Notes under the pieces: generated by a model | What the model was told of the DNA's origin: nothing | The model's input: only the letters and a program-made list of their open reading frames with translations | Databases searched by the model: none | Program-made: the position numbers and the translations under genes | Assembly: GCA_049510295.1 (NCBI GenBank) | Contig: JBEKZC010000005.1 | Coordinates: 17,546 to 81,545 of the forward strand | Reading direction: 5' to 3' | Source: Verrucomicrobiota bacterium | Lineage (GTDB): Bacteria; Verrucomicrobiota; Verrucomicrobiia; Limisphaerales; UBA11358 | DNA: 64,000 nucleotides | Shown here: positions 1-64,000 of the stretch, one piece after another | Layout of the letters: the number at the start of each line of letters is the position of its first letter | How positions within the stretch are numbered: position 1 is the first letter of the stretch

Positions 1-1703
1 GCAACGCGAGCCACGAAACGAAAATTGATGCGAGAGAATTAAAATTGGGTGACGACACGATTGAGTTCATGAATCAGGGCATCGCGGACGCTCATACTGT
101 CATCATTCTCTATTCCCAGCACACCCCGAAGGCGAAATGGCAAAATCTCGAAATCAAATCGGCCGTCTGGAACGAGGTTGCACAGTCTGGAGGTGTGTGC
201 ATCGTTGTGAGGCTTGACGATTCGGCAATTCCACCTGTTCTTGGGCCTAAAGTGTATGGAAAGCTGAACGCGGCTGACCCAAGTTCCTATCGAAAGCTAT
301 TGGAAGATTTGTGCGGCGCGATTCTGCCGGGGAAAACTGCTTCTTCGCTGGTATCGGAAGCATTCAAATGTGAATCAACCAATCCGTTCCGTCGCGTCCG
401 GGCCGAGTATTTTGAAGATCGGCCTGACTTGCTGGCAAAAACATTTGCTCCTCCCGATGCGCTGAAACAGGGGGCGCTTGAAGAAATGAAGCCGTGCTTC
501 CTAGAGGGTTCGCGCGGGACTGGCAAATCAATGCTGTTACTCTCCCTCCGAGCGCGTAACTTTCTTTCGCGTCATAAAGGAAATAGCAAGCTGGTCAGCC
601 GTTATGCAACCAATGCCAAGAGCATTTTAGACCCATTTTGCGGGTCGGGGGCAGTTCTTGTTGCGGGGAGTCGAAACGGAATTCCCACGACAGGTATTGA
701 TGTGAATCCGATTGCAGCCTTGCTATCTCAGGTCAAACTCGCCGGGTTTTGTTTGAAAAATGCAATGGCGCTTGCAGACGAGCTTGTGCAAACAGCCCGC
801 AAGACGAAACGGACACTCCCCATTCAATGGGCGGCCAAAGGCTACTGGTTTACTCCGGCCACGTTGGATAAATATGAACGGCTTCGAGCAGCGAGTCTTA
901 ATCTTGCGCTGAACCAAACGAGTGAGGGCATGGCTGTGCTTCTGTCTTTTGCATTATCTGTTCGGCTTTGTTCCAAAGCCGACCAGCGTAGCCCAAAGCC
1001 GTTCATCTCAAAACTGGCAATTGCGCGTCGCAAAGGTAAGCATTTTGACCCCTATCAGATAATCCCGGCCCTTTTGACAGACTTGGGCGAGGCTTACGGC
1101 CCGAACTCTGGTCAAAATAGTTGCCGTTTTTTGTTAGCTGATATGGCTTCCGATGCATCGATACCACGCTTAGTCGGAAAGCACTCGCATGTAATTACAT
1201 CACCGCCCTACATCAATGCACAGGACTACTTTCGGAATTTCAAACTTGAGTTGAATCTACTTGAAGGGGTACTACCTTTTCAAGTGGGCGACCTGCAGGA
1301 GTGCTTCATCGGTACAGAGCGGGGCGATCTCCTCGCGGGCATTTCACTCAAACAAATCCAACAACAGCGTGAACGTGTGCCTCAGATAAAAGCACTCGCT
1401 CGAAAAGCTCCTCGATCAGAAGCAGTTGTCCACCGATACCTGCACGATATGGGGAATGCGTTTGATACCATCCAGAAATGTTTGGAGTACAAAGGCACTT
1501 TCGTGTTGGTCTGCGGAGATAATCTCATCGGAGGATTGCGCATCCGCACTTGGCAACTCCTGACTAATATGCTTGTCGAGCGCGGTTTCAAACTCTTCGA
1601 CACGTTCACTGACCGAATCGAGGACAGAATGCTTGCACCGAAGCGGTGCGGTCACAAAGGACTGATCAAAGAAGAGGTCATTTTGGCTTTTCGATCCAAC
1701 TGA
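1..1703 (+). CDS. TIR-like domain / Walker-A stub / amino-DNA-methyltransferase chimeric protein (5' end off window)
   Basis: The frame is open from nt 3, with no stop before the listed TTG at 45, so the N-terminus lies outside the window. The N-terminal ~95 aa look TIR-like (DTIEFMNQGIADAHTVIILYSQHT..KWQNLEIKSAVWNE..CIVVRLDDSAIPPVL). A P-loop follows (FLEGSRGTGKSMLLL) with no Walker B after it. Next come MTase motif I (ILDPFCGSGAVLV) and, ~190 aa later, motif IV (VITSPPYINAQDY), then a V/VI-like FVLVCGDN. GC looks lower than in the neighbours. Confidence 0.6.
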   Translation, partial: NASHETKIDARELKLGDDTIEFMNQGIADAHTVIILYSQHTPKAKWQNLEIKSAVWNEVAQSGGVCIVVRLDDSAIPPVLGPKVYGKLNAADPSSYRKLLEDLCGAILPGKTASSLVSEAFKCESTNPFRRVRAEYFEDRPDLLAKTFAPPDALKQGALEEMKPCFLEGSRGTGKSMLLLSLRARNFLSRHKGNSKLVSRYATNAKSILDPFCGSGAVLVAGSRNGIPTTGIDVNPIAALLSQVKLAGFCLKNAMALADELVQTARKTKRTLPIQWAAKGYWFTPATLDKYERLRAASLNLALNQTSEGMAVLLSFALSVRLCSKADQRSPKPFISKLAIARRKGKHFDPYQIIPALLTDLGEAYGPNSGQNSCRFLLADMASDASIPRLVGKHSHVITSPPYINAQDYFRNFKLELNLLEGVLPFQVGDLQECFIGTERGDLLAGISLKQIQQQRERVPQIKALARKAPRSEAVVHRYLHDMGNAFDTIQKCLEYKGTFVLVCGDNLIGGLRIRTWQLLTNMLVERGFKLFDTFTDRIEDRMLAPKRCGHKGLIKEEVILAFRSN

Positions 1704-1729
1704 ATAACGATTCAGCCATTTCACCAACT

Positions 1730-1840
1730 ATGATCAAACTTTCCCTTCCCTTCACCGAAGAAAAAATCCGGGCGCTGAAAGTCGGCGACGAGGTGCTGAT
1801 CTCCGGCGTCGTGTCCACCGGGCGCGGAATCGGGGGTTGA
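1730..1840 (+). pseudogene. orphan 5' fragment of the hydro-lyase beta-subunit gene (duplicate of 2885-2981)
   Basis: 97 nt starting exactly at an ATG match 2885-2981 with 9 mismatches. It encodes MIKLSLPFTEEKIRALKVGDEVLISGVVSTGRG, then diverges and stops at 1840. Confidence 0.85.
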
Positions 1841-1844
1841 AAAA

Positions 1845-2324
1845 ATGGAATCAGTTTACATTGAGACGAGTGTGGTGAGTTATCTGGCGGCGCTGGCCAG
1901 CCGGGACTTGATTGTTGCGGGACATCAACAGGTGACGCGTGACTGGTGGGAGAATCGCCGCGCAAAATTCACATGTTTCATTTCGCATGTCGTGCTGGAT
2001 GAGGCGCGGGACGGAGACGCGGCGCAAGCGGCGTTGCGCTTGCAGGCGCTGGAAGGCTTTCCCAAGCTGGCGGCGACGCCCGAAGCCGAGCGGCTGGCGG
2101 TGGCTTTTCTGCAGGGTGTTCTGCCGGTAAAAGCAGCACGGGATGCCGCCCATCTGGCAATTGCCACGGTTGGCAAGGTCAAGTATTTATTGACATGGAA
2201 CTGCAATCATCTGGCAAACGCGCAGATTTTGGATCGGCTTGAGCCGATTGTCACAGCCGCCGGCTTCAAACTGCCAAGAGTTTGCACTCCGGAGGAATTA
2301 ATGGGAGTTTCAAGGTATGAATGA
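1845..2324 (+). CDS. PIN-domain (VapC-like) putative toxin
   Basis: 159 aa. The N-terminus is YIETSVVSYL and the C-terminus is YLLTWNCNHLAN, typical of PIN/VapC-family proteins. Its stop overlaps the next ORF by 8 nt. Confidence 0.7.
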   Translation: MESVYIETSVVSYLAALASRDLIVAGHQQVTRDWWENRRAKFTCFISHVVLDEARDGDAAQAALRLQALEGFPKLAATPEAERLAVAFLQGVLPVKAARDAAHLAIATVGKVKYLLTWNCNHLANAQILDRLEPIVTAAGFKLPRVCTPEELMGVSRYE

Positions 2325-2529
2325 CGATCCGATTGTAGAAGAAGTGCGACGCGTTCGAGATAAACTGGCGCGCCAGTTTAACTACGATATCCACGCCATT
2401 TTCGCCGACTTGCGAACGCGCGAGCGCGTGGAGGACCCGGCTCATCCTCTCGTGAGGGACGCAAGCGAATGGGCGGAAAGCCGGGAAAACGCACTGGTGC
2501 TCCGCGACCAGCCTAAACCGAAGGGCTAG
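2317..2529 (+). CDS. small protein with a DPIxxE..R.KL module (putative partner of the PIN protein)
   Basis: 70 aa, translationally coupled to the PIN gene. It shares its N-terminal module (DDPIVEEVRRVRDKLARQ) and its C-terminal LVLRDQPKPK tail with the next ORF. Confidence 0.5.
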   Translation: MNDDPIVEEVRRVRDKLARQFNYDIHAIFADLRTRERVEDPAHPLVRDASEWAESRENALVLRDQPKPKG

Positions 2530-2536
2530 AATAGTC

Positions 2537-2866
2537 GTGACAGCCGATCCAATTCTTTTGGAACTTGAAGCCGTTAAAGAACGTCTGGCGGCGGAAGCGG
2601 GCGGCGACTCGCGGCGTTTCCTCGATCAGATGGAAGCGTGGGCGGTGGAGCATCCGCACGCCGGGCCGGTGGTGAATTCGCCGGAGGAGTTGCAGGTGCG
2701 ATTACGGGCGCGCGAGGCTGCCGAACCGCCGCCACCGCAGGGCAAGCCGTATCGGGTTTATGATCCGATCATCGCCGAGGTGCATCGGACGCGCGAGAAA
2801 CTCCAGCGCGAGCGGCAGGCCGAAACTTTGATTTTGAAGGACGAACCGCCGCGTAAGAAACATTGA
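2537..2866 (+). CDS. small protein carrying two DPIxxE..R.KL modules (paralogue of 2317-2529)
   Basis: 109 aa. It has ADPILLELEAVKERLAAE at the N-terminus and YDPIIAEVHRTREKLQRE near the C-terminus, and ends LILKDEPPRKK. Confidence 0.5.
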   Translation: MTADPILLELEAVKERLAAEAGGDSRRFLDQMEAWAVEHPHAGPVVNSPEELQVRLRAREAAEPPPPQGKPYRVYDPIIAEVHRTREKLQRERQAETLILKDEPPRKKH

Positions 2867-2884
2867 GGTGGATCAAAGATTACC

Positions 2885-3460
2885 ATGATTAAACTTTCAT
2901 TTCCCTTCACCGAAGAAAAAATCCGGGCGCTGAAAGTCGGCGACGAGGTGTTGATTTCCGGTGTCGTGTTTACCGGACGCGACGCGGTCCACAAGTATTT
3001 GCACGAGGGCGGCAAGCTGCCGCCGGGTGTGAATTTTCGCGACGGGATTCTTTATCATTGCGGCCCGGTCGTGATGAAGCAGGACGACGGTTCTTGGAAA
3101 GCCACCGCCGCCGGTCCGACGACTTCAATTCGCGAGGAGCCGTATCAGGCGCATATCATCAAGGAATTCGGCCTGCGCGGGGTCATCGGCAAGGGCGGCA
3201 TGGGTGACCGGACGCTGGCGGCATGCAAGGAATTCGGCTGCGTGTATCTGCACGCGGTCGGCGGCGCGGCGCAAGTGCTGGCCGATTGCATCAAAAAGGT
3301 GCGCAACGTCTATCTGATGGAAAAGTTCGGTGCGCCGGAGGCCATCTGGGAATTTGAAGTGGCAGATTTCCCCGCCGTTGTCACGATGGACTCGCACGGC
3401 AATTCGCTGCACAAGGAAGTCTTTGCCATGAGCCAGGCGGAACTGGCGAAAAGACTTTAA
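2885..3460 (+). CDS. Fe-S hydro-lyase beta subunit (class I fumarate hydratase C-terminal domain / L(+)-tartrate dehydratase beta type)
   Basis: 191 aa with GPTTSIREEPY and VIGKGGMG..AVGGAAQ motifs typical of the FumA-C/TtdB family. No alpha-subunit gene lies upstream in this window. Confidence 0.85.
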   Translation: MIKLSFPFTEEKIRALKVGDEVLISGVVFTGRDAVHKYLHEGGKLPPGVNFRDGILYHCGPVVMKQDDGSWKATAAGPTTSIREEPYQAHIIKEFGLRGVIGKGGMGDRTLAACKEFGCVYLHAVGGAAQVLADCIKKVRNVYLMEKFGAPEAIWEFEVADFPAVVTMDSHGNSLHKEVFAMSQAELAKRL

Positions 3461-3517
3461 ATAAGGAAACCAAGAGGGCAGGAGAATAATCTCCTCATGG
3501 TTTCATGGATTCCTTAT
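3461..3517 (+). terminator. nested hairpin downstream of the hydro-lyase gene
   Basis: ATAAGGAAACCA (3461-3472) pairs with TGGATTCCTTAT (3506-3517). An inner GGAGAataaTCTCC hairpin sits between them, and an A/T-rich tail (taaaattt) follows. Confidence 0.35.
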
Positions 3518-3559
3518 TAAAATTTGAAATTGCATTCGCGCGTGGCGTATTTATCCCGC
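3517..3559 (-). pseudogene. orphan copy of the last 43 nt (stop + 13 codons) of the lipoate-ligase-like gene
   Basis: ttaaaatttgaaattgcattcgcgcgtggcgtatttatcccgc matches 5679-5721 with 3 mismatches, in the same orientation. Confidence 0.8.
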
Positions 3560-3660
3560 CCCGGAATCACGACGATTCCGAGTTTACTTGTCGTGGTATG
3601 AATTCCATTGCATGCTCGGTTCGGATCGAAACCGCGTGTACGGGCTGATTGTGAATTTCC

Positions 3661-5637
3661 ATGAAAAATATTCGTTGGATGGCAGCAGTTCGCGGGTTGG
3701 CCGTGGCCGGCATGTTTCTTTACGTGTTTTCCCGGTTTGTCCCCTGCAGTTCAGTTGATGATTACCCGATCATTGATGATATTGACAACGCTTGGGCGCA
3801 GGCTCTGCATATTGCCTTCAGCCGGCATTGGCAGTTCGGCCAGGACATTGTTTTTACCTACGGTCCTTGGGGATTCCTAGCCAGAGGCTATTATCCCACG
3901 ACGTATCCGGTTTCCGTGATCGTGTGGGTGATGCTGTCACTGGTTTTTTTATGCGCGGGTTGGCGGCTGGCGTGTCATCTGTCGGACAACCGGCTGTTTT
4001 CCTGGCTCTGGTTGATCGGTTTCACCGGCGTGGCCAGCATTCCGGTCGGGAATGATTTTGACGTCCGGTTGGTTGCCTGGGTTGTGCTGCTGTTGTTCCT
4101 GCATTTTTTTGTGGAGAAAGGCGCGTTCACGGCGACGCAGGCCATGCTGGTGGTGTCACTGGGCTGGTTGAGCCTGGTCAAGTTCACCGGCTTGATGGAA
4201 TCCGTGCTGGTGGTGGCCCTCATTGCGGTGGACAATATCTTCCGTCACCGGCGGTTTCCGTGGATTGTGCCGTTATGGGCGGCCAGTCTGCTGGGCTTTT
4301 GGGTCATGGCCGGACAGCATTTGAGTTCGTTCGGGCCGTACCTGAGCAATTCCTGGCAAATCACCAGCGGTTATACGGAAGCGATGATGCGAACCGGCAG
4401 AACGGAAACCTGGGATGTCAGCGGTTTCCTGTTGCTGGCGGTGCTGCTGTGTACGATGACCGGCGGTGTTGCCTGGGCACGCCTCCGGTTTTGGGGGGCG
4501 CTTCCCCTGGCTGGTTTGGGAGGAACCCTGTTCATCGTTTTCAAACAAGGTTATGTCCGGCAAGACCGGCATGAGGTTGCCGCCGTGATGTCACTTTTGA
4601 TCATCTCTCTGGCGTGTCTGGCGCTGGCCGGGCCGGCAAAGGGGCGAAAAATGAGGCAGGCCCTGCTTCTGTTGGCGGGTTCCGTCCTGATGGCCTCGTC
4701 CGTGTTCGGGTACTGGCTCCCAGGCAATGGGCTGTGGACGCAGTGGGCCGGGACATTCAAACCCAGCAACCTGATGGGTCCAGTCACTGGCGTGTTTACC
4801 GGACATTTGCGAAGTGATTACGAGAAAAATCTCGCGACGATACGGGAGGAATATCCCGTGCCACCGATGAAAGGAGGAGCGGACCTCTATTCCTGTTTTC
4901 AAACCATCCTTTTTGCGCACGGGTTGCCCTATCAACCACGACCGGTCATTCAGAGTTATTCCGCCTACACGCCGGAACTGGCCAGACTGAATGCCGCCCA
5001 CCTGCAGACGGACCGCGCGGCCGGCAATCTTTTGTTTGCGATAGAGCCAATTGACGGTCGTTTTCCCGCATTGGATGATGGTCTTTCCTGGCCGGAATTG
5101 TTGACCCGATACGACCTGCGGGGCACTTCGGACGCCTTGGGAACATATTTGTTCCTGTCGCGGTCGGCGGCACCGCGGGAATATCACCTGACCCCGCTCC
5201 AGGATACGTCGGCCCGTTGGGGAGAACCCGTCACGCCTCCTTCCGCCACCGCCGGTCCGATCTGGGTTGAAATTGAGATAAAAAAAACCCTGATCGGGAC
5301 GGTGGTTTCGGCGCTTTACAAACCCCCGGTGTTGGTGCTGACCGTGTCCCTGCGGGATAACGGGCAACAAGACTTTCGCATGGTTCCCGCCATGGCCCGG
5401 GGCGGATTCCTGTTGTCGCCGGTGATCGGCGACAACCAGGCTTTCGCTGCGCTTGCCTCGGCGGATGGACAACGCGACCTGGCCGGCCAGGAAGTGATGT
5501 CCATGACCGTCCTGGCCGATACCCGATCTTATTCAACGATTTGCTATCAATCGCCGATGGCAGTCCGGTTTTACCGCCTGGATTTTCCCCGGCAGGATTT
5601 CAGAATGGACTGGCCGGTGAAACCAGCGGAACAGTGA
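3661..5637 (+). CDS. large polytopic membrane protein with a C-terminal soluble domain, function unknown (GT-C-like architecture)
   Basis: 658 aa. It has many hydrophobic segments in the first ~400 aa and a ~250-aa hydrophilic C-terminus. No catalytic motif was recognised. Confidence 0.55.
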   Translation: MKNIRWMAAVRGLAVAGMFLYVFSRFVPCSSVDDYPIIDDIDNAWAQALHIAFSRHWQFGQDIVFTYGPWGFLARGYYPTTYPVSVIVWVMLSLVFLCAGWRLACHLSDNRLFSWLWLIGFTGVASIPVGNDFDVRLVAWVVLLLFLHFFVEKGAFTATQAMLVVSLGWLSLVKFTGLMESVLVVALIAVDNIFRHRRFPWIVPLWAASLLGFWVMAGQHLSSFGPYLSNSWQITSGYTEAMMRTGRTETWDVSGFLLLAVLLCTMTGGVAWARLRFWGALPLAGLGGTLFIVFKQGYVRQDRHEVAAVMSLLIISLACLALAGPAKGRKMRQALLLLAGSVLMASSVFGYWLPGNGLWTQWAGTFKPSNLMGPVTGVFTGHLRSDYEKNLATIREEYPVPPMKGGADLYSCFQTILFAHGLPYQPRPVIQSYSAYTPELARLNAAHLQTDRAAGNLLFAIEPIDGRFPALDDGLSWPELLTRYDLRGTSDALGTYLFLSRSAAPREYHLTPLQDTSARWGEPVTPPSATAGPIWVEIEIKKTLIGTVVSALYKPPVLVLTVSLRDNGQQDFRMVPAMARGGFLLSPVIGDNQAFAALASADGQRDLAGQEVMSMTVLADTRSYSTICYQSPMAVRFYRLDFPRQDFRMDWPVKPAEQ

Positions 5638-5678
5638 AATGATTTTGCCTTTTCGCCACATGAAGGTTGCGGCTACGG

Positions 5679-6422
5679 TTAAAATTTAAAATTCCACTCG
5701 CGCGTGGCGTATTTATCCCGCGCCAGAGCAAAAATCTTTTCCGTTAAAAAACCTTTCAATGGTTCTTCCGCCTTCCAGGCCTGTCGTAACGCCGCCTTTA
5801 CTTCATTCGCCGGCATGTTCAAATTGGTCAGAAATTCGGTGTGCGCGCGGTGCTCCCGGTAATCGGGCTGCTTCGATGGCATCGGCAAAAGTTCACCGAT
5901 GAGCGCGAGGCCGGAGTCCAGCAGGAATGTTCCGTGAAAAAGCAGGAAGTGTTTGCGGCGGCGCTGGGAGTTGCCGGAAAATTTGCGGTCGCCGATGGCG
6001 AGATCGGTGTGACCGCGCACGGCAATTTCGGGTCTTGGGTCCCGGCTCCTGGATTTGGGCAAGAGGCTTTGCATCGCCGCGCGGTTGCGTTCCATGATGA
6101 ACTGGTTGGCGATGCTGATGCTGTGGAGTGGGCCGTCGGCGGTAATTCGCAGAACCAGCGTGTAGTTGAGGCAGCCGGGTCCTTGCACCACGGTGCCCCC
6201 GCCGGAACAGCGTCGCAGAACCGGGATGCCGCGCGTTTCGCACGCCGCGACGTTCACTTCTGCCGCCACCTTGTTCGCGTAGCCGACGACGACGAAAGGT
6301 TCGCGCGGTTCCCAGAAACGCAGCACCTCGTCGCCGGCACCGGTTTCCGCGGCGTCGAGCAGCACCTCGTCGCCGGCCAGGTTTTCGGCGGGCGAGGGGA
6401 GCGTCAGATCGAGTAATTTCAT
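5679..6422 (-). CDS. lipoate-protein ligase / octanoyltransferase family protein (BPL_LplA_LipB domain)
   Basis: 247 aa with LRFWEP..PFVVVGY...RRCSGGGTVVQGPGCLNYTLV. It is divergent from aceE, which fits the function. Confidence 0.8.
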   Translation of the reverse strand: MKLLDLTLPSPAENLAGDEVLLDAAETGAGDEVLRFWEPREPFVVVGYANKVAAEVNVAACETRGIPVLRRCSGGGTVVQGPGCLNYTLVLRITADGPLHSISIANQFIMERNRAAMQSLLPKSRSRDPRPEIAVRGHTDLAIGDRKFSGNSQRRRKHFLLFHGTFLLDSGLALIGELLPMPSKQPDYREHRAHTEFLTNLNMPANEVKAALRQAWKAEEPLKGFLTEKIFALARDKYATREWNFKF

Positions 6423-6516
6423 TTTGCAGTTGCGCTGATTTCGCTGGTGTTGAGTGTAGGGTTTCGGTTTAATCCTACCGAGCTTTTTGTGAAACGGAGC
6501 AATAGCGGAGAAGACA

Positions 6517-9192
6517 GTGAGTATTGAGAAAAAGGAAATTCACGGGTCGGGTGACAAATGGGCGGAGTCGCTGCAGTCCGTCTTCGATCTGGCCCTGGAA
6601 AACCAGGGACCGGAACGGACGGCGCAATTGCTGAGAAAACTCGCCGACCGTCTGCGCGCCTCGCAGGACGGGTTGCCGCGCGGTTTTAACACGCCTTACG
6701 TCAACACGATTCCGCCGGAGCAACAGCTGCCGTTTCCCGGCGACTGGCAGATGGAGCGCCGGATCAAGAGCTACATCCGCTGGAACGCCATGGCGATGGT
6801 GGTCAAGGCCAACTCCACCACCAACGTTGGCGGCCACATTTCCACCTACGCCTCGGCGGCGACGCTTTACGAGGTTGGATTCAATCACTTTTTCCGCGGA
6901 CGCACGGAGAATTTTCCAGGCGACATGGTTTATTTTCAGGGTCACGCCGCGCCGGGCATTTATGCGCGTGCGTTTCTCGAAGGCCGTTTGGACGAAAAAC
7001 ATCTGCAAAATTTTCGTCAAGAACTCGCCGCCGGCGGCGGGTTGTCGTCGTATCCGCATCCGTATCTGATGCCGGAGTTCTGGCAGTTCCCGACGGTTTC
7101 CATGGGGCTTGGCCCGCTCCTGTCCATTTATCAGGCGCGGTTTAATCGCTATCTTCAGGCGCGCGGTCTGGCCAAATGGACGGAGGAACCAAAAGTCTGG
7201 TGTTTTGTCGGCGACGGCGAATCGGACGAGCCGGAAACGCTCGGTTCGCTCACACTCGCGTCGCGCGAGAACCTCGACAACCTCATCTGGGTTGTGAATT
7301 GCAATTTGCAGAGACTGGACGGCCCCGTGCGCGGCAATGGCAAAATCATCCAGGAACTCGAAGCCGCATTCCTAGGCGCCGGCTGGAACGTCATCAAGCT
7401 CATTTGGGGCAGTGATTGGGACGATTTGCTTGCGCGCGACAAGTCCGGCCTGCTCGTCAAGCGCATGGAAGAGGCGGTGGATGGCGATTACCAGAAGTAT
7501 TCCGTCGAGCCGGGCAGCTACACGCGCCGGCATTTCTTCGGCAAATATCCCGAACTGCTCGAACTGGTGAACCACCTCACCGACGACCAGATTCGCAAGC
7601 TGTTGCGCGGCGGCCATGACACGCGCAAAGTCCATGCCGCCTACAAAGTGGCGATGGAGCACCAAGGCCGGCCGACGGTGATTTTGGCCAAAACGGTGAA
7701 AGGCTATGGCCTTGGCGAAGCGGGCGAAGGCCGCAACATTTCGCATCAGCAGAAAAAGATGAACGAGAAGGAACTGCGCGAATTCCGCGCGCGGTTCAAC
7801 ATCCCGATCAGCGACGACGTCATTGCCGAGACGCCGTTTTATCGTCCGCCGGCGGACAGTCCGGAGACAAAATATCTGCTCGAGCGACGCAAAATGCTCG
7901 GCGGCTTTTTACCCGCGCGCACGGTCAATCCCGGTTCGCCGGCACTCGACGTGCCCAAGCTCGATTTCTTCGCCGAATTTTTCAAAGGCTCGAGCACGGA
8001 AGTTTCGACGACGATGGCGTTTGTCCGGCTGATCAGCGTTTTGCTGCGGCACAAGGGTTTGAGCCGAAACATCGTGCCCATCATTCCCGACGAGGCGCGC
8101 ACGTTCGGCCTCGACGCGCTGTTCAAAGACATCGGTATTTACTCGTCCAAAGGTCAGGTTTACGAGCCGGTGGACAGCAGTTCATTGCTTTACTACAACG
8201 AAAAGAAGGACGGACAGATTCTCGAAGAAGGCATCACCGAGGCCGGTTCAATGGCGTCGTTCATTGCGGCAGGCACGTCTTACGCGACCCACGGCGTGCC
8301 GATGGCGCCGTTTTACATTTACTACTCGATGTTCGGCCCACAGCGCGTCGGCGACTTGTTCTGGCTGGCGGGTGATATCCGGGCGAAGGGCTTTTTGCTT
8401 GGCGCGACGGCCGGTCGCACCACGCTCAACGGAGAAGGACTCCAGCATCAGGACGGCCACAGCCTGCTTCATGCCGGCACCGTGCCGACGTTGCTGGCCT
8501 ACGATCCGGCGTTCGCGTACGAAATCGCGGTCATTGTGGCTGACGGCCTGCGGCGGATGTATGCCGAAGGTGAGGACATTTTTTATTATCTCACGCTCTG
8601 CAATGAAAATTATCCCATGCCGCCGATGCCGGCGGGTGTCGAGGACGGCATCTTGAAAGGGTTGTATAAATTCAAGCCCGGGCCGGAAGACAGAAAGTTC
8701 AAGGCCCACATCTTTGGCAGCGGGACAATCATCAACTCAGCGCTCAAGGCACAGGAAATCCTGGCAGAACGCTACGGCGTGTCGGCTGATGTGTGGAGCG
8801 CGACGAGCTACAAACTGCTCCGCACCGACGCGCTGCGGTGCAAACGCTGGAACATGTTGCATCCGACGCAGCCACCGAAGAAATCCTACGTGGAGACGTT
8901 GCTGGCGAAAGAGCAGGGTGTCTTTGTCGCGGTTTCGGATTACATGCGGTTGGTGCCTGACCAGATTGCACCGTGGGTGCCGGGCGGCTTGATGACGCTG
9001 GGCACGGACGGCTTTGGCCGCAGCGACACCCGCGCGCGGTTGCGCCGATTTTTTGAAGTGGACGCGGAATCCACCGTCGTCGCCACGCTCTTCGCGCTGG
9101 CGGAGAAAGGTCTCGTGGAACGACAGCTTGTCGCAAAGGCCATCAAAGATCTCGGCGTTGATCCGGAGAAGATTCAACCGCAAATTATCTAA
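6517..9192 (+). CDS. aceE: pyruvate dehydrogenase E1 component, homodimeric type
   Basis: 891 aa with YFQGHAAPGIYARAFLEGRL, a GDGESDEPE ThDP-binding region, and AceE-typical length and C-terminus. Confidence 0.95.
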   Translation: MSIEKKEIHGSGDKWAESLQSVFDLALENQGPERTAQLLRKLADRLRASQDGLPRGFNTPYVNTIPPEQQLPFPGDWQMERRIKSYIRWNAMAMVVKANSTTNVGGHISTYASAATLYEVGFNHFFRGRTENFPGDMVYFQGHAAPGIYARAFLEGRLDEKHLQNFRQELAAGGGLSSYPHPYLMPEFWQFPTVSMGLGPLLSIYQARFNRYLQARGLAKWTEEPKVWCFVGDGESDEPETLGSLTLASRENLDNLIWVVNCNLQRLDGPVRGNGKIIQELEAAFLGAGWNVIKLIWGSDWDDLLARDKSGLLVKRMEEAVDGDYQKYSVEPGSYTRRHFFGKYPELLELVNHLTDDQIRKLLRGGHDTRKVHAAYKVAMEHQGRPTVILAKTVKGYGLGEAGEGRNISHQQKKMNEKELREFRARFNIPISDDVIAETPFYRPPADSPETKYLLERRKMLGGFLPARTVNPGSPALDVPKLDFFAEFFKGSSTEVSTTMAFVRLISVLLRHKGLSRNIVPIIPDEARTFGLDALFKDIGIYSSKGQVYEPVDSSSLLYYNEKKDGQILEEGITEAGSMASFIAAGTSYATHGVPMAPFYIYYSMFGPQRVGDLFWLAGDIRAKGFLLGATAGRTTLNGEGLQHQDGHSLLHAGTVPTLLAYDPAFAYEIAVIVADGLRRMYAEGEDIFYYLTLCNENYPMPPMPAGVEDGILKGLYKFKPGPEDRKFKAHIFGSGTIINSALKAQEILAERYGVSADVWSATSYKLLRTDALRCKRWNMLHPTQPPKKSYVETLLAKEQGVFVAVSDYMRLVPDQIAPWVPGGLMTLGTDGFGRSDTRARLRRFFEVDAESTVVATLFALAEKGLVERQLVAKAIKDLGVDPEKIQPQII

Positions 9193-9398
9193 CTTTCGCC
9201 CGGGGTTGGTCATCTATTGGAAAGACCGCCGCCTGTCGATGAGAGGCTTGCTACCTGGAATGCGCTTCCGATAGCTGTTAATAATCCGGCAAATCCGGAA
9301 ACGCCCGCGGGAATTTTCTTTGACGGCCAGATTTTTTTCAACACGAACCTGTCAGACACCAATTGAAAGCACTCTTCAGGCTGGGAAAGCGAAGACTG

Positions 9399-11051
9399 TT
9401 ATCGGGGCACTTCTTTGATGATAAGATCGTCGTTTTGCAGGATGACTTTCCAATCTTGGACCACCGGCGTCAGGTGTTTATCATACGTGTCGCGTTGAAT
9501 ATGAATTTGCCCTGGCTTGCTGAATTGCACTGCATGGTGCAATGGCGTCTCGCTGACCATCACCAGTTTGGTGTAACCTAATTCTTTGATTCGTGCCAGT
9601 GCTGTGGGGTCTTCGAGAAATTTGGTGTCCCAAATGGTCAATCCTTTTCTGCCCGAAAGAATCAACTGCTCTCCGCCCCAGCCGCCGCCTTGGATCAACA
9701 ACTTGTCATCCGCTTGAGTATGTTCCCGAATGAGGCCAGCAATTCGGGCCGATCCCGGGTCGGTAATCAAGACGGTATTCATCGCCACCAAACCTTGCCC
9801 CGTGGCAGCTAACAGGAAAACCATGATCGCCAGAAGCATTGGACCCCGTTGTTGGGATTGTCTGAACCCAAAGATTTCCTCAAGTCGCATGGCTGCTTGC
9901 GCACTGAGTAGTGCTACCGGAGGAGTAAACATGAGGTAATAATGTATATGAATCAATACCAAGTGGGTAAATACGAAAGTGGTCAGGACAGCGCTAGCCA
10001 ACCAGAGTCGGCCAAGCCGGTCACGAGAACTAATAAGCGACCATAGGGGCAAGGCCGCAAGGACGTAGCTCCCAAACACGGCATTGAACAGACGCCATCC
10101 GCCCTTGATCCAGTTCCAAGGGTTCAGATTATAGGACCAAGTGCCAAAATACCACGTTGCCATTCCCGAACCTTTTGAAACTCGCAGGTCGGTGAATGGA
10201 AATTCCGCGCGCGCAATACAGGCGTTGCAGTATCTGGTCCAGATGAGAAAAACCAGGAGCGTGACAAGCCCGATTGATCCCAACTGAAGCCACCGGCGTA
10301 CAGATTTACGCCCGTGGAGAAGCAACAAAAAAAAGCTGGCGACGCCTGTGCAGAATAAAAACGGCAGTTTTGTTACCGCTGCCAATCCCCCAAAAATAAA
10401 GGCAGGAATCCACCATATCCACCTACCAGTGCGCACCAAACCGTCGGCAAAATAAAGAAAACAGATGGCAAACACTTCGCAACTGATGTCTGTGCCTCCC
10501 TGCCCCGCCATCATAAAAACCAGCGGTTGAGCACAATAGAACAAGAGTGCCCACCAGGCACCGCTTTCTCCCAAGTAATTGCGGGCCAATTGAAACAACG
10601 GCCAAAGCCCGCAGGCAAAGAAGAGCAAGGAGGCAACGTTGGCCCATCCGAACCATATTCCAAACATCTTGAACAAGACCGCCGTCAGCGCCTGCCAGAC
10701 CGGCAGTTCCTGCGGTGTGGGTTCATTGTTGGCGTTGAAGCCCACGATGACAGGTCGAAGCAGGTTGATCCTGTTCTTGGCAAATTCGAGCGCTGTTCCC
10801 AAGTGCTGATCGCGATAATCGTTATACCCCAATCCGCTCCCAATCAAATGATAAGCACAGATGCATAAAACCAGCGCCATGACGATGGGGACAAAAAGCC
10901 GGCGTGATGATGGGACCTGCCAGCCGGTGGAAACTAGATTCGCCACATTCAGTGTCTCTTGTGCAGACCTGGCAACCGTGAGCAGGTTTTCGGACTGGGG
11001 CTCCAGTGTGGACGTTTTCATTGGATAATACTCAGCCATTAACTGCGCCAT
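9399..11051 (-). CDS. GT-C type membrane glycosyltransferase-like protein (ArnT/PMT-like)
   Basis: 550 aa with ~10 TM segments, an N-terminal loop YNDYRDQHLGTALEFAKN, and a C-terminal soluble domain. GC is lower than in the neighbours (by eye). Confidence 0.5.
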   Translation of the reverse strand: MAQLMAEYYPMKTSTLEPQSENLLTVARSAQETLNVANLVSTGWQVPSSRRLFVPIVMALVLCICAYHLIGSGLGYNDYRDQHLGTALEFAKNRINLLRPVIVGFNANNEPTPQELPVWQALTAVLFKMFGIWFGWANVASLLFFACGLWPLFQLARNYLGESGAWWALLFYCAQPLVFMMAGQGGTDISCEVFAICFLYFADGLVRTGRWIWWIPAFIFGGLAAVTKLPFLFCTGVASFFLLLLHGRKSVRRWLQLGSIGLVTLLVFLIWTRYCNACIARAEFPFTDLRVSKGSGMATWYFGTWSYNLNPWNWIKGGWRLFNAVFGSYVLAALPLWSLISSRDRLGRLWLASAVLTTFVFTHLVLIHIHYYLMFTPPVALLSAQAAMRLEEIFGFRQSQQRGPMLLAIMVFLLAATGQGLVAMNTVLITDPGSARIAGLIREHTQADDKLLIQGGGWGGEQLILSGRKGLTIWDTKFLEDPTALARIKELGYTKLVMVSETPLHHAVQFSKPGQIHIQRDTYDKHLTPVVQDWKVILQNDDLIIKEVPR

Positions 11052-11153
11052 TAACTGCGACGTTTTGTGGCACTTCTTTATGTTCTTACCACTTCGGGGA
11101 CGGAAGTCGGCTGTTCAGCCGTCGGCTGGTGAGGTGAACTTCCAGGGCCAGGC

Positions 11154-11573
11154 TTAATTACGGCGCAGGGGACAGCGGCCGGCAACCCGGTTGGCGCAGA
11201 TGGGCGGCAGGAGGCTTCCAGAGGCGACCGTCAGCGCTAAAAATTCGTCGGTGATGCGCAGCACCAATTTCACACGGTCGGTCACCACAAGCTTGTGATA
11301 CAAACGTTCGCAGTAAGTGTGGATGGTGTGCGGCGAAACGCCATAATGGGCGGCAATGGCAAATTCGGTGCGGTCGTCAAAAACGTCTTTGATAATTTGA
11401 AGCTCCCGTCCGGAAAGCTTGAGGCTGCGGGCAATTTCATCCCAAGCCTGTTTGGAAAACATCGCCGCACCCAAAGGGCATCGCAACTTATGAGTGACCG
11501 GCGAGTCGGTCTTGGCAAGTGAATACACCCTGGCCGCGCTCATGGCTGGCTCCCCGCCAGTGTGGACTGGCAA
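11154..11573 (-). CDS. LuxR-family HTH transcriptional regulator (stand-alone)
   Basis: The C-terminal region LSGRELQIIKDVFDDRTEFAIAAHYGVSPHTIHTYCERLYHKL is a GerE/LuxR HTH. The start codon is uncertain. Confidence 0.7.
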   Translation of the reverse strand: MPVHTGGEPAMSAARVYSLAKTDSPVTHKLRCPLGAAMFSKQAWDEIARSLKLSGRELQIIKDVFDDRTEFAIAAHYGVSPHTIHTYCERLYHKLVVTDRVKLVLRITDEFLALTVASGSLLPPICANRVAGRCPLRRN

Positions 11574-11770
11574 TTTGGTTTCATAGCCGCTTTCAGGAAT
11601 CGCAAGGCCATCTGCGTGGCGTCGCTACGGCACCCTCTCGAAGCCATGCCTTGAGTCAACGATTCCCCCCAACTTACTGAATTTCGAGCGGATACTATCC
11701 TCCTCTTATTGTTGGGTCAAATGGTTTCTGCACACGAACAGGGTGCATCCCGGTACTGCGCCAACCCGAC

Positions 11771-11886
11771 AGCTACACTTGGAGCGCCGATTTCCGAATC
11801 GGCACGAGGTTCACTGTTCGCGGAACACGCCGGGCCGGAGGCCGGCGCTCCGGTGACAGTTGCGCTCACAGAGCGCCGCTACAAAA
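11771..11886. repeat. composite palindromic (REP-like) element
   Basis: The outer stem is GGAGCGCCG (11781-89) with CGGCGCTCC (11843-51). Inner hairpins are GCCGATttccgaATCGGC and GCGCTCacagAGCGC. The end CGCCGCTACAAAA recurs at 59441-59453. Confidence 0.7.
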
Positions 11887-11958
11887 AATGCGGAATAGTG
11901 CAATTATGAACCGCACTTGGTATGAGCTTGGCGCGGACAAAAGCTGCCCGCGCAATGG

Positions 11959-13386
11959 TCAATCCGTTTGTTGGGCATGAACGGGAGTCTCAGTTGCGCT
12001 GCTGGTTCCAATAGTTCCAACGTGATGATGGCCTGTTTCCAGCTCAGCCCAATGCCAGCCCGCCAGAAAAAAGACCGCCGGAACGGTATGCAACAGCAAC
12101 CGATCCAGGGTCATGGGCATCACCACGGCGAGGTCCCACGGTGTCACACTGTACGCCAACGCATAACTCATCAATTGCAATCCCAGCAAAATCCACAGGG
12201 CCAGCACATAGGGCCGTGCCAATGCCCGCCATCCCAACAGCGCCAGCACCCCCGCCATGATCCACAGCAGACCCCAAACATGGAATTCCGTTGTTTGCAC
12301 CAGCATCGCCGGAACAATTTCCTTCAATCTTGGCAAATGGGTCACCACCAGCGATGACAATAATTTCGATCCGTAATCTTCATGGGTATGCGGCAGACTC
12401 CGGCTCCAGATCAACCATGCCGCATCCAGCGCCAGCAGCCCCGTGAAAAACGCCGCGGCTCCAGCCCACCTGTGCCGCCGGCCGCCGCAAAGCCCAAATC
12501 CCAGGATTATCGCGCCATTCATCAGCGCCAATACCGTCCCTTCGTTTTTCGTGAAAGCAGCGAAGGCGCTGAACAGGATTGCCAGTATGAGATCCGGCCA
12601 TTGTTGCCGGTCTATCCATCTGGCCACGTAAAGAATGCTGCCGGCATAAAACATCGCCAGCGGCAGATCCGCACATCCGCCGCCGCCGTATCGGAACATC
12701 ACCGGCAGCATGGCCAGTATCGCGCTCAAGCATGCTGCCGGCAGCCGCCGCAGTTTCCATCGCAGCCCCAGGTACACCATCGGCACCAGCAGAACATCCA
12801 AAAATACCGACACCAGTTTCCCGATCTGATCATCAACTGTTCCCATCGCGGCATATGCGCCAGCCGTCAGAAACGGGACCATCAGCGGATAATCCAAATG
12901 GCTGTAGCTCAGGGTCAGATCATGGAAATAGGCCGGGGTCGGACGCAGGGCTTCGTGAGTCAGCACCTTTGCCTTGAACCCCCAAATGGCAAATGCGTCC
13001 CACTCCACCAGCGGCGTGGAAAGGGCGCCCGCCGCAATCATCGCCAGCCCGGCCACTGTTATAACCAACGGCACAACCACCCAGCCATCGCCTTTCTTCC
13101 AATCGGTTGCCAGAATCTTGATTCGTGCCAGCCGGTTCATTTTTTTCATGACCAGCAAACTGGCCAGCGTCAGGACGCCAACGATTGCTAACACGTTCCG
13201 CGGGGGGGCGAACCCGATCAATGACGCCCAAAACAGCAATAAACCCATGGTTCCCGCGCCGGCGGCCGGGCCAAGCCCAATCAATTGAACGATCGTCATC
13301 CGGCTTGAGGGATGGATGACCGAGAGCAGGGTGTACCCCACCAGCACAATCAGCAGCAGATACGAGCAACAGGCCAGGAGTGCCAT
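11959..13386 (-). CDS. GT-C type membrane glycosyltransferase-like protein
   Basis: 475 aa, polytopic, with an FTKNEGTVLAL segment. Its ATG overlaps the upstream stop by 1 nt (TGATG). Confidence 0.5.
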   Translation of the reverse strand: MALLACCSYLLLIVLVGYTLLSVIHPSSRMTIVQLIGLGPAAGAGTMGLLLFWASLIGFAPPRNVLAIVGVLTLASLLVMKKMNRLARIKILATDWKKGDGWVVVPLVITVAGLAMIAAGALSTPLVEWDAFAIWGFKAKVLTHEALRPTPAYFHDLTLSYSHLDYPLMVPFLTAGAYAAMGTVDDQIGKLVSVFLDVLLVPMVYLGLRWKLRRLPAACLSAILAMLPVMFRYGGGGCADLPLAMFYAGSILYVARWIDRQQWPDLILAILFSAFAAFTKNEGTVLALMNGAIILGFGLCGGRRHRWAGAAAFFTGLLALDAAWLIWSRSLPHTHEDYGSKLLSSLVVTHLPRLKEIVPAMLVQTTEFHVWGLLWIMAGVLALLGWRALARPYVLALWILLGLQLMSYALAYSVTPWDLAVVMPMTLDRLLLHTVPAVFFLAGWHWAELETGHHHVGTIGTSSATETPVHAQQTD

Positions 13387-13976
13387 CAGTTGCCTCCTGA
13401 TCTGGCGGCTGGCATCCCAGCCTGACCATCACGAGGCGGCAGTATCTCCAACCGTAGCGTCGCCTTGCCGGCGTTGTCGCTGTCCAATGTAAGTACGAAA
13501 CGGACATCATGCTCTTGCAACCATTGCTGGCTTGGATTGAATTCGATCCGCATAATGTCCCAGCCGTTATTGATGACTTTGTCAGCCGGGGCAACGTACA
13601 TCCGCCTTGGATACAAAGCGTAACTTATCCGATAATAAATAAAACTCAGTGGATTTTCGACGACCGGGTTTGTCTTTGCGTCCCCGGCAAGCTTCAACAG
13701 CATGTTGCCATTGCCCGTCCGATCTGCAATCCGGTCGGATTGTTCATACTGCATCATTGCCGCGCGGCTGGCCGTGGATTGCGTTGCAACAGCACAGATC
13801 TGGTGCAGCTCCGATTCCGGCCGCAATTGCAACCAGCACAGATGAACCAGCACCAACAGCACGACTCCCCATGCTGCGTACTGGAAACTTCTGCCATCAG
13901 CAGGAATGAACCGGTTCAAAATCATCTCACGTTTACCGCTATTCAGGCTGGAACCTGGCCGCCTGACCCGGCTCAT
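13386..13976 (-). CDS. hypothetical single-pass membrane protein
   Basis: The listed ORF was trimmed to the ATG at 13976, one nt after the murU stop (TAAaATG). One TM segment (AAWGVVLLVLVHLCWL) is present. Confidence 0.5.
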   Translation of the reverse strand: MSRVRRPGSSLNSGKREMILNRFIPADGRSFQYAAWGVVLLVLVHLCWLQLRPESELHQICAVATQSTASRAAMMQYEQSDRIADRTGNGNMLLKLAGDAKTNPVVENPLSFIYYRISYALYPRRMYVAPADKVINNGWDIMRIEFNPSQQWLQEHDVRFVLTLDSDNAGKATLRLEILPPRDGQAGMPAARSGGN

Positions 13977-13977
13977 T

Positions 13978-14700
13978 TTAGGGACAACCTCCATGCCGCA
14001 GCAAATATTTTTCGGCTGTTTTGATGTCCTCGAGAGTGCCGGTTTGGAACCATTGGCCGTGATGCGGCAGGCACGCAAGGCGGTTTTGAGCGAGCGCCTG
14101 GTGCCAGAGGATTTTGACTGTGAATTTTCCGGCCGGAGCATTCAATAAAATGCGGGGATGCATGATCCCGAGGCCGGCGATGATGTAAGGCGCTTCCCGC
14201 TCGTTCCAATCAAAGGTGTTGCCGGGTTTGATGAAAAGATGATCTTCGCCCTTGTCATGCCCGCTGGCTTTGGCCTTGGATTGCGTGAGGAGCAGAAAAT
14301 CCATTTTGGTGTCATCCCAATAACGGGTCAGACGATCCAGCGCACTTTCCTGTTCATCCGTCCAGATGATGTCGCTGTTGATGGTAAAAACAGGCTCATT
14401 CCCCAGAAGCGGCAGCGCTTTTTTTAATCCGCCGCCCGTTTCCAAGGGGTCGGCCTCTTCTGAGATTTTGATGGTCAAGCCATTGAAGGCGGACAAATAA
14501 GCGGTCAGTTGCTCCTTGAGGTGCGAGACGTTGATGATGACTTCCTTGATTCCATATGCCCGCAGCTTGTCGAGCGCATATTTGATCATCGGTTTGCCCG
14601 CGACCGGCACGAGCGGTTTGGGCATGCGGTCCGTCAACGGCTTCAGCCGCGTGCCGTATCCGGCGGCAAGGACCATGGCTGTTTTGATCTTAACGTGCAT
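13978..14700 (-). CDS. murU: sugar-1-phosphate nucleotidylyltransferase, MurU-like
   Basis: MVLAAGYGTRLKPLTDRMPKPLVPVAGKPMI, PLETGGGLKKALPLLG, N.D..WTD and W.DvGT-like QTGTLEDI. It pairs with an APH-fold kinase upstream. Confidence 0.75.
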   Translation of the reverse strand: MHVKIKTAMVLAAGYGTRLKPLTDRMPKPLVPVAGKPMIKYALDKLRAYGIKEVIINVSHLKEQLTAYLSAFNGLTIKISEEADPLETGGGLKKALPLLGNEPVFTINSDIIWTDEQESALDRLTRYWDDTKMDFLLLTQSKAKASGHDKGEDHLFIKPGNTFDWNEREAPYIIAGLGIMHPRILLNAPAGKFTVKILWHQALAQNRLACLPHHGQWFQTGTLEDIKTAEKYLLRHGGCP

Positions 14701-15886
14701 GGCGATCCATCCATCGTTTCACGCCGGCCAGCATGGGATGGTGCAAGGCCCTTTGCAACAGGCGTTCCACACGCGGGGAATGAAGTTTCTTGTAGTCATG
14801 CTTTCCCTCGTGCCGGCTTAACTTTTCAAAAATGGCCAGGATGCGCGTGTGCCGTAACGCCGCCAGAATGGCCAGGGAAGTCTCAAAAGCCTTTTGATCA
14901 AGGGCAGGGAACCGGGCCAGGTAGCGCGCCACCATCTTCTCCCCAAGCTCATCCGGAACATCGCGCCGGGCATCTTCCAGCAACGACATCAGGTCATACG
15001 TGATCGGGCCTTGATACGCATCCTGAAAATCAAGGAGTCCGGCCTGCCGGACGCCCGGGCGGTTCGGAAGCAACATCAGATTGGCCACATGATAATCGCG
15101 CAGCAGAAGCGAGGTTGGAACCTGATGCGCCAAGGGCAACACCTCCCGCCAGACGGTTTTGAATTCCGCCTTGCCTGCTTCTGAAATCGTGGGCGTGCGC
15201 CATTCCAAAAACAGCCCGATGTCTTCCAGCATTTTTTCCGGATGATACGTCCGCAGGCCCTTTGGAATTGCCTGTGGATGCCGGTGCAGGGCAATTAAAA
15301 CATCGGTAGCCAGCGTATAAAGCTTTTCCGGTTCAAACCATTCGTTGAAGAGATTCGACGCATTGGCAGGGCGCGTCACTCCGTGCGCGCCGCAATTGTC
15401 AGGTTGATGGGCGGCGGGCAGAGGACTGCCCGCCCTAGCTGATGTTTGTTCCCGTTGCCGTTGGGAAATGGCATCGGGTTGACCATCCAGCAGGCGGGTA
15501 AAGGTTGCATCGCCAAAATCTTCCAGCAGCAGGAGGCCTTTTTTATCGTTCCGGGCAAGGATGGCCGGCACGCTGAAGCCGAGCTGACGGAGATGCTGGC
15601 TGATCTGGATGAAAGGTGCCACGCTTTCCAGGATCGATGAGGCATCCATCAGGACCGCGCTTTGTTCATCCTTTTGCAGGCGGAAATATTTTCGGGCGGA
15701 GGCATCGCCGGTGAGGGGTTCACAGGCTGCGTTGCTCCAGGCGGTGGCGTCCAGAAATTCGCGCGCGCGGTTGTTGAGAATTTTGACCACGGATGGAAAC
15801 TGATTAACACGGACGAATCGCCAACGCGATGAAAAACAAAGTCCGGGCGCTTGCGGAAACCGGCGGATCAGCCGGGGAGGAACCAT
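14690..15886 (-). CDS. amgK: APH-fold anomeric sugar kinase, AmgK-like
   Basis: TGDASARKYFRL, LLLEDFGD, LLLRDYHVANLMLL and GLLDFQDA motifs. The stop overlaps the murU start by 11 nt. The start codon is uncertain. Confidence 0.7.
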   Translation of the reverse strand: MVPPRLIRRFPQAPGLCFSSRWRFVRVNQFPSVVKILNNRAREFLDATAWSNAACEPLTGDASARKYFRLQKDEQSAVLMDASSILESVAPFIQISQHLRQLGFSVPAILARNDKKGLLLLEDFGDATFTRLLDGQPDAISQRQREQTSARAGSPLPAAHQPDNCGAHGVTRPANASNLFNEWFEPEKLYTLATDVLIALHRHPQAIPKGLRTYHPEKMLEDIGLFLEWRTPTISEAGKAEFKTVWREVLPLAHQVPTSLLLRDYHVANLMLLPNRPGVRQAGLLDFQDAYQGPITYDLMSLLEDARRDVPDELGEKMVARYLARFPALDQKAFETSLAILAALRHTRILAIFEKLSRHEGKHDYKKLHSPRVERLLQRALHHPMLAGVKRWMDRHAR

Positions 15887-15895
15887 TTCGGAGAA

Positions 15896-16426
15896 TTAAA
15901 AGCTAAAACTGGCCTCGAGGTAGGCACGACTTGGTCGCTCCAATTCCACTGTATTTTTCCCGATGCCGGGTTCAAACTGGCAAACTTGTCCGTATCCGGC
16001 TGCGACATCCACCCATTTGCCCGCCCGTCCGTCCGCGTACAATTTTTTGTGAACCAACTGAAACAAATCGAGCTGATTGGAACCGCTCTGTTTTTCGAGA
16101 CGGGAATCGTATGAAAAACCGGTGGCGTTTTGATTGTCGGGTTTCAACACCGATGCCCAAAACTGGAGACGGGGATCGGAAGCGTAACAAAAGGAACTGG
16201 TTGCCGAATCATTGCGGGCCACTACAGGCGTCCGTGCCGGTGATTGATTGTAACTGACCATCGCCGGAGTCACCACCGATTCCAGCCCAAATACCAAAGT
16301 CGCGGCCAGAGCCAGGAGGAGTACGAGAAAACGATGGACATTCTTTGGACCAGATTGGAGGAGCAACAGGTTGGAAGCTTCGGTTCTCTGCACGCCCGAT
16401 TCCAAGCATCGTGCATACCAACTCAA
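15896..16426 (-). CDS. hypothetical exported protein (small beta-barrel-like, ends in ...ASFSF)
   Basis: It has a hydrophobic leader (FLVLLLALAATLVFG) and a C-terminal aromatic residue typical of outer-membrane proteins. The start is uncertain. Confidence 0.35.
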   Translation of the reverse strand: MSWYARCLESGVQRTEASNLLLLQSGPKNVHRFLVLLLALAATLVFGLESVVTPAMVSYNQSPARTPVVARNDSATSSFCYASDPRLQFWASVLKPDNQNATGFSYDSRLEKQSGSNQLDLFQLVHKKLYADGRAGKWVDVAAGYGQVCQFEPGIGKNTVELERPSRAYLEASFSF

Positions 16427-16539
16427 AAATGCCTGATAATCGGGATGTTTTTGACGGTTTTACATTCTTTTTTGTGTCCCAAAAACAAACTGTATCGGCG
16501 ACGCACAGATACACGGCCGTGTCGCCTTCGCGTTTCATC

Positions 16540-16568
16540 TTGCCAACGGGTAAAACGCGAGGTTTAAT
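16540..16568 (+). promoter_or_regulatory. sigma70-like promoter for tRNA-Phe
   Basis: TTGCCA (16540-45), a 17-nt spacer, then TTTAAT (16563-68), 14 nt before the tRNA 5' end. Confidence 0.45.
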
Positions 16569-16582
16569 GCGCGGCTGCGGCT

Positions 16583-16658
<76 letters not shown>

Positions 16659-17174
16659 CTTTTATTCAATAGAATAGGCCACTTTGTAAGTTCTCCCGAC
16701 AAGTTCCCCAAAAAAGTTTTTTTGTTTGGCCTACTTTTGGCCTATTCTAGCTTTCCTTTGCCTTTTCAGGAATGCCGCTCAAAGTTCATCTAGGCCAAAA
16801 TGCGTGACGCTATTCTGACACGTTATTTGTCGGCAACTGTCGGCAACTCTCGACGGTTTTTCACACCGTTGCCGGCCTCGTTTGCTCGGCAAAAAAGCTG
16901 TCGGCAGCGGTTCCCATTCGAGATGCGGAGGAAGTCGAGCGAATACAGCAGGCAGCTTGCACAGTCTCCCCAAGCCCCACGTGACTGAACTACACCAGCC
17001 GAACTGAAACAAATTTACTTTTCCCACGCCGATTTGGCACGAATTTTACCCGCCATATTGAATCATGATTCAAGTTGACCTTACAGCCATTCACTGAGCA
17101 CCATATTCCAAGTTTAGCTTTTTAACCTGAGTGGAAACAATCAACCAAAAAGATTCGTTTATAAAATCAAACCT

Positions 17175-17858
17175 ATGAAACTGACCAAATTCGCCTTCAC
17201 AGCCATCGTGGCGGCGCTCGCGCTATGGGTATCCAACACCAAAGCAAGCACAGGAATTCCAGTATTCGAAAAGCTCAACTTCAGCCTGACCGTCGTGCAA
17301 CAAAGCTTGGACTATTCGAATTCCGCCCCATCCACCTACCTCTCCACCGTCGAAACCGCAAAAATCACCAGCAAGGACCTTTTGAGTTTTTTGGCGACGG
17401 CCTTTAATACAAACTGGCCTACGGGCGCACAACTGGCGCTAAATAATCTTGATAAGCATATTTTTGTCGTGGACAAAACCGGCACGAATCCTGTTTTTGA
17501 CGTCAGCATCGGCATCAATGTCGGCGACACTAATGTCGTTTACTTTAGCTTTGATTCTAACCCCACTGTTTTTAGGGGCAAAGAGGTGCTCAAGACTGGC
17601 GGAAGCCGGAAGGAAGATCACTTTGGGATGATTTTCTTTTTTCTCTTCAGTGAACAGAATGGAGTCACCACCACCGACCTCAGTTTTCAAGGTTTCGACG
17701 CCGCCAAGCTCGTTGAGAGTTTCGGTAGCACGAAGGAGACATTCGGGGTGCATGATGCGGCACTTGTCGGCGGCGACGGTACGCTGAATAGCAAGTGGAC
17801 CGTGGTTAAGGGCAAGGTGACCGGCTTCGGGAAGTCGAAAGTTCTGCCTCCTACATAA
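17175..17858 (+). CDS. hypothetical secreted protein
   Basis: 227 aa with the signal peptide MKLTKFAFTAIVAALALWVSNTKA. No recognisable domain. Confidence 0.6.
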   Translation: MKLTKFAFTAIVAALALWVSNTKASTGIPVFEKLNFSLTVVQQSLDYSNSAPSTYLSTVETAKITSKDLLSFLATAFNTNWPTGAQLALNNLDKHIFVVDKTGTNPVFDVSIGINVGDTNVVYFSFDSNPTVFRGKEVLKTGGSRKEDHFGMIFFFLFSEQNGVTTTDLSFQGFDAAKLVESFGSTKETFGVHDAALVGGDGTLNSKWTVVKGKVTGFGKSKVLPPT

Positions 17859-18315
17859 AGTCTGCAAAAAACGACTTAAAGTTGGTGCGATACGGGTTTT
17901 GCCAACTTGACACACCGCACAGGTGAGAAGCACTTGGTTTCGGACGTCGCGTTGAAACGAAAGTTCGATCTCATTTCACAGACCGTTACCGGTAGTATTC
18001 TCACCCTCGGCGGAATCAAAGCGCGGCCTGGGTTAATTCAAGTGCGACGGGCGGGAATCACTGCACGGATCACTTGATTGCGGGCACGAGCCGAGTTTTG
18101 GGCGTAAAGTGTAACACAGTTTGGCGTCATTTGCAGTTGCCGGTTTCCGGCTGTCCTGAGTCATCCCGGGCGATTCGGGCGCGCCCTGGGGCAATTCTGC
18201 GCACGGCGGGCATCGTGGCGCGTCCGGCACGGCGGCAAATGTCTCCTTTGCTGCTCGGTTTTCGCTCTGAACTGCCCGGCAATGGTTCGTGCGAGCGGCG
18301 AGACGGCAACCCGAA

Positions 18316-18853
18316 TCACAGGCTGGTTTGAGTATAGAGTTTGACCACTTTAGCCACTATTTGCTCGGCTGCCAGTTGGATTGCTTCATCCGTAGTGCCG
18401 GCAAAGGCTGATTTACCGGACTTACCCTTCGGCTTCAAATACCTCAATTTGATTTCCAGAACTTAAATCAGAAACAGTCACATGAACCAAAATGCGCGCC
18501 TGGCCAGCCAAAGCCCCAGCCCATAATCGCGCATTGTCGGAAACCTTGTTGATCTCCTTTATGTCAGCTGCAACCTTTATTCCGCTGCCTGAATTGACGT
18601 CCGCTTTATTCCCGCTCACGCTCGTGAAGTATTGTTTTTCCCTCAAACCAGAAACGATCAAGTCACCAAGCAGATGTTTTTCAGTTTCCAAATCACCCAA
18701 AGAACCGGTGGATTCCACGAAGATAAAGTCCATTGAGACCAGCTTGCTGATCAAAACCGGGCTGTCATTCTTTACCACACCCGACGGCGACGCGCAGCCA
18801 ACAAGGTTCAACAGCACGAACAAAATCGCTGCCAGGTTAAATACACATTTCAT
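18316..18853 (-). pseudogene. lipoprotein gene (DUF4410-like?) with an apparent 1-nt frameshift near the 3' end
   Basis: The lipobox is MKCVFNLAAILFVLLNLVGC. The ORF stops at 18422. Skipping one nt (18424) continues the frame for 35 more codons (KSGKSAFAGTTDEAIQLAAEQIVAKVVKLYTQTSL*) ending at 18316. Confidence 0.5.
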
Positions 18854-19257
18854 TATGCTTGCCAGTGGTTTTGAGTTAAATCCGCTGCATAATAATGCTT
18901 TCACGAATCATTCCAAGGTGTCAAAAGCATAAATTTTGGGCCACTTTTTGATATGGTTCAGGCTTGCGCGATAGCGCGGCGTCCAGAAGCGGAGCACCAA
19001 TTTCAGCATCAACGCGGCGTAGCCACCTAAAAGCGGTTTTGAATTGAATCAGCGGCTGGCGTCTGTCCGGCGGCTTGTGCTCAATCGCGCCGGGTGCGTT
19101 TTGTTTCCTCTTTCAAGTCTTTTTGCAGCCGGGCAAAGGCGGCTTCAAAGGCGTCGTGATCTTTCCAGTTGGAAAAGTCAGGGATGAAATACTCGCGCAG
19201 CTCAACGGCCAAATCTTTGCCGATGTCCGAATCAAAACACTTCCAATCCTTCAACGT

Positions 19258-19302
19258 CTGAAAATCCTTGTGTCGGCGGTTCAATTCCGCCCCCAGCCAC
19301 CA
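19258..19302 (+). repeat. duplicated 3' 45 nt of tRNA-Phe (attR-like)
   Basis: ctgaaaatccttgtgtcggcggttcaattccgcccccagccacca is identical to 16614-16658. Confidence 0.95.
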
Positions 19303-19412
19303 GCCTTCGCCCGCAGCGTAGCGAGGACGAAGGCTGCCGCGCCGTAGCACAGAGTTGCGTAGGTGAGCTGGTAAGACGACTGCCAGCGGGCTACGGCTCG
19401 GCAAGCCAGCCA
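19303..19412 (+). repeat. ~110-nt structured tRNA-trailing element (copy 1)
   Basis: About 85% identical to the reverse complement of 21965-22079, which directly follows tRNA-Ala. It contains the hairpin GCCTTCG..CGAAGGC and a long stem GCCGTAGC..GCTGGTA/TGCCAGC..GCTACGGC. Confidence 0.8.
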
Positions 19413-19523
19413 ATCATTCGGAGCGAGGACTTTCCTGCCACGAATTCCGGGCTACGGATGGCAGGCCAGTTTAATTTTAGGGTTTCGGATTTTGCATTTT
19501 GGCTCTAGAGTTTTGCCAGACGC

Positions 19524-20690
19524 TTGAAAACGCTGCACAAATATCTGACCGGCCGGGTGCTCGCCTCGTTGGTGCTGACGGTGGCAGTGTTCACCTTTGT
19601 GTTGCTGCTCGGCGATGTCATCAAGGAGATTTTGGGCCTGCTCATCAACGGCCAGGCGCGTCCCGGCATTATCTTCCAGGCCATCAGCCTGCTGATTCCT
19701 TTTGTATGGGTCTTTGCGCTGCCCATGGGTTTGCTGACGGCGATGCTGCTGGTGTTCGGCCGTTTCAGCGCGGATCAGGAGCTCACCGCCGCGCGCGCAA
19801 GCGGCGTCAGCCTGCTTTCGCTCATCACGCCCATTTTGTTGTTAAGTCTTTGCTGCTGCGGGTTCAGCGCCTGGATCAACATGGACCTCGGCCCGCTTTC
19901 CCGGGTGGCCTACAAGAAGTTGCTTTTCCAGGTCCGGGCTGAACTGGTGAACGCCCAATTGCCTGAGGGCCGGTTCATTCATGATTTTCCGGGCTATATT
20001 TTTTACACGGAAAAAAATCGCGGCGGCAATTTGCAAGGGGTAATGATCTTCAAGCTCGAAAATGAGACCAACGTGGAGACAACTTTGCGCGCGCCGCGTG
20101 GGCGGTTTGAAACCGACGTGACGAACAAACAACTGATTTTGCACTTGTTCGACGCTCGCAGCGTGACGTTATCTGGACCACGTGTGGGAATCACCGCATC
20201 CCCGGAAATGACATTGAATTTCGACCTGAACACGGCGACGAACCGGCCGGGCAAACCCAAAATCAGCGACATGACGTTCTGGCAATTGCGGGACGAACTG
20301 CGCGATTTGGAGCGACAAATCGGCCTGCCGCCGGAAGCCGCCCTGACATCTGATGAATTGCGCGCCCAAGCCCGGGAACTTGCCAGCCAGCGAAACGATT
20401 TGACCGAGCCGATTCGCGTGGAGATGAACCGGGAGATTTCGTTTTCGTTTGCGTGTTTTGGCTTCACGCTCGTCGGGATTCCTCTCGGCATCCGCATGCA
20501 CCGGCGTGAGACGAACGTTGGCGTCGCCATCGCGCTTTTGCTCGTGCTGGTTTATTACAGCTTCATCATTGCCGGCGAACAGTTGTCCGTACGGCCCGAG
20601 CTGGTGCCGCATTTGATTCTCTGGCTGCCGAATTTTATCTTTCAAGCCGTCGGCGCGGTGCTGCTGTGGCGCGCAAACCGCGGAATTTAA
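19524..20690 (+). CDS. LptF/LptG-family LPS export permease
   Basis: 388 aa starting at a TTG. The N-terminus is [19 protein letters not shown]. It has 6 TM segments with a large periplasmic loop (YjgP/YjgQ architecture). Confidence 0.75.
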
Positions 20691-20693
20691 AAA

Positions 20694-21506
20694 TTACCCT
20701 GCCTTGCGCCGGTAAATTTTGTGTATCGCCGCCTGGTCAACCGGTTTGACGAGCAACTCGTCAATGTTCACGTGCGGCGGGCGGCTGGCAACCCAGACCA
20801 AAATCTCCGCGATGTCTTCCGCCGTCAGGGCGTTTATGCCTTCATAAACTTTTTCCGCCCGCATGGCGTCGCCTTTGAAGCGCACGAGCGAAAATTCTGT
20901 TTCCGCCAGGCCGGGATCAACTGTGCTGACGCGAATGCCGGTGCCGGTTAACTCCATTCGCAGGGCGCGGGTGATTTGCAACTCACCCGCCTTGGCAGCA
21001 CAATACACCGCGCCGCCTTCGTAAGCCGTGTGGCCGGCAACCGAGCCGATGTTGATGATGCTGGCGCCCGCGTCATGCGGCATGAGCGGCAGCGCCGCGC
21101 GCGTCATGCGCAACACACCGAGCACGTTTGTCTGCAACATTGTCTCCCAATCCGCATCCTTGCCCTCGGCGACGCTGTCTTGGCCGTGCGCGCCGCCGGC
21201 GTTGTTGATCAAAACGTGCAAGCGCGTCGGGTCTGGCGTCTGGCATCCGGGGTCTTGGATTTTGGATTTTGCCCAGGCGACGAACGTTTCCACGCTCGGC
21301 GTTTTGGTCACGTCCAAAACGTGAAAATGCGCCTCCCGGGCGCCGGCTTGGCGCGCCTCGGTGGCGACCTTTTCCAGGCGGTCGGTGCGCCGTGCGCCGA
21401 GCAAAAGTCTGGCGCCTTCCGCGCCGAACGCCCGTGCCGCCGCCGCGCCGAATCCACTCGACGCGCCGGTGATTAAAACCCATTTGTCTTTCAACACCGT
21501 TTTCAT
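20694..21506 (-). CDS. SDR-family NAD(P)-dependent oxidoreductase
   Basis: VLITGASSGFGAAAA (TGxxxGxG), NNAG, and the YCAAK active-site motif. Confidence 0.9.
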   Translation of the reverse strand: MKTVLKDKWVLITGASSGFGAAAARAFGAEGARLLLGARRTDRLEKVATEARQAGAREAHFHVLDVTKTPSVETFVAWAKSKIQDPGCQTPDPTRLHVLINNAGGAHGQDSVAEGKDADWETMLQTNVLGVLRMTRAALPLMPHDAGASIINIGSVAGHTAYEGGAVYCAAKAGELQITRALRMELTGTGIRVSTVDPGLAETEFSLVRFKGDAMRAEKVYEGINALTAEDIAEILVWVASRPPHVNIDELLVKPVDQAAIHKIYRRKAG

Positions 21507-21698
21507 GGCTTGATGAATTTATTCAGACGAATTATTTGTTCTTCCGTCAACCTCGCTTCAAAGTTTGAATCTATTCGACAGTTTGTCGAATAAAAAACCA
21601 AGACGCACGGGCAGCCAATGACGACCGCGACAACATCCGAAAGAGTGGACCTTGTGAAAAACGAATGCCCTCCAAATGGCGCGGTTGCGTTTTGAAAT

Positions 21699-21943
21699 TC
21701 AAAGCCGTTTTTTGGCAAAAGCGCGTCCTGAGGCGGTTTTTAAATAATGTTCAAACTTGGCAGCCTGTTCGCGATCGATAAAAGCAATCGCTGTCTTGAT
21801 TCGCCACGGCCGGAATTTGGATGTGTGCGGAACTTCTCCGGCGTTGTGTTTTGAAGCCGGGCACAAAGGCCTTCAGTGCTTCCGGCGTAAAAGTGTTCAG
21901 TAGCAGATTCACTTTGAAGAATGTAAACGTGGTGAAATTACAT
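21699..21943 (-). pseudogene. small GIY-YIG nuclease-family gene, disrupted
   Basis: The reading is ATG-TAA-FHHVYILQSESATEHFYAGSTEGLCARLQ, then a -1 shift in an A4 run, then KHNAGEVPHTSKFRPWRIKTAIAFIDREQAAKFEHYLKTASGRAFAKKRL*. Codon 2 is a stop and there is one frameshift. Confidence 0.65.
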
Positions 21944-21964
21944 TTGTAATCCCCGTATCCGCTA

Positions 21965-22079
21965 CTGAAGAACTGGCTTGCCGAGCCGTAGCCCGCTGGT
22001 AGTGCGTCGTACCAGCCCGCCTACGCGCTATGCGCTTCGGCGCGGCAGCCTTCGTCCTCGCTCCGCTGCGGGCGAAGGC
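21965..22079 (-). repeat. ~110-nt structured tRNA-trailing element (copy 2)
   Basis: It immediately follows the CCA end of tRNA-Ala on the minus strand and is homologous to 19303-19412. Confidence 0.8.
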
Positions 22080-22155
22080 TGGTGGAGCCGACAGGAATCG
22101 AACCTGCGACCTTCTCATTGCGAACGAGACGCTCTGCCAACTGAGCTACGACCCC
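22080..22155 (-). tRNA. tRNA-Ala (anticodon CGC), CCA encoded
   Basis: Manual cloverleaf of GGGGTCGTAGCTCAGTTGGCAGAGCGTCTCGTTCGCAATGAGAAGGTCGCAGGTTCGATTCCTGTCGGCTCCACCA. The G3:U70 Ala identity pair is present. Confidence 0.93.
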
Positions 22156-22396
22156 ATCCACGTCAGCCGCCAATAGCTTCGCCAAAATGATCGCCGGGCG
22201 CAACTGGTTTGTGAACGCAACGGGCGTATTTTGGCACCCAGACATCAAACTGGCGGCTTCCAGCCGCGTGATTCCTCTGCCGTGCCGGTGCTCGGATGCG
22301 TCAGCCCCACGGCAACTCGCCGCTTATCACCAACCGGGAACACGCGACTGAAGTCGGTGTTGGCAATTCCTGTCGCCCTTGCTATTTTCCGGGCGC

Positions 22397-23311
22397 ATGT
22401 CCGACACGGCTGTTGTGGCCCAAACGCCCTCGAAGGCACGAGTGTTTCTCCGCCGGCTGATCACCACGGTGATTCTCTGGACGGTGATTCTCGCGGCTTT
22501 GTTCTCCAGCAGCCGGCTGATTTCCGGCGGCGTTTTCATCCTCATCATGATATTTCTCGCGACGGCCGGACTTGCGGAATTTTACGGACTCGTTGAAAGG
22601 CGCAACCTTGTCTGCTTCAAATGGTGTGGTCTGTCCGGTGGTGTGCTGCTCCTGGTGGGCACGTTTTTGCATCTGACCGGACATCTCGGCATTTACGATT
22701 CGCCGTCGCGCGCGAATGATTTTGAAACGGGTTTCCTCATCCTGTTCGTGCTCGGTTTGTGCGTGCGGCAATTTCTTTCGCGCAGCAACACGGCGGGCAT
22801 TCTGGCGATCTCCACGACCTTGTTTGGCCTGATGTATGTGCCGTGGCTGTTGAACTTCATCCAGAAAATCAATTTTTTCCCCGGGGTGGACGGCAAGTTC
22901 TACGTCCTTTACTTCGTCCTCGTGACGAAATTCAGCGACACCGGCGCGTATGCCGTCGGCTCGCTCATCGGCAAACATAAAATGATTCCACGCATCAGCC
23001 CCGCCAAAACGTGGGAGGGCTTGGGCGGCGCAATTTTTCTTTCGACCGTGGCGAGCCTCGTCTTTGCGCATTTTTTTGGCGATAAAATGGCCGGCATGAA
23101 CTGGCGGCACGCGATGGGGCTGGGTGTTTTGCTGGGTTCGGCGGCAGTTATCGGTGACTTGATTGAATCGCTCTTCAAACGCGAGGCGGGCGTGAAAGAT
23201 TCCGGCGGACTGTTTCCCGGCATCGGCGGCATTCTCGACTTGCTGGACAGTTTGCTGTTCAATGCGCCGATCATGTATCTTTATTTGCGCCATATCCTCA
23301 CGCATCCATGA
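22397..23311 (+). CDS. cdsA: phosphatidate cytidylyltransferase
   Basis: KFSDTGAYAVGSLIGKHKMIPRISPAKTWEG and GDLIESLFKR motifs. The start was moved to the ATG at 22397. Confidence 0.9.
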   Translation: MSDTAVVAQTPSKARVFLRRLITTVILWTVILAALFSSSRLISGGVFILIMIFLATAGLAEFYGLVERRNLVCFKWCGLSGGVLLLVGTFLHLTGHLGIYDSPSRANDFETGFLILFVLGLCVRQFLSRSNTAGILAISTTLFGLMYVPWLLNFIQKINFFPGVDGKFYVLYFVLVTKFSDTGAYAVGSLIGKHKMIPRISPAKTWEGLGGAIFLSTVASLVFAHFFGDKMAGMNWRHAMGLGVLLGSAAVIGDLIESLFKREAGVKDSGGLFPGIGGILDLLDSLLFNAPIMYLYLRHILTHP

Positions 23312-23316
23312 TGGGG

Positions 23317-23340
23317 ATTTACGATTTACGATATACGATT
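23317..23340. repeat. left arm of a perfect 24-bp inverted repeat flanking the four-helix-bundle gene
   Basis: atttacgatttacgatatacgatt. Its reverse complement occurs at 23753-23776. It starts 6 nt after the cdsA stop. Confidence 0.95.
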
Positions 23341-23392
23341 TACGCCCGTGTTGGCAGACCATGATGATTAAACATTCAAAGACTGAACTGCT

Positions 23393-23767
23393 ATGACTCG
23401 TGAAGAAATGAAATCTCGGACGAAGGAATATGCGAATCGCATCGTTCGCGTTTGTGCAGCGCTGCCGAATAATTGGGTCGCGCAAACATTGGGCAAGCAA
23501 CTTCTCCGCAGTGGAACTTCGGTGGGGGCAAACCATCGCGCCGTCTGCCGCGCCAAATCCAACCCGGATTTCATCAACAAGCTTCGTATTGTCGAGGAGG
23601 AATGTGACGAATCGCTTTTTTGGATGGAACTGCTGGTGGACAACAATCTCATCAAGCTGTCCCGACTTGGTGGCCTGATGAAGGAGGCTGATGAAATTCT
23701 GGCCATCATCGTCTCTTCGGCGAAAACCGCGCGAACATCAAATGGACGCGTCAATCGTATATCGTAA
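23393..23767 (+). CDS. four-helix-bundle protein (23S rRNA intervening-sequence protein family)
   Basis: 124 aa with ...LGKQLLRSGTSVGANHRAVCRAKSNPDFINKLRIVEEECDESLFWMELL, which is typical of that family. Confidence 0.85.
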   Translation: MTREEMKSRTKEYANRIVRVCAALPNNWVAQTLGKQLLRSGTSVGANHRAVCRAKSNPDFINKLRIVEEECDESLFWMELLVDNNLIKLSRLGGLMKEADEILAIIVSSAKTARTSNGRVNRIS

Positions 23768-23776
23768 ATCGTAAAT
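23753..23776. repeat. right arm of the perfect 24-bp inverted repeat
   Basis: aatcgtatatcgtaaatcgtaaat. It overlaps the stop of the four-helix-bundle gene and the first two nt of the dxr ATG (23775). Confidence 0.95.
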
Positions 23777-24911
23777 GAAGAACGTTGTTTTACTCGGTTC
23801 GACCGGCTCCATCGGCACCAGCACCGTCAAGGTGGCCGAGGATTTGCCGGACCGCATCCGGCTGGTCGGCCTGGCCGCCGGGAACAACGCCGAACTGTTG
23901 CTCAAACAGGCGCGCAAACACCGGCCCGAGGCGATTTCAATCAACCATCCCGAAAAAGCCCGCGACCTGGGAAAATTCTTCGGGGCGGCGACACAGGTTT
24001 ATTCGGGCGACGAAGGCCTGATCAAACTTGCCACGCTGCCGGCGGCGGACATCGTGCTCATTGCCATCGTCGGCACGGCGGGATTAAAGCCCGCGCTCGC
24101 CGCTATTCGTGCGGGCAAGGATATTGCCATCGCGTCGAAGGAAATTCTTGTGATGGCCGGCGAAATCGTGATGAGCGAGGCGCGCAAACACGGCGTTCGC
24201 GTGCTCGCCGTGGACAGCGAACATTCGGCAATTTTTCAGTGTCTCGATGGCAAGCCGTCCAATTCCGTCCGCAAACTCTGGCTGACGGCGTCCGGCGGAC
24301 CGTTTCGCAACACGCCGAAGGAGGAATTTCCAGACATCACCGTTGAGCGCGCGCTCAAACATCCGTCGTGGGTCATGGGCAAAAAAATCACCATTGATTC
24401 GGCGACGCTGTTCAACAAGGGGCTGGAAATGATTGAAGCGCGCTGGCTGTTTGACATCGGCCTGGAACGTGTGGGCGTGCTGGTGCATCCGCAAAGCATC
24501 GTTCATTCCATGGTGGAATTTGTGGATGGAGCGCTGCTCGCGCAGCTTTCGACGCCGGACATGTGTCTGCCGATTCAATACGCATTGACGTATCCCGATC
24601 GCGCGCCGAGTGAGCGGGTGCAGACCAATTTCGCAAAACTCGGCAATCTGACGTTTGAAGAACCGGATGAGGAACGTTTTCCGGCGCTGAAACTCGCGCG
24701 CCGGGCAGGGGAGGTGGGCGGCACGTTGCCGGCGGTGTTGAACGCGGCGAACGAGGTGGCGGTCGAAGCGTTTGTGAATCGCAAAATTAATTTCCCGCAA
24801 ATCACGGAAATCGTGCGTTGCACGATGGATGCGCACAAAGTTGTGTTGCACCCGGCGCTGGAACAAATTTTGGAGGCTGATGCCTGGGCGCGGTGCGAAG
24901 CGGCAAAATAA
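23775..24911 (+). CDS. dxr: 1-deoxy-D-xylulose-5-phosphate reductoisomerase
   Basis: VVLLGSTGSIGTSTVKV, the SEHSAIFQC motif, and NAANEVAV. Confidence 0.95.
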   Translation: MKNVVLLGSTGSIGTSTVKVAEDLPDRIRLVGLAAGNNAELLLKQARKHRPEAISINHPEKARDLGKFFGAATQVYSGDEGLIKLATLPAADIVLIAIVGTAGLKPALAAIRAGKDIAIASKEILVMAGEIVMSEARKHGVRVLAVDSEHSAIFQCLDGKPSNSVRKLWLTASGGPFRNTPKEEFPDITVERALKHPSWVMGKKITIDSATLFNKGLEMIEARWLFDIGLERVGVLVHPQSIVHSMVEFVDGALLAQLSTPDMCLPIQYALTYPDRAPSERVQTNFAKLGNLTFEEPDEERFPALKLARRAGEVGGTLPAVLNAANEVAVEAFVNRKINFPQITEIVRCTMDAHKVVLHPALEQILEADAWARCEAAK

Positions 24912-24915
24912 AAAA

Positions 24916-24964
24916 ATCGTCCTCGTCCTCGTAATCGAAAAACAAGAGTCGAGGACGAGAACGA
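24916..24964 (+). terminator. hairpin downstream of dxr (low-complexity palindromic repeat)
   Basis: tcgtcctcgtcctcg ... cgaggacgagaacgag, preceded by an A-run. It may be a terminator or another repeat family. Confidence 0.35.
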
Positions 24965-25021
24965 GAACAAAGAACGAGGCCGATTGCGCGCGGCAGGTGG
25001 CGAAATAGACGGCTCCTTCCC

Positions 25022-25273
25022 TCACCGATTTGAAACTTCGGCGGTGCAGCTTGTCCTGATGTTAGGCGACGATTTGCGGACACTCTCATCATTGACTCCT
25101 GTGACGCTCAACTCCAAACCAGTCTGGGTCACGTCGGCAAACAAACGTGCTCCGTCCTCAAACTCAATGCCAAGCGCTCCGTCTCGATGTCTCCAGATTC
25201 GTTTCACGACTTTGCCGCGCAACATTTCAGTGGCGCGATTCGCTTCGTCTTGGAGTGACGATGACATAAACAC
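25022..25273 (-). CDS. small hypothetical protein
   Basis: 83-aa ORF in an otherwise empty spacer. No motif was recognised. Confidence 0.3.
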   Translation of the reverse strand: MFMSSSLQDEANRATEMLRGKVVKRIWRHRDGALGIEFEDGARLFADVTQTGLELSVTGVNDESVRKSSPNIRTSCTAEVSNR

Positions 25274-25412
25274 GTACAGCGGTATACCAGATAATGGACG
25301 GATGCCCGCAAAGTCGGGACAGCCTATCCAGTTTCATGTGCCAACCCTATTTCCGTCGTCCGTGGCTGTCCAGAATGATTTTGGTTCAACGCGCCACCTC
25401 ACCCTGAATCTC

Positions 25413-25518
25413 GTAGCCGCGGACGTCAGTCCGCGCCAAAATAATTCTGGGAAAAGACTTCCAAACCGGGAAGTTTGCGCCGACTGATGTCGGCGGCTAC
25501 GGTTCAGGAATTCAACGC
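25413..25518. repeat. GTAG-type REP doublet (REPIN-like), family 1b, intergenic copy
   Basis: GTAGCCGC-GGACgtcaGTCC-GC ... GCGCCGACtgatGTCGGC-GGCTAC followed by GGTTCAGGAATTCAACGC. It has the same ends as the copy inside tsaD. Confidence 0.85.
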
Positions 25519-25650
25519 TCGCCTTTTTTTGTTGCGGCGTTTTTTCTACCTGAAAAACGGCTGGTGGCGGTAACTTGCGTTCCGTGATTGCGGGCAAAGT
25601 TTTCCCTGATATATTCAGGGCGTCCCTTCGTAAGGGGCGGATTTTTTTAC

Positions 25651-27045
25651 ATGACCATTTTGAATGTCATTTACGTTATTGCCGCCGTGTTGGCTTTGTT
25701 TGGCGCGGCCATTTTCATCCATGAGTTCGGCCATTTCTGGGTCGCGCGGAAGCTGGGCATGAAGGTCGAGGAATTCGCCGTCGGTTTTGGCCCGAAAATT
25801 TACAGTTGGAAGCGCGATGGCATTGAATACTCAATCCGTTGGATTCCGGCTGGCGGTTTTGTGAAGTTGCCACAGATGATTACCTCCGAGGCGCTCGAAG
25901 GCCAGTCGGTGGAAGAAGTTCCGCCGGCGCCGCCCGGGCACAAAATTCTCGTCGCCTTCGCCGGACCGTTCATGAATGTTGTCTTTGCATTCGCCATCGC
26001 TACGGTCATTTATTTTGTCGGCCTGCCCATTCCGGTAAATCCAGCCATCATCGGCTATGTCGAACCGGGGTCGGTGGAAGCCAAACTCGGCATTCATGAA
26101 GGCGATCGCATCGTGTCGGTGAATGGCGAGAAGGTGAAATCCTGGCAGGACGTGGTGCTGGATACGGTGGTGGCGCGCACGAACCTTCTGCCGGTGGTCA
26201 TTGAACATGACGGCAAGGAAAGCACGTATCAACTCCAGGCAACGGCCGACAACGCCATCGGCCTGAAGCTGCTCAATCTCGATCCGCGTGACCATCCCGA
26301 AGTAATGGAGGTTGTTTCCGGCAGTGCGGCGGAAAGGGCTGGCTTGAAGCAAGGCGACCACATCATCTCATTAGCTGGTGTGCCCATTGCCAGCCGCGAA
26401 CAACTGATTGACATTATTCACAAACGCGGCGGACAACCCACCGAAATGCGGATTGATCGCGGCGCGCAAAAAGTGGCGCTTAACATCACGCCGACGGTTG
26501 ATCCGACGACCAAAGGCGGGAGAATCGGCGTCATGCTCGGCACGGATTCGACACAGGTTTACATTGTCCAGAAGCCGGGGCCGACGCCGTTGGAACAAGT
26601 GCGCGACGTGATGGATAAAACATTCGCGACCATCGGCGCGCTCATTCATTCACGGGAAACGGGCGTGGGCGCAAAAGATTTGTCCGGGCCGGTCGGCATC
26701 CTCGCCATTCTCGCCAATGCGGTGAATAGTGACTATCGCCTGGCTTTGAGTTTTCTGGTGTTGCTCAACATCAACCTCGCGATCATCAATTTGCTGCCGA
26801 TTCCTGTGCTCGACGGCGGACACATTCTGATGGCGATCATTGAAAAAATTCGCCGCCGGCCGTTGAGCATCAAATTCGTTGAATACACCACGACCGGCTT
26901 CGCGGTGTTGCTGATTTCGTTCATGCTTTACGTGACTTTTTTTGACATCAAGCGGTTTTCGCTGTTCCGCGCGATGTTCAAAAGCGACGTGCAAATTCAG
27001 CAATCGGCGCAGCCAGCGGAAACCGCGCCGGCCCAGCCCAAATAA
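25651..27045 (+). CDS. rseP: RIP metalloprotease RseP (site-2 protease, M50)
   Basis: HEFGHFWVARKLGM (HExxH), PDZ-like middle region, and a C-terminal LNLAIINLLPIPVLDGGH. The start was moved to the ATG at 25651. Confidence 0.9.
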   Translation: MTILNVIYVIAAVLALFGAAIFIHEFGHFWVARKLGMKVEEFAVGFGPKIYSWKRDGIEYSIRWIPAGGFVKLPQMITSEALEGQSVEEVPPAPPGHKILVAFAGPFMNVVFAFAIATVIYFVGLPIPVNPAIIGYVEPGSVEAKLGIHEGDRIVSVNGEKVKSWQDVVLDTVVARTNLLPVVIEHDGKESTYQLQATADNAIGLKLLNLDPRDHPEVMEVVSGSAAERAGLKQGDHIISLAGVPIASREQLIDIIHKRGGQPTEMRIDRGAQKVALNITPTVDPTTKGGRIGVMLGTDSTQVYIVQKPGPTPLEQVRDVMDKTFATIGALIHSRETGVGAKDLSGPVGILAILANAVNSDYRLALSFLVLLNINLAIINLLPIPVLDGGHILMAIIEKIRRRPLSIKFVEYTTTGFAVLLISFMLYVTFFDIKRFSLFRAMFKSDVQIQQSAQPAETAPAQPK

Positions 27046-27048
27046 TTC

Positions 27049-28935
27049 ATGCGTTACTGCGAATCCCCGTTTTTCCATCACCGGCGAAAGACCCGCGAAG
27101 TCGTCATCGGTGATCCGGCGCGTGGCGGGGTCATCATCGGGGGCGACCATCCCGTCGTGAAGCAGTCCATGCTCACCTGCGACACGATGGATACCGCCGA
27201 ATCCGTCAAACAGACGCTCGATCTCGTTGCCGTCGGCTGCCAGCTCGTCCGCATCACCGCGCCAACCGTGAAGGACGCGGCGAACCTGCAGAACATTGTT
27301 GCCGAGCTGCATAAACGCGGCTGTTTCGTGCCGATTGTGGCGGACATCCATTTCAAGCCGGAAGCGGCGATGGAAGCGGTTAAGTGGGTTGAGGTCGTGC
27401 GCGTCAATCCCGGCAATTACGCCGACTCAAAGAAATTTGCCATCAAGGAATACACGAACGAGCAATATGCCGCCGAGTTGAAGCGCATTGAGGAAAAATT
27501 CGCGCCGCTCGTGCTGGAATGCATCCGCCTGAAACGCTGCCTGCGCATCGGCACCAACCACGGCTCGTTGAGCGACCGCATCATGAATCGCTATGGCGAC
27601 ACGCCGCTCGGCATGGTGGAGAGCGCGCTGGAATTCGCCCGCATCTGCCGCCAGCACAACTTCCACAATTTCAAGTTCTCGTTGAAGTCGTCGAATCCGA
27701 AAGTGATGATCGAGTGCTACCGGCTGTTGGTGGCGCGGCTGGAACAGGAAGGGCCGGATTGGAATTATCCGATTCATCTCGGCGTCACCGAAGCAGGCGA
27801 GGGCGAGGATGGTCGCATCAAGAGCGCCATCGGCATCGGTTCGCTGTTGTGCGACGGCCTGGGCGACACGATTCGCGTCTCGCTCACGGAGGATTCGCCG
27901 CGTGAAATCGAAGTCTGCACCGATTTGCTGGCGCAGATTCCCCATCTCACACTTTCGGAAGGGCGAGTTCCACGAGCCCCCAATTCAAAATGCGAAAAAA
28001 GTTTGGGGCTCGCGGAACTCGCCCCTCCGAACTCTTTTCCGTTCGACCCGTTCCACTTCGAGCGTCGCAAAACACCGGAAATTGAGCTGGTTGACGGCGT
28101 GAAATGCGGCGGCGAACAGCTCATCCGCGTGGTCGTCACCCGCGCCACGTGGGACAAGGTGGCTCCGAAGATTCGGCCCAAGGATGACGTGAAACCGGAA
28201 GCGGTCTATGAAGACCTGAACATTGCCGAGATTGACCCCACCAAGGATTTTGAAATCAACTGTGAGACGCAACTTGTCACCGTGAAGGACGGCGTAAACC
28301 TGCCGGCCATCACAGCGTTTCGTTTGCTGGCTTTGAAACTGAAGCGGCTCGGACGCAACAATCCGATTTTGCTGAAGGACTGCCTGGAGTTTGGTAGCCG
28401 CCGCCGTGAGTCGGCGCAAAACTCACCCGCGAAGGAAGGTGCGCCGACTGACTTCGTCGGCGACGAAGTTCTTGAACCGAAAATCGCTCTGCTGCGGGCA
28501 TCGGTGGTCATTGGTTCGTTGCTGGCGGATGGCGTTGGCGACGCAATTTTGATTCGCGGCGAGGCCGGTGGCGGACAATCACTGCGGCTGGCTTACAACA
28601 TTTTGCAGGCGGCGGGTTGCCGTTCGTTCAAGACCGATTACGTGGCGTGTCCGTCATGTGGGCGGACGCTGTTCAATCTTCAGACCGTCACCGCGCGCAT
28701 CAAATCGCGCACGGAACATCTCAAGGGCGTGAAGATCGCGATCATGGGTTGCATCGTGAACGGCCCGGGCGAGATGGCCGACGCGGATTTCGGCTACGTG
28801 GGCGGCGCGCCGGGCAAGATCAATCTTTACGTTGGCAAGCAAGCCATCAAATTCAACATCCCCGAAACCGAGGCCGTGGACCGTCTGGTGGACCTCATCA
28901 AGGAACACAACAAGTGGATGGAGCCGGAAACGTAA
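27049..28935 (+). CDS. ispG: 4-hydroxy-3-methylbut-2-en-1-yl diphosphate synthase, long form
   Basis: VRVNPGNYAD, VACPSCGRT and MGCIVNGPGE. The 628-aa length indicates the insert-domain type. Confidence 0.93.
   Translation: MRYCESPFFHHRRKTREVVIGDPARGGVIIGGDHPVVKQSMLTCDTMDTAESVKQTLDLVAVGCQLVRITAPTVKDAANLQNIVAELHKRGCFVPIVADIHFKPEAAMEAVKWVEVVRVNPGNYADSKKFAIKEYTNEQYAAELKRIEEKFAPLVLECIRLKRCLRIGTNHGSLSDRIMNRYGDTPLGMVESALEFARICRQHNFHNFKFSLKSSNPKVMIECYRLLVARLEQEGPDWNYPIHLGVTEAGEGEDGRIKSAIGIGSLLCDGLGDTIRVSLTEDSPREIEVCTDLLAQIPHLTLSEGRVPRAPNSKCEKSLGLAELAPPNSFPFDPFHFERRKTPEIELVDGVKCGGEQLIRVVVTRATWDKVAPKIRPKDDVKPEAVYEDLNIAEIDPTKDFEINCETQLVTVKDGVNLPAITAFRLLALKLKRLGRNNPILLKDCLEFGSRRRESAQNSPAKEGAPTDFVGDEVLEPKIALLRASVVIGSLLADGVGDAILIRGEAGGGQSLRLAYNILQAAGCRSFKTDYVACPSCGRTLFNLQTVTARIKSRTEHLKGVKIAIMGCIVNGPGEMADADFGYVGGAPGKINLYVGKQAIKFNIPETEAVDRLVDLIKEHNKWMEPET
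28394..28465. repeat. degenerate family-1b REP doublet inside the ispG reading frame
   Basis: gtagccgccgccgtgagtcggcgcaaaa...ggtgcgccgactgacttcgtcggcgacg aligns with both ends of the 25413 element. GAGTCGGCGCA/TGCGCCGACT form a stem. It is translated as ..SRRRESAQNSPAKEGAPTDFVGD.. Confidence 0.55.
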
Positions 28936-28984
28936 GCGGGGGTAATCTTCAAATAAAATTCAGACGTTCGGAAGGGGAAATTTT

Positions 28985-31567
28985 TCAGGAATGGCCGTTT
29001 TCAGAATTCCCATGAAGAACTTCATGCAGCGTATTAAGCATGGTCTCGGCGGTGTAGGGCTTGGGAATAAAATGCTGGATGCCGACGTTCTTGGCCATGG
29101 CCATGCCACCGGCGGAGGCCAGGCCGGTTGAACTGACGATCCTGACTTCCGAATTGATGGCTTTGAGGGCAACAATGGTGGCCGGGCCATCCATGATGGG
29201 CATGGCCATGTCGGTGATGACCACGTCAATTTCCTTTTGCCGGGGCGCGTAAAGCGAGACGGCTTCAGCGCCATCCGCCGCGAGCAGGACGCGGTAGCCA
29301 AAACGGGTCAGCACTTTTTGCGCAAGGTTGCGAACCGGCTCCTCATCATCCACGACCAGCACCAGTTCATCATGGCCGCGCGGCAGTTTGGATTCTTCCA
29401 TTGCCGCGTCATCCTCGTCATCCAGCGTGGTGTTGGCTGGAAAATAGACTTTGAATGCCGTGCCCTTGCCCGGCGTGCTGTGATAGTTGATGAACCCGCC
29501 GTGACTCTTGACGATGGCCAAAGTGGTGGACAGGCCCAGCCCGGTGCCTTTGCCGAGGGCTTTGGTGGTAAAGAAAGGATCAAATATCTTGTCCTGTATC
29601 GTCTTCGGAATTCCCGTGCCGGTGTCCTCCACTTTGATGCACACGTACGGACCGGGCCGGGCCTCCAGATTCATGCCGGCATAGACTTCGTCGAAAGTCA
29701 CATTTCCCATGTGGATGGCCAGGGTGCCGCCCTTGGGCATGGCGTCGCGCGCGTTGACGCAGAGATTCAACAGGACCTGGTGGATTTGGGTCGGGTCGCC
29801 GATGATGGTCCAGAGGTCGTCGGGCGAATGGAATTCAAACTTCACTGATTTAGGAAAGGTTTCATGGACAATCTGTTTGATTTCGTGGACGATGTGAGCG
29901 GGATAAACCAAGATGCGCTCGCCGGTGACCCCGCGCCCGAAAGCCAGCACCTGTTTCACGAGGCTCGCACCGCGCTGGACGTTGGTTTCCAGAACGCCCA
30001 GCAGTTGTTGCCCGTCGTCATCGGTGATTTTTTCCTTTAACACCTGCACCGTGACGAGGAGCGGTGTCAGCACGTTGTTGAGGTCGTGGGCGATGCCGCC
30101 CGCCAGGGCGCCAATCCCTTCCATGCGTTGGGAACGCAGAAACTGGGATTCGAGATTTTTCTTTTCAGTGATGTCGGTATTGATAATGAGCCGGGATTTC
30201 GGACGGCCCTGCTCGTCGCGAATGAGATTGCATCGCCCCTGGACCGTGACGGTTTTGCCATCCTTGGTGCTTTCCTGCAATTCGCCGCTCCACTCGCCGC
30301 GTTCCTTGACAGCCTTGATGGCCTCCGCATGTCGCGGTGAAATGACCCCGCCCAGAAACAGGTCCACGGGTTTTTTCCCGACGGCTTCGGCTGCGCTCCA
30401 ACCATAAATCCGCTCCGCGCTGGTGTTCCAATAGACGATCCGATCATCCAAATCCAGGACCAGAATGGCGTCCCGCGCCTTGTCCAGCAAGGCGGCCTGT
30501 TCGCGAACATGTTCCTCGGCCTGCCTGCGCTGGGTGATGTCGTTGAAAAGCAGCAGCAGGTGAGGTTCATCGCCCCGGGTGAAGGGAGTAAAGTGGCACA
30601 CCAGCCAGACTTCCTTGCCAAACGTGCTGACGAAGTGGGACTCGCATTGCTGCGGCTTTCCCGTGGCCAGGGCTTCTTCTGCGGCTTTGAGCATGCCGCA
30701 AGCGCGCCAGGATTCGAGTTGCCTGAAATTCTGCTCCAAAATCCGGGACGTCGGGCCGTGGATCGTCCGCGCGGCGAACTCGTTGACCAGCACACACTGG
30801 CCGGATGCCTTGAAAACAAGGATTCCTGCCGAGGCGTCCGAGATGATTTTTTGATTAAAGTCGAGTGTCTCGGTCAATTGCTGTTCCGCCCGCTTGCGTT
30901 CGGTGATGTCCTCCTTGACCGCCAGGTAGTGGGTGATTTCGCCGTTTGGGCCGGTAATCGCGGAGATGGAGGCCGATTCCCAATACAGTTCCCCGCTCTT
31001 CTTCCGGTTGTGAAATTCCCCGCGCCACTCTCCGCCGGCGGCGATCGTCTCCCACAGCCGCTGGTAATTTTCGGGCGGCATTTCGCCCGACTTCAAAATG
31101 CGCGGATTTTTACCGACCGCCTCCTTGAAGGAATAGCCCGTCACTTCCGTGAACTTCGGGTTCACATATTCGATGTTGCCGGCCTTGTCGGTGATGACGA
31201 TGGAAACCGGGCTGTGTTCGACGGCGCGCGACAACTTGCGGACCTCTTCATCCGCCCGCTTGCACTGCCAAATCACGAAGGCCATCAGCCACAACACGCT
31301 GACGCCCATCAAACGGTTGAACATTACCAAATGGGGATCAATCCCCGGCGGAGAAAGAAAGAACCCCGCCAGCATCAGCAACGAGAAAACGGCGGCGAGC
31401 AAAATGGGTAAAAGCCGGCCGCCGACATAAACCGATAACAGCAGGGGAATGAAATACCAAACCCAGTCGGAAATTCCCAGGGGACTGGCCAGATCCAAAA
31501 CAAACCCTCCAATGGCAATAACGGGAATTGCCAGAAGAGCAACCGTTCTAAGTCGCGCAGAGTTCAT
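28985..31567 (-). CDS. hybrid sensor histidine kinase (TM - 3x PAS - HisKA - HATPase_c - receiver)
   Basis: N-terminal TM segments and PAS-like repeats. The H-box is AGGIAHDLNNVLT, and the G-boxes are DTGTGI and GKGTGLGLS. The C-terminal receiver is VLVVDDE...VVITDMAMPIMDG. Confidence 0.9.
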   Translation of the reverse strand: MNSARLRTVALLAIPVIAIGGFVLDLASPLGISDWVWYFIPLLLSVYVGGRLLPILLAAVFSLLMLAGFFLSPPGIDPHLVMFNRLMGVSVLWLMAFVIWQCKRADEEVRKLSRAVEHSPVSIVITDKAGNIEYVNPKFTEVTGYSFKEAVGKNPRILKSGEMPPENYQRLWETIAAGGEWRGEFHNRKKSGELYWESASISAITGPNGEITHYLAVKEDITERKRAEQQLTETLDFNQKIISDASAGILVFKASGQCVLVNEFAARTIHGPTSRILEQNFRQLESWRACGMLKAAEEALATGKPQQCESHFVSTFGKEVWLVCHFTPFTRGDEPHLLLLFNDITQRRQAEEHVREQAALLDKARDAILVLDLDDRIVYWNTSAERIYGWSAAEAVGKKPVDLFLGGVISPRHAEAIKAVKERGEWSGELQESTKDGKTVTVQGRCNLIRDEQGRPKSRLIINTDITEKKNLESQFLRSQRMEGIGALAGGIAHDLNNVLTPLLVTVQVLKEKITDDDGQQLLGVLETNVQRGASLVKQVLAFGRGVTGERILVYPAHIVHEIKQIVHETFPKSVKFEFHSPDDLWTIIGDPTQIHQVLLNLCVNARDAMPKGGTLAIHMGNVTFDEVYAGMNLEARPGPYVCIKVEDTGTGIPKTIQDKIFDPFFTTKALGKGTGLGLSTTLAIVKSHGGFINYHSTPGKGTAFKVYFPANTTLDDEDDAAMEESKLPRGHDELVLVVDDEEPVRNLAQKVLTRFGYRVLLAADGAEAVSLYAPRQKEIDVVITDMAMPIMDGPATIVALKAINSEVRIVSSTGLASAGGMAMAKNVGIQHFIPKPYTAETMLNTLHEVLHGNSENGHS

Positions 31568-31728
31568 AAGCCATGCTGTCCCTAGGATAACTTTGAATAT
31601 ATGTTATTATTAGTGCTTAAGCAAGGTGAATTTTCCTTGTATTCCTCCAAAAGTGGCCCATGACCCGCGGCCAATAACGCTTGCCAAATGCGCGCACTGC
31701 GTTAAAGTTTCCGGCCACTTTTCAATTT

Positions 31729-32070
31729 ATGGACCTATATCGCGCAAACGGAATTTTGGCCCAGGCAACTGCGCCGCAAACGGGCCAACCGCAGCAGCCC
31801 GTTTGGATGACGTTTGCCCCGATGATTCTGCTGGTCATCGTGTTTTACTTCATTTTGATTCGTCCGCAGCAGCAGCGCGCCAAGCAGCAGGTTAAATTGA
31901 TTGCCAGCCTCAAATCGGGCGACAAGGTCGTCACGTCCAGCGGCATAGTCGGCGTCGTCACCTCGGTGAAAGACCGGACCGTTTCACTTCGTTCGGCTGA
32001 CGCCAAAATGGAAGTCACCAAATCTTCGGTCACGGAAATCCTTGAAGGCGGCGATGCCGCAGAATCCTGA
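31729..32070 (+). CDS. yajC: preprotein translocase subunit YajC
   Basis: MILLVIVFYFILIRPQQQRAKQ...GDKVVTSSGIVGVV. The start was chosen at the ATG at 31729. Confidence 0.85.
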   Translation: MDLYRANGILAQATAPQTGQPQQPVWMTFAPMILLVIVFYFILIRPQQQRAKQQVKLIASLKSGDKVVTSSGIVGVVTSVKDRTVSLRSADAKMEVTKSSVTEILEGGDAAES

Positions 32071-32077
32071 GCCAACC

Positions 32078-34636
32078 ATGAGCCGAAACAATCCCTGGAT
32101 ATTTCTTTTTGTTGTTCTGATCGTCTGCTGGTCGTTTTACGAAATGTACCCGCCGACGTCGCGCAGCCTGGTGCAGGAGTTTGAAACCCGGGCGGTGAAC
32201 CGGGACACAAACTTTACGGGTATTGTACAGCGACTTCAGCCGTTGCAACAGGCGGGAACCAACAGCGAGTTTGGCAATTTGCAGGAGGCCATCGGCACGA
32301 ACAACATCTCGCCGTATTTCCCGTTCTTTAATGCCAAGAATGAGTTGAATCCGAACACTTTCATCCTGAATCAGCTTCAACGCGATGCGTTGGGTAAAAT
32401 CAAACTCGGACTGGATTTGCAGGGTGGCACGTCATTCCTCGTGAGAATGGACACCAACCGCCTGGTCTACGTTGAGACGGTTACGAATGGTTCAGGCGCA
32501 ATCGAGGTGATTACGAACGTGGCCAGGACGGAAGGCGCATTATCGCAGGCGGTTGAAGTGTTGCGCAAGCGCGTGGATGCTTTCGGCGTGGCCGAGCCAA
32601 TCATTCAGCCGGCGGGCGGCAACTGCATTTTGATTCAGTTGCCCGGGCTGTCTCACGAAGCGAAGGTAAGCGCCGAAAAGCAAATTCAAAAAGCCGCGTA
32701 TTTGGAATTCCGGATGGTGAAGGATGACAGCGACGAGATCATCAAAAACAACGAGCCGATCCCGCCCGGCTACGTATTGCTCAAGCGCGTTGAACCACAA
32801 CCCAATGGCCCGCCGGTCATCGAGCAGGTCATCGTGAAGAAAAAACCGGAAAACGGATTGGCCGGCGACATCATCGAAAACGCCATGGCCGTGCGCGGCA
32901 ACCTGGGAGAACCGCAAATTGATTTCCGGCTGAACAGTGAAGGCGCCAAACGGTTTGGTGAGGTGACCCGAAACAATATCGGGCAACGGCTGGCCATTAT
33001 TTTGGACGGCGAATTGTATTCCGCGCCAGTAATCCAAAGTGCGATTGAAACGGGTAGTGGACAAATTACAGGTCATTTCACCGTTGAGCAGGCCCAGGAA
33101 CTGGCCAATGTCCTGCAAAATCCGCTGCGGGCGCCGCTCACAATTGATTCTTCCTATGACGTTGACCCGACACTCGGCAGAGACTCGATTCGCAGCGGCA
33201 TCCATGCGTCCGTCCTGGCGATCATTTTTGTTTCCCTGTTCATGCTGGGTTATTATCTGCTGGCGGGCATCGTGGCAAATGTCGCGCTGGTCATTAACAT
33301 CATCATCCTGCTCGGCGTGATGTGCTCCATCGGCACAACGCTCACGTTGCCGGGCATCGCAGGCGTGGTGCTCACCGTCGGCATGGCGGTGGACGCGAAC
33401 GTGCTGATTTACGAGCGCATCCGCGAGGAGTTGGCCAAGGGCAAGTCGCTGCGCGGTGCCATAGCCGCCGGTTACGCCCGCGCCTTCGGCACGATTTTCG
33501 ATTCGCATGTCACGACGCTGATTTCCTCGATCATTTTGATTTTCATGGGCACGGGTGAAATCAAGGGTTTCGGCGTCACGCTGACCATTGGCGTGGCCGC
33601 CAGCCTGTTTACCGCGCTGGTGGTGACGCGGCTGATCTTCAATTTCCTGCTCGACCGCAACTGGATCAAATCGCTGCCGATGTTTCACCTCATTCGCGCC
33701 ACCAAACTCGACTTTATGAAACTTGCCAAGCCGGCGTTCATTTTGACCTGGACGATCATTCTAATCGGTTTGGGTTACGGGATTTTTGATCGCGGCTCGA
33801 AATTGTTCGGCGTGGATTTCGCCGGCGGCGACAGCACGACGTTCAGCTTTCATCAAAGAGTGGATGTGGAGCAAATCCGCGCCGCGCTGACGCAAATCGG
33901 CGAAAAGGATTCTCAAATCCAATATCAAAAAGACGTGGGCGGCGGCACGGAAACGCTCCGCGTGACAACTTCAACCGGCTCCGCCGACAAAGTCGAGCAG
34001 GCGCTCGCCGGTCAATTCCCGCAAGCGCAGTTCAAAACCATCGGCCAGCAACGCGTCGGCGCGGTGGTGGGTGACGAAATCAAACGCTCGGCCATCATAG
34101 CTTCGCTGTTGTCGTTGTTTGGCATTCTGATTTATGTGGCGTTCCGTTACGAATTTTACTTCGCCGTCGGCGCGGTCGTCGCGGTCATTCATGATGTATT
34201 GATGACGATTGGCTGTTATTGCATTGCCAACGGCGTTTCGGGCCGCGAATTTAATGCCACCGTCGTCGCGGCAATTCTGACCATCATTGGCTTCTCCACC
34301 AACGACACCATCGTGATTTTTGACCGTATCCGGGAAGATCTGAAGCTCGGCGTGCGCGGCTCGTTCAAGGAAATCATCAACCAGGCGCTCAATCAAACCT
34401 TGAGCCGGACACTGATCACCTCGGGCACGGTGTTTCTGGCCACAACGGCGCTTTACGTTTTTGGCGGTGGCGTCATCAACGACTTCGCATTCACCTTCCT
34501 CATCGGCATTCTCACCGGCACGTATTCGAGCATCTACATCGCCAGCGCGCTGGTGTTGTGGTTGCACAAAGGCGAACGTCCGGCCATCGGCGGTTCGCAG
34601 GTGACGATGCAAAACACGACGGCGCCGCGCGTCTGA
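32078..34636 (+). CDS. secDF: protein translocase subunit SecDF (fused)
   Basis: GLDLQGGTSFLV and DANVLIYERIREE in the SecD half. GVDFAGGDSTTF and NDTIVIFDRIRED in the SecF half. The start was placed at the ATG at 32078, after the yajC stop. Confidence 0.93.
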   Translation: MSRNNPWIFLFVVLIVCWSFYEMYPPTSRSLVQEFETRAVNRDTNFTGIVQRLQPLQQAGTNSEFGNLQEAIGTNNISPYFPFFNAKNELNPNTFILNQLQRDALGKIKLGLDLQGGTSFLVRMDTNRLVYVETVTNGSGAIEVITNVARTEGALSQAVEVLRKRVDAFGVAEPIIQPAGGNCILIQLPGLSHEAKVSAEKQIQKAAYLEFRMVKDDSDEIIKNNEPIPPGYVLLKRVEPQPNGPPVIEQVIVKKKPENGLAGDIIENAMAVRGNLGEPQIDFRLNSEGAKRFGEVTRNNIGQRLAIILDGELYSAPVIQSAIETGSGQITGHFTVEQAQELANVLQNPLRAPLTIDSSYDVDPTLGRDSIRSGIHASVLAIIFVSLFMLGYYLLAGIVANVALVINIIILLGVMCSIGTTLTLPGIAGVVLTVGMAVDANVLIYERIREELAKGKSLRGAIAAGYARAFGTIFDSHVTTLISSIILIFMGTGEIKGFGVTLTIGVAASLFTALVVTRLIFNFLLDRNWIKSLPMFHLIRATKLDFMKLAKPAFILTWTIILIGLGYGIFDRGSKLFGVDFAGGDSTTFSFHQRVDVEQIRAALTQIGEKDSQIQYQKDVGGGTETLRVTTSTGSADKVEQALAGQFPQAQFKTIGQQRVGAVVGDEIKRSAIIASLLSLFGILIYVAFRYEFYFAVGAVVAVIHDVLMTIGCYCIANGVSGREFNATVVAAILTIIGFSTNDTIVIFDRIREDLKLGVRGSFKEIINQALNQTLSRTLITSGTVFLATTALYVFGGGVINDFAFTFLIGILTGTYSSIYIASALVLWLHKGERPAIGGSQVTMQNTTAPRV

Positions 34637-34648
34637 CGATACACAATC

Positions 34649-35632
34649 ATGCCCGGCTTTGTTGAAATCACGCCATGGCACTGGGCGGGTTTCATCCTTT
34701 GCGTGCTGATTTTTCTCGCGCTCGATCTCGGCCTGTTTCATCGCCACGCGCGGGTCGTCAAATTCAAGGAGGCGGCCGCCTGGAGCGCGGTTTGGTTTGC
34801 GCTGGCCATGGCTTTTGCCGGGGCCATGGCACATTGGCGCGGACGAGAAGAGGCGGTTCAATTCACCACCGGCTATCTCATCGAACTTTCACTGTCGCTC
34901 GACAACATTCTTGTCATCGCGCTCATTTTTGCCTGGTTTCACATCCCGGTGAAATTTCAGCATCGTCTGCTGTTTTGGGGCATTCTCGGCGCGCTCGTCA
35001 TGCGCGGCACGATGATTGCCGCCGGCGTGGAACTGATCCATCAATTCGACTGGGTGCTTTATGTTTTCGGCGCGTTTCTCGTTTTCACCGGCATCAAAAT
35101 GCCTTTTTCCGGCCAGGAAACCGTGCAGCCGGAAAAAAACCTTGCGCTGCGGCTCGCACGAAAATTATTTGCCGTTGCGCCGGACCTTGACGGCCAAAGA
35201 TTTTTCACCCGGCTCGACGGCCGCCTTGCGCTCACCCCGCTGGCGGTGGTGCTGCTGCTCATCGAAACAACTGATTTGATTTTTGCCCTGGATTCCGTGC
35301 CGGCGGTTTTCTCCGTCACCCGCAACGCTTTCATTGTCTTCACGTCGAACATCTTCGCCATTCTTGGCCTGCGCTCGCTTTATTTCCTGCTGGCCGGTGC
35401 GCTCGGTTATTTTCGCTATTTGAAAATCGGCTTGTCGGTCGTGCTCGCCTTTGTCGGCGTAAAAATGCTCCTCGATCCGCACGGCCAGGAACCGAAAGGG
35501 TTTCAGGTCGAAATCCCGACGGGCGTTTCGTTGATGACCGTTGCTACGATTATTGTGATTGCCATCGTGCTGTCCGTCATGGTCGCGGAGCGGGAGAAAC
35601 GCACCGGGGTGGGCAATTCGTCAAAAACGTAA
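34649..35632 (+). CDS. TerC-family integral membrane protein
   Basis: YLIELSLSLDNILVIALIF and TDLIFALDSVPAVF repeated TerC motifs. Confidence 0.85.
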   Translation: MPGFVEITPWHWAGFILCVLIFLALDLGLFHRHARVVKFKEAAAWSAVWFALAMAFAGAMAHWRGREEAVQFTTGYLIELSLSLDNILVIALIFAWFHIPVKFQHRLLFWGILGALVMRGTMIAAGVELIHQFDWVLYVFGAFLVFTGIKMPFSGQETVQPEKNLALRLARKLFAVAPDLDGQRFFTRLDGRLALTPLAVVLLLIETTDLIFALDSVPAVFSVTRNAFIVFTSNIFAILGLRSLYFLLAGALGYFRYLKIGLSVVLAFVGVKMLLDPHGQEPKGFQVEIPTGVSLMTVATIIVIAIVLSVMVAEREKRTGVGNSSKT

Positions 35633-35637
35633 GCCCA

Positions 35638-37362
<1,725 letters not shown>

Positions 37363-37455
37363 GGCGCAACCGGGCACCGCCGCCAAACGACTCAGCCCGT
37401 TGGTTGGTGGTTGTGCCAGGGTGCGTCCGGCGGCGTGAAGTATTTTAGAAATTAC

Positions 37456-37483
37456 TTGCAATTATTTCGGGAATGGCTAAATT
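37456..37483 (+). promoter_or_regulatory. candidate sigma70 promoter with a ~130-nt leader for the RRM protein gene
   Basis: TTGCAA (37456-61), a 16-nt spacer, then TAAATT (37478-83). Confidence 0.35.
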
Positions 37484-37617
37484 TGCCCCGTCTGTTGGAC
37501 AACTTGTCCTTTCGAGGCATGGAAAATCTTCAAGTGAACGTGGTTCAGTGATGATTTGAGACCCGATGGTCGGGAACAGTCTGGAAAAACGGTTGGTCTT
37601 GAACAGCAAATCATTAA

Positions 37618-37944
37618 ATGAGCACGAAACTGTTTGTCGGAAATCTTTCCTTCAACACTACTGAAAATGACCTGCAGGAAGCGTTTGCCGCCCACGGCAC
37701 GGTCGTCGAAGCCAACCTCATGATGGACCGGATGAGCGGCCGCTCGCGCGGCTTTGCCTTCGTCACCATGTCCACACCCGAGGAAGCGCAAAAGGCGATT
37801 GCCGCCATGAACGGCGCGACGCTGGGCGAGCGTCAATTGACGGTTAATATCGCCCGTCCGAAAGAAGAGCGTCCCCGCAGTGACCGCGGCCCGCGCCGTG
37901 ACTTCGGTGGCGGTGGCGGTGGCGGACGCCGGGATCGTTATTAA
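37618..37944 (+). CDS. RRM-type RNA-binding protein with a Gly/Arg-rich tail
   Basis: RNP-2 is KLFVGNLSF and RNP-1 is RGFAFVTM. The C-terminus is RDFGGGGGGGRRDRY. Confidence 0.92.
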   Translation: MSTKLFVGNLSFNTTENDLQEAFAAHGTVVEANLMMDRMSGRSRGFAFVTMSTPEEAQKAIAAMNGATLGERQLTVNIARPKEERPRSDRGPRRDFGGGGGGGRRDRY

Positions 37945-37967
37945 TCATCGCCGCAAGCAGCTTTGGC

Positions 37968-38008
37968 CGGGGCGACGTTCTTGACGGGCGTTGCCCCGTG
38001 TCATTTTA
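37968..38008 (+). terminator. candidate intrinsic terminator after the RRM gene
   Basis: CGGGGCGACG...CGTTGCCCCG stem followed by tgtcatttta. Confidence 0.45.
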
Positions 38009-38067
38009 TGGCGCGGATTTTTTATTGGCTTTAACGGTGCCGAGTTGGATAAGATTCGCTTTCATTC

Positions 38068-38280
38068 ATGGAAGAACACATACAAATCGAGGGACGCATT
38101 TTGACGGTGTTGGCCGGAACGATGTTTCGCGTCGAACTGGACAATAAACACCAGGTCCTCGCGACAATTTCCGGCAAGATGCGCAAACGATTTGTCCGTC
38201 TCACCGCGGGCGACCGTGTGAAAATGGAAATGTCGCAGTACGATTTAAACAAGGCACGCATCGTCTGGCGATTGGGCTGA
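38068..38280 (+). CDS. infA: translation initiation factor IF-1
   Basis: 70 aa: IQIEGRILTVLAGTMFRVELDNKHQVLATISGKMRKRFVRLTAGDRVKMEMSQYDLNKARIVWR. Confidence 0.95.
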   Translation: MEEHIQIEGRILTVLAGTMFRVELDNKHQVLATISGKMRKRFVRLTAGDRVKMEMSQYDLNKARIVWRLG

Positions 38281-38347
38281 ATTGACGGGGGAAATTTCAT
38301 TGCGGCCGGGCTTGCGTCTGCAAGCGGCCAGCAACAGCTTTTACTGC

Positions 38348-39031
38348 ATGAACGCCGCCATTCTTGTCGCCGCCGGCAGAGGCATCCGCATGGGCGCGGA
38401 TGTGGACAAATTGTTTCTCGAAGTGGCCGGACGCCCGGTCGTCGCGCACACCTGGCAGCGGTTCGATGGCGCGAAGTGCATCGGTGAAATTATTCTCGTC
38501 GTTCGCGACGGGATGGAAAAAAACTTCCTGGAACTTGCGGCAAAATTTCATTTTCAAAAACCATTTCGTGTCGTCGTTGGCGGGACGGAACGGCAGGATT
38601 CGGTCTGGAACGGTCTGGAGGCGTTGTCGGTGACGGCGGAAATTGTGGCCATTCAGGATGCGGCGCGCCCCTGCACGAGCGGGGAGTTGATTGCCGCAAC
38701 AGTCAAGGCGGCGGATGAAAGCGGCGCCGCGGTGGCGGCAAAACCGGTAACGGACACCATCAAGAAATCCGATGACGGCAGATTCATTCAGCGCACGCTC
38801 GACCGGTCACGGCTTTGGACGGTGCAAACGCCCCAGACATTTCGGGTCGAGGTGATTCGCCGGGCGCTGGCGGAAGCGCGCCGTCGCAAATTGATTTTCA
38901 CCGACGACACGTCGGCGTGTGAATTGATTGGCCAGCCGGTTCGGCTGGTGTCCAGCGTGGCGCCGAATCCGAAAGTCACGGTGCCGGGCGATTTATCGTT
39001 CATTGAGACGTTGTTGAAAGGCGGCGTTTGA
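38348..39031 (+). CDS. ispD: 2-C-methyl-D-erythritol 4-phosphate cytidylyltransferase
   Basis: AAILVAAGRGIRMG, GGTERQDSV, AIQDAARP and VQTPQTF. The start was moved to the ATG at 38348. Confidence 0.9.
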   Translation: MNAAILVAAGRGIRMGADVDKLFLEVAGRPVVAHTWQRFDGAKCIGEIILVVRDGMEKNFLELAAKFHFQKPFRVVVGGTERQDSVWNGLEALSVTAEIVAIQDAARPCTSGELIAATVKAADESGAAVAAKPVTDTIKKSDDGRFIQRTLDRSRLWTVQTPQTFRVEVIRRALAEARRRKLIFTDDTSACELIGQPVRLVSSVAPNPKVTVPGDLSFIETLLKGGV

Positions 39032-39127
39032 TCCGGAACGCCCCGCACCCCGGCTGTTCCAGTAGTGAGTCAATTTGATGAAAGCTGGTGGACGGATGGA
39101 GACGAAATCACAAGCAAAACCCCAAAC

Positions 39128-39239
39128 CCCAAACCATAATGACTAAAGAATGCTCAAACAACCAGGTGGCCAAACCGGCCCACCTCCACCGCGCATTCGA
39201 GCTTCGGACTTTGGGTTTCTTTCGTCATTATGGTTTGGG
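39128..39239. repeat. long hairpin (23-bp arms, 1 mismatch) in the ispD-ctp spacer
   Basis: cccaaaccataatgacTaaagaa (39128-50) pairs with ttctttCgtcattatggtttggg (39217-39), with a 66-nt loop. It is flanked by ccccaaa and gtcattc short tandem repeats. Confidence 0.75.
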
Positions 39240-39403
39240 AATTAGTCATTCCGCGAAGCGGCTTGGTTTGGTCATTCGTCATTCCCTGGAGATGCGCGTT
39301 TCACGGAGACACCCTCGCCCCATCGGTTTGAATCAAAATAACCCACCACCCCATTCCCAAATACTTGGTGTTCGGACGCCTTTGTGGTAGTTTTCCCCCG
39401 TTT

Positions 39404-40732
39404 ATGAGACGACGTTTGATTTATGGTTTGGTGATTGTGGCGCTGGTGTTGAATCTGGCGATTGGCGCGCGGATTTATCTGGGGTCGGCGCACGCGGCGG
39501 GCAAGCAGGACGCGGTGTATCCGAATCTGGAGTTGTTCGCCGACGTGCTTGAAAAGGTGCGCAAGGAATATGTGGACGGCCAGAATCTGACGTATCATGA
39601 CTTGGTTTACTCGTCGCTCAAGGGCATGGTCGGCTCGCTGGATCCTCACAGCGAATTCATGGACGTGAATGATTACCAGCAATTGCAGAACGACACGGAA
39701 GGACGCTTCGGCGGACTCGGCCTCGTCGTTTCGATGAGGGACAATTATGTGACCGTCGTTGCGCCAATGGAGGACACGCCTGGATTTCGCGCGGGAATTT
39801 TGCCCGACGACCGCATCATCAAGATTGACGGCAAGAGCGCTGAAAAAATGTCGTTGCCGGAAGCGGTGAAACTGCTTCGTGGCGATCCGGACACGAAGGT
39901 GACGGTGACCATTCAGCGTCCGTCGTCGGGTCTGGTCAAGGATTTCACGCTCACGCGCGCCATCATCAAGATGGACATGGTCAAGGACATCAATGGCAAA
40001 AAGGAATTCCCGCTCGGTGATGACAAAATTGGCTATGTCCGCATCACGGAATTCGGCGACAAAGCCGGTGAAGAACTCGAAGCCGCCTTGAACAAACTGA
40101 AAGCGGAGGGGATGAAGGCATTGATTATTGATTTGCGCTGGAATCCCGGCGGCTTGCTGGATGAGGCAGTGGAAGTTTGCGGGAAATTTCTGCCTCGCGG
40201 CCAGCTGGTCGTCACCACCGAAGGACGCGATCCCAGCCAGAATTCCGTCCGCCGTGCCGGTGGCAGCGGCGATGAATTTGCCAGCAAGGATGGTTCCCCC
40301 AAGCCGATGGTCGTGCTGGTCAATCTCGGCAGCGCGAGCGCGGCGGAAATCGTCACCGGCTGTTTGCAGGATTTGCACCGCGCGGTCATTCTCGGCGAAA
40401 AAACCTTCGGCAAAGGCTCGGTGCAAAGCATTTTTCCGCTCGATGACGGCTCGGCGCTGAAACTCACAACCGCCAAATATTACACGCCCAGTCACAAGGT
40501 CATTCACCAGCATGGCATCACGCCGGACATCGAAGTGCCCATGACCGAGGAACAGGAAGCGGCTTTGTTGCTGAAACGCGCGCCGGGCGGGATGGCATCC
40601 CTCAGCGAAACCAATCGCGTCAGCATCGAAAACGTTCATGACATCCAGCTCGAACGCGCCCGGGATTTGCTCAAGGGCATTATGCTGTACAGCGAACGCG
40701 CGGATAAGGCGGAAAAAATGGCCGCGAAATAA
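39404..40732 (+). CDS. carboxy-terminal processing protease (S41)
   Basis: PDZ region, LIIDLRWNPGGLL, and NLGSASAAEIVTGCLQD...GEKTFGKGSVQ. The start was moved to the ATG at 39404. Confidence 0.9.
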   Translation: MRRRLIYGLVIVALVLNLAIGARIYLGSAHAAGKQDAVYPNLELFADVLEKVRKEYVDGQNLTYHDLVYSSLKGMVGSLDPHSEFMDVNDYQQLQNDTEGRFGGLGLVVSMRDNYVTVVAPMEDTPGFRAGILPDDRIIKIDGKSAEKMSLPEAVKLLRGDPDTKVTVTIQRPSSGLVKDFTLTRAIIKMDMVKDINGKKEFPLGDDKIGYVRITEFGDKAGEELEAALNKLKAEGMKALIIDLRWNPGGLLDEAVEVCGKFLPRGQLVVTTEGRDPSQNSVRRAGGSGDEFASKDGSPKPMVVLVNLGSASAAEIVTGCLQDLHRAVILGEKTFGKGSVQSIFPLDDGSALKLTTAKYYTPSHKVIHQHGITPDIEVPMTEEQEAALLLKRAPGGMASLSETNRVSIENVHDIQLERARDLLKGIMLYSERADKAEKMAAK

Positions 40733-40836
40733 AATGAGACCTCTGCAAAACGGGCGTAGCGGCTTTCGGCAGAAAGCCGGCCAATTCAATTTTCCGAATA
40801 AATACGGCGGTCTGCCGACACGCCGCTACGATAAAC

Positions 40837-41970
40837 ATGACGGTTCTTGCCCTTGAAACTTCCTGTGACGAAACCAGCGCCGCCGTTGTGCGCGACGGCA
40901 GGGTTTTGTCCAGCACCGTTTCCTCGCAAATCAAGTTGCACGCCGAATACGGCGGCGTCGTGCCGGAACTTGCCGCCCGCGAACATCTGCGGAATTTGAT
41001 TCCCGTCGTGCAAACCGCGTTACGCGATGCGGGTGTGCCGCCGGGACAACTCGACGCTGTTGCTGCCACGCAAGGACCGGGTTTGCCGATGGCCTTGCTC
41101 GTCGGATTCAAAGCGGCGCAAGCCGTCGCGTTTGCCTTGCGGAAGCCATTCATGGGCATCAACCATCACGAAGCGCATTTGTATTCACCCTGGATTTCTC
41201 AACAACCAGTGCCACTCCCTGTAGCCGCGGACGTCAGTCCGCGCACTTTAAGTTCAATGAAAGTCAGCGCCGACTCATGTCGGCGGCTACGGTTCAGGGA
41301 CTCAATGCGCGGAATTTTCTTTGCCGACTTTGCCGCCTTTCAACCAAACGTTTCGCTCATTGTCAGCGGCGGGCACACGATGCTCGTGCGGGTGGAATCC
41401 GAATTGAAACATCGCGTGCTCGGTTCGACGGTGGACGACGCAGCGGGCGAATGTTTCGACAAAACCGGCAAGCTCATGGGGCTGCCATATCCCGCCGGAC
41501 CGGAAATTGACCGGCTGGCAGAGCAGGGGAATCCCAAGGCGTATCATTTTCCGCGACCTTTGCTTAATGACCCCGGTGACGACTTCAGCTTCAGTGGCTT
41601 GAAAACCTCCGTGCGCTATTTTCTCCGCGATCATCCGGGGATTTTGGATGACGCGCAACGGGTGCGCGATTTGTGCGCCAGCATCCAGGCGGCGATTGTC
41701 GAGGTGCTCGTGAAAAAAACCATCCGCGCGGCGAAGCGAAACCACGTCCGTTGTGTGACTGCCTCCGGAGGCGTTACCTGCAATCGCGCCTTGCGTCGCG
41801 AACTGGCGCGCGCGTGCGAGCGTGAAGGTTTAACGCTGCGTCTCGCGGAAAAAAGTCTTTGCACCGACAACGCGGCGATGATCGGCATACTGGCCGAACG
41901 AAAATTGGCGCATCAAATTCCGGCTTCAACCTTCGACGAGGAAATCAAACCTAGCTGGGTTCTTGCTTGA
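40837..41970 (+). CDS. tsaD: tRNA N6-adenosine threonylcarbamoyltransferase TsaD (carries an in-frame repeat insertion)
   Basis: LALETSCDETSAAV, HAEYGGVVPE, GINHHEAHL, VSGGHT, DDAAGECFDKTGK and CTDNAAMI. Confidence 0.93.
   Translation: MTVLALETSCDETSAAVVRDGRVLSSTVSSQIKLHAEYGGVVPELAAREHLRNLIPVVQTALRDAGVPPGQLDAVAATQGPGLPMALLVGFKAAQAVAFALRKPFMGINHHEAHLYSPWISQQPVPLPVAADVSPRTLSSMKVSADSCRRLRFRDSMRGIFFADFAAFQPNVSLIVSGGHTMLVRVESELKHRVLGSTVDDAAGECFDKTGKLMGLPYPAGPEIDRLAEQGNPKAYHFPRPLLNDPGDDFSFSGLKTSVRYFLRDHPGILDDAQRVRDLCASIQAAIVEVLVKKTIRAAKRNHVRCVTASGGVTCNRALRRELARACEREGLTLRLAEKSLCTDNAAMIGILAERKLAHQIPASTFDEEIKPSWVLA
41221..41310. repeat. GTAG-type REP doublet, family 1b, in frame inside tsaD
   Basis: gtagccgcggacgtcagtccgcgc...gcgccgactcatgtcggcggctac + ggttcagggactcaatgc. 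It shares its ends with the intergenic copy at 25413. It is translated as VAADVSPRTLSSMKVSADSCRRLRFRDSMRG. Confidence 0.85.
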
Positions 41971-41989
41971 GTCGAGAAATGCGTCACAC

Positions 41990-44683
41990 ATGGCTGACCG
42001 TTTGCCCATTTACGAAATCGAGCGCGACATCGTCGTCCGGCTGAAAGCCGGCCGGCGGCTGATTTTGTCCGCGCCGACCGGTTCCGGCAAATCCACGCAG
42101 GTGCCGCAGATGCTGCTCCGGCACGGACTGCTCGGCGACGGGCAGGTGGTGATTCTTCAGCCGCGCCGGCTGGCTACGCGGTTGCTCGCGTCGCGCGTGG
42201 CGCAGGAACTCGGCGTCCAGCTTGGCAACGAAATCGGCTACCAAATCCGCTTCGAAAATGTCACGTCGCCGCAGACGAAAATCCGTTTTGTGACGGAAGG
42301 CGTTTTGTTGCGGCAGATGATTGACGATCCAAAGCTGCGCGGCGTTGCCGTCTTGATCTTCGACGAATTTCACGAGCGGCATCTTTACGGCGACATCACG
42401 CTGGCGCGCGCACTGGATTTGCAGGAGCAGCACCGGCCCGACCTGAATCTCATCGTCATGTCCGCCACGCTCGATGCAGAGTTGCTGGAGGATTATCTTT
42501 CCCAATGTAGCAGCGGACGTGAGTCCGCTCATTCTTCTTCGGCGGAAAGTCAGAGCCGACTCACGTCGGCTGCTACAAATAATTTTCGCTGCTCCATCCT
42601 TTCCTCTGAAGGCCGGGTGTTCCCGGTTGAAATCAAATATGCCGCGGAGCCGGGTTACACGGGCAAACGCCCGGTTTGGGAACAGGCTGCCGAGGCCTTC
42701 AGCCACTACGTCGGCTCCGGTGGGGAAGGGGACGTGCTGGTGTTCATGCCGGGAGGTTATGAGATTTCGCAGACCATCGAGGCCATCCGGCACACTTCGG
42801 AGTCGAAAGGTTTTATTTTGCTTCCGTTGCACGGTGAACTTTCGCCCAAAGACCAGGACGCCGCAGTGGCGCGTTACGGTCAGCGTAAAGTGGTCGTTTC
42901 CACCAATGTCGCCGAGACCTCGCTGACCATTGACGGCATCCGGCTGGTGATTGACAGCGGGCTGGCGCGCATTCCGCGTTACGATCCGTATCGCGGCATC
43001 AATACGCTGCTCATCGAAAAGATCAGCCAATCGTCCGCCGACCAGCGCACGGGTCGGGCGGGTCGCACCGTGCCGGGTGTTTGCATGAGGCTTTGGTCGC
43101 GGGAGGAACATGGACATCGGCTGGTTCAGGAACTGCCCGAAATCAAGCGGCTTGATCTGGCCGAAGTGGTGCTCACGCTCAAAGCCGCCGGGGTCGAAGA
43201 TTTGCGGAAATTCCGCTGGCTCGAAAAGCCGGACGAAATTTCGCTCACCCATGCGGAGGAATTGTTGCTGGATTTGGGTGCGCTCCAACGTAGGACAGGC
43301 GTCCCGCCTGTCTCCAATCAATTTCCCGCTCAAGCGCAACAGAAAGTTGGAGACAGGCTGGAAGCCTGTCCTACGTTAATAACCTCCATCGGCTGCAAGA
43401 TGCTCGCCTTTCCGCTACATCCGCGCTACTCGCGCATGTTGCTCGCGGCGCAGGAATACGGCTGCGTTCATCAAGCCTGCCTCGTTGCCGCGCTCACGCA
43501 GGGGCGCGATTTGCTTTTGCGGAATGTGGACCGCGACACGAATTCGTTCCGTGAGGATTTGCTCGGCGACAAGCCGTCGTCCGACTTCTGGATTCTCATG
43601 CGCGCGTGGACTTATGCGGCCAAAAACCAATTCCGCCTCGACGCCTGCCGCCGGCTTGGCATCCACGCCGTGACCGCGCGGCAGGTCGGGCCGTTGTTCG
43701 AACAGTTCCTTCGCATCGCCAAAGATGAAGGTCTCGATGTAAAAGCACGGGAAGTGAAAGATGATGCTTTGCAAAAGTGCATTCTCATCGGGTTTTCCGA
43801 CCGCGTGGCGCGCCGGCTCGACCAGGGCACACTCCGTTGTGAATTGGTTCATAATCGTCGCGGTGTGCTGGCGCGTGAAAGCGCCGTGCAACACAGTCCC
43901 TTGTTCGTTGCCGCCGAAGTCCGCGAAGTCGAGGGCAGGGAAGTGAACACCATTCTTTCCCTGGCCACCGCCATTGAAGTGGACTGGTTGCGCGAACTGT
44001 TCCCCGAAGACATGGAGTCGGATTTGCATGTCCAATTCGATTCAACGGCAAAACGGGTGCAAGCTGCGGAATTGTTGAAGTTTCGCGGCTTGGCGTTGTC
44101 GGCCAAACGCGTTGAACCGCCGCCGGCCGACATGGCGGCACGATTGCTGGCCGATGAGATAATTGCCGGACGATTGCCGTTGCCGAATTGGGATCACAGT
44201 GTCGAGCAATGGCTGTTGCGGCTGCGCCTGCTTTGCCAGCATTGTCCCGAGCTCCAGCTTCCGCCCATCACCGAAGATGACCGCAAGCACATCATCGGGC
44301 AGCTTTGCCACGGCGCGGTGAGCTACAAGGACATCAAGGAACGTGAAGTAAAACCGGTCGTGATGTCGTGGCTGTCCGAGGCGCAGCGCGGGTTGCTGGA
44401 CAAGCACGCGCCGGAGCGGTTGACGCTGCCAAACGGCCGCACGCCGAAGGTCGCTTACGAGGCAACCGGCTTGCCGCATATTTCGTTGCGCATCCAGGAG
44501 CTTTACGACGTGACCCAGACGCCGAAGATTGCGCTGGGGCGCGTGCCGGTGCTGGTCCACATTCTGACCCCGGGCATGAAGCCGATCCAGATTACACAGG
44601 ACCTGACCAGTTTCTGGCGTGAGCACTATCCGCGCATCAAATCCGAGTTGCAGCGGAAATATCCGAAACACCTGTGGCGATGA
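41990..44683 (+). CDS. hrpB: ATP-dependent RNA helicase HrpB (DEAH box; carries two in-frame repeat insertions)
   Basis: APTGSGKST, FDEFHERH, MSATLD, VVSTNVAETSLTI, QRTGRAGR and a C-terminal HrpB-type domain. The start was chosen at the ATG at 41990. Confidence 0.9.
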   Translation: MADRLPIYEIERDIVVRLKAGRRLILSAPTGSGKSTQVPQMLLRHGLLGDGQVVILQPRRLATRLLASRVAQELGVQLGNEIGYQIRFENVTSPQTKIRFVTEGVLLRQMIDDPKLRGVAVLIFDEFHERHLYGDITLARALDLQEQHRPDLNLIVMSATLDAELLEDYLSQCSSGRESAHSSSAESQSRLTSAATNNFRCSILSSEGRVFPVEIKYAAEPGYTGKRPVWEQAAEAFSHYVGSGGEGDVLVFMPGGYEISQTIEAIRHTSESKGFILLPLHGELSPKDQDAAVARYGQRKVVVSTNVAETSLTIDGIRLVIDSGLARIPRYDPYRGINTLLIEKISQSSADQRTGRAGRTVPGVCMRLWSREEHGHRLVQELPEIKRLDLAEVVLTLKAAGVEDLRKFRWLEKPDEISLTHAEELLLDLGALQRRTGVPPVSNQFPAQAQQKVGDRLEACPTLITSIGCKMLAFPLHPRYSRMLLAAQEYGCVHQACLVAALTQGRDLLLRNVDRDTNSFREDLLGDKPSSDFWILMRAWTYAAKNQFRLDACRRLGIHAVTARQVGPLFEQFLRIAKDEGLDVKAREVKDDALQKCILIGFSDRVARRLDQGTLRCELVHNRRGVLARESAVQHSPLFVAAEVREVEGREVNTILSLATAIEVDWLRELFPEDMESDLHVQFDSTAKRVQAAELLKFRGLALSAKRVEPPPADMAARLLADEIIAGRLPLPNWDHSVEQWLLRLRLLCQHCPELQLPPITEDDRKHIIGQLCHGAVSYKDIKEREVKPVVMSWLSEAQRGLLDKHAPERLTLPNGRTPKVAYEATGLPHISLRIQELYDVTQTPKIALGRVPVLVHILTPGMKPIQITQDLTSFWREHYPRIKSELQRKYPKHLWR
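42507..42576. repeat. GTAG-type REP doublet, family 1a, in frame inside hrpB
   Basis: gtagcagcggacgtgagtccgctc...agagccgactcacgtcggctgctac. It is nearly identical to the intergenic copy at 48116-48184. It is translated as CSSGRESAHSSSAESQSRLTSAAT. Confidence 0.9.
43287..43376. repeat. GTAG-type REP doublet, family 3, exactly 90 nt, in frame inside hrpB
   Basis: AACGTAGGACAGGCgtcccGCCTGTCTCC ... GGAGACAGGCtggaaGCCTGTCCTACGTT. A partial copy lies at 46607-46636. It is translated as QRRTGVPPVSNQFPAQAQQKVGDRLEACPT. Confidence 0.85.
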
Positions 44684-44714
44684 AATTAGGGATTAAATAT
44701 ACGAAGTGAACGAA

Positions 44715-44776
44715 CCCCTCGCCCCGTCCCTCTCCCCGCCCAGCGGGAAGAGGGTGGCCGCTGGCCGGGAGAGGGG
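44715..44776. repeat. CCCTCTCCCC/GGGAGAGGGG palindromic repeat
   Basis: Hairpin in the hrpB-downstream spacer. Related motifs in both orientations lie at 47871-47905 and 48063-48092. Confidence 0.6.
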
Positions 44777-44795
44777 TGATGATTGATAACCCGCG

Positions 44796-45317
44796 ATGAA
44801 TAAAAAATCTTCAACCGATTTTGTTTCACGGCTTTGCCCGAAGTGCGGGCTATGCTGCAACAGCGTTTTGTTTGCCGACGCGGAATTGCGAAAAGGCGAT
44901 GACGCCCAACGACTGGCTGAACTTGGGTTGTCGTTGGAGAAAAAAGGCCGCCAACGGGCTTTCGCGCAGCCGTGCGCCTGTTTCGATGGCAGGCTTTGCC
45001 GGGTTTATGCGGAGCGTCCCGTGCGTTGCCGGACATTTGAATGTGGTTTGTTGAAGCGCGTTCAGGCTGGTGAGCTTGACGCAGATATGGCGTTGGAAAC
45101 GATTGCCCAAGCCAAACGTCAGGTGGAAAAAGTTTGTGAACTATTGCGCCCCGCGGGTTCGGGTGACGGGCAACTCGCGTTGAGTCATCGCTACGAACGG
45201 GCCATGAGCGAGCCAGTTGATTTATCCGGCGGAAAAGCGTCAGCCGGATTGCCCGGTAAACTGATGACAACCTATCGTGATTTGATGCAGACGCTTCAGG
45301 GTGATTTCCTGAAGTAA
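44796..45317 (+). CDS. YkgJ-family cysteine-cluster protein
   Basis: CPKCGLCCNSVLF ... CACFDGRLCRVYAERPVRCRTFEC. Confidence 0.7.
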   Translation: MNKKSSTDFVSRLCPKCGLCCNSVLFADAELRKGDDAQRLAELGLSLEKKGRQRAFAQPCACFDGRLCRVYAERPVRCRTFECGLLKRVQAGELDADMALETIAQAKRQVEKVCELLRPAGSGDGQLALSHRYERAMSEPVDLSGGKASAGLPGKLMTTYRDLMQTLQGDFLK

Positions 45318-45318
45318 C

Positions 45319-46053
45319 TTACGGATACTGCTGCTGGATGGAGCGATTGGCCATGCGACCGCGCATAACCGCATACCAGTACAACGCCCGAAACGGATAA
45401 AGCGGAATCGAACGGACAAATTGCATCCGCAGGCGTATGGCGTTGAGCAAAACCTGTTCGTAAGGCATGGTCAGTGCCTTCCATTTAAGGCCAAATTTAT
45501 TCACGAGATACGCTTCAGCTTCCAGGTGCCGTCGCCAGGCTTCGTCCGGCGAGACATTGGGAAAACTTTGCTGATACTGGTTTGGACGTTGAGGAAACAT
45601 GCCGATGCTCCCGCTGGTGCTGGTATCCAGGCAGGTAAAGTTGGTGTCGTCAAAGTAGGTTTCGATGGAGAAAGTCACTTTTTGATGAAAATAGAAGGAG
45701 AAAAATCGCTGAGCATCCCTTTGTCGGAAGGTGGCCACTTGGATCGAGCCGAACTGAAAGCTGGTCAGATGCTGGAGGTCGTTCGCATTCAGCCAATCCT
45801 GATAGCCTGACAGTATTTGTTGTTTATCTGCACTCAAACCGCCGGGAAGCGAATGCATCATGTTCTCCGGTTCACTCATTTTCCGAACCAGAAAATATAC
45901 CTGTCCGGCGATGATAAAGGGCACGGCAGCAATAAAGAGCCAAAAGGAGTTGTCAAAAATAAATCCAGAGGAATGCATGGACCGCAAAATAATCAGTTCG
46001 CTTTGAATGTAAAGCCCGTCGGCAGGACGGCGGGGCATGGCGGTCGCATTCAT
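45319..46053 (-). CDS. hypothetical membrane protein
   Basis: 244 aa with one or two TM segments (FWLFIAAVPFIIAGQVYFLV). GC is lower (by eye). No motif was recognised. Confidence 0.5.
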   Translation of the reverse strand: MNATAMPRRPADGLYIQSELIILRSMHSSGFIFDNSFWLFIAAVPFIIAGQVYFLVRKMSEPENMMHSLPGGLSADKQQILSGYQDWLNANDLQHLTSFQFGSIQVATFRQRDAQRFFSFYFHQKVTFSIETYFDDTNFTCLDTSTSGSIGMFPQRPNQYQQSFPNVSPDEAWRRHLEAEAYLVNKFGLKWKALTMPYEQVLLNAIRLRMQFVRSIPLYPFRALYWYAVMRGRMANRSIQQQYP

Positions 46054-46116
46054 TGGGGTACGGAAACATTTCAGGCGAAACGTTGGACACTTGCCGCATC
46101 TGCCAATGGGATTGGC

Positions 46117-46425
46117 CTAGGCCAATATCCTGCGGGACATTTTTTTTGTGAGTGTCACCCGCCAGGGATCGTCGTCGGCGTAGCTCACCTTGGCAAACCA
46201 GAGGTAATAAAACTCACCATTGTCTTCAAACATCCACTGCTGCACCGGGTCCCCGGCTTTCATCCGGAACGTCATGCCGGGCTGGCTGCCCCAATCCGAA
46301 CCCAAGGGCACTTCTGAATCCTCCATTTCCGCCGGCCCGCCTAGCAGTTCCAACACCTGGGAGGGGCTCCAACCTCCCTTGATTTGGCCGAACTTTTTTT
46401 TGAATGACGGTTTGAACCACAACAT
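46117..46425 (-). CDS. small hypothetical protein
   Basis: The listed 249-aa ORF was trimmed to the ATG at 46425, because its upstream part overlaps the aminotransferase gene. 102 aa remain. Confidence 0.4.
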   Translation of the reverse strand: MLWFKPSFKKKFGQIKGGWSPSQVLELLGGPAEMEDSEVPLGSDWGSQPGMTFRMKAGDPVQQWMFEDNGEFYYLWFAKVSYADDDPWRVTLTKKMSRRILA

Positions 46426-46630
46426 ATGTCGGACTGTCTGTTTGACCCAAATTGAACCCCGACTGGCTGGAGGGGCAAGAAGAAACCGGCAGGAGCAAGT
46501 GATTCTGCCGTTGCCGACCACCGGTGTGCTTGATGACACTACATTTTGTTCGAACTCTGCGGCGGCAGCGGTCCGCTGGCGAGTCACGGTCACAGCAAAG
46601 CGCTTTTGAGAACAGGCTGGAAGCACTGTC

Positions 46631-47806
46631 CTACTTTGAAAGGCTTTTACAGAACCGCTCGATGCGCTCCAATCCCTTCTCAAGGTTTGCCATGCTGGTG
46701 GCGTAGCTGATGCGGATGTAATCGTCCGCACCGAACGCGATGCCGGGCACGGCGGCGACCTTCTCCGCTTCGAGCAGCTTCGCGCAGAATTCGGTGGACT
46801 TAAGACCGGTCTTGGAAATGTTCGGGAACAGGTAAAATGCGCCCTTCGCGTTGACGCACGAAACACCCGGTATGCTGTTCAATTTCTGGTGCGCGAAACG
46901 GCGGCGTTTGTCGAATTCCACCAGCCAGGCTTTCAAATGATCCATTGAACCGGTGATTGCGGCCAGCGCACCCTTCTGCGCGAACGACGTCGGGTTGCTT
47001 GTGCTGTGGCTTTGCACGGCGTCAATTGCTTTCGCAATCGGCTCCGGCGCGGCGAGAAATCCCAAACGCCAGCCGGTCATGCTCCAAGCCTTGGCAAATC
47101 CGTGAACGATGATGGTGTGCTCCTGGTGCGCCGGCGAGAAGCTGGCAACGCTCTTGTGCACCGCGCCGTCGTAAAGCAGGTGCTCGTAAATTTCGTCGCT
47201 CATGATGAGCACGCCCTTTTCCACGCAAACGTCGCCCAGCGCCTTGATTTCTTCCGGCGTATAAACGCTGCCGGTCGGGTTGCTCGGCGAGTTCAGGATG
47301 AAAAGCCGTGTGTTGGGCGTGATGGCGGCGCGGAGTTGCGCGGGGGTGACTTTGAATTCGGTCTTGTCGGTGGTTGGCAGGATCACCGGTTTCGCGCTCG
47401 CGAGCTTCACCATTTCCGGATAGCTCAACCAATAGGGCGCGGGAATAAGCACTTCATCGCCTTCCTGGCACGTCGCCAGAATGGCGTTGTTACACGAATG
47501 TTTGCCGCCGCAGGAAACAATGATTTGCGACGGCTTGTAAGTGAGGCCGTTCTCGCGCTTGAACTTGTCGGCGATGGCCTGGCGCAATTCCGGGATGCCG
47601 CTGGACGGCGTGTATTTGGTGAACCCGGCGGCGAGCGCCTTGGCGGCGGCGTCCTTGATGTGTTGCGGCGTGTCGAAATCCGGTTCACCGGCGCCGAAGC
47701 CGACAACGTCCTCGCCCGCGGCCTTCATGGCCTTGGCCTTCGCGTCAATGGCCAGGGTGAGCGACGGTGACAACGAAGCGGCGCGTTTGGAAATTTTGTA
47801 GTTCAT
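46631..47806 (-). CDS. class I pyridoxal-phosphate aminotransferase (aspartate aminotransferase-like)
   Basis: 391 aa with NSPSNPTG and the PLP-lysine region GFAKAWSMTGWRLGF. Confidence 0.9.
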   Translation of the reverse strand: MNYKISKRAASLSPSLTLAIDAKAKAMKAAGEDVVGFGAGEPDFDTPQHIKDAAAKALAAGFTKYTPSSGIPELRQAIADKFKRENGLTYKPSQIIVSCGGKHSCNNAILATCQEGDEVLIPAPYWLSYPEMVKLASAKPVILPTTDKTEFKVTPAQLRAAITPNTRLFILNSPSNPTGSVYTPEEIKALGDVCVEKGVLIMSDEIYEHLLYDGAVHKSVASFSPAHQEHTIIVHGFAKAWSMTGWRLGFLAAPEPIAKAIDAVQSHSTSNPTSFAQKGALAAITGSMDHLKAWLVEFDKRRRFAHQKLNSIPGVSCVNAKGAFYLFPNISKTGLKSTEFCAKLLEAEKVAAVPGIAFGADDYIRISYATSMANLEKGLERIERFCKSLSK

Positions 47807-48115
47807 AATTTAAAACGCGGAAAGATTACGAACGGGGCGGGGGAGCGCAAGAAAGGAAATTTGTTTTAACACCCGCCCTCACCTGTTTCCTCTCCCCCGG
47901 GAGAGGACATGCCGATGATGAATTTCTGTTTTACGAATAACCGTTCGGCCAATCCAGTCGCAGGTCTTTCAATGAGACGGCGAATGATTCTCCTTCTCCT
48001 TCCGTCTTCGCTTCGCTTCGACGCGACTATAAATTTGAACTGCGCCGTAGCCCGGCGTAGGCGGGTGGGGAGAAGGCCGGGATGAGGGAGGCCGTGAACA
48101 AATTCAGGTATTGAT

Positions 48116-48184
48116 GTAGCAGCGGACGTGAGTCCGCTCATTCACATCCGGCGAAAGTCAGAGCCGACTCACATCGGCTGCTAC
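48116..48184. repeat. GTAG-type REP doublet, family 1a, intergenic copy
   Basis: gtagcagcggacgtgagtccgctcattcacatccggcgaaagtcagagccgactcacatcggctgctac. Confidence 0.9.
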
Positions 48185-48195
48185 AAGTCATTACC

Positions 48196-50373
48196 TCACT
48201 TCGTCAGATAATACTTCCGCGTGTATTCCTTGACCATGCGGTCGGTGGTGAAATGCGGCACGAGCGTGACCATCGCGCGGCGAATGCGCTGAATCCATTG
48301 GCGCGGAATGCCTTGTTCGTCGCGGTCGAAGAACATCGGAATGACCTGTTCGGTGAGCGTCTGGTAAAGATTGGCGCTGTCCACTCGATCCTGTTCCTCG
48401 ACATTATTTGGGTTGGAATCGCCGCTGATGGCAAAACCGTTGGTGCCGTCGTAACCTTCGCGCCACCAGCCGTCGAGGATGCTGAAATTCAGGCAGCCAT
48501 TGCAGCCGGCCTTCATGCCGCTGGTGCCGGAGGCTTCCAGCGGGCGGCGCGGGTTGTTCAGCCAGACGTCGCAGCCGGAAACCATCTGCCGCGCGATATG
48601 AACGTCGTAGTTTTCGACAAACACCACACTGCCCGCCAATTCACCCTGTTTGCTGAGGTGAATGATTTGCTGGATGAAGCGTTTTCCTTCGTCGTCACGC
48701 GGATGCGCCTTGCCGGCGAAAATAAACTGCACCGGACGCTGTTTGTCGTGCGCGAGTTTCACGATGTTGTCGAACTGCTGGAAAATCAGCGGCGCGCGTT
48801 TGTAAGTGGCGAAGCGGCGCGCGAAGCCGATGGTCAGCGCGTCCACGTTGAGCAAATGTTCGAAACGGATGTAATCGCCGGGCGTGATGCGCTGGGTTTG
48901 GTGCAACAGCCGGCGGCGGACGAATTCAATCATCTCGCGCCGCAGTTTGTAGCGCAACGCCCAAAGCTCCTCGTCGGAAACGAACGACGCGTCGGCCATT
49001 TTTTCCCAGAATTCATGGTGGTGAATCGCTGAAGCCCAATCGTGTCCATATTTTTCGTCCCACATCTTGACCACGCCCTCTTTCTTGTCCTTCATTTTTT
49101 CCCGCCAGAACTGGCGCACCGAACCTTTCATCCAGCCAAGCAGGTGAATGCCGTTGGTGATGTGGCCGATGGGAACTTTTTCGACGGGCGTGCCGGGATA
49201 AAGGGATTGCCACATGTGACGGCTGACATCGCCGTGCAGTTCACTCACGCCGTTGGCGGCGCGCGACACTTTGAGCGCGAGCACGGTCATGCAAAATGGC
49301 TCGTGCGCGTCTTCGGGATGCACGCGGCCCAGCGGCAGGATGTCCTGAAACGGCACGGGCAATTGCTGCTGGTAAAGCAGGAACGCGTAGTCCATCAATT
49401 CGGGAGCGAAGCGGTCATGTCCGGCTTCAACTGGCGTGTGGGTGGTAAAAATACATTGCGCCCGGGTCGCGGCGACCGCGTCGGCAAAATTTTGTCCGGC
49501 GGCCATTTTTTCACGGATCAATTCCAGCGTCAGGAAGGCCGCGTGACCCTCGTTCATGTGAAAGACCGACGGTTGCACGCCGAGCTTGCGCAGCAGGCGG
49601 ACCCCGCCGATGCCGAGCAGGATTTCCTGCATGATGCGCATCGTGCCGTCGCCACCATAAGCGCGCGCGGTCAAATCACAAAAATGCTGGGCGTTTTCCG
49701 GGCGGTTGGCGTCCAGCAGATAGACCGGCACGCGCCCGACGTTCACGCGCCAGGCCTGAAAGAAGACGCGGTTCATGTCAATTTCCACGTCGCACACGAG
49801 CTTCTGGCCGTTGGCGTCCAGCACGGGTTCGAGCGGCACGTTTTGCGGGTCCACCAGATTGTAGAATTCGGTCTGCCAGTTGTTCGAGTCTATGGCCTGT
49901 TGAAAATAACCTTCGCGGTAAAACAAACCAACGCCGACGAAGCCGAGGCCGAGGTCGCTGGCGGATTTCGCATGGTCGCCGGCCAGGATGCCGAGGCCGC
50001 CCGCCGAAATCGGCAGCGACTCGTGAAAACCAAATTCGGCGGAAAAATACGCGACGGGATTTTGGAGCAATTGTGGCGCGTTCACGTGTCCCCAGGTGGT
50101 TTTGCTCTGGAGATACGACTCGAAATTGAGCAGCACGGTCAGGGCGCGATGCTCAAAGTCGGCGTCTTGCAGTCGCACGCGCAGTTCGTATTCCGAGACT
50201 TCGCGCAAAATGGCGGCGGCGTTGTGATAAAGATTTTGCCAGCTGCGCGGCGAGAGTTCCTGGAATAAATCCTGGGCCTCCTGATCCCAGCTCCACCATA
50301 AATTGCGGGACAACTTGTTCAAGCCCGCAACCAGCCCGTTCAGTTCCGCGCCCGCGAGAGGTTTCCTTGTCAT
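48196..50373 (-). CDS. alpha-glucan phosphorylase family protein
   Basis: 725 aa with GGLGILAGDH and the PLP-lysine region EASGTSGMKAGCNG. Confidence 0.9.
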   Translation of the reverse strand: MTRKPLAGAELNGLVAGLNKLSRNLWWSWDQEAQDLFQELSPRSWQNLYHNAAAILREVSEYELRVRLQDADFEHRALTVLLNFESYLQSKTTWGHVNAPQLLQNPVAYFSAEFGFHESLPISAGGLGILAGDHAKSASDLGLGFVGVGLFYREGYFQQAIDSNNWQTEFYNLVDPQNVPLEPVLDANGQKLVCDVEIDMNRVFFQAWRVNVGRVPVYLLDANRPENAQHFCDLTARAYGGDGTMRIMQEILLGIGGVRLLRKLGVQPSVFHMNEGHAAFLTLELIREKMAAGQNFADAVAATRAQCIFTTHTPVEAGHDRFAPELMDYAFLLYQQQLPVPFQDILPLGRVHPEDAHEPFCMTVLALKVSRAANGVSELHGDVSRHMWQSLYPGTPVEKVPIGHITNGIHLLGWMKGSVRQFWREKMKDKKEGVVKMWDEKYGHDWASAIHHHEFWEKMADASFVSDEELWALRYKLRREMIEFVRRRLLHQTQRITPGDYIRFEHLLNVDALTIGFARRFATYKRAPLIFQQFDNIVKLAHDKQRPVQFIFAGKAHPRDDEGKRFIQQIIHLSKQGELAGSVVFVENYDVHIARQMVSGCDVWLNNPRRPLEASGTSGMKAGCNGCLNFSILDGWWREGYDGTNGFAISGDSNPNNVEEQDRVDSANLYQTLTEQVIPMFFDRDEQGIPRQWIQRIRRAMVTLVPHFTTDRMVKEYTRKYYLTK

Positions 50374-50687
50374 ACGTCTTTGGTCCTAAATGTTGCACTG
50401 GCCGGCACAACGGCCGGCCAACAGTGCTGACACTAATTGCGGGCGCGTGGTTCGGCAAATAAAAATTGAATCCCAATTCGTCAAACCGACACCTCGCAGC
50501 ACGGGGGCGCATGTTCTGTTGCCCGCCATTGGCTGCCGCCGCAATGGCATCGCGAAACGTCGCATCCAGCGCAGCGAGAGTCGACCAAGGCGTTGATGGT
50601 TGAGAGTTGAGGTTGAGGGCTGATCCACCTTTGGTGTGCTGAGGCGTGACGCTTCGCGGAGTTGAGAGGGGCGGGCGATATTCCCGC

Positions 50688-51773
50688 TTATTTGTCGGCG
50701 CACGTGTAGGTGCGCAAAAGCTGCATCAGGCCCTCGGCTTGCAGGGAGAGATCCCCGAATTGCTTTTTCAAACTGGGCTGCGAGCAAAAGCCCTGGAGAT
50801 ACGCGCGCTGAACTGCCTCGGTCAGGTCCTTGAACTCCACGACGCCGGTGGCGGAGGGTTTGGCCTCGATGTCCGTGTATTGCACCGGATGGCCGCACGA
50901 GAAGCCCAACGTCTTCAGGTTGATGGTGCGCTCCTGCGGATTGGTTTGGGTGCGATAATGGATCTGGCGCGCCGATACGTCATAGACCATCTGCCAGACG
51001 GTGTCCTGGTGGCTAACCTGTTGCAACGTGTCAAAGGCGTATTCCACATCGGCCTTGGGAGTGCCGGGCTGAAATCTGACCGCGCGGGCGGCGGCGCGGC
51101 AAAAGCGCGCGTCGGACGTCGGGTCTTTCAACGGCGCGGAAATGGTTCCGGGGTTGGGATGATCGTGGGCATAGGCGAGTGAATGTTCATAGGTTTCGTT
51201 GGCCAGGGCGTGCAAGGGAAGGTCGTTGCCGCGATGACAGACCAGTTTGCCATCCAGGCACTCGACGCTGGCGCAGCCGCCACTGGCATCACACACCAGA
51301 TAATGGATGCGGGCGAAGACCGGAGGCGCTTCCAGGCGAATCTTCGCGTCGGTGGCGATCACCTCATCCACGGTGCGGCAGTTATCGAGCTGATATTGCA
51401 TCCATTGCAGCAGGTTGACGGCCGGCCGGGAGTCCTTGGCCGGGTATTGGGTTTCATCCAGGCTCATGTTCTCGACCACCAGACCCGCTTCATTCATGCC
51501 GCCGAAGGGCATTTCCTGGCCGAACTGGTTGAAAGTGACGCTGCCGTATCCGGAGGTCCATGACACAGGCGTATCTCCCGGCTGGACGAACGAAGTTTTT
51601 TTGACGCCACGTTGATTGACGATGATGAGGGCGTTATCCCAATCCCAATCCAGGTTGCGGCCGAAGTAGATGCGTCCGCCACCCTGCAGCACAAAGGTGG
51701 TACAGGGCCGGGCGATGTTGCTGACCAGCAGGGTGGCGAGGCAGAGGTGCAGAATCAGAGCAATACGTTTCAT
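50688..51773 (-). CDS. secreted Ntn-hydrolase, choloylglycine hydrolase / linear amide C-N hydrolase family
   Basis: The signal peptide is MKRIALILHLCLATLLVSNIARP, followed by the catalytic Cys in CTTFVLQGGGRIYFGRNLDW. The start was moved to the ATG at 51773. Confidence 0.75.
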   Translation of the reverse strand: MKRIALILHLCLATLLVSNIARPCTTFVLQGGGRIYFGRNLDWDWDNALIIVNQRGVKKTSFVQPGDTPVSWTSGYGSVTFNQFGQEMPFGGMNEAGLVVENMSLDETQYPAKDSRPAVNLLQWMQYQLDNCRTVDEVIATDAKIRLEAPPVFARIHYLVCDASGGCASVECLDGKLVCHRGNDLPLHALANETYEHSLAYAHDHPNPGTISAPLKDPTSDARFCRAAARAVRFQPGTPKADVEYAFDTLQQVSHQDTVWQMVYDVSARQIHYRTQTNPQERTINLKTLGFSCGHPVQYTDIEAKPSATGVVEFKDLTEAVQRAYLQGFCSQPSLKKQFGDLSLQAEGLMQLLRTYTCADK

Positions 51774-51862
51774 GATGGCTGTCCGGTATTGGATCGTACG
51801 AAACTTGCCCTGGCGATTGCAAGCCGGCTGGCATTGCGGTAATGGGCCAGTTTGTATTTCCG

Positions 51863-51912
51863 GGTGGGGCGAGGCTACCGACGAGCCGGCTCGCGAGCAC
51901 GCTCGCCCCACC
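51863..51912. repeat. GGTGGGGCGAG...CTCGCCCCACC palindromic repeat (copy 1)
   Basis: It has the same termini and GGCT(A/C)CCGACGAG core as 53935-54006. Confidence 0.8.
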
Positions 51913-52024
51913 AAAATGACCCTAAACGGGTCCTGGGTATTGACTCAAGTTTCAACCAACTAGGGAAAATTTCCATTCGCAAATTGGCCGAACGCGGCTA
52001 GATTTCCAGCGCGTTCGCAAAGGA

Positions 52025-52831
52025 ATGAAAAAATACTGGCATGTCATCGGCATCGGGATTCAAAACAACCTGACGTATCGCGTCAATTACCTGACGCGAA
52101 CGCTGTTCAGTTTCATCCCGCTGTTTGCCATGCTGTCGCTTTGGCGCACGATTTACGCGGGGAAAGGGCAGGGGAGCGCGCTCGGCGGTTACACCCAGGC
52201 GCAGATGATTTTTTACTACCTGCTCGTGGCCGTGGTGGACGTGCTGACGGCGGTGAACGAGGATGACTGGCAGATCGCCGCGGACATCCGCGAAGGCAAC
52301 ATCAGCCAGTTCCTGCTCAAGCCGATTGATTATCTGTGGTACCGGCTGTGCCTGTTTTTTTCCGGGCGCATCGCGTTCATCTCCATGGCGTGCGTGCCGC
52401 TGGCGGTTTTTATTTTCTGCTTCCGGGATTATGCAGTCTGGCCGGCCAGCGGGGCGGCGCTGCCCGCCTTTGTGATTTCGCTCGTGCTGACGGCGCTGCT
52501 GCAATTCTTTATTTCCTACACGATGGCCATGCTGGCGTTCTGGCTGCTGGAAATTTCAACGTTCATTTTCATTCTGTTCGCCTTCGAATTCCTGGCCAGC
52601 GGCCATTTGTTCCCGCTCGACCTGTTGCCGCCCGTGATCGGCCACGCGCTTTTTTTCACGCCGTTTCCGTCCATGCTTTACGTTCCTATTGCCATTTACA
52701 TGGGCAAAATCGCCGGGGCCGGCATCTGGTTCGGATTGTTGGGGCAATTGTCATGGTTGCTGCTCGCCTATTGCCTCGCACGGTTCGCGTGGCGGCGCGG
52801 CATCAGGAAATACGCCGCGTTTGGAGGATGA
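52025..52831 (+). CDS. ABC-2-type transporter permease-like protein
   Basis: 268 aa with 6 TM segments. The N-terminus is YRVNYLTRTLFSFIPLFAMLSLW. The family call comes from general architecture only. Confidence 0.5.
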   Translation: MKKYWHVIGIGIQNNLTYRVNYLTRTLFSFIPLFAMLSLWRTIYAGKGQGSALGGYTQAQMIFYYLLVAVVDVLTAVNEDDWQIAADIREGNISQFLLKPIDYLWYRLCLFFSGRIAFISMACVPLAVFIFCFRDYAVWPASGAALPAFVISLVLTALLQFFISYTMAMLAFWLLEISTFIFILFAFEFLASGHLFPLDLLPPVIGHALFFTPFPSMLYVPIAIYMGKIAGAGIWFGLLGQLSWLLLAYCLARFAWRRGIRKYAAFGG

Positions 52832-52835
52832 CGAA

Positions 52836-53687
52836 ATGAAGGCTGAAGGCAAAAGGCTGAAGGCTGAAGTGGACGTCACCCGTCACCCGTCACTCGTCAC
52901 GCGTTACCTGACGATTTACGCGGCGTTGTGGAAGACGTCTGTGACGCGCGAAATGTCGTTCAAGGGCAACTTCCTCCTTTGGATTGTCGTCGAACTGGCC
53001 TGGTTCGGACTGCAACTTGCCTTCGTTGGCGTGATTTTCAGCCAGACCACCACCGTCGGCACGTGGACGGTGTGGCAGGTGGTGTTGCTCACCGGCACGA
53101 GCAATTTCATCCAGGAAATCTACCAGGCGTTCTTCCTCGTGAACTGCACGAACCTTTCCGAACTCGTCCGCACCGGCAAGATGGATTTCCTGCTGTTGCT
53201 GCCGGTCAACACGCGCTTTTTGGTTTCCATGCGGCAGGTGAACATCCCGTCATTTGCCAACGCCGCGTTTGCCGTTTGCGTGATGACTTACGCGGCGGGA
53301 AAATTGCATTTGCACCCGACTGCCGGACAACTGCTCGGCTTTGGCGCATTGTGTGTCATCGGGCTTTTGGTGCATTACTCGCTCATGTTCATGCTGGCCT
53401 CGGTGAGCTTTTGGACGGTGCGCGCGCAAGGCATTGTGTGGGGCTACTACAATCTGTTCAACATCGCGCGGATGCCGGACGAGGCGTTTCGCGGCGCGTT
53501 CAAAGCTGTGTTCACCTTCGCGCTGCCCGTGCTGCTCGTGTCCAACGTGCTCGTGCGCGTGCTGGCGGACAAATTGACTTCGCCTTCCGCGTGGCTGGTG
53601 CTGTTGGGACTGGGCGTCACCTGGGCGCTCATTTCCGAATGGTTCTGGCGTTTCTCCATCCGCCGCTATACCAGCGCGAGCACGTAG
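52836..53687 (+). CDS. ABC-2-type transporter permease-like protein (second subunit)
   Basis: The start was chosen at the ATG at 52836. The first ~20 codons are short tandem repeats (ggctgaagg, gtcaccc). The remainder is a 6-TM permease-like body. Confidence 0.45.
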   Translation: MKAEGKRLKAEVDVTRHPSLVTRYLTIYAALWKTSVTREMSFKGNFLLWIVVELAWFGLQLAFVGVIFSQTTTVGTWTVWQVVLLTGTSNFIQEIYQAFFLVNCTNLSELVRTGKMDFLLLLPVNTRFLVSMRQVNIPSFANAAFAVCVMTYAAGKLHLHPTAGQLLGFGALCVIGLLVHYSLMFMLASVSFWTVRAQGIVWGYYNLFNIARMPDEAFRGAFKAVFTFALPVLLVSNVLVRVLADKLTSPSAWLVLLGLGVTWALISEWFWRFSIRRYTSAST

Positions 53688-53739
53688 GGCGTGTCTTAAA
53701 AATCGGTTTGATGTGTCAGCGCCGGAGACGCGCGAGCAA

Positions 53740-53878
53740 GTAGCCCACGGTGAAACCGTGGGTTTGGTCGTCGAAAAGATCAAGCCCCGGCAGGGGCGGC
53801 AGAAAACCGGCGTAAAACGTTTCTTTCGCCCCGTTCCGGGGCTTGGACGGTTTGCGGTGGTTTCACCGTGGGCTGCTA
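53740..53878. repeat. nested palindromic REP-like element
   Basis: GTAGCCCACGGtgaaaCCGTGGG at the left and the inverted GGTTTCACCGTGGGCTGCTAT at the right. The inner stem is AAGCCCCGG/CCGGGGCTT. Confidence 0.75.
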
Positions 53879-53934
53879 TCGGTCGCTGCTCCGCACCTAC
53901 AAATGGATTTTGAAAACACGCCTTGGAATGCAAG

Positions 53935-54006
53935 GGTGGGGCGAGGCTCCCGACGAGTCGGAGAGAAGTCAAAATGCTTGCGGCTCGCGAGGACGCTCGC
54001 CCCACC
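53935..54006. repeat. GGTGGGGCGAG...CTCGCCCCACC palindromic repeat (copy 2)
   Basis: See 51863-51912. Confidence 0.8.
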
Positions 54007-54055
54007 AAATCAGAGTAGGGATTGATTTTCCCCGGCGAATATTTATTTTCCGGCC

Positions 54056-54814
54056 ATGAAAAGAATTCCCTCGTTATTGTTTCCCGTTGTCGCGGCGTTC
54101 GCCTTTTGGGCCGCACCGGCGTCATTTGCCCAAAACACGAATGAAGTCGTCCAAAACACCGCCATTATCCCTGAGCTGCGCATCAGCCCGGCTGATTGGG
54201 TGGCCCGACACGAAGGTTTTGTGCAGGAGGCCCGAAAGGGCGGCATTAATATTTTATTCCTTGGAGATTCCATCACGGACGGATGGCGCAACACAGGTTC
54301 GAACGTCTGGAACAAGTATTACGCGCCGCGACACGCCGCCGACTTTGGCATTGGCGGCGACCGCACCCAGCACGTCCTCTGGCGCATGGACCACGGCGAA
54401 CTCGACGGCATCAAGCCCAAGGTCGTCGTGCTCATGATCGGCACCAACAACACCGGCAAGGAAAACGACACCGGAAAAATCCGCAACACCATCCCCGAAA
54501 CCATTGAGGGCGTGCAGGCGGTCGTCAAAGAATTGCGCGTGAAACTGCCGGACAGCAAAATTTTACTCCTGGCTATTTTTCCGCGCAGCACCCTGGACAA
54601 TCCGCAACGCACCCAGGTTGCCTTGATTAACACCGTCATTGCCAAGCTCGACGACGGCAGGATGGTGAAGTTCCTCGACATTGGCCCGGAATTCCTGGAA
54701 GCCGACGGGACGCTTCCCAAGAGCATTATGCCGGACTTGCTGCATCCCAACGAACACGGCTACCGAATCTGGGCCGAAGCCATGGAACCGGCGCTGGATG
54801 AAATGTTGAAGTAG
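54056..54814 (+). CDS. secreted SGNH/GDSL-family hydrolase
   Basis: It has a signal peptide. Block I is FLGDSITDGW, followed by GIGGDRTQ, MIGTNN and the DLLHPN catalytic His block. Confidence 0.85.
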   Translation: MKRIPSLLFPVVAAFAFWAAPASFAQNTNEVVQNTAIIPELRISPADWVARHEGFVQEARKGGINILFLGDSITDGWRNTGSNVWNKYYAPRHAADFGIGGDRTQHVLWRMDHGELDGIKPKVVVLMIGTNNTGKENDTGKIRNTIPETIEGVQAVVKELRVKLPDSKILLLAIFPRSTLDNPQRTQVALINTVIAKLDDGRMVKFLDIGPEFLEADGTLPKSIMPDLLHPNEHGYRIWAEAMEPALDEMLK

Positions 54815-55022
54815 ATTGTACTCTGCAGCGATGGTCTGTCCCGAAAGCTTTTGGGTCTGTGACCGCCACCAATCAAAAACTGCGACGCTCATAGAACGCC
54901 GGTACAAAGCTTCCGTCGGGTGTTACAATTATTGAAATAGCTATTACACAAATTGTAACATTGGGGTTGCCAGCTAAATGAAGACTTTGAACAGAAGTCA
55001 ACTCCGCCGGCGTCCGAACCGG

Positions 55023-56489
55023 CTATTCGTTGTGCGGAATCTGGATCGTGCTTCCGCCGATGAATTCCCGGATCACGGCGTCGCCCGGGATGAGGTCACA
55101 GGTTGAAAGTTGTTTCTTCGTGAAACCTTCCACCGATTCGAGCAGCGTCTTTACCCGGTCGTAACGGATGCGCGCGTCGAGAAAACCCGCGTAAGGCGCG
55201 AAATCCTCCGGCTTGGGCAGCAGACCGCCTTCCCCGATGAAGAACGGTTTGAGCGCGGGCAAATCGAAGGGGAGCCCGCCGTTGATAATGCAATCGCCCA
55301 GTCCCATGAGCGGGATGATGCTGAACAGTTCGCCGTAGCGCACGTAATGCCAGTGCAAAATCGTGCGCAGCGCGCTGTGGTTGCGGTGGCGCGCGTCACG
55401 CAACATGCGCCGGATGAGGCGCACGTCGGTGAGCTGCGTGAGCCGGTTCGTGCTCCCGTCGCCTTCGTACAAAACGTTCAGCGTTTCGATGTAGAGACGG
55501 AATTGCGTGGAGGCGTCAATGCCTTCGGTAATGGGCGGATAAAATCCGTGCAGACAATCCAGCAACAGAATCTGGTCCGGCTCCAGCTTGACCGTCTTGG
55601 CGCCCATGCGCCGGCCTTCCTTGAAACTGTAAATCGGTTTTTCAATCGTCTGCCCGTCGAGGAGCCCCCGGAGGTGCTGATTTAACAACTGGATGTCCAG
55701 CGCTTCCGGCGTCTCGTAATTCCGGTCGTTGATCCAGTCGGTCGGATGCTCGACCAGCGACCAGAAATAGTCGTCGAGATTGAGCATTAAAAAACGCAGG
55801 CCCTGTTTTTCGAGCCGCTGTGTCAGCTTGACCGTGGTGGTGGTCTTGCCGGAGGAACTCGGACCGCTCACCCATATCATCCGCAGACGGTTGCCACCGT
55901 TGTTCAAGCGGGACAAAACCTTCCGTGCGGCCTCGTCCAGCGACTCCTCATAAACCGCCAGCGACGCGGCGATCACCTCCTTGATGCGCCCGCTGAGAAC
56001 CGCCTCGTTCAGACCGGCCACCGTGTCCACGCCATTCCGGCGGTTCCAGTCGAGGATTTGCTTCATGCGCTCGCAGGGAAAACCGTTGCCGGAGAATTTT
56101 TCCGGCGTCAGCGCTCCTTCACGCAGCCAATGCCGCCCCCAGCGATAACACTCGTAGGCGTCGGCGGTGTTTTGGAAACCATAGCTGCGCAGCGCGTGCA
56201 ACACCTCGTCCTGGATGGTCTCGATCGGCGGCGGAAAATTCGAAATCAGGTGATGCGGGTCGGAGTTGAGACAGACAATGGCCGCGTCCGCCAGAAAGCC
56301 CGCGATGTTTTCATCCGAACCCTGCGCGCTGAAAATCTTGCCGTTCACGCCCGGCAAAAAATCCGTCTGAAAACCGCCGATGGATTCCGCAGCGTGCAAA
56401 ATGACCTTGCGGATGCGGTCCGAATCGAATTTGACCAGCGCCCGGTTTCGCTTCTGGACTTTGACAATGCGGTTTTGAACTGGCATCAC
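55023..56489 (-). CDS. ATP-cone domain fused to a uridine-kinase/PRK-like P-loop kinase
   Basis: The N-terminus IVKVQKRNRALVKFDSDRIRKVILHAA is ATP-cone-like. The central region has the P-loop VSGPSSSGKTTTT, then LNLDDYFW and ILLLDCLHGF (Udk-like). Confidence 0.6.
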   Translation of the reverse strand: MMPVQNRIVKVQKRNRALVKFDSDRIRKVILHAAESIGGFQTDFLPGVNGKIFSAQGSDENIAGFLADAAIVCLNSDPHHLISNFPPPIETIQDEVLHALRSYGFQNTADAYECYRWGRHWLREGALTPEKFSGNGFPCERMKQILDWNRRNGVDTVAGLNEAVLSGRIKEVIAASLAVYEESLDEAARKVLSRLNNGGNRLRMIWVSGPSSSGKTTTTVKLTQRLEKQGLRFLMLNLDDYFWSLVEHPTDWINDRNYETPEALDIQLLNQHLRGLLDGQTIEKPIYSFKEGRRMGAKTVKLEPDQILLLDCLHGFYPPITEGIDASTQFRLYIETLNVLYEGDGSTNRLTQLTDVRLIRRMLRDARHRNHSALRTILHWHYVRYGELFSIIPLMGLGDCIINGGLPFDLPALKPFFIGEGGLLPKPEDFAPYAGFLDARIRYDRVKTLLESVEGFTKKQLSTCDLIPGDAVIREFIGGSTIQIPHNE

Positions 56490-56577
56490 CGCGAACTATA
56501 CCGCAGCGGGACAAACACTCAATGCCGTTTCAACGCGGCCGATGAAGCGCGAATTCTTGGGGGAATTAGCCGGTTGC

Positions 56578-57324
56578 CTACCAGCTGGGCAACTTTTGGG
56601 TGGTAGTTTTGGTGGAAGTGGCTGGCGCTGTTGGGGTGGAACTGCCGGACGCCTTTGGGGGGGCAGGCTGGGTAACGACCGGTTTGAGCGGCGTTGGCCG
56701 GGGCATTTCCTTGTAGTCGCGCGGGATTCCAAACATCGAGGCGTCCAGCGGCCCTTCCTTGGCCGAAATCAGGGCCAGAGTGATCGTCCGGCCGCCGCCG
56801 GTAACTTGTGACCTTACCACCATGCCCGGCAACGCGCTCAACGCGGGAGTCATATCCGTGTCCGCGCCGGGAGTTTTGTCCAGCACGGCGTAGTCGGCCC
56901 GGATCCGGGCGTAATCCGGATAATTTTTGGCCACCCAGACCGTCCCGGTTATGCCACGGGAATTCGACCACGTATAAAGTTCCGTATCGTAGTCGCCCAC
57001 TTTCTGGGTTTTACCCGTGGTGCGTGGGACGGGCGCCCGGGAGGCGGTACCCGACGACCTGGCTTGCTTCATCGGCTGGCCGGGCGATTTTAAATACAGC
57101 TTCTGGGTGTGCAACAGCGTGATGGTTTCGCCCGTGTTCAAATCCATGATAGTACTCAAGGCCTGCGGCTGGCCGGCATACATGTCCATGCGGATCTTGG
57201 TGCCCTTGATCTTTATTGCGGCCACCCCGTTGTAGTTCGGGGTGACAATTTGCTGTTGCGTGACCAGATCGGCCCGCGCACCGGCGGCGCAAACCAGCGC
57301 GAGGGAAATAAAAATTCGTTTCAT
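56578..57324 (-). CDS. secreted protein (DUF4412-like) with a Pro-rich C-terminal tail
   Basis: The signal peptide is MKRIFISLALVCAAGARA and the tail is PTPLKPVVTQPAPPKASGSSTPTAPATS. Confidence 0.5.
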   Translation of the reverse strand: MKRIFISLALVCAAGARADLVTQQQIVTPNYNGVAAIKIKGTKIRMDMYAGQPQALSTIMDLNTGETITLLHTQKLYLKSPGQPMKQARSSGTASRAPVPRTTGKTQKVGDYDTELYTWSNSRGITGTVWVAKNYPDYARIRADYAVLDKTPGADTDMTPALSALPGMVVRSQVTGGGRTITLALISAKEGPLDASMFGIPRDYKEMPRPTPLKPVVTQPAPPKASGSSTPTAPATSTKTTTQKLPSW

Positions 57325-57379
57325 GGCGGCGCGATAATCCTACCGGCCTTCGCGGAAGAAAAGCAAAAAACATGAGGTT

Positions 57380-57443
57380 GTAGCATCGAGCCAGTGGCTC
57401 GATAAATCGTTCAGATAAAATCGGCGCACAGCCCCGACGCTAC
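57380..57443. repeat. GTAG-type REP doublet, family 2
   Basis: GTAGCATCGAGCCagtGGCTCGAT ... CGGCGCacaGCCCCGACGCTAC. Its partner copy is at 58999-59049. Confidence 0.8.
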
Positions 57444-57628
57444 AACTCCGAAGCGCCCGCGTCAGTAGTTCACTCTTGGCTTTCCAAATGCTTTATCTCA
57501 GTTGAGCTTATTATGCGAACCGACGATAAGAGGCGATTTGAACAAGATGAAGGCAGGCCACGTCTAAATTCTGGACATGGCCGGGCTTCAGAAGGCAGCA
57601 CTGTCGCCATCTCACAAAAGGGGTTTGC

Positions 57629-58504
57629 ATGAGTTTCAGTTTCCCACAAGTCATGGAATTCATCACCGGCGCGCTGCAATTCATCGTCGCCGCTTATGCC
57701 CTGCGACTAAACCGGATATTCGGGACCGCACGCGTGGGCTGGTCGCTGTTCTGGGCCTTTGCGCTTCTGGCAGTGCTCCACTTGTTTCAATCCATTGCGT
57801 CGTTCAATTCCGGCGCACCGTTGGGGGTTGAGATTGAGGTGATGTATTCGCTCATTTCGCTGCTGCTGCTGACCGGCTTGGTCCACATCGAAACCTTGCT
57901 CAAAGAGCGTTTGCGGATGGAGCGCGAGGAACAGCGTTTGCGGGCCGAATTGGAATCTGAAGTCAAAAAGAAAACGGCGTATCTGAGCCGGGCCATCGAG
58001 GAGCTGCAATCGGAAATTGACGGACGCAAACGAATGGAGGCGGAGGTCGAGAAGACGCACAAGGAATTGCTCGCCGCTTCCCGCCAGGCGGGGATGGTGG
58101 AAATAGCCGCCGGGGTGCTGCATAACGTGGGCAATATGCTCAAGAGCGCCGATGTTTCCGCCAACCTGGTTTCCGACCAGGTGAAGCAATCCAAAATCGC
58201 CAATATCGTCCATGTCGGCGCCCTGATACGCGAACACGTGAAGGACCTGGGTGACTTCATGGCGCGCGATCCGAGGGGCCAAAAGTTGCCGGTGTATATC
58301 GCGCAACTGGCCGAGCATCTGGCCAATGAGCAAACCACCCTCTCAAGTGAGCTGGAATCCCTCAGAAAGAACATCGAGGAAGCCGAAGTGGAGCAGCAAA
58401 GTTATACTGAACTCATGAGCAAGAATGACGTGGCAAAAGCCACTGCCCCAGTCGAACAAGCGCCAGCCATGAATGGCGGCACGCCGGTGCGGCCCAGCGT
58501 ATAG
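57629..58504 (+). CDS. membrane sensor-kinase-like protein lacking a catalytic ATP-binding domain
   Basis: It has 3-4 TM segments, a coiled coil, and a DHp-like segment (AAGVLHNVGNMLKS ... EQQSYTEL). The ORF then ends without N/G1/G2 boxes. Confidence 0.55.
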   Translation: MSFSFPQVMEFITGALQFIVAAYALRLNRIFGTARVGWSLFWAFALLAVLHLFQSIASFNSGAPLGVEIEVMYSLISLLLLTGLVHIETLLKERLRMEREEQRLRAELESEVKKKTAYLSRAIEELQSEIDGRKRMEAEVEKTHKELLAASRQAGMVEIAAGVLHNVGNMLKSADVSANLVSDQVKQSKIANIVHVGALIREHVKDLGDFMARDPRGQKLPVYIAQLAEHLANEQTTLSSELESLRKNIEEAEVEQQSYTELMSKNDVAKATAPVEQAPAMNGGTPVRPSV

Positions 58505-58569
58505 ATTTCCAGCAGACACAAACCGCACCTCCCCGAAATCACTGCGCATCGCCCTGGCGCGCAACTCTG

Positions 58570-58926
58570 TCAGCGTGGTTTGTCGTCATGGTCCAACAAT
58601 CGGGCGAAGTAAAAGCAGCCGGCCGCGATGAGGATTGAAACCGCCACGATGATTTCCGCCTGTGTGCCGGGCTGTTTCAGGTCATCGAACCACTCCTCAA
58701 TTACCGGGCCCATTTTGCCGTAAAGCATGCCCATCTGCCGCGTCTGGGCCTTGTTGTATCCCAGCATGGAGAGGTCATCCGACACATCAGGAGAACGCGT
58801 CCCCAGCCAATAAACCAGGCCCGCGCTGCCAAGGCCCAGCACCAGCACGATGATGCCGATCATCCTGAGCTGCGCACTCCGCTTGAAGGACGAATGGGGA
58901 CCGGAGGTTTTGTCATTTGTCGTCAT
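58570..58926 (-). CDS. small two-TM membrane protein
   Basis: 118 aa with two hydrophobic segments. No motif was recognised. Confidence 0.45.
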   Translation of the reverse strand: MTTNDKTSGPHSSFKRSAQLRMIGIIVLVLGLGSAGLVYWLGTRSPDVSDDLSMLGYNKAQTRQMGMLYGKMGPVIEEWFDDLKQPGTQAEIIVAVSILIAAGCFYFARLLDHDDKPR

Positions 58927-58998
58927 GTGCGCAGTGTTTTACGCGTACCGTCAGTGAAACACAAGTCCGCCGCCGGGTGCTAGTGTCCTAAATTTCGT

Positions 58999-59049
58999 GT
59001 AGCGTCGAGCCGGCGTCTCGACCAAATCGGCGCAAAGCGCCGACACTAC
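58999..59049. repeat. GTAG-type REP doublet, family 2, nested in a longer palindrome
   Basis: GTAGCGTCGAG..CTCGAC ... TCGGCGCaaaGCGCCGACACTAC. It is flanked by the outer inverted repeat GTGTCCTAAATTT / AAAATTAGGACAC. Confidence 0.8.
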
Positions 59050-59113
59050 AACAAAATTAGGACACCGGGTGCTGGATTGCCATTTGCGCCTGAACCGGCA
59101 ACACTGTTTGCCC

Positions 59114-59392
59114 ATGAAACACAATTCGTATTTCGACGGAAAAGTTCAGAGTCTGGCTGTGAACACATCGGAAGGCCCAGCCACGGTGGGCGTCATCGAG
59201 CCGGGCAAATACACCTTCAAGACCGACTCGGAAGAACACATGCACATCGTCGCCGGCACGTTGAAGTCGAAGCTTCCAGGCGCCACGTGGCAGGCGTTTG
59301 TCAGGGGCCAGTTCTTTGTCGTTCCCGCGCAGGCCTCTTTTGATGTCGAGGCCACCGCCGACGTGGCCTACATCTGCTATTACAAAAAGTAA
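59114..59392 (+). CDS. ppnP: pyrimidine/purine nucleoside phosphorylase PpnP (DUF1255)
   Basis: MKHNSYFDGKVQSLAV...GVIEPGKYTF.T...E.M.IV.G. The start was moved to the ATG at 59114. Confidence 0.85.
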   Translation: MKHNSYFDGKVQSLAVNTSEGPATVGVIEPGKYTFKTDSEEHMHIVAGTLKSKLPGATWQAFVRGQFFVVPAQASFDVEATADVAYICYYKK

Positions 59393-59395
59393 GAT

Positions 59396-59453
59396 ATAGC
59401 GGCGCTCTGTGAGCGCCGGAATATGGCGACGGTCATAGACCGCCGCTACAAAA
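59396..59453. repeat. palindromic REP-like element
   Basis: TAGCGGCG...CGCCGCTACAAAA with the inner hairpin GGCGCTctgtgAGCGCC. It is related to 11862-11886. Confidence 0.65.
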
Positions 59454-59522
59454 GAACGATCACCTCCGGCGACGCGCCTAAATTCCAACAGCAGGCGGCC
59501 GTGCTCCCAAATCAAAAACAGA

Positions 59523-59903
59523 TCACAACCTCACGGACTTGCGCGGGACGCGATTTGGCCGGGACGATTTTTGAGACTTCTTGCTGTGGGCGGCGATTTG
59601 AATCGCACGGTGCGCCCATGCCACCAGTTCTTCCCGGTTTTCCAGCACGTCCGGCGGCACTTCGTGATAACCCATCGTCATCACGCGCCCCTTCATCTCG
59701 TAGGTGAACGGCGGCATCCCACGCGCCGTGTAATCCGCCTGCGACTGCGCGTCCGTTTTGAAAAACAGCCGGCCCTCGTCCAAAATCCCGAAGAACCGCC
59801 CGCCGGAATATAACCCATGCGCGCCGAACATCGCCTTGGCATGCACGTCCGGCAGCGCGCTTAACTGGTCGAGCACAAATTCTTTGAAGGAGTCGTCAGG
59901 CAT
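59523..59903 (-). CDS. TfoX N-terminal-domain protein
   Basis: MPDDSFKEFVLDQL...KAMFGAHGLYSGGRFFGILDEGRLFFKTD. Confidence 0.8.
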   Translation of the reverse strand: MPDDSFKEFVLDQLSALPDVHAKAMFGAHGLYSGGRFFGILDEGRLFFKTDAQSQADYTARGMPPFTYEMKGRVMTMGYHEVPPDVLENREELVAWAHRAIQIAAHSKKSQKSSRPNRVPRKSVRL

Positions 59904-60191
59904 AATGCAAACGTGGGAGAAGATTTAACGCAAAGAACGCGACCTGTCACGCCGTAGCCGGAAGCGAAGGTGGAAGGTGCAAGCCAAAAAGCAATTGCGG
60001 TAACTCTGGGAACATTGCCATTGCAGCGGGTGGAGTTGTTTGTCGGTTGCCTTAAAGCTGGTCGGGATATCAGCCTTTGCTCTGAAGCTTCGGTGCGACT
60101 GGTTGGCTTCTCCAGAGGTGTGCGCCATGGTTAAAAAATATGTATTACCTGAAGGAATACAGGAAGTTACGCAAATTGCCAATAATTCGCC

Positions 60192-60220
60192 TTGTCTTTT
60201 TCTGGAACATGTCCTATACT
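60192..60220 (+). promoter_or_regulatory. candidate promoter of receiver gene 1 (near-leaderless)
   Basis: TTGTCT (60192-97), a 17-nt spacer, then TATACT (60215-20), with the ATG at 60233. The homologous position before receiver gene 2 has diverged (CATGCT). Confidence 0.4.
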
Positions 60221-60232
60221 TAGACAGTTGTT

Positions 60233-60706
60233 ATGATATTAAATGTTCCAACTCAAAAAATCCTGGTTGTTGATGACAATCCGATAATCCTGAAGGTCTT
60301 GTCTTCGGCCTTCAAAGCCAGAGGCTACGAGGTGTTTGCCGCCGTTGACGGTCCCGAGGCCTTCATCATCGTGAGCCGGGAACAGCCGGACCTCATTTTG
60401 CTCGATATTTTCTTTCCGCCGGATCTTTTCCAAAGCGGCAACACTTGGGATGCGTTTAAGATTATGAACTGGCTCCAACGCATGGGCGGACCCCAAGCCA
60501 GGCACATCTCCGTAATCATCATGTCCGGCGCTGACCCGGGGGAAATCAAGGATCGTTGTCTGGCCGCCGGCGCGCTGGACTACTTCCAAAAACCGATCCA
60601 GATGCCCGAGTTGCTGGACGCCATTCAGCAAATCTTCTGCCCGGCTGTGAGCGAAGTGCCTCTTGAATTGGCGGCCATTTCAAATTCCGACAGCCTGCGC
60701 CTTTAG
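60233..60706 (+). CDS. stand-alone CheY-like receiver protein (copy 1)
   Basis: ILVVDDN, DLILLDIFFPPD (phospho-acceptor Asp), IIMSG and FQKP. Confidence 0.9.
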   Translation: MILNVPTQKILVVDDNPIILKVLSSAFKARGYEVFAAVDGPEAFIIVSREQPDLILLDIFFPPDLFQSGNTWDAFKIMNWLQRMGGPQARHISVIIMSGADPGEIKDRCLAAGALDYFQKPIQMPELLDAIQQIFCPAVSEVPLELAAISNSDSLRL

Positions 60707-60805
60707 CCAAACATCCGGTGGCAATGCGCTCAACGGGGCGGGGGCAAATTGGCAATAATTTGCCTTCTTTTTTTCTGGAGTATTTGTCATGCTGAGGCCG
60801 TTGTT

Positions 60806-61279
60806 ATGGTGTCAAGTGTTCCCACCAAAAAAATTCTGGTTGTTGATGATAATCAGATAATCCTGAACGTCTTGTCGTCGGCCCTTAAAGCCGGAGGCTA
60901 CGAGGTGTTTGCCGCCGTTGACGGTCCCGCAGCCTTCACGGTCGTGCTTCAGGAACAGCCGGACCTCATCCTGCTCGATATTTTCTTTCCGCCCGATATC
61001 TTCCAGAGTGGCAACACTTGGGATGCGTTTCAGATTATGCACTGGCTCCAACGCATGGGCGGACCCCAAGCCAGCCGCACCCCCGTATTCGTCATGTCCG
61101 GGGCTGAACCGGGGGAAATCAGGGATCGCTGTCTGGCCGCCGGCGCAGTGGACTACTTCCAAAAACCGGTCAGGATACCCGAACTGCTGGACGCCATTCA
61201 GCAAATCTTCCGCCCGAGTGTGAGCGATGTGCCGCTTGAATTGGCGGCCATTTCAAATTCCGATCGCTTGCGCCTCTAG
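60806..61279 (+). CDS. stand-alone CheY-like receiver protein (copy 2, tandem paralogue)
   Basis: About 80% aa identity to copy 1 over the full length (by eye). The duplication unit of ~573 bp includes the upstream region. The start was moved to the ATG at 60806. Confidence 0.9.
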   Translation: MVSSVPTKKILVVDDNQIILNVLSSALKAGGYEVFAAVDGPAAFTVVLQEQPDLILLDIFFPPDIFQSGNTWDAFQIMHWLQRMGGPQASRTPVFVMSGAEPGEIRDRCLAAGAVDYFQKPVRIPELLDAIQQIFRPSVSDVPLELAAISNSDRLRL

Positions 61280-61285
61280 CCAAAC

Positions 61286-61337
61286 CTTCGGCACAACGCG
61301 CCCAACTGGTCGAGGGAAAATTCTTTGAAGGAGTCGT
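61286..61337 (-). repeat. copy of the tfoX 5' coding region lacking the ATG
   Basis: aactggtcgagggaaaattctttgaaggagtcgt differs by 3 mismatches from 59862-59895. Confidence 0.85.
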
Positions 61338-61563
61338 TAACCCCAATGGGGTTGCGTCATTCAGCCCAACGTTGCCCCGAATGCTTTCGGGGCTACGTTG
61401 GGTTCACGGATCAAAACGGAATCAACCCTGACAGGGTTGAATCAACCTGTGAAATAAAGGGATGCAACCCCGATGGGGTTGGAAATGATTTTGGAACGGA
61501 TGACCCAGGGTAGCGCGTTCCGCACAACCCTGGGCTGAGAGATGGAATCCCGTTGGGATTCTG
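61338..61563. repeat. cluster of at least 5 short hairpins (REP-like cluster)
   Basis: AACCCCaatGGGGTT, CCCAACGT..ACGTTGGG with inner CCCCGAAtgcttTCGGGG, CAACCCTgacAGGGTTG, CAACCCCgatGGGGTTG, ACCCAGGG..CCCTGGGC and GAATCCCgttGGGATTC. Confidence 0.8.
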
Positions 61564-61627
61564 GCCCGCACCTCCGGCAACGCCTCAACTGGTCGAGAAC
61601 AAATTCTTTGAAGGAGTCGTCAGGCAT
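61564..61627 (-). repeat. copy of the tfoX 5' end including the ATG
   Basis: A 41-nt core has 1 mismatch against 59863-59903. It encodes MPDDSFKEFVLDQL, then runs into the hairpin cluster. It sits 1 nt after the stop of the 61629-62147 gene. Confidence 0.9.
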
Positions 61628-61628
61628 A

Positions 61629-62147
61629 TCACCAACCGCGTCCGCGTTTTACTATCGGAATTTTTCTTCGTATGACGATTTTTTCATTCGAGGCGCGTCC
61701 GGGGAAATTGGTGTGAAATACTAACTTCATATCCGCAATGCTCAACCTCTCGATTTTTTTGTCACCGATAGTCAATTGTGCCAAAAAAAAGAACAGCACG
61801 CATTCTTCATCTGTGATGTCTTCAAAATCATAAGTAACCCAAATACCTCCTGCTGGGCGTTCAATTGAGCGCCTTTCGGGAAAGCAACTGTAGCTCAATT
61901 CGCATTCATATGGCTTTCTGGCTGGAAGCTGAATCCAACAGCGAGGACGCTCCTTGAGGAAAGCTGAAAGCCCGAAGGGTTTCATCGGCTCACCCAACTT
62001 CAACGAGGGCCGTGAATTCCGTAATTTTGCGCGAAAATCAGCATCAGCGTAAACAATTAAATGAGTTCTTAAATGAAGAGCTATCGCGCCGTTCTTCTTT
62101 TTGTAGGCTCGAAAAGTCGTATCGGCTAATTCAATCGCCTTTTTCAC
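61629..62147 (-). CDS. hypothetical protein (AT-rich gene)
   Basis: 172 aa with no recognised motif. GC is clearly lower than the surroundings (by eye). Confidence 0.45.
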   Translation of the reverse strand: MKKAIELADTTFRAYKKKNGAIALHLRTHLIVYADADFRAKLRNSRPSLKLGEPMKPFGLSAFLKERPRCWIQLPARKPYECELSYSCFPERRSIERPAGGIWVTYDFEDITDEECVLFFFLAQLTIGDKKIERLSIADMKLVFHTNFPGRASNEKIVIRRKIPIVKRGRGW

Positions 62148-62202
62148 AAGCCATGAAATTTAGAAGATTGTTTGGCAAATGAGGTCAATGCTTAAGAGCG
62201 CA

Positions 62203-62352
62203 TCAGCTTTCCTTTTTTTCCATTTTCGCCCAAGTGTCTTTCAATGTAATCGTCCGATTAAGCACCAGCTTGCCGGGCGCGCTGTCTTTATCCAACGCGA
62301 AGTAGGCGAGGCGCTTGAATTGGTAGTGCAACTCCGGCTTCGCTTCCTTTGC
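62203..62352 (-). pseudogene. glnS: 3'-terminal remnant of a glutaminyl-tRNA synthetase gene
   Basis: A 49-codon open stretch, AKEAKPELHYQFKRLAYFALDKDSAPGKLVLNRTITLKDTWAKMEKKES*, resembles the conserved GlnRS C-terminus (FQFER.GYF..D....LVFNRTV.LRD.W). An in-frame stop lies immediately upstream. Confidence 0.6.
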
Positions 62353-62363
62353 TCAGGTGTTTT

Positions 62364-62882
62364 TCATTTTGCAAGTGGCGGCGGGGCGTTCTGTTGGCTC
62401 TTCTGCAACGCCTGTTTGCCGATTTTGACCAGAACGAGCTTCCGCAAATTGTCGGACGGTTTTGAGGGGTCCGGCCCTTTACACATGCCGGCGATGTTCC
62501 GCGTAATCTGGACCGGGGTCAGGATGAGCCCCCAGGGAAATCCCCACCAGCCGAGCACGGCCGAGAACAGCACACCGCCCAACTGGTTTTTGGTCGCGCA
62601 GGAACGGCAGGAGACCTGCGGCGTGGTGGTCCACCGCGTCAGCACCAGGGCCGACCAGACCCGATGGACTTTGTGAACGTCAATGGGGCCGAGTCCACGG
62701 CACTTGGGACAGTTGCCCCGGAAAATTTCCTCCACCTGCCGGTCAATCACGTCCGGCGGGACTTTTTGGGCAAGGCTGAGGACATAAGCGTTGGTGAGGC
62801 ATTTTTTGTTGCAGAAGCGCTGGGTGCCGGAACTCAAGCCGCCCATTATAATCATTGACCCGCAATAACCGCATTTTGCCAT
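62364..62882 (-). CDS. zinc-ribbon membrane protein, function unknown
   Basis: Cys pairs are CGYCG..FCNKKC and CPKCRG..CRSC. A TM hairpin follows with GWWGFPWG. Confidence 0.5.
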   Translation of the reverse strand: MAKCGYCGSMIIMGGLSSGTQRFCNKKCLTNAYVLSLAQKVPPDVIDRQVEEIFRGNCPKCRGLGPIDVHKVHRVWSALVLTRWTTTPQVSCRSCATKNQLGGVLFSAVLGWWGFPWGLILTPVQITRNIAGMCKGPDPSKPSDNLRKLVLVKIGKQALQKSQQNAPPPLAK

Positions 62883-62970
62883 AGGCTTATGGCTACTTAC
62901 CCTGAAGCCTCCCGGTGCGAATGTCGAGTCAGGATTTCCGCGCTCTTACGGCTCCAGCGTAGCGGCATTT

Positions 62971-64000
62971 TTACGGCTGGAAAGCGTAGGCCTGAACGGT
63001 TCCGTTGGCCAAGGTAACCAAAACACCGCTCTGGCCTGAATGCGATGCGATGGCAAAACTTGCAAACTCTTTTGCATGGGCAATGGACGAGATTTTTTGT
63101 CCGGTTAGGGTGGCAATGACGAGATTTCCCGATCCGTCAATGAAGGCCCACTCCTGAGTTCCATCGCCTTTAAGATCGCCGACGGCGAAACTGCTCGTAC
63201 GCCAGCCCGCGTGATTGCCAATCGCGGAGGTCGTCCAGGCGACTTTTCCGGTCTCGTCAAAGACCACTGTGTGGTCACCGTTGATCGCGGCGACTTGAAT
63301 GGTTTTGTCGGCGGTCCGGCAGGCGGCCATTTGCGCGTAATATCCGCCGTTCGGGCGCAATGTTGCCTGCAGCTTCCCTTGGGCATCAAACATTCTGACC
63401 GACCCTCCAGCCTCGGTGGCAAACACCCGCGTCGGTTGATCTTGGGCTGCGGAGACGATGGCCTGGTTCCAGACATTGCCAAGGTCTGCCGACCATAGCT
63501 TGTTGCCATCAGCCGACCACGCCTGGAGACCTCCACCTCCGTTCATGCCCACAATCATTTCATCGGTCCCGTCGCCATTTAGATCGCCCCAATGTGCGCC
63601 ATCAACCCCGGCGGAAGCGCTGACGCTCCATAATTTCTTTCCGGAATGATCCGTGACCGTCACATCGTGGCCCCAGTTGCTGTAACCCAGCAGGCGCGCC
63701 CCTTTTTCCTTGTTTCGTCCGCATTCGATCAGGGTAAACCGGCCGGGCAGAGGCACGGATGACGTTTCCGCTCCGGTCAAATCAAGCACGTGCAGTGTTG
63801 ACCCGGCGGCAACCAGCACGCGAGGGACTCCGTCGTTCTCCCAATCGCCCGCGCACAATGCCTGCGCGCCCGGAATATTTGTTGACCACAGGACTGATGG
63901 TTTCAGCATCTGGCTCGCGTCGGGGAGGGTGGGTGGACCCGCCGGCGCCGGCTTGGGTTCGCCCGGAAAATCCGTTGCCAGCGCATCGCGCTTCAGGTCG
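62971..64000 (-). CDS. FG-GAP/VCBS-repeat beta-propeller protein (5' end off window)
   Basis: GDLNGDGTDEMIVG and GDLKGDGTQEWAF repeats. The frame stays open upstream of the listed Met to nt 64000 (..DLKRDALATDFPGEPKPAPAGPPTLPDASQM..). Confidence 0.7.
   Translation of the reverse strand, partial: DLKRDALATDFPGEPKPAPAGPPTLPDASQMLKPSVLWSTNIPGAQALCAGDWENDGVPRVLVAAGSTLHVLDLTGAETSSVPLPGRFTLIECGRNKEKGARLLGYSNWGHDVTVTDHSGKKLWSVSASAGVDGAHWGDLNGDGTDEMIVGMNGGGGLQAWSADGNKLWSADLGNVWNQAIVSAAQDQPTRVFATEAGGSVRMFDAQGKLQATLRPNGGYYAQMAACRTADKTIQVAAINGDHTVVFDETGKVAWTTSAIGNHAGWRTSSFAVGDLKGDGTQEWAFIDGSGNLVIATLTGQKISSIAHAKEFASFAIASHSGQSGVLVTLANGTVQAYAFQP

Follow-up and report, generated by a model that had tools for sequence, protein, structure and literature searches.

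A four-helix-bundle gene between inverted heptamer arrays at the cdsA-dxr junction of a Verrucomicrobiota bacterium, and its likeness to the intervening sequences of 23S rRNA

For 30 years the S23p intervening sequence (IVS) has been a curiosity of rRNA genes, and the question of its mobility has stayed open. In the window, the whole stretch of 64,000 nucleotides (64 kb) analyzed here, a gene of the same protein family is enclosed by a long inverted repeat and lies in the spacer between cdsA and dxr. This locus raises the question of what kind of element fills the spacer, how it came to be there, and whether it is related to the rRNA insertions. Previous descriptions of such a design had been confined to the intervening sequences of 23S rRNA, and in the open-access literature we found no paper in which flanking heptamer arrays were connected with four-helix-bundle genes of mRNA spacers. 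An S23p-type design caught between essential protein genes bears on the nature of the intervening sequences themselves.

Architecture of the element between cdsA and dxr

The element is a cassette of 460 bases in which one four-helix-bundle (4HB) gene is placed between inverted arrays of a 7-base repeat. Its upstream neighbor is cdsA, encoding phosphatidate cytidylyltransferase (22379–23311, plus strand; taken from the open reading frame list, PF01148 at 1.2e-52), the TGA stop codon of which occupies 23309–23311. A junction of 5 nt (TGGGG, 23312–23316, plus strand, read from the sequence) separates this stop from the first heptamer; among orthologous filled sites the corresponding distance is 0–5 nt. 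The left arm (23317–23345, plus strand; repeat finder and TRF) starts at the sixth base past the stop, forms the outer boundary of the element and reads ATTTACG, ATTTACG, ATATACG, ATTTACG and a final C. The right arm (23748–23776, plus strand; repeat finder and TRF) is composed of GCGTCAAT followed by CGTATAT, CGTAAAT and CGTAAAT, and contains the stop codon of the cargo gene. Its last base is the T of the dxr start codon (ATG, 23775–23777), the first two bases of which, AT, are thus supplied by the end of the element; dxr encodes DXP reductoisomerase (23775–24911, plus strand; TIGR00243 at 2.1e-140). The description given in an earlier note on this DNA, of a cassette filling the cdsA-dxr spacer, is accurate.

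Each arm is 29 nt long, and the two pair at 28 of 29 positions (97% complementary; repeat finder). The perfect 24-bp inverted repeats that the earlier note had reported correspond to a core within these arms, ATTTACGATTTACGATATACGATT, in which all 24 of 24 nt are complementary between the arms; this core occurs at these two sites only in the 64 kb, with 0 occurrences expected (100 shuffles). TRF assigned a period of 7 to both arms, with 4.1 and 4.0 copies, in agreement with the claim that they are built of 7-mers. A TCGTAAA pair at 47169/47184 was identified as coincidental coding sequence.

The cargo gene (23393–23767, plus strand) encodes a protein of 124 amino acids belonging to the 23S_rRNA_IVP / S23p / Avd-like family of four-helix-bundle proteins. 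Its assignment as an IVS protein, made in the earlier note without database searches, was supported by matches to PF05635 (2.9e-15) and TIGR02436 (4.3e-23), and the nearest solved structure is 2RLD (4.5e-18). In the loop, the gene is preceded by an upstream mini-ORF of 11 codons (23361–23396, plus strand; read from the sequence, in the frame of the open reading frame 23262–23396), the TGA of which overlaps the ATG of the 4HB gene as ATGA. Among the junction sequences compared, the closest orthologues share the mini-ORF (L014, L017, L021 and probably L020), and L015 has a modified form of it. At the other end, the cargo TAA (23765–23767) lies inside the right arm, 7 nt upstream of the dxr ATG, and all three frames are closed by stops at 23765, 23772 and 23776. 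The G+C content is ~0.46–0.48 at both ends of the element and ~0.53 in its middle, compared with 0.56–0.64 in the flanks.

A promoter scan of the element returned no promoter-like site, and a terminator scan returned none on the plus strand and one weak terminator-like site on the minus strand (23449–23432). No Rfam family was detected inside the element, the sole match above the gathering score within 21000–26000 being a tRNA. A phmmer search against all six-frame open reading frames of the 64-kb window identified no further 4HB copies.

Insertion, turnover and recurrence of the cassette

The comparison of cdsA-dxr spacers in relatives, which the earlier note had proposed as a check, was carried out with a Dxr protein scan, using one genome per species. 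It yielded 48 Verrucomicrobiota loci, mostly Limisphaerales MAGs, with 72–97% Dxr identity, on which cdsA, the 4HB gene and dxr were mapped. Four junction states were observed: empty, occupied by a 4HB cassette, occupied by an ORF-less hairpin, or occupied by a GxxExxY cassette. At empty junctions the stop of cdsA and the start of dxr share bases within an ATGA (L019, at 94% Dxr identity, L024, L034 and L054), and several further loci have cdsA-dxr spacers of 1–2 nt. The 4HB cassette (440–531 nt) fills the junction in 11 of the 48 loci and likewise in the orthologous contigs L001–L006, which were found via the 4HB protein. Dxr identity to the window is 79–94% for the empty ATGA junctions and 80–100% for the filled ones; persistence at cdsA/dxr down to 80% Dxr identity would also fit a retained, useful module.

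In other loci the junction holds ORF-less hairpins of 82–121 nt with arms of tandem 7- or 8-mers, the units being GGAGTGTT (L009, L010, L013, L016), AGAATGC (L018) and CCAAGACA (L027), while L022 and L023 carry an ORF-less hairpin with ATTTACG-type arms. The junction cargo of L011 and L012 is a GxxExxY / PD-(D/E)xK protein (TIGR04256 at 1.6e-38, PF13366 at 1.2e-36) bracketed by inverted CACAGATGAA arrays, for which TRF gave an arm period of 10–11. The number of heptamer copies varies between loci as well as between arms. In L055 a composite was seen, with foreign junction DNA between ATTTACG arms. Moreover, a second 4HB cassette, 31% identical and built on the unit AATGACG, is located between dxr and rseP in L005, L010, L012 and L020.

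The base before the cdsA TGA, equivalent to the A of the old dxr ATG, is A, T, G or C in filled sites and always A in empty ones. In a neighbor-joining tree of dxr all four states (4HB, octamer hairpin, GxxExxY and empty) are intermingled within the shallow clade that contains the window, and the sister of the window there bears an octamer hairpin. Turnover at the cdsA-dxr junction is rapid, making it a hot spot, and, judged from the junction sequences, the cassette of the window was inserted where cdsA and dxr once overlapped as ATGA. Empty sites, alternative cargos and ORF-less derivatives in sister genomes show that it is an inserted, exchangeable unit.

The ATTTACG cassette also recurs in other spacers. 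A metagenome scan added 80 loci, and arms were searched for by unbiased Smith-Waterman complementarity between the two sides of each gene. ATTTACG-type arms were detected in ~95 of 100 copies (66–99% identity), with a median arm of 30 nt and a mean complementarity of 91%. After clustering of the flanking genes and inspection of the junctions, at least eight contexts were distinguished, nearly all between co-directional genes: cdsA/dxr, lpxC-fabZ/lpxA, flotillin followed by three different genes, an unknown gene/gnd, sdhA/sdhB, rodZ-like/pgsA (convergent), and a few singletons. When copies from different contexts are compared, similarity begins exactly at ATTTACG and ends exactly at CGTAAAT. 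The left arm begins 0–6 nt past the upstream stop, or provides the last A of that stop, and the downstream ATG is found 0–12 nt past the right arm. Copy identity is 0.76 between contexts versus 0.78 within a context, and nearest neighbors often reside in another context, which indicates movement or conversion between sites.

Since the flanking dinucleotides differ between contexts, no target-site duplication was recognized across the flanks of the at least eight contexts. GA/GA or ATGA on both sides was seen at cdsA/dxr only, where it is required by function. In the locus contexts examined, no transposase, integrase or other recombinase was found in or near the element. With neither a target-site duplication nor a transposase or integrase to go by, it is solely from the distribution of the element that its mobility can be read. 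The suggestion in the earlier note of an IVS-like mobile cassette is nevertheless strengthened by the empty ATGA sites in close relatives and by the occurrence of the same element in other contexts.

Distant homologues were collected by tblastn against PLSDB, and 12 plasmid regions bearing homologues of 29–60% identity were examined. Their hosts are Planktothrix, Gloeocapsa, Nostoc, Dolichospermum, Anabaena, Pseudanabaena, Euhalothece, Chlorohelix, Bernardetia, Chondrinema and Treponema, representing Cyanobacteriota, Chloroflexota (Chlorohelix), Bacteroidota (Bernardetia, Chondrinema) and Spirochaetota. Tandem arrays flank the gene in all 12 regions and are clearly inverted in 11–12; TRF gave a period of 7 in every one, and the units differ. 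The closest plasmid homologue, from Planktothrix (60% identity), has the units ATTTACG, ATTTTGG and ATTGGGG, the first of which it has in common with the window element across phyla. Further units are ATTTTAG, GATTGGA, TAATTCG, CAATTCG, GAAAGNG, CTGGTCA, AAGTAAA and CAGTTAA. Co-directional genes flank ten of the 12 plasmid copies (drmD/pglX; DUF1156/Swt1-HEPN, twice; csx2/cas1; helicase/methylase; RND adaptor/permease; fabH/M20; DMT transporter/DUF4832; mobC/integrase; and a stretch of hypothetical genes in Nostoc punctiforme), and the remaining two are antisense to their neighbors. The hairpin-cassette design between operon genes is present in at least five bacterial phyla. Counting close and distant copies, own inverted arms were found in ~95 of 100 and 11–12 of 12, respectively; thus, other copies do not lack flanking repeats, the outcome that the earlier note had named as counting against its proposal.

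Constraint on the arms and on the cargo protein

Folding of the RNA, also proposed in the earlier note, predicted the terminal stem for the whole region, in the MFE as well as in the centroid structure, and a mini-construct of the two arms gave –43.6 kcal/mol (z = –8.4). The left arm, which is non-coding, retains ~90% identity over ~26 nt in local alignments at divergences where 4-fold sites are saturated (p-distance 0.6–0.8), and the 41-nt spacer beside it has no alignable similarity left at such divergence. Mismatches in 80 distinct arm pairs of the ATTTACG family comprise 45 G.U and 47 A.C, an equality that lends no support to RNA-specific selection in this family, and variant heptamers are equally common in left and right arms. 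Complementarity was higher between the two arms of one element than across elements (45.0 versus 42.1, p = 3e-4), with no excess when arms of close relatives served as the comparison (p = 0.55). An own-arm excess that is small, and absent against close relatives, does not demonstrate selection for RNA pairing as such. Mirrored variant heptamers are visible by eye in L160, L166, L102 and L121. For the octamer hairpin at the cdsA-dxr junction, the sense RNA is ~10 kcal/mol more stable than the antisense RNA owing to 5–8 G.U pairs.

Whatever the family, left and right arm are invariably built as inverted arrays of a single unit. Taken together, the lack of a G.U excess and an own-arm pairing barely above that across elements point to a sequence-specific reader of the heptamers rather than to pairing alone. 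The simplest reading of these sequence patterns would be that a family-specific unit is read sequence-specifically, pairing being an added and coarser requirement.

With a median dN/dS of 0.09 (1,017 pairs), the cargo gene is under strong purifying selection. At E ≤ 1e-5 its protein has 6,634 word-indexed relatives, the best 120 of which are all at least 80% identical, and 9,337 cluster representatives match it at E ≤ 1e-3; a phage collection, searched as a control for Avd, contained two weak, unannotated matches only. That the 7-nt period is strict in five phyla, and that the unit changes as the protein does, suggests that the protein reads the heptamer arrays. It is purely from this pattern that we infer that the 4HB protein may bind or read them, and the protein thereby gains a testable role.

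Kinship with rRNA intervening sequences and competing explanations

The Coxiella IVS is 428 nt long and has a 28-bp stem with three tandem GACAGAT heptamers, the number of which varies between strains; RNase III cuts it at the first heptamer repeat, and its ORF has been reported as decaying and untranslated (PMC4990558). An S23p protein of the family found here is encoded by the IVS of Coxiella, Leptospira, Xanthomonas and Brucella (PMC4990558). The geometry of the window element matches that of these S23p-encoding 23S rRNA insertions, as the earlier note had argued, and the match extends to the tandem heptamers of the stem. Common to both are a PF05635/TIGR02436 protein, a size class of ~430–480 nt, an ORF inside an inverted-repeat stem of ~28 bp, stem heptamers in tandem with a variable copy number (in Coxiella), and a patchy distribution, which for the S23p IVS has long been suspected to reflect mobility. 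They differ in the host site, which is helix 25/45 of 23S rRNA in one case and an mRNA spacer between cdsA and dxr in the other, and in the state of the ORF, which is under strong purifying selection in elements of the window type and decaying in Coxiella. Furthermore, excision by RNase III is known for the rRNA insertions, whereas for the window element a duplex is predicted. The window element has every structural feature of an S23p IVS except the location in 23S rRNA.

We regard the element, with a probability of roughly 0.7, as a small promoterless hairpin cassette of a selfish type, of the same kind as the S23p-encoding 23S rRNA IVS and residing in an mRNA operon. The following steps are proposed with moderate confidence. 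The cassette would be transcribed within cdsA-dxr, and the arms of the RNA would form a duplex of ~29 bp that brings the cdsA stop beside the dxr start; by homology with the IVS of Coxiella and Leptospira, RNase III would be likely to act on this duplex. During translation of the cargo gene, ribosomes would unwind the right arm and stop 7 nt short of the dxr ATG. With the cargo stop in this position, translation of the cargo would open the stem and could couple to dxr, and termination so close to the ATG, together with stops in three frames, would keep dxr coupled, so that an essential operon could tolerate the insertion. The earlier note put forward RNase III processing and occlusion of the dxr start codon, and both are plausible from the predicted structure and by analogy. 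With lower confidence, the cargo protein, pentameric in solved relatives, might read the heptamer arrays sequence-specifically, as RNA or as DNA, and thereby help the element to persist or spread. The cassette itself would not encode the enzyme by which it is moved.

Three other explanations were weighed against this reading. The cassette could be a domesticated regulatory module in which hairpin and 4HB protein set the level of dxr (isoprenoid) expression against that of cdsA; binding of the protein to the heptamer arms of the mRNA might then gate RNase III cleavage or dxr initiation. Retention at cdsA/dxr across 80 to 100% Dxr identity would fit such a role, as would the strong purifying selection on the protein, the conserved arm sequence and the embedding of the dxr ATG in the stem. 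However, very close relatives are without the cassette, or have an unrelated hairpin or a GxxExxY gene in its place, and the same cassette is found between unrelated gene pairs and in plasmid defense operons of other phyla. Patchy presence and unrelated sites are not expected of a dxr-specific regulator, and we consider this explanation quite improbable. The view that we are dealing with an ordinary intergenic gene, flanked by repeats that are due to chance or are terminator-like, has the small size of the feature in its favor and can practically be dismissed, given that 0 core matches are expected by chance, that the arms have no T-tract terminator, and that they recur in ~95% of ~100 copies and in 11–12 of 12 distant homologues.

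It is likewise unlikely, in our estimation, that the element is purely a recombination cassette at the DNA level, with arrays that act as protein-binding sites or as hairpin/cruciform recombination sites (compare attC and REP/RAYT ends) and an RNA stem that is a by-product. Several properties of the arms are consistent with this idea: the strand-symmetric mismatch spectrum (G.U equal to A.C), the even occurrence of heptamer variants in both arms, the conservation of the unit sequence beyond pairing, and the differing heptamer copy numbers of the two arms. The exchange of cargo between like arms (4HB, GxxExxY or nothing) and the L055 composite fit as well. On the other hand, no recombinase gene was found in the element or its vicinity, the homologous rRNA IVS are demonstrably processed as RNA, and the octamer hairpin folds ~10 kcal/mol better as sense RNA (5–8 G.U pairs). 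Moreover, cargo and upstream gene are read in the same direction in almost all scorable Limisphaerales contexts and in 10 of the 12 plasmid cases, which points to a dependence on host transcription.

Other known elements share parts of the design. The Correia elements of Neisseria (CREE/NEMIS) form a hairpin that is bound and cleaved or protected by RNase III, altering the expression of the adjacent genes (PMC2649163). These and other MITEs resemble the window element in being short, in having terminal inverted repeats, and in lying in intergenic spacers and being transcribed with the neighboring genes, as is proposed for the window element, and Correia elements differ in being non-coding, in their TA target duplications and in arms that are not tandem short repeats. 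A MITE- or Correia-like reading does not agree with the conserved ORF (dN/dS 0.09) and the lack of a consistent target duplication across contexts; ORF-less relatives are present in L022 and L023. The REPIN/RAYT system (REPtron) also has a single small gene between inverted short repeats, and in both systems ORF-less hairpins derived from the repeat are known, at the same site or elsewhere. Its repeats are single palindromes, in contrast to the tandem arrays of the cassette arms, and the enclosed gene here matches PF05635 only, without an evident catalytic motif, and is not a Y1 (RAYT) HUH transposase, which led us to discard this reading. An integron cassette was rejected on the grounds that repeats are present on both sides of the gene, instead of a single 3′ attC, and that no integrase was found in the contexts examined.

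The accessory protein Avd of diversity-generating retroelements (DGRs) has a homologous four-helix-bundle fold. To our knowledge, DGR avd genes have not been described as bracketed by heptamer arrays. The neighbors in the window and in orthologous loci are cdsA, dxr, rseP and ispG, and a DGR avd gene was excluded as an explanation, no reverse transcriptase/RVT domain, template or variable repeat being found beside the gene or its orthologues. Avd assembles as a pentamer and acts as an adaptor for nucleic acid and protein (PMC10053308).

Tandem heptamers in intergenic spacers are familiar from several bacteria, the cyanobacterial STRR heptanucleotides being one further case. Like the GGGAATC, GGGGATT, TAACTGA and STRR arrays, which consist of tandem 7-nt spacer units often ending 0–12 nt from a start codon, the window element has tandem 7-nt units in a spacer near start and stop codons. 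In Xanthomonas, GGGAATC arrays form 70–75 convergent (inverted) pairs, and GGGGATT arrays occur in Nostoc (PMC4692102); TAACTGA arrays closely precede start codons in Beggiatoaceae, Cyanobacteria and Bacteroidetes (PMC4679880). Both papers present the arrays without a link to a cargo gene or to IVS elements, and the TAACTGA sets are mostly direct repeats, unlike the inverted pairs of the cassette. From another direction, 23S_rRNA_IVP genes were noted in 18 cas loci and read as having a CRISPR-associated function (PMC3936711); this paper, like the other two, does not tie arrays to 4HB cassettes in mRNA spacers.

A more far-reaching proposal, which we advance tentatively and would not bet on at even odds, is that a class of cassettes without a transposase occupies operon spacers throughout the bacteria, the rRNA insertions being the minority that resides in rRNA genes. 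Members of this class would have inverted, family-specific 7-nt arrays read by their own pentameric 4HB protein, with GxxExxY cassettes as a sister type (10–11 nt unit), would insert exactly at stop/start junctions, and would move by an undescribed route, possibly via RNA released by RNase III or via hairpin DNA. If true, this would offer one explanation both for scattered heptamer arrays, such as those of Xanthomonas, Nostoc and Beggiatoa, and for the association that has been reported between 23S_rRNA_IVP genes and defense operons, those of cas among them. For annotation, such cassettes split translationally coupled genes and should not be taken for functional partners of their neighbors. 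The taxa with heptamer arrays overlap with those rich in 4HB genes, and two of the known units recur in the plasmid cassettes: the arms of the Planktothrix cassette contain ATTGGGG, equivalent to GGGGATT, and those of the Chondrinema cassette contain TAACTGA.

Alternative occupants of the cdsA-dxr junction

The junction that holds the four-helix-bundle (4HB) cassette in the window, positions 23312-23774, was found to house other elements in related genomes. In two relatives whose Dxr is 95% identical to that of the window, the 4HB gene is replaced by a gene of the GxxExxY/PDDEXK_3 nuclease family (TIGR04256, 1.6e-38), in a cassette occupying 5543-6000 of locus L011 and 5551-6000 of L012. Inverted tandem arrays bracket this gene as well, here with the unit CACAGATGAA and a period of 10-11. 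A left-arm remnant of the same cassette type, with nothing else kept, was observed in another relative (L028). The closest relatives of the window (L009, L010, L013 and L016) carry an ORF-less hairpin of 118 nt with octamer arms, GGAGTGTT, at 5883-6000 of each locus. Its sense RNA folds about 10 kcal/mol better than the antisense RNA through 5-8 G.U pairs, an asymmetry of a kind that is absent from the ATTTACG arms.

A composite element was identified at 5693-6009 of a further cdsA-dxr locus (L055). Its outer arms consist of ATTTACG x4, and they enclose a second cdsA 3' end, a truncated GxxExxY cassette of the CACAGAT type and a second dxr 5' end. Here, a foreign copy of the cdsA-dxr junction seems to have taken the place of the cargo.

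4HB cassettes at other sites and on plasmids

Four of the relatives possess a second 4HB cassette (31% identical; arms AATGACG/AATAACA) between dxr and rseP, at 5515-6042 of L005 and approximately 7134-7663 of L010, L012 and L020. The dxr stop codon lies within its left arm, and the window is devoid of this cassette.

Among the twelve plasmid loci with distant homologues, a Planktothrix agardhii plasmid (L169, 1238-2030) encodes between drmD and pglX a 4HB protein 60% identical to that of the window. Instead of a single pair of arms, two complete ORF-less hairpins flank this gene, with arrays that are a mixture of ATTTACG, ATTTTGG and ATTGGGG. The ATTTACG unit is thus common to a cyanobacterium and a verrucomicrobium, and ATTGGGG corresponds to the GGGGATT repeat of Nostoc, described as G-quadruplex-forming (PMC4692102). 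The cassette of a Chondrinema plasmid (L180, 1260-1928) has arms with TAACTGA/TCAGTTA; this heptamer has been reported from Beggiatoaceae, Cyanobacteria and Bacteroidetes, where it forms an unexplained direct repeat ahead of start codons (PMC4679880).

Defence operons house 4HB cassettes among these plasmid loci (L169-L180): DISARM/BREX, a DUF1156-HEPN operon (on both the Gloeocapsa and the Chlorohelix plasmid), csx2-cas1, and cas2-cas1, the last with the cassette in antisense orientation. An association of 23S_rRNA_IVP genes with cas loci has been published (PMC3936711), and it may reflect mere insertion of a cassette between operon genes.

Start region and motif of the window 4HB gene

The loop of the window cassette contains a mini-ORF of 11 codons (23361-23396, MMIKHSKTELL), whose terminal TGA and the ATG of the 4HB gene (23393-23767) overlap as ATGA. 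The closest orthologues displayed (L014, L017, L021 and probably L020) share this mini-ORF, through which initiation at the cargo gene could be coupled. At residues 39-50 of the encoded protein, the family motif GxxRxxxSxxxNxxE reads RSGTSVGANHRA, with the conserved Glu changed to Ala, as also in the Planktothrix homologue (NYRAA); the closest solved structure, 2RLD, retains the Glu.

Further repeat arrays and neighbouring features in the window

Six bases past the dxr stop lies a mini-hairpin with tandem-hexamer arms (24917-24964; TCGTCC x2.7 and CGAGGA/CGAGAA), followed farther downstream by a REP-like palindrome with 28-nt arms (25412-25501) that has relatives at 28391-28467 and 42506-42577. 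A short intergenic hairpin at 39117-39239, with 23-nt arms that are 96% complementary and a left side beginning with AAACCCC x2.7, may be one more of the ORF-less hairpins with tandem-repeat arms.

Operon-junction heptamer arrays without a hairpin partner were observed at 52837-52908, where two adjacent, mutually non-complementary arrays (TGAAGGC x4.7, then CGTCACC x5.0) start 6 nt past the stop of the ORF at 52025-52831 and reach the next gene. A TCAACCC x5.9 array (36179-36219), within the long ORF 35638-37362, and a GTTGAG(G) x4.2 array (50592-50618) are reverse complements of each other separated by 14.4 kb.

Upstream of cdsA, the minus strand encodes a tRNA (22083-22155, 66 bits) and, in a stretch of low G+C content, short ORFs (21503-21866) that look like gene fragments.

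Follow-up and report, generated by a model that had tools for sequence, protein, structure and literature searches.

The in-frame insertion of REP sequences into genes is of a known kind, having been described in 2013 by Di Nocera, De Gregorio and Rocco (BMC Genomics 14:522; PMC3733652). That paper reports in-frame intragenic dimers of GTAG REPs, with the highest number in Opitutus terrae, a Verrucomicrobium, and notes that two Xanthomonas species carry different REPs at roughly the same position in recB. The Rickettsia palindromic elements (Ogata et al. 2000, Science 290:347, as excerpted in PMC10969869) are selfish palindromes lying in frame in unrelated housekeeping genes. The 2024 REPORTH preprint (10.1101/2024.10.14.618302) suggests that REPINs are replaced at orthologous extragenic positions.

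Here we analyse a 64-kb stretch of DNA (the window) with palindromic doublets in tsaD, hrpB and ispG, all of them essential, housekeeping genes. We consider it probable, at about 80%, that these REP doublets are mobile DNA carried in frame as passenger loops at permissive hot spots and repeatedly replaced there. What is new is the turnover: the same loop positions are refilled by different REP families in close relatives, and at five sites it is the rule for a single site to hold many families, with approximately 120 relatives compared for each gene. To our knowledge, the Rickettsia elements have no known dedicated transposase, and turnover at particular sites among close relatives has not been described for them.

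Palindromic doublets inside tsaD, hrpB and ispG

The host genes and their inserts are as follows.

40837–41970, + strand: tsaD (tRNA t6A37 threonylcarbamoyltransferase), 377 aa, Pfam TsaD
41197–41322, + strand: lineage-specific tsaD insert segment between SPWI and ADF, 126 nt (42 aa)
41221–41311, + strand: tsaD family-1a REP doublet (GTAG...CTAC, 41221–41290) plus subfamily tail GGTTCAGGGACTCAATGCGCG
41990–44683, + strand: hrpB (DEAH-box ATP-dependent helicase), 897 aa, Pfam DEAD, Helicase_C, HA2_C and HrpB_C
42500–42589, + strand: hrpB site-1 insert segment, 30 aa, with family-1b doublet 42507–42576 read as CSSGRESAHSSSAESQSRLTSAAT
43286–43378, + strand: hrpB site-2 insert segment, 31 aa (5 aa in empty orthologues), with family-2 doublet 43290–43374
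27049–28935, + strand: ispG (gcpE), third host gene, Pfam GcpE (E = 4e-118) in two stretches
27954–28031, + strand: ispG site A, in-frame palindromic doublet of another family (GGAAGGGCGAGTTCCACGAGCCCC...), read as SEGRVPRAPNSKCEKSLGLAELAPPN, folding z = -10.7
28391–28467, + strand: ispG site B, decayed family-1-like doublet read as GSRRRESAQNSPAKEGAPTDFVGDE, z = -2.4

The Pfam TsaD match to the window gene (E = 7.5e-86) falls into two stretches that skip the insert, and matches to TsaD structures in the PDB are also split, around residues 124–159. The arms of the palindrome occupy 41221–41244 and 41267–41290, its RNA folding z-score is -6.9 (0/200 shuffles as stable), and the doublet and tail translate to VAADVSPRTLSSMKVSADSCRRLRFRDSMR. 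Comparison with T. maritima TsaD (6NAK) places the insert past the HxxxH motif and ahead of VSGGHT, in agreement with the position proposed in the preliminary description, between HxxGHL and VSGGHT. In the AF2 model, insert residues 127–157 have pLDDT < 50 and no secondary structure.

The window HrpB matches the E. coli enzyme (6EUD) with E = 1e-110. Its first insert maps between 6EUD residues 173 and 176, where E. coli HrpB has 2 aa as opposed to 30 aa in the window, and the second maps just past residue ~404. Loop placement in HrpB is by alignment to 6EUD only, because the AF2 model of this protein is unusable (mean pLDDT 48); the alignment is consistent with the proposal that both inserts occupy positions that are short in E. 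coli. The site-1 palindrome (arms 42506–42530 and 42553–42577) has a folding z of -8.1. The site-2 doublet, GTAGGACAGGC...GCCTGTCCTAC, is read as RRTGVPPVSNQFPAQAQQKVGDRLEACPT, and its arms (43287–43317 and 43347–43377) are 94% complementary, with z = -11.1; for neither hrpB element was any of 200 shuffles as stable. The predicted insert-junction peptides of these proteins include VSADSCR, ESAHSSSAESQSR and TGVPPVSNQFPAQAQQK.

The central claim of the preliminary description, GTAG-type REP doublets in frame within tsaD and hrpB, is upheld by palindromy, chance tests and intact open reading frames; the elements introduce no stop into either gene, and the hrpB element at 42507–42576 stands as described. 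Two boundaries needed revision. The tsaD element given as 41221–41310 is palindromic and in frame, but that end spans both doublet and subfamily tail, the doublet itself ending at 41290. The third element, given as 43287–43376 and exactly 90 nt, is likewise palindromic and in frame, but its GTAG...CTAC doublet measures 85 nt and the full palindrome 91 nt. The inventory, correct for the tsaD element and the two in hrpB, had overlooked the two ispG palindromes.

Repeat families and dispersed copies

Further copies in the window are listed below.

25413–25521, + strand: intergenic family-1a doublet (25413–25500) followed by the 21-nt tail of the tsaD copy
48116–48184, + strand: intergenic family-1b doublet, 64/70 identical to hrpB site 1
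46607–46636, - strand: partial arm of family 2, located at an aminotransferase gene's 3' end
11781–11851, strand unassigned: intergenic doublet GGAGCGCC...GGCGCTCC, of a family also found at hrpB site 1 and the tsaD site of relatives (L089, L087)
44715–44780, strand unassigned: intergenic palindrome CCCTCTCCCCGC.../...GGGAGAGGGG directly 3' of hrpB, of a family that occupies the tsaD site in L001 and hrpB site 1 in L086

With up to three mismatches, the 22-mer GTAGCMGCGGACGTSAGTCCGC has 9 matches in the window versus 0.00 expected from shuffles. Family 1 has 5 copies here and matches in at least 120 metagenome contigs. Across 104 distinct family-1 doublets, conservation ends exactly at GTAG and CTAC, and no target-site motif or duplication was detected around them. 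The elements form strong hairpins (-42 to -59 kcal/mol), and their density in the window is 0.10/kb of coding DNA versus 1.0/kb of non-coding DNA; the lower genic density reflects selection against genic copies.

These intergenic and metagenomic copies, together with the empty sites described below, bear out the view that the elements are dispersed repeats and not ancestral coding sequence; the partial copy at 46607–46636 was also correctly recognized. The term 'near-identical' overstates the pair formed by 25413–25500 and the tsaD copy, because the whole doublets agree at only 57/88 positions despite an identical left 22-mer; the 21-nt tail GGTTCAGGRAYTCAAYGCKCG is also common to both.

Reading frames and integrity of the host genes

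Copies inside genes are confined to the two frames in which the TAG within GTAG is not read. The different frames noted earlier for tsaD (VAADVSPR...) and hrpB (CSSGRESAH...) are in fact the only two TAG-free frames. Among the matches listed, 93 family-1 copies in metagenomes could be judged; 26 of them fall within long open reading frames of coding-like GC3, and all 26 are restricted to these two frames. The ten longest insert-bearing metagenome reading frames all proved to be recognisable genes by Pfam, including those for HsdR, AlaRS, ValRS, MutS, AddB, RecQ and UvrB. Every insert in ~360 orthologues preserves the frame, a count biased by the retrieval of full-length proteins only. The frame pattern implies that the repeats are probably translated as part of their host proteins.

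Strong hairpins could in principle promote slippage or ribosome bypass, and RAYT-type enzymes cut REP DNA according to the cited literature, so the palindromes might be present in DNA but absent from the mature protein, whether through DNA excision in part of the population, removal from mRNA or bypass. In that case frame and stops would be unconstrained, yet all the in-ORF family-1 copies are in TAG-free frames and the orthologue inserts, in a sample biased to full-length proteins, preserve the frame; we consider such removal quite improbable.

Since metagenome assemblies can mis-join repeats, tsaD and hrpB might also be decaying pseudogenes or chimeras of repeat collapse. Against this, dN/dS relative to relatives is 0.10–0.24 for tsaD and 0.09–0.16 for hrpB, showing purifying selection on both genes; the frames are intact and the catalytic motifs of the host proteins are invariant, which argues that both are functional. 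Twelve contigs encode precisely this insert-bearing TsaD, and the three locations displayed come from three different metagenome samples, which excludes an assembly artefact; large contigs (0.2–0.7 Mb) carry the same architecture, and after a chimeric join the gene's own downstream half would not resume in frame. We regard decay or chimerism as refuted and its probability as minimal, save for the possibility that another intact copy of tsaD or hrpB lies elsewhere in the genome.

Empty sites and turnover

Alignment of orthologues, set beforehand as a test, showed that relatives do not share the peptide segments; like the test for pseudogenes above, it came out in favor of the preliminary interpretation. 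Among TsaD relatives of 77–91% identity, the tsaD site is empty or short in 38/121, and the others carry at least six unrelated insert families. The segment spans 18–24 nt in empty orthologues (18 nt in L085, 24 nt in L211) versus 126 nt in the window. Although hrpB site 2 is filled in almost all relatives, it is empty in P0221, P0228 and P0236 and 15 nt long in L210. The window IspG is 100% identical to that of P0241; ispG site A is filled in almost all relatives, and site B is empty in some orthologues (LLKDCINFEPVP-LEPKIALL). In contrast, hrpB site 1 is occupied in 121/121 sequences of the close set, made up of the window and 120 of its relatives, by inserts of 15–42 aa from at least eight families. 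Among 134 distant HrpB representatives the median length is 2 residues at site 1 (maximum 8) and 5 at site 2, and insert-sized loops occur in 0/134 and 3/134, respectively.

Protein loops evolve fast and the insert peptides are low in complexity, as they would be if the segments were ancestral loops with intergenic look-alikes that are gene-derived or due to chance. That interpretation is refuted by the empty sites in close relatives, the short loops of distant homologues, the swapping of unrelated families at one site, and the repetition of one 22-mer far beyond expectation and across many unrelated genes on unrelated metagenome contigs. It also offers no reason for perfect inverted-repeat architecture in a protein loop, and we give it hardly any credence.

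The DNA sequences show different palindromic families at one site, folding at -30 to -89 kcal/mol; a nested form occurs at hrpB site 1 of L087 and a tandem form at hrpB site 2 of L001. Orthologue pairs with 94–97% core identity share the insert family in 16–29% of cases, and those with at least 97% identity in 48–84%, so the identity of the occupant decays far faster than the host protein. Conversely, the elements are far more alike than neutral sites of their hosts. Between the window and L210, hrpB has a dS of 1.0 and a third-position identity of 59%, yet the site-1 element is identical at 69/70 positions; relative to L085, the site-2 element is identical at 78/85 positions at a dS of 0.9. 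Such values suggest that the elements are younger or more constrained than the host gene, and up to 99% identity at a host dS of ~1 fits repeated replacement. Several of the families that share a site depart from a strict GTAG (GGAG..., GTGG..., CCCCTC...), and a RAYT therefore need not act on every one of them.

The same data can be read as evidence that the inserts are kept for a function for which any strong palindrome suffices, its sequence being free and its occupancy kept. The function could lie in an mRNA or DNA hairpin at a domain boundary (translational pausing with co-translational folding, mRNA stability, or a gyrase/IHF site) or in a spacer loop of given length that is now structurally necessary. 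Complete occupancy of hrpB site 1, with its 15-aa minimum, the nearly complete filling of hrpB site 2 and ispG site A, the position of inserts at domain junctions, persistently strong palindromy (z of -7 to -11) and conservation far better than that of host synonymous sites all favor it. However, genomes that are otherwise alike still carry empty alleles of tsaD, hrpB site 2 and ispG site B, distant homologues, including the solved E. coli and T. maritima enzymes, do without the loops, identical families lie in intergenic DNA, and ispG site B has decayed. A ratchet would also produce high occupancy, provided that elements are replaced much more often than they are precisely lost. We therefore judge maintenance for function unlikely, although the filling of hrpB site 1 in every sequence means that loop or hairpin could now be needed there, contrary to a neutral passenger. 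With hypervariable sequences and a TsaD insert modelled at low confidence, the balance leans toward a tolerated loop over an acquired function.

Proposed origin and mechanism

The elements are REP doublets of REPIN-type architecture, with two inverted REP hairpins of 22–25 nt, a GTAG start, a CTAC end and a 20–35-nt spacer. Under the preferred reading, as mobile passenger DNA, they would be non-autonomous and presumably mobilized in trans by a RAYT (Y1/HUH) transposase whose gene lies elsewhere in the genome. The search for a RAYT (TnpA_REP) gene proposed in the preliminary description found no RAYT/Y1_Tnp gene within the 64-kb window, whether by Pfam analysis of the tested ORFs or by tblastn using the single RAYT found, and the link to a transposase is accordingly made by analogy. 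The one RAYT seen, in L202, belongs to a different, co-occurring family.

Most copies landing in genes would be lost, and those surviving would be multiples of 3 nt, in a TAG-free frame, in a surface loop or at a domain junction. Tolerated positions would be the TsaD loop after the metal-binding HxxxH, two positions in IspG, and in HrpB the RecA1-RecA2 junction and the loop that follows LGAL (near residue 404 in the E. coli enzyme). The repeats would form disordered passenger loops of 25–35 residues, and the few permissive positions would act as hot spots in this Verrucomicrobial (Limisphaerales-like) lineage. Resident elements would time and again give way to, or be overwritten by, other REP families or new copies of their own family, which would explain why the loop is hypervariable and the surrounding enzyme conserved. 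With no target motif or duplication detected, recurrence of the positions fits both selection for tolerated loops and targeting of the resident hairpin.

Comparison with known systems

The parallel with Rickettsia palindromic elements drawn in the preliminary description is apt, and the GTAG REP case itself was already published (PMC3733652). According to PMC10969869, the Rickettsia elements resemble those in the window in their compatibility with protein fold and function and in the presence of several families per genome. Unlike the GTAG REP doublets, they are ~100–150 bp long and Rickettsia-specific. The in-frame intragenic MITEs (ERIC, BOX, Nezha and others; Delihas 2007, reviewed in PMC10969869) are also small non-autonomous repeats with open frames, capable of in-frame fusion to the host. 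MITEs have terminal inverted repeats, target-site duplications and an origin from DDE insertion sequences, in contrast to the GTAG/CTAC ends seen here, with no duplication detected.

In the REPIN-RAYT system (Bertels and Rainey 2011; Nunvar 2010; Ton-Hoang 2012), inverted REPs plus a spacer likewise make a long hairpin, with dispersed copies, a conserved GTAG and sequence populations per genome. Classical REPINs are almost wholly extragenic, each family tied to a REP-flanked RAYT, whereas here copies also lie inside genes and no RAYT was found in the window.

The intragenic GTAG REPs of PMC3733652 are described in its available sections as GTAG-ended hairpins, mostly inverted dimers, in frame in known genes and encoding 20–30 residues. 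Their hosts are enriched in helicases, repair genes and tRNA-related enzymes, as is paralleled by RecQ, UvrB, MutS, AddB, AlaRS and ValRS in our census. The present elements differ in coming from uncultured Limisphaerales-like MAGs and in their REP sequences; tsaD, hrpB and ispG are not among the host genes named in those sections, and the single recB anecdote there contrasts with many families per site at five sites here. The replacement behavior suggested in the REPORTH preprint, for three related families in extragenic spaces of Pseudomonas chlororaphis, is the one we infer for gene-internal sites, except that here replacement would pass a reading-frame filter, involve many partly unrelated families and change the protein sequence.

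Palindromic elements within three conserved genes

The window carries intact tsaD and hrpB genes next to each other on the + strand, and we identified in them three palindromic elements, each of which is an inverted pair of REP units with GTAG at its start and CTAC at its end. In single-strand folding, 0 of 200 shuffled sequences folded as well as the elements of tsaD, hrpB site 1 or hrpB site 2. Palindromic elements within intact frames of these two genes, proposed in the preliminary description from the sequence alone, are thus borne out by the mapped arms, the folding scores and the intact ORFs; its list of in-gene elements was correct for these three and missed two in ispG (27954-28031 and 28391-28467).

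Host genes and palindromic elements in the window (z, folding relative to shuffled sequences)
40837-41970, + strand: tsaD, 377 aa; Pfam TsaD, E = 7.5e-86, match split in two stretches
41990-44683, + strand: hrpB, 897 aa; Pfam DEAD, Helicase_C, HA2_C and HrpB_C
27049-28935: ispG; Pfam GcpE, E = 4e-118; two further in-frame palindromes
41221-41244 / 41267-41290: arms of the inverted repeat in tsaD; z = -6.9
42506-42530 / 42553-42577: arms of the inverted repeat at hrpB site 1; z = -8.1
43287-43317 / 43347-43377: arms of the inverted repeat at hrpB site 2; z = -11.1
27954-28031: palindrome at ispG site A, of another family, GTAG absent; z = -10.7
28391-28467: decayed, family-1-like doublet at ispG site B; z = -2.4
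25413-25500: intergenic doublet; left 22-mer identical to the tsaD copy, whole doublets identical at 57 of 88 aligned positions
48116-48184: intergenic doublet, 64/70 identical to hrpB site 1
46607-46636: partial arm of family 2
53723-54006, 51863-51912, 57377-57446, 58983-59065, 59397-59453, 11863-11886 and 54886-54909: further intergenic REP-type palindromes

Altogether, the window contains 18 REP-type elements, 13 intergenic and 5 in genes, which amounts to 0.10 per kb of coding versus 1.0 per kb of non-coding DNA. Genic copies are thus about ten times rarer per kb and are therefore selected against, the surviving ones being a filtered subset. The near-identity previously claimed for intergenic copies was overstated for the doublet at 25413-25500. 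At least five more families of REP-type palindromes are present in the intergenic DNA of the window, including a cluster of three doublets within one 370-nt spacer, and the source genome is very rich in REPs. An Rfam scan of the window at the gathering score returned two tRNAs only and no structured-RNA family for the elements.

Structure of the repeat unit

The REP of family 1, represented by subfamily 1a in tsaD and 1b at hrpB site 1, is GTAGCMGCGGACGTSAGTCCGC, and that of family 2 (hrpB site 2) is GTAGGACAGGC-N5-GCCTGTC. Both are imperfect palindromes of 20-40 nt with GTAG at one end, and the REP-type elements of the window are dispersed and mostly extragenic, as is typical of GTAG-type REPs. 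The 22-mer of family 1 has 9 matches in the window (both strands, arms counted, up to 3 mismatches), compared with 0.00 from shuffles, and occupies five loci within these 64 kb (0.00 expected). A scan of public metagenome contigs with the family-1 REP matched at least 120 contigs, and an inverted partner lies within 130 nt of 105 of the 125 hits among the matches listed. The elements have the REPIN arrangement of two inverted REPs that are separated by a short spacer and fold into one long hairpin (z = -6.9 to -11.1).

Among the matches listed, 104 distinct family-1 doublets define the boundaries of the unit: conservation extends fully from GTAG through CTAC and is gone one base outside, the information content being 2.0 bits at GTAG and about 0 beyond. 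The lengths of these doublets range from 59 to 76 nt and more, and multiples of three are not favoured. Neither a target motif nor a target-site duplication was detected beside them; as their flanks are unconserved and unduplicated, the elements are not MITEs, which combine terminal inverted repeats with target-site duplication. The tsaD copy (to 41311) and the intergenic copy at 25.4 kb share a subfamily tail, GGTTCAGGGGTTCAACGCGCG, beyond the doublet, which accounts for the longer coordinates in the preliminary description.

Position in the proteins and empty sites in relatives

Alignment to the Thermotoga maritima TsaD structure (6NAK) places the TsaD insert between the HxxxH metal-binding motif, which it follows directly, and the VSGGHT strand, at five to eight residues beyond a metal ligand. 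In the AlphaFold model of TsaD (mean pLDDT 69.9), the insert residues 127-157 have pLDDT below 50 and no secondary structure, and the flanking core is modelled. For HrpB, the AlphaFold model from 54 close relatives (mean pLDDT 48) was too poor to use, and the sites were therefore placed by alignment to the Escherichia coli structure (6EUD). Site 1 falls at the RecA1-RecA2 junction, between residues 173 and 176, and site 2 at about residue 404, beyond the LGAL motif. The alignments bear out the earlier placement of the inserts, before VSGGHT in TsaD and after LGAL in HrpB.

The TsaD sequence was compared with its best 120 relatives (77-91% identity), which are MAGs of Verrucomicrobiota or Limisphaerales according to their source names. 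The site is empty or short in 38 of the 121 aligned sequences (SPWI-xGGGAL-ADF or SPWI-SGEPPV-ADF), and at that very position the remaining sequences have six or more unrelated peptide families. In DNA, the site measures 18 nt in the relatives' contig L085 and 24 nt in L211, versus 126 nt in the window; each filled site of the relatives is a strong palindrome, the sequence family of which differs. Every one of the 121 HrpB sequences in the close set, made up of the window and 120 relatives, has 15-42 extra residues at site 1, belonging to at least eight families, and site 2 is filled in 118 of 121 and empty in three (LGAL-DKNNS-IT; 15 nt in L210). More distant HrpB homologues (134 representatives, 37-68% identity) have a median of 2 residues at site 1, with no more than 8 in any, and a median of 5 at site 2; E. 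coli HrpB has two residues at site 1. Relatives of IspG have many insert families at sites A and B, with empty alleles at site B.

The preliminary description had held the elements to be dispersed repeats and not ancestral coding sequence and had proposed a search for empty sites in orthologues. Presence and absence at orthologous sites, the mark of mobility in REPIN-RAYT systems, were indeed found for tsaD, hrpB site 2 and ispG site B. The alternative that the extra peptides are ancestral loops is rejected on account of these empty sites and of the unrelated families at one position, and the intergenic and metagenome copies likewise identify the elements as dispersed repeats. Judged from these comparisons, the elements in tsaD, hrpB and ispG are to be regarded as insertions. 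A third variable position of HrpB, at about residues 633-637 (roughly 43886-43900), is empty in the window and has inserts in up to 12 of the 120 relatives.

Host function and translation

Compared with five relatives, tsaD and hrpB have dN/dS of 0.09-0.24 and their catalytic motifs are invariant, so the possibility that the insert-bearing ORFs are pseudogenes, which would have undermined the initial interpretation, can be rejected. An assembly chimera is rejected as well, because 12 contigs encode exactly this TsaD, insert included, and the three occurrences listed each stem from a different sample.

Among the metagenome matches listed, 93 family-1 copies had sufficient flank to be judged, and 26 of these lie within long ORFs with coding-type GC3. 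All ten of the longest such ORFs among these matches are recognisable genes by Pfam, including those for HsdR, a DEAD/DUF3516 helicase, AlaRS, ValRS, MutS, AddB, RecQ, UvrB, a GH20 enzyme and a multihaem cytochrome. The elements are intragenic REPs in the sense of Di Nocera et al., lying in frame and without stops inside genes of more than 120 aa. Removal of the elements before translation would leave their reading frame free; in all 26 in-ORF copies among the matches listed, only two frames are used (VAADVSP... or xSSGRESA...), precisely those in which the TAG of GTAG is out of frame. This restriction and the preserved frame are what translation predicts and what removal before translation does not, and the latter was rejected. 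Predicted tryptic peptides of the inserts are VSADSCR, TLSSMK, ESAHSSSAESQSR, LTSAATNNFR, TGVPPVSNQFPAQAQQK and LEACPTLITSIGCK.

Turnover at fixed sites

The insert family is shared by 48-84% of orthologue pairs with at least 97% core identity but by only 16-29%, near background, at 94-97% core identity; the identity of the occupant decays much faster than the host protein. Fitch parsimony on a neighbour-joining tree of TsaD gave 64 changes among 9 states; because a tree of one gene at 77-91% identity does not suffice for counting events, the pairwise identity-bin statistics above were used instead. A contig scan with TsaD returned mostly distant phyla, with only L001-L004 close among the matches listed. 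Conversely, the 70-nt element of hrpB site 1, including its spacer, is identical at 69/70 positions between the window and L210, whose hrpB genes differ by dS of about 1.0 (third-position identity 59%), and the site-2 elements of the window and L085 are 78/85 identical at dS 0.9.

Some of the families that occupy the same site are related variants (GTRG-NNN-CAGGC-N5/6-GCCTG), and others, such as GTAGCAGCGGAC..., GGAGCGCCGG... and CCCCTCTCCC..., are unrelated. Families that fill genic sites of the relatives are also intergenic in the window (11781-11851, 44715-44780). Intermediate forms occur at the hrpB sites of relatives: at hrpB site 1 of L087 (11618-11734) a second palindrome is nested in the spacer of a resident doublet, and at hrpB site 2 of L001 (14588-14782) the element is duplicated in tandem together with flanking ITPI codons.

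Most simply, these patterns are read as repeated replacement or renewed insertion at a small number of permissive positions. The recurrence may be due either to targeting of the resident hairpin or to the selective filter alone. A more far-reaching reading, to which we give roughly one chance in seven, is that a few positions in essential genes serve as fixed landing pads, where a site-directed transposase would replace REPIN cassettes with the resident hairpin as its target, occupancy being kept because the hairpin or loop has come to be of use, for instance by providing a folding pause where two domains meet. If so, this would be a natural in-frame cassette-exchange system rather than a series of rare tolerated accidents, and it would leave conserved enzymes with hypervariable peptide loops.

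Transposase

No RAYT (Pfam Y1_Tnp) was detected among some 45 ORFs scanned in the window, a 64-kb fraction of the genome, and tblastn of the window with the RAYT of the metagenome contig L202 gave no match. A search for the HUH and YxxNP motifs in the window and the rest of the DNA analysed recovered a RAYT in L202 only. RAYT dependence of the window's elements is thus an inference from the REP/REPIN literature. The L202 Y1_Tnp segment (E = 3.7e-5) has REPs of the GTGCTGCCGGCATCCTGCCGGCAG family on both sides, a family that also occupies the tsaD site of L087.

The RAYT-like segment of L202 (3-2561, +), with REPs at 13-39, 88-144 and 791-820, continues in one open frame into a PriA helicase core, the Walker A motif of which directly follows the 3' REP, and the Cys-rich region of PriA contains more in-frame REP-type peptides. 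Either a complete REPtron inserted in frame into priA or a fusion of RAYT with PriA would fit; the 5' end lies beyond the sequence analysed.

Other features of the window

An exact repeat of the 3' 45 nt of tRNA-Phe (16583-16658) lies 2.6 kb downstream (19258-19302), a pattern that would be the hallmark of integration of an element at this tRNA gene; the ORF at 17175-17858, which lies between the two, has no Pfam match. Long inverted repeats at 19272-19409 and 21973-22110 (83 nt at 83% and 31 nt at 97%) bracket an lptF/G-like gene and a short-chain dehydrogenase gene, and one of the arms reaches into the 3' end of tRNA-Ala (22080-22155). AT-rich inverted repeats of TTTACGA-like units (23317-23345 / 23748-23776, 97% complementary) flank a 124-aa ORF between cdsA and dxr.

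The ORF at 3-1703, which runs off the window start, has weak Pfam matches to TIR_2, an ORC/CDC6-like ATPase and a DNA-methylase-like domain, a predicted architecture that is defence-like. A direct repeat of 100 nt (1727-1826 / 2882-2981, 90% identical) covers the start of the gene for the fumarase C-terminal subunit, which hints at a second copy upstream, duplicated or truncated, and a 49-nt repeat (90%; 3517-3565 / 5679-5727) lies at two nearby gene ends. Two tandem response-regulator genes (60171-60470 / 60744-61043; 300 nt at 84% identity) look like recent paralogues.

Significance and comparison with known systems

Selfish palindromes that survive in frame reveal the extent of insertion tolerance in essential enzymes and mark, without experiment, permissive loops in the t6A synthase TsaD, the helicase HrpB and the Fe-S enzyme IspG. 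A given loop is filled time after time, and its occupants are up to 99% identical between genomes in which the host gene is saturated at silent sites. The sites thus form a natural data set on rates of REPIN replacement and on what targets a REPIN to a site, with the reading frame as a built-in filter. Such inserts also split matches to Pfam and other HMMs, make proteins in metagenomes look more diverse than they are, and could lead orthologue clustering and phylogenies astray.

Rickettsia palindromic elements are the classic parallel, and it is one of analogy only: those elements are about 100-150 bp long and comprise RPE-1 to RPE-10, whereas those of the window are GTAG doublets of 70-85 nt in a host that is verrucomicrobial by its source name. 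GTAG REPs inside genes have already been described by Di Nocera et al. (2013; PMC3733652), who report an enrichment of repair genes, helicases and tRNA enzymes among the hosts and, in two Xanthomonas species, different REPs at nearly the same position in recB. According to the REPORTH preprint (10.1101/2024.10.14.618302), position-conserved REPINs shift over time to match the predominant RAYT of the genome, and RAYTs are suggested to modify or replace REPINs. The initial observation is confirmed and its interpretation supported, and the occurrence of REPs in frame within genes is itself already known. The turnover at hot spots, so far only partly explained, is a worthwhile extension of it. What is new is replacement inside reading frames: it is seen at five sites, spread over three essential genes, in hundreds of uncultured relatives, and leaves conserved enzymes with hypervariable loops.

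Follow-up and report, generated by a model that had tools for sequence, protein, structure and literature searches.

Tandem accretion at the end of a gene is familiar from the SCCmec composite arrays at rlmH, REPs are hotspots of recombination and insertion, and classical homology-facilitated illegitimate recombination combines insertion with the deletion of recipient DNA. To our knowledge, RAYT/REPIN biology includes neither the duplication of adjacent coding sequence nor cassette-like arrays, and we know of no core-gene hotspot that bears arrays of co-oriented flanking-gene fragments. Among accretion islands at a gene end, the tRNA-fragment-punctuated islands of Prochlorococcus (tycheposons) are described in one report (bioRxiv 10.1101/2020.12.28.424599), and the tandem accretion of CIME/ICE or phage-ICE elements in another (PMC13651849). 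The parts of the literature that bear on our other comparisons deal with REP/REPIN-RAYT systems (PMC3116915, PMC3337134, PMC5581495), with homology-facilitated illegitimate recombination (PMC3240628) and with integration hotspots between core genes, e.g. in E. coli (PMC2617782).

The locus analyzed here lies in a stretch of 64,000 nucleotides from a Verrucomicrobiota bacterium (hereafter the window), in which copies of the first 50-70 bases of a tfoX gene accompany two receiver genes, a hairpin cluster and an AT-rich gene. These copies are best read as scars and re-usable landing pads left by repeated recombination, rather than as components of a known mobile element.

The tfoX copies and their neighborhood in the window

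The tfoX gene of the window is intact (Table 1), and its protein has over 1600 homologues, of which the nearest with a name is from Limisphaerales; it contains TfoX_N alone, without the TfoX_C domain that accompanies it in TfoX/Sxy competence regulators. With the functional segment ("FRAG") as the query, blastn-short identified three co-oriented copies of the tfoX 5' end, the functional one included, as the sole matches across the entire 64-kb window. A repeat search placed them in one family, D2 (59853-59907 as the reference, 61294-61348 at 80% and 61577-61631 at 78%, all in the same orientation), and a 35-mer from the repeat had two real matches with up to 3 mismatches, compared to none in 100 shuffles of the window. 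These three analyses agree with the original prediction that the repeated sequence is the tfoX 5' end in a constant orientation. Nor is it a dispersed repeat unrelated to tfoX, a possibility raised at the outset: it occupies one locus in the window, and in a GTDB scan the matches were confined to a single contig in each Verrucomicrobial genome.

Copy A begins, as had been noted, with an ATG located 1 nt past the stop codon of the 172-aa AT-rich ORF; its nt 1-29 are perfect, one nucleotide is deleted after nt 44, and the homology stops at nt ~68. Copy B, rightly described as lacking the ATG, begins at tfoX nt 8 because a hairpin takes the place of codons 1-2, and its distal end adjoins the stop codon of receiver gene 2. 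This distal end is an ancient junction with the receiver stop codon; the sequence ...GCGTTG(TG)CCGGATGTTTGG/CTAGAGGCG (slash at the joint) is kept downstream of most receivers, including ones with as little as 65% protein identity, and is absent or unrecognizable in L035 and L079 (L numbers denote loci of the comparison set described below). A further vestige of a fragment end is tentative; it shares repeat family D3 with the functional copy's end and that of copy A, and otherwise it was recognized by eye.

Table 1. Features of the tfoX locus, with positions in the window
Feature	Position	Strand	Details
REPIN	58983..59065	.	two inverted GTAG-type REP hairpins; inverted repeat I1
tfoX, intact, TfoX_N only	59523..59903	-	126 aa; Pfam TfoX_N, E 1.2e-27
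Functional copy of the repeated segment	59829..59903	-	CDS nt 1-75
Divergent tfoX/receiver intergenic region	59904..60232	.	
Two head-to-tail 573-bp duplication units	60178..61322	+	~60178-60750 and 60751-61322
Receiver gene 1	60233..60706	+	157 aa, single-domain response regulator; Pfam Response_reg, 4.5e-18
Partial tfoX 5' fragment	60707..60750	-	equivalent to ~nt 25-58; cut at the AAATT join
Receiver gene 2	60806..61279	+	157 aa; Pfam Response_reg, 6.3e-17
Copy B, without start codon	61286..61337	-	tfoX nt 8 to ~51-58
226-nt cluster of six hairpins	61338..61563	.	inverted repeats; unique in the window
Copy A, with ATG	61561..61627	-	tfoX nt 1-68
AT-rich ORF	61629..62147	-	172 aa; no Pfam or NCBIfam match
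Glutaminyl-tRNA synthetase (GlnRS) gene 3'-end remnant	62203..62349	-	residues ~570-622; tblastn 64%, E 2.5e-12
Possible further fragment-end vestige	62326..62343	-	CCGGAGTTGCAC; tentative
Zn-ribbon/membrane gene	62364..62882	-	172 aa; shuffled module

The proteins encoded by the two receiver genes are 79% identical (tblastn), and the genes belong to units with a repeat spacing of 573 (family D1) and 90% column identity in the alignment, which bears out the predicted tandem duplicate of ~573 bp and ~80% aa identity. The head-to-tail arrangement with a 573-bp period and a novel microhomology joint in AAATT (60173-60177 / 60746-60750 / 61318-61322) is that of a tandem duplication, and the join links the receiver promoter region with a tfoX fragment. 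The pair is an old tandem duplicate, and the 573-bp duplication is common to the window, L111 and L033. A degenerate fourth copy, originally placed at 60712-60750, is real but not independent: by the alignment of the two duplication units, it is the distal part of the equivalent of copy B, copied along with the receiver gene, and the same sequence is found in L111 and L033. The suggestion of four equivalent att-like sites had to be abandoned, this copy being a by-product of duplication by an illegitimate AAATT join and not by repeat-to-repeat recombination.

The intergenic region between tfoX and receiver gene 1 is 82-91% identical over ~315 nt in L025, L111, L033, L039 and L041. It carries a promoter-like site of receiver gene 1 at 60192-60220 (promoter scan) and, upstream of tfoX, the motif CTTTGCGTTAAAT at 59923-59935 (motif search), which is also found, inverted, after many solo fragments. 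Since this motif ("M") occurs only once in the window, we discarded the idea that it is the terminal inverted repeat of a dispersed MITE.

The 226-nt cluster, predicted to contain at least five REP-like hairpins, does contain six, and its fold is far stronger than those of shuffled sequences (z -7.6 and -8.3), but it does not belong to the REP family associated with RAYT: it shows no sequence similarity to that family, its motifs are unique in the window, and GTAG precedes only one of its six hairpins (by eye). It is conserved in L016 (97.8%) and L120 (93%). A known RNA was also considered and rejected, as an Rfam search of 58800-62400 returned no match at E<=1. REPINs of the GTAG family that flanks the RAYT gene in relatives (L020, L054, L060, L142) do occur in the window, where they flank tfoX and Ppnp; besides the one listed in Table 1 (REPIN fold z -6.1), a pattern search located them at 57380-57443 and 59398-59450.

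The AT-rich ORF (GC 0.41-0.49 versus ~0.57 nearby) has 33 homologues with 35-100% identity, which occupy unrelated genomic contexts; it is a real gene and a lineage-specific insert. It is preceded by the GlnRS remnant, which argues that the AT-rich gene came within an inserted block; blastn aligned this remnant to the 3' termini of genuine GlnRS genes in over 20 loci, and in L156/L157 GlnRS and the AT-rich ORF were matched contiguously. The proposal of an ancestral operon of this gene and tfoX found no support: the AT-rich gene lies upstream in 0 of ~110 related tfoX loci. For the window this means that tfoX is intact, and that the AT-rich gene is an imported accessory gene rather than an operon partner. 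The Zn-ribbon gene occurs at differing array positions in L014, L016, L017, L020, L025, L068, L120, L131, L151 and L153. Remnants of gene ends, such as that of GlnRS in the window, are further represented by ZnRib(1-34) in L025 and c26(119-159) in L053.

The repeat structure is not an assembly artefact. The same layout is present in all 10 contigs listed, of 23 with an identical tfoX protein, and these come from different samples and assemblers, which dispels the suspicion of such an artefact that had accompanied the prediction. Among the contigs of the window's own population no deletion or amplification variants were seen, and the array is currently stable there; a 735-nt size variant in L004 and L008 was rejected, the difference being due to a missed gene call.

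Fragments at module joints in related Verrucomicrobiota

The comparison set comprised 119 non-redundant loci from related Verrucomicrobiota, in which ORFs were used only if backed by Pfam, tblastn or the gene calls of the collection. These loci contain 189 tfoX-start fragments, of which 84 are solo, and wherever tfoX is intact the fragments are co-oriented with it (169/169). At least two copies are found in 44 loci, with a maximum of 5, and on CAWDPX010000018 two fragments are 20 kb apart. The fragment-bearing relatives are soil and peat bacteria.

The fragments sit at the joints of modules, among them GlnRS, a 489-aa gene (C-terminal ...LAKEHANKPK, distinct from GlnRS according to tblastn and Pfam), the Zn-ribbon gene, a 225-aa gene, the receiver and a RAYT transposase. 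The order of these modules differs between lineages, and therefore the repeat delimits exchangeable units. L016 (at 3874) has the same copy A and hairpin cluster as the window with another gene on the left, L120 has the same hairpin cluster and copy B with another module on the right, and L111 has both receivers, but the 489-aa gene instead of the hairpins and the AT-rich gene. To this extent the predicted att-like repeat bounding each unit holds, although its reading as a site-specific att was not supported. Units with fragments on both sides were found in the window, L016, L089, L129 and L020, and direct co-oriented target repeats around inserted units are a feature shared with att elements.

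The right ends of the solo fragments fall at tfoX nt 46-84 in 81 of 83 cases; the sequences that they abut, at least 25 in number, are unrelated and have no motif in common. Microhomology is seen at the joints in L131 (GGGCGA, between tfoX nt 68-73 and the GlnRS tail) and in L020 and L060 (GGCGCG). The left sides correspond to the native upstream neighbor of an intact tfoX in some lineage, for example the 489-aa gene (L018, L022, L038), RAYT (L054, L142), c26 (L068) or the motif-bearing promoter (L012, L032). The duplication can reach upstream of the ATG, including the 5' UTR and promoter in L011 and the GlnRS tail in L087. L020 displays a fresh event, an 84-nt duplication (83/84 identical) on both sides of a RAYT-REPIN unit.

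Next to the receiver, the fragment is joined to at least 11 different left flanks, and its type of start codon follows the flank; the functional tfoX 5' ends are mosaics of two allele types. At nt 32 and nt 38, respectively, 35% and 42% of the solo copies carry a C that occurs in 0% of the functional ones, which hints at constraint or at a common lineage of the solos' own. The solo copies are no closer to their own functional copy than to other functional copies, thus local gene conversion is not evident; antisense co-evolution was not seen either, and both ideas were rejected. The receiver and tfoX are always divergent neighbors in the related loci compared.

The RAYT of L020 (positions 4445-4942, 166 aa) matches NCBIfam NF047646 at 89.2 bits (cut-off 80) and, weakly, Pfam Y1_Tnp. 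RAYT lies beside the tfoX ATG or a fragment in L020, L052/L054, L060 and L142, an adjacency seen in 5 lineages, and GTAG/CTAC REP palindromes in inverted pairs flank it in L020, L054, L060, L142 and L156. By the curated RAYT model and the inverted REP pairs, the relatives possess a REP/REPIN-RAYT system, of which the window has the REPINs.

Probable recombination scars and alternative explanations

On balance, and with reservations, we think it probable that the copies are recombination scars turned into re-usable homology arms, and that the tfoX 5' end is a clade-wide insertion and rearrangement hotspot. As the anatomy of the junctions suggests, tfoX nt ~46-84 would repeatedly suffer breaks or template switches, and repair would copy a block composed of someone's upstream region and a tfoX start, taken from a sister chromosome, an ectopic copy or the DNA of a related lineage, with the other end of the block joined illegitimately. 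The product would be a truncated tfoX start (nt 1 to ~50-84), followed by the new block and by the intact tfoX. The same conserved ~60 nt close every block, so that homologous recombination between any two copies, or with an incoming tfoX start, can later swap, delete or add blocks, as the comparison of lineages shows, and would keep the fragments fresh. The four layers of the window would then be an ancient receiver block, with a fragment junction common to most receivers of the clade, a hairpin-cluster block, a block of the GlnRS remnant and the AT-rich gene, and the microhomology-mediated tandem duplication of the receiver. A dedicated recombinase would not be required, and the associated RAYT and REPs of the relatives may supply the breaks.

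The junctions, with a native neighbor on the left and AAATT, GGGCGA or GGCGCG at the joints, may reflect a one-sided anchor. Some observations speak against the scar model: the tight clustering of the right ends is not explained by plain illegitimate recombination, the solo copies share C32/C38 variants that functional copies never show, and they are no nearer to their own functional copy than to others. If the model is true, the locus is an unusually legible record of a gene-turnover hotspot without mobile-element machinery, in which each event leaves a truncated gene start as a dated and oriented scar, and such scars serve as portable homology arms that ease further exchange. It would offer a concrete, testable model for integrase-less hotspots, with co-oriented flanking-gene fragments as a marker searchable elsewhere. 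The ~80 independent-looking ends in 40 nt of one gene could indicate a specific DNA-breaking activity, with RAYT as the suspect; if RAYT is the breaker, this would be a genome-structuring role for REP-associated transposases, which has long been suspected.

It seems unlikely to us that the tfoX 5' end is instead a true attachment site for integron-like or island accretion, served by an unknown integrase or by the HUH transposase RAYT; each module would be a cassette with its own copy of the site, and RAYT would act on a REP-like hairpin in tfoX. Such accretion would account for the strict orientation (169/169 co-oriented), the confinement of right ends to a 40-nt zone, the consensus variants of the solo copies and the existence of discrete modules, e.g. 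the 225-aa gene, which in L089, L129 and L068 lies between two fragments. It would also agree with the RAYT genes abutting the tfoX ATG or a fragment (L020, L052/L054, L060, L142), with GTAG-type REPs at most 20 nt from fragment ends (L020, L025, L078, L087, L120, L129) and with the fresh duplication in L020, which flanks exactly the RAYT-REPIN unit. However, no integrase or recombinase Pfam families were found in the gene tables of L001-L015 or in ten scanned cargo ORFs (Kelch, PL4 lyase, MFS, arabinofuranosidase, GSDH or unknowns), a search that covered parts of each genome. Instead of the fixed crossover of an att element, the fragments have ends differing by up to 38 nt, flanks without a common motif and duplications of variable upstream extent, while intI, attI and folded attC sites were absent from the loci inspected. 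The fragment has neither dyad symmetry (by eye) nor an attC-like fold (z -0.3 and -0.2 for the tfoX 5' segment). Furthermore, Y1 HUH transposases insert without target duplication, REPs are absent from most junctions, and no RAYT was detected in the 64-kb window by tblastn/blastn. A search of IMG/VR for the specific fragment pattern was negative, on which ground a phage attP origin was rejected; six IMG/VR matches to a shorter 19-mer are probably due to chance. With no integrase found, ends spread over nt 46-84, motif-free flanks and no IMG/VR match, the idea of att-like, site-specific recombination in the original prediction was not sustained.

More doubtful still is a previously undescribed integrase-less cassette system of Limisphaerales-like Verrucomicrobiota, with the ~60-nt tfoX start as its site, in which an HUH enzyme (RAYT) or a trans factor would nick the REP-like hairpin at tfoX nt 58-90 and capture or reshuffle the modules. 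This joint proposal would comprise single-gene modules, each with a site, in an integron-like array with tfoX at its expression end, and a RAYT that is a domesticated HUH enzyme natively placed against the tfoX start codon. The 8-bp GC hairpin predicted at nt 58-90 is also the candidate cause of the clustered right ends in the scar model, but thermodynamically it is not unusual (z -0.3), and the tfoX of the window has a weakened form of it; fragility driven by this hairpin is at best a weak idea, the region being no more structured than shuffles.

It is improbable that the fragment is a regulatory element, retained behind the receiver because the 3' UTR of the receiver mRNA is antisense to the tfoX translation-initiation region and couples receiver expression to TfoX synthesis, with the copies not behind a receiver as by-products. 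The junction kept behind most receivers (with the exceptions named above), the constant divergent arrangement and the 90-97% identity of the fragment to tfoX nt 1-55 in many lineages are consistent with this role. Yet the complementarity of the fragment to its own tfoX is 0.836 versus 0.828 to that of other lineages, and an A-type functional start may be paired with a P-type fragment, as in L011, with 8 mismatches in 40 nt. Moreover, L035, L058, L079 and the distal receivers of L017 and L151 have a decayed or almost vanished fragment, copy B of the window lacks the start-codon region, and solo fragments are also found far from any receiver. A purely local history, with one insertion at tfoX and later duplications, or an assembly artefact, fits the simple tandem duplication of the receivers but is hardly tenable, as it is already contradicted by the same architecture in 10 of the 10 contigs listed (of 23 independent ones) and by the 84 solo fragments across related lineages, GTDB MAGs included.

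Comparison with known systems

Like accretion islands, the locus has a variable region in which co-oriented partial copies of one gene end stand between successive blocks, with the intact gene kept at one edge and many blocks lacking a mobility gene. Unlike in those islands, it is a protein-coding gene whose 5' end is repeated, and every block therefore has to carry a start codon, often together with a promoter; in addition, no integrase was found, the ends of the repeat are unfixed (nt 46-84), and the blocks are mostly single ordinary genes. With integron cassette arrays it shares small, mostly single-gene units, each followed by a recombination-prone repeat, in an order and content that vary between relatives. 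It differs from them in the absence of IntI, attI or an attC-type folded site, in having a conserved coding sequence as the repeat, and in that some units, such as the receiver, are on the opposite strand with their own promoter.

The resemblance to REP/REPIN-RAYT systems lies in the single RAYT with GTAG-type REP doublets directly upstream of tfoX in relatives and in the REPINs of that family around tfoX and Ppnp in the window, whereas the 226-nt hairpin cluster of the window is outside this REP family. Homology-facilitated illegitimate recombination, with which duplications from transformation or repair are grouped, resembles the proposed events in that one end of an incoming block would be anchored by a brief stretch of conserved homology (the tfoX start in our case) and the other joined at microhomologies of 5-6 nt; in contrast to it, the anchor is duplicated each time at this locus, and the illegitimate ends lie within a 40-nt zone. 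As in the hotspots between core genes, a single interval (GlnRS or the 489-aa gene ... tfoX-Ppnp) concentrates the gene turnover of the whole clade.

Copies of the tfoX start in the window

The tfoX gene of the window, whose nearest named relative in a homologue search is from Limisphaerales, lies beside two receiver genes and several pieces of its own 5' end (Table; nt numbers are positions in the tfoX coding sequence, in gene orientation). A repeat search found three copies of the tfoX start, all co-oriented, and the repeat 35-mer had no match in 100 shuffles, which bears out the original prediction of several such copies; a whole-window search found no further copy elsewhere in the 64 kb. 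In copy A the match to the gene is perfect over nt 1-29, one nucleotide is missing after nt 44, and homology gives out at nt ~68, at the start of the hairpin cluster. The "degenerate" copy does exist, but it is not the independent copy it was taken for, having been carried along by a tandem duplication (period 573 bp) that took in the receiver gene with its promoter and part of copy B, namely the distal one. The novel joint of this duplication lies in AAATT, a pentanucleotide found both in the promoter region of the receiver and, in antisense, in tfoX codons 8-9. The receivers, estimated by eye as ~80% identical tandem duplicates, share 79% of their residues, and a consensus scan agrees with the accompanying remark on their promoters, with TTGTCT-17-TATACT found before receiver 1 only. 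The joint also makes a 12-bp stem with a T-run (GGGGGCAAATTGGCAATAATTTGCCTTC TTTTTTT), a terminator-like hairpin absent before the duplication.

Coordinates of features in the window and in related loci (L handles; positions count within each locus)
Feature	Position	Strand	Remarks
REPINs (three)	57380-57443; 58983-59065; 59398-59450		inverted GTAG-type REP pairs, within 2.1 kb around tfoX and Ppnp
291-aa H-box protein gene	57629-58504	plus	no Pfam hit on record
tfoX, TfoX_N only, 126 aa	59523-59903	minus	intact; Pfam E 1.2e-27
Divergent intergenic region, 329 nt			adjoins tfoX, upstream in gene orientation
Receiver 1, receiver-only response regulator	60233-60706	plus	
"Degenerate" tfoX-start copy	60707-60750		product of tandem duplication
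Terminator-like hairpin	60740-60767	plus	right after receiver 1
Receiver 2, receiver-only response regulator	60806-61279	plus	
Copy B of tfoX 5' end	61286-61337		from nt 8 (hairpin abuts) to nt ~51-58 at receiver 2 stop codon
Hairpin cluster, 226 nt	61338-61563; L016:3938-4162; L120:7061-7283		93-98% conserved in three lineages
Copy A of tfoX 5' end	61561-61627		ATG kept, 1 nt past AT-rich ORF stop
AT-rich ORF, 172 aa	61629-62147	minus	
Glutaminyl-tRNA synthetase (GlnRS) 3'-end remnant, ~140 nt	62203-62349	minus	tblastn E 2.5e-12; between Zn-ribbon gene and AT-rich ORF
Second GlnRS-tail-like piece, ~25 nt	62340-62362		directly after Zn-ribbon stop
Zn-ribbon/membrane gene, 172 aa	62364-62882	minus	
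Other paired-hairpin repeats	25418-25495; 41226-41285; 42512-42571; 48121-48138; also 43294-43370		
Motif-bracketed fragments (examples)	L018:1700-1840; L016:5720-5850; L011:4950-5200		
Own-family REPIN in RAYT gene	L054:4715-4775		
Fragment abutting Ppnp	L139:1819-3375		no tfoX body found
Two full-length tfoX genes	L068:4998-7700		

The layout is the same in all 10 contigs shown, of 23 independent contigs with identical TfoX that were read, so the array is not the assembly artefact that had been considered, nor is it visibly polymorphic in this population. If copy A recombined with the gene start (29 nt perfectly identical), 1.7 kb would be lost and an intact tfoX would become fused to the AT-rich ORF; if copy B did so (20 nt perfectly identical), the receivers would be removed and tfoX would lack a start codon. 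Neither product was seen among the 10 contigs inspected. The hairpin cluster is unique within the window, folds strongly on either strand (z -7.6 and -8.3 vs shuffles) and is matched by no Rfam family. In the related locus L120 the inner stem of its longest hairpin is remodelled to a different short stem, three sequences being too few for covariation. A constant neighbour of the tfoX-receiver pair encodes a conserved membrane/coiled-coil protein with a histidine-kinase-like H-box (..AAGVLHNVGNM..), which could be the partner of the receiver.

Fragments and exchanged modules in related loci

We collected 80 metagenomic loci with TfoX 72-93% identical, the loci of three closer homologues, and GTDB stretches with the exact repeat 19-mer, and used nt 1-75 of the tfoX coding sequence as the query against them. 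The 119 non-redundant loci contain 189 tfoX-start copies, 105 of them full-length gene starts and 84 "solos", i.e. fragments without the tfoX body. Two or more copies occur in 44/119 loci and three or more in 19/119, with a maximum of five, and wherever a full tfoX is present the fragments are co-oriented with it (169/169). In the GTDB scan the matches were confined to one contig per Verrucomicrobial genome (in one case 20 kb apart), and the specific fragment pattern had no match in IMG/VR. The fragments are thus restricted to the tfoX locus in the window and in GTDB alike, which disposes of a dispersed repeat unrelated to tfoX. Two loci show the array in an extreme form: in L139 a fragment abuts Ppnp, an apparent case of tfoX loss, and in L068 the two full-length tfoX genes are separated by a 225-aa gene, a fragment and a receiver.

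The interval upstream of tfoX, and sometimes also the short tfoX-Ppnp interval, is hypervariable. Among its modules are GlnRS, a 489-aa gene ending ...LAKEHANKPK, GH28-like, thioredoxin-like, 225-aa and Zn-ribbon genes, a 159-aa gene (c26), an MFS transporter, a PL4 lyase, an arabinofuranosidase, a Kelch protein, a RAYT (REP-associated tyrosine transposase) and the receiver, in varying order and combination with solos in between. L016 (TfoX 93%) has copy A, hairpin cluster, copy B and receiver as in the window, with c26 to the left of the copy A ATG vs the AT-rich ORF in the window; in L120 hairpin cluster and copy B are followed by a REPIN (an inverted pair of REPs, short palindromic repeats) and the 225-aa gene, not by the receiver. 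The two-receiver duplication of the window recurs in L111 and L033, where copy B is complete, starts with TTG and has the 489-aa gene before it. Flanks have therefore been swapped at breakpoints that fall within the fragment or on its edge, in agreement with the claim that the repeat bounds exchangeable units.

The AT-rich ORF belongs to a real, conserved gene family: an NCBI "Verrucomicrobiota bacterium" MAG encodes the same protein (100% identity), and there are 33 homologues, with no domain match for its 172 aa. Relatives lie after GlnRS and before a RAYT in L156 and L157, where GlnRS is contiguous with the equivalent of the GlnRS remnant and AT-rich block; others adjoin BstXI-type restriction-modification genes, SIR2/HerA and RHS genes, a DUF433 gene, or a Y1 transposase. 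These neighbourhoods (L156-L163) are of an accessory or defence-like kind, the RHS neighbour being a toxin, and the family twice adjoins Y1-type transposases; the ORF may be a mobile accessory or defence gene. It was never found upstream of tfoX in the loci surveyed, and the pairing proposed as an ancestral operon is not the ancestral state here; by analogy to every other left flank, the ORF may once have abutted the tfoX start in an unsampled donor. The GlnRS remnant of the window (..FALDKDSAPGKLVLNRTITLKDTWAK) is accompanied by the second, shorter tail-like piece, which recurs after the Zn-ribbon stop in L015, L020 and L060; duplicated GlnRS tails occur in L087 and L076. Other gene-end remnants of the region are ZnRib residues 1-34 (L025) and c26 residues 119-159 (L053).

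Joints and a possible two-stage origin

At the right end, tfoX homology stops at nt 46-84 in 81/83 solos, and at least 25 unrelated sequences without a common motif follow. The "att-like" character ascribed to the repeat found no support: no recombinase turned up in the L001-L015 gene tables or in ten cargo ORFs scanned, and right ends scattered over this zone define no fixed crossover point. Microhomology was seen at several joints, namely AAATT in the window, GGGCGA (tfoX nt 68-73/GlnRS tail) in L131 and GGCGCG in L020 and L060. An 8-bp GC stem (GTGCGCGCC-N12-GGCGCGCA) overlaps the right-end zone in most relatives; it is weakened in the window's tfoX, and the stem region is not more structured than shuffles. 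In each class, the left flank is found natively upstream of an intact tfoX in another lineage (the 489-aa gene in L018, L022 and L038, a RAYT with REPs in L054 and L142, c26 in L068, a motif-bearing promoter in L012 and L032), hence the apparent sharp left edge at the ATG only marks the limit of between-lineage conservation. The duplicated piece takes in the 5' UTR and promoter in L011, and the last ~37 nt of GlnRS in L087. A fresh duplication is seen in L020, where a RAYT flanked on either side by REP doublets separates the promoter and tfoX nt 1-84 from a complete tfoX downstream; the duplicated 84-nt stretches agree at 83/84 positions. Many solos have the tfoX upstream motif (GCGTCTTTGCGTTAAAT) to their left and an inverted copy of it (TTCATTTTCAACGCCAAGGCGC) to their right; since the window contains the motif only once, it is no dispersed repeat.

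The junction between fragment end and receiver stop (...GCGTTG(TG)CCGGATGTTTGG|CTAGAGGCG) lies behind most receivers, down to 65% identity; in L035 and L079 it is missing or cannot be recognised. The start codon of the receiver-adjacent fragment has at least 11 different sequences in front of it, and its type (ATG, GTG or TTG) tracks the left flank. Solos resemble functional starts (0.83) nearly as these resemble each other (0.85), most keep the start codon, and none of the 67 ungapped solos analysed has an in-frame stop, a filter that drops copies with early frameshifts. Functional 5' ends are mosaics of two allele types.

A two-stage process would account for these features, as far as sequence comparison can tell. 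In rare founding events the tfoX 5' region would break, or the polymerase would switch template, and a block of "upstream region + tfoX start" would be copied from the sister, an ectopic copy or a related lineage; illegitimate joining of its far end would leave the block with a truncated start on its upstream side and a restored, intact tfoX on its downstream side. Frequent follow-up by ordinary homologous recombination, possible because every block finishes with one and the same conserved stretch of ~60 nt, would then replace, delete or add blocks and overwrite old fragments with fresh functional sequence. Such overwriting would explain why the fragment at the ancient receiver junction is, in many lineages, still 90-97% identical, why solos are as close to functional starts as those are to each other, and why stops are absent and start codons mostly kept. 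The layers of the window would be, from old to young, the receiver block, the hairpin block (also in L016 and L120), and the GlnRS remnant with the AT-rich block, the AAATT-mediated tandem duplication, shared with L111 and L033, being independent of them.

A site-specific or RAYT-driven cassette system is rather unlikely, even though the confinement of right ends to 40 nt, which speaks for it, is the strongest hint of something more specific. It would also accommodate the C at nt 32 or nt 38 found in about 40% of solos and never in functional copies, from which a solo lineage could be propagating as such. These changes (CTC>CCC and CAG>CCG) occur in many different flank contexts (L016, L017, L020, L025, L028, L037, L039, L041, L043, L061, L064, L087, L089 and L120). 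The link to the RAYT is one of association: a RAYT (NCBIfam NF047646, above cut-off) lies directly against the tfoX start codon or a fragment in L020, L052/L054, L060 and L142 and within the same interval in L079, L156 and L157, and REPINs of the family that surrounds the RAYT gene in relatives border tfoX and Ppnp in the window and adjoin several fragment ends. However, REPs are missing at most joints, the 64-kb window has no RAYT gene, and Y1 HUH enzymes are not known to duplicate their targets. In L054 a REPIN of its own family interrupts the RAYT gene, which is intact in L020, L060 and L142. Further paired hairpins in the window (CGCGGACGTCAGTCCGCG ... CGCCGACTGATGTCGGCG, and GACAGGC-N5-GCCTGTC pairs) look like one or two additional REP-like families. 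That the receiver-adjacent fragment is an antisense regulator of tfoX is a weak proposal, as it does not co-vary with its cognate tfoX and has decayed in several lineages.

Relation to known systems

The closest analogues are gene-end accretion islands (tRNA-fragment arrays, tycheposons, SCC arrays, CIME/ICE tandems) and integron arrays, which are defined by a recombinase and a fixed crossover point; we looked for both in the tfoX loci and cargo ORFs examined and found neither. A limited literature search returned no description of hotspot-marking arrays made of 5' fragments of a protein-coding gene. The proposed process has parallels in homology-facilitated illegitimate recombination (PMC3240628) and in recombination at hotspots that lie between core genes (PMC2617782), with the difference that here every event duplicates the anchor.
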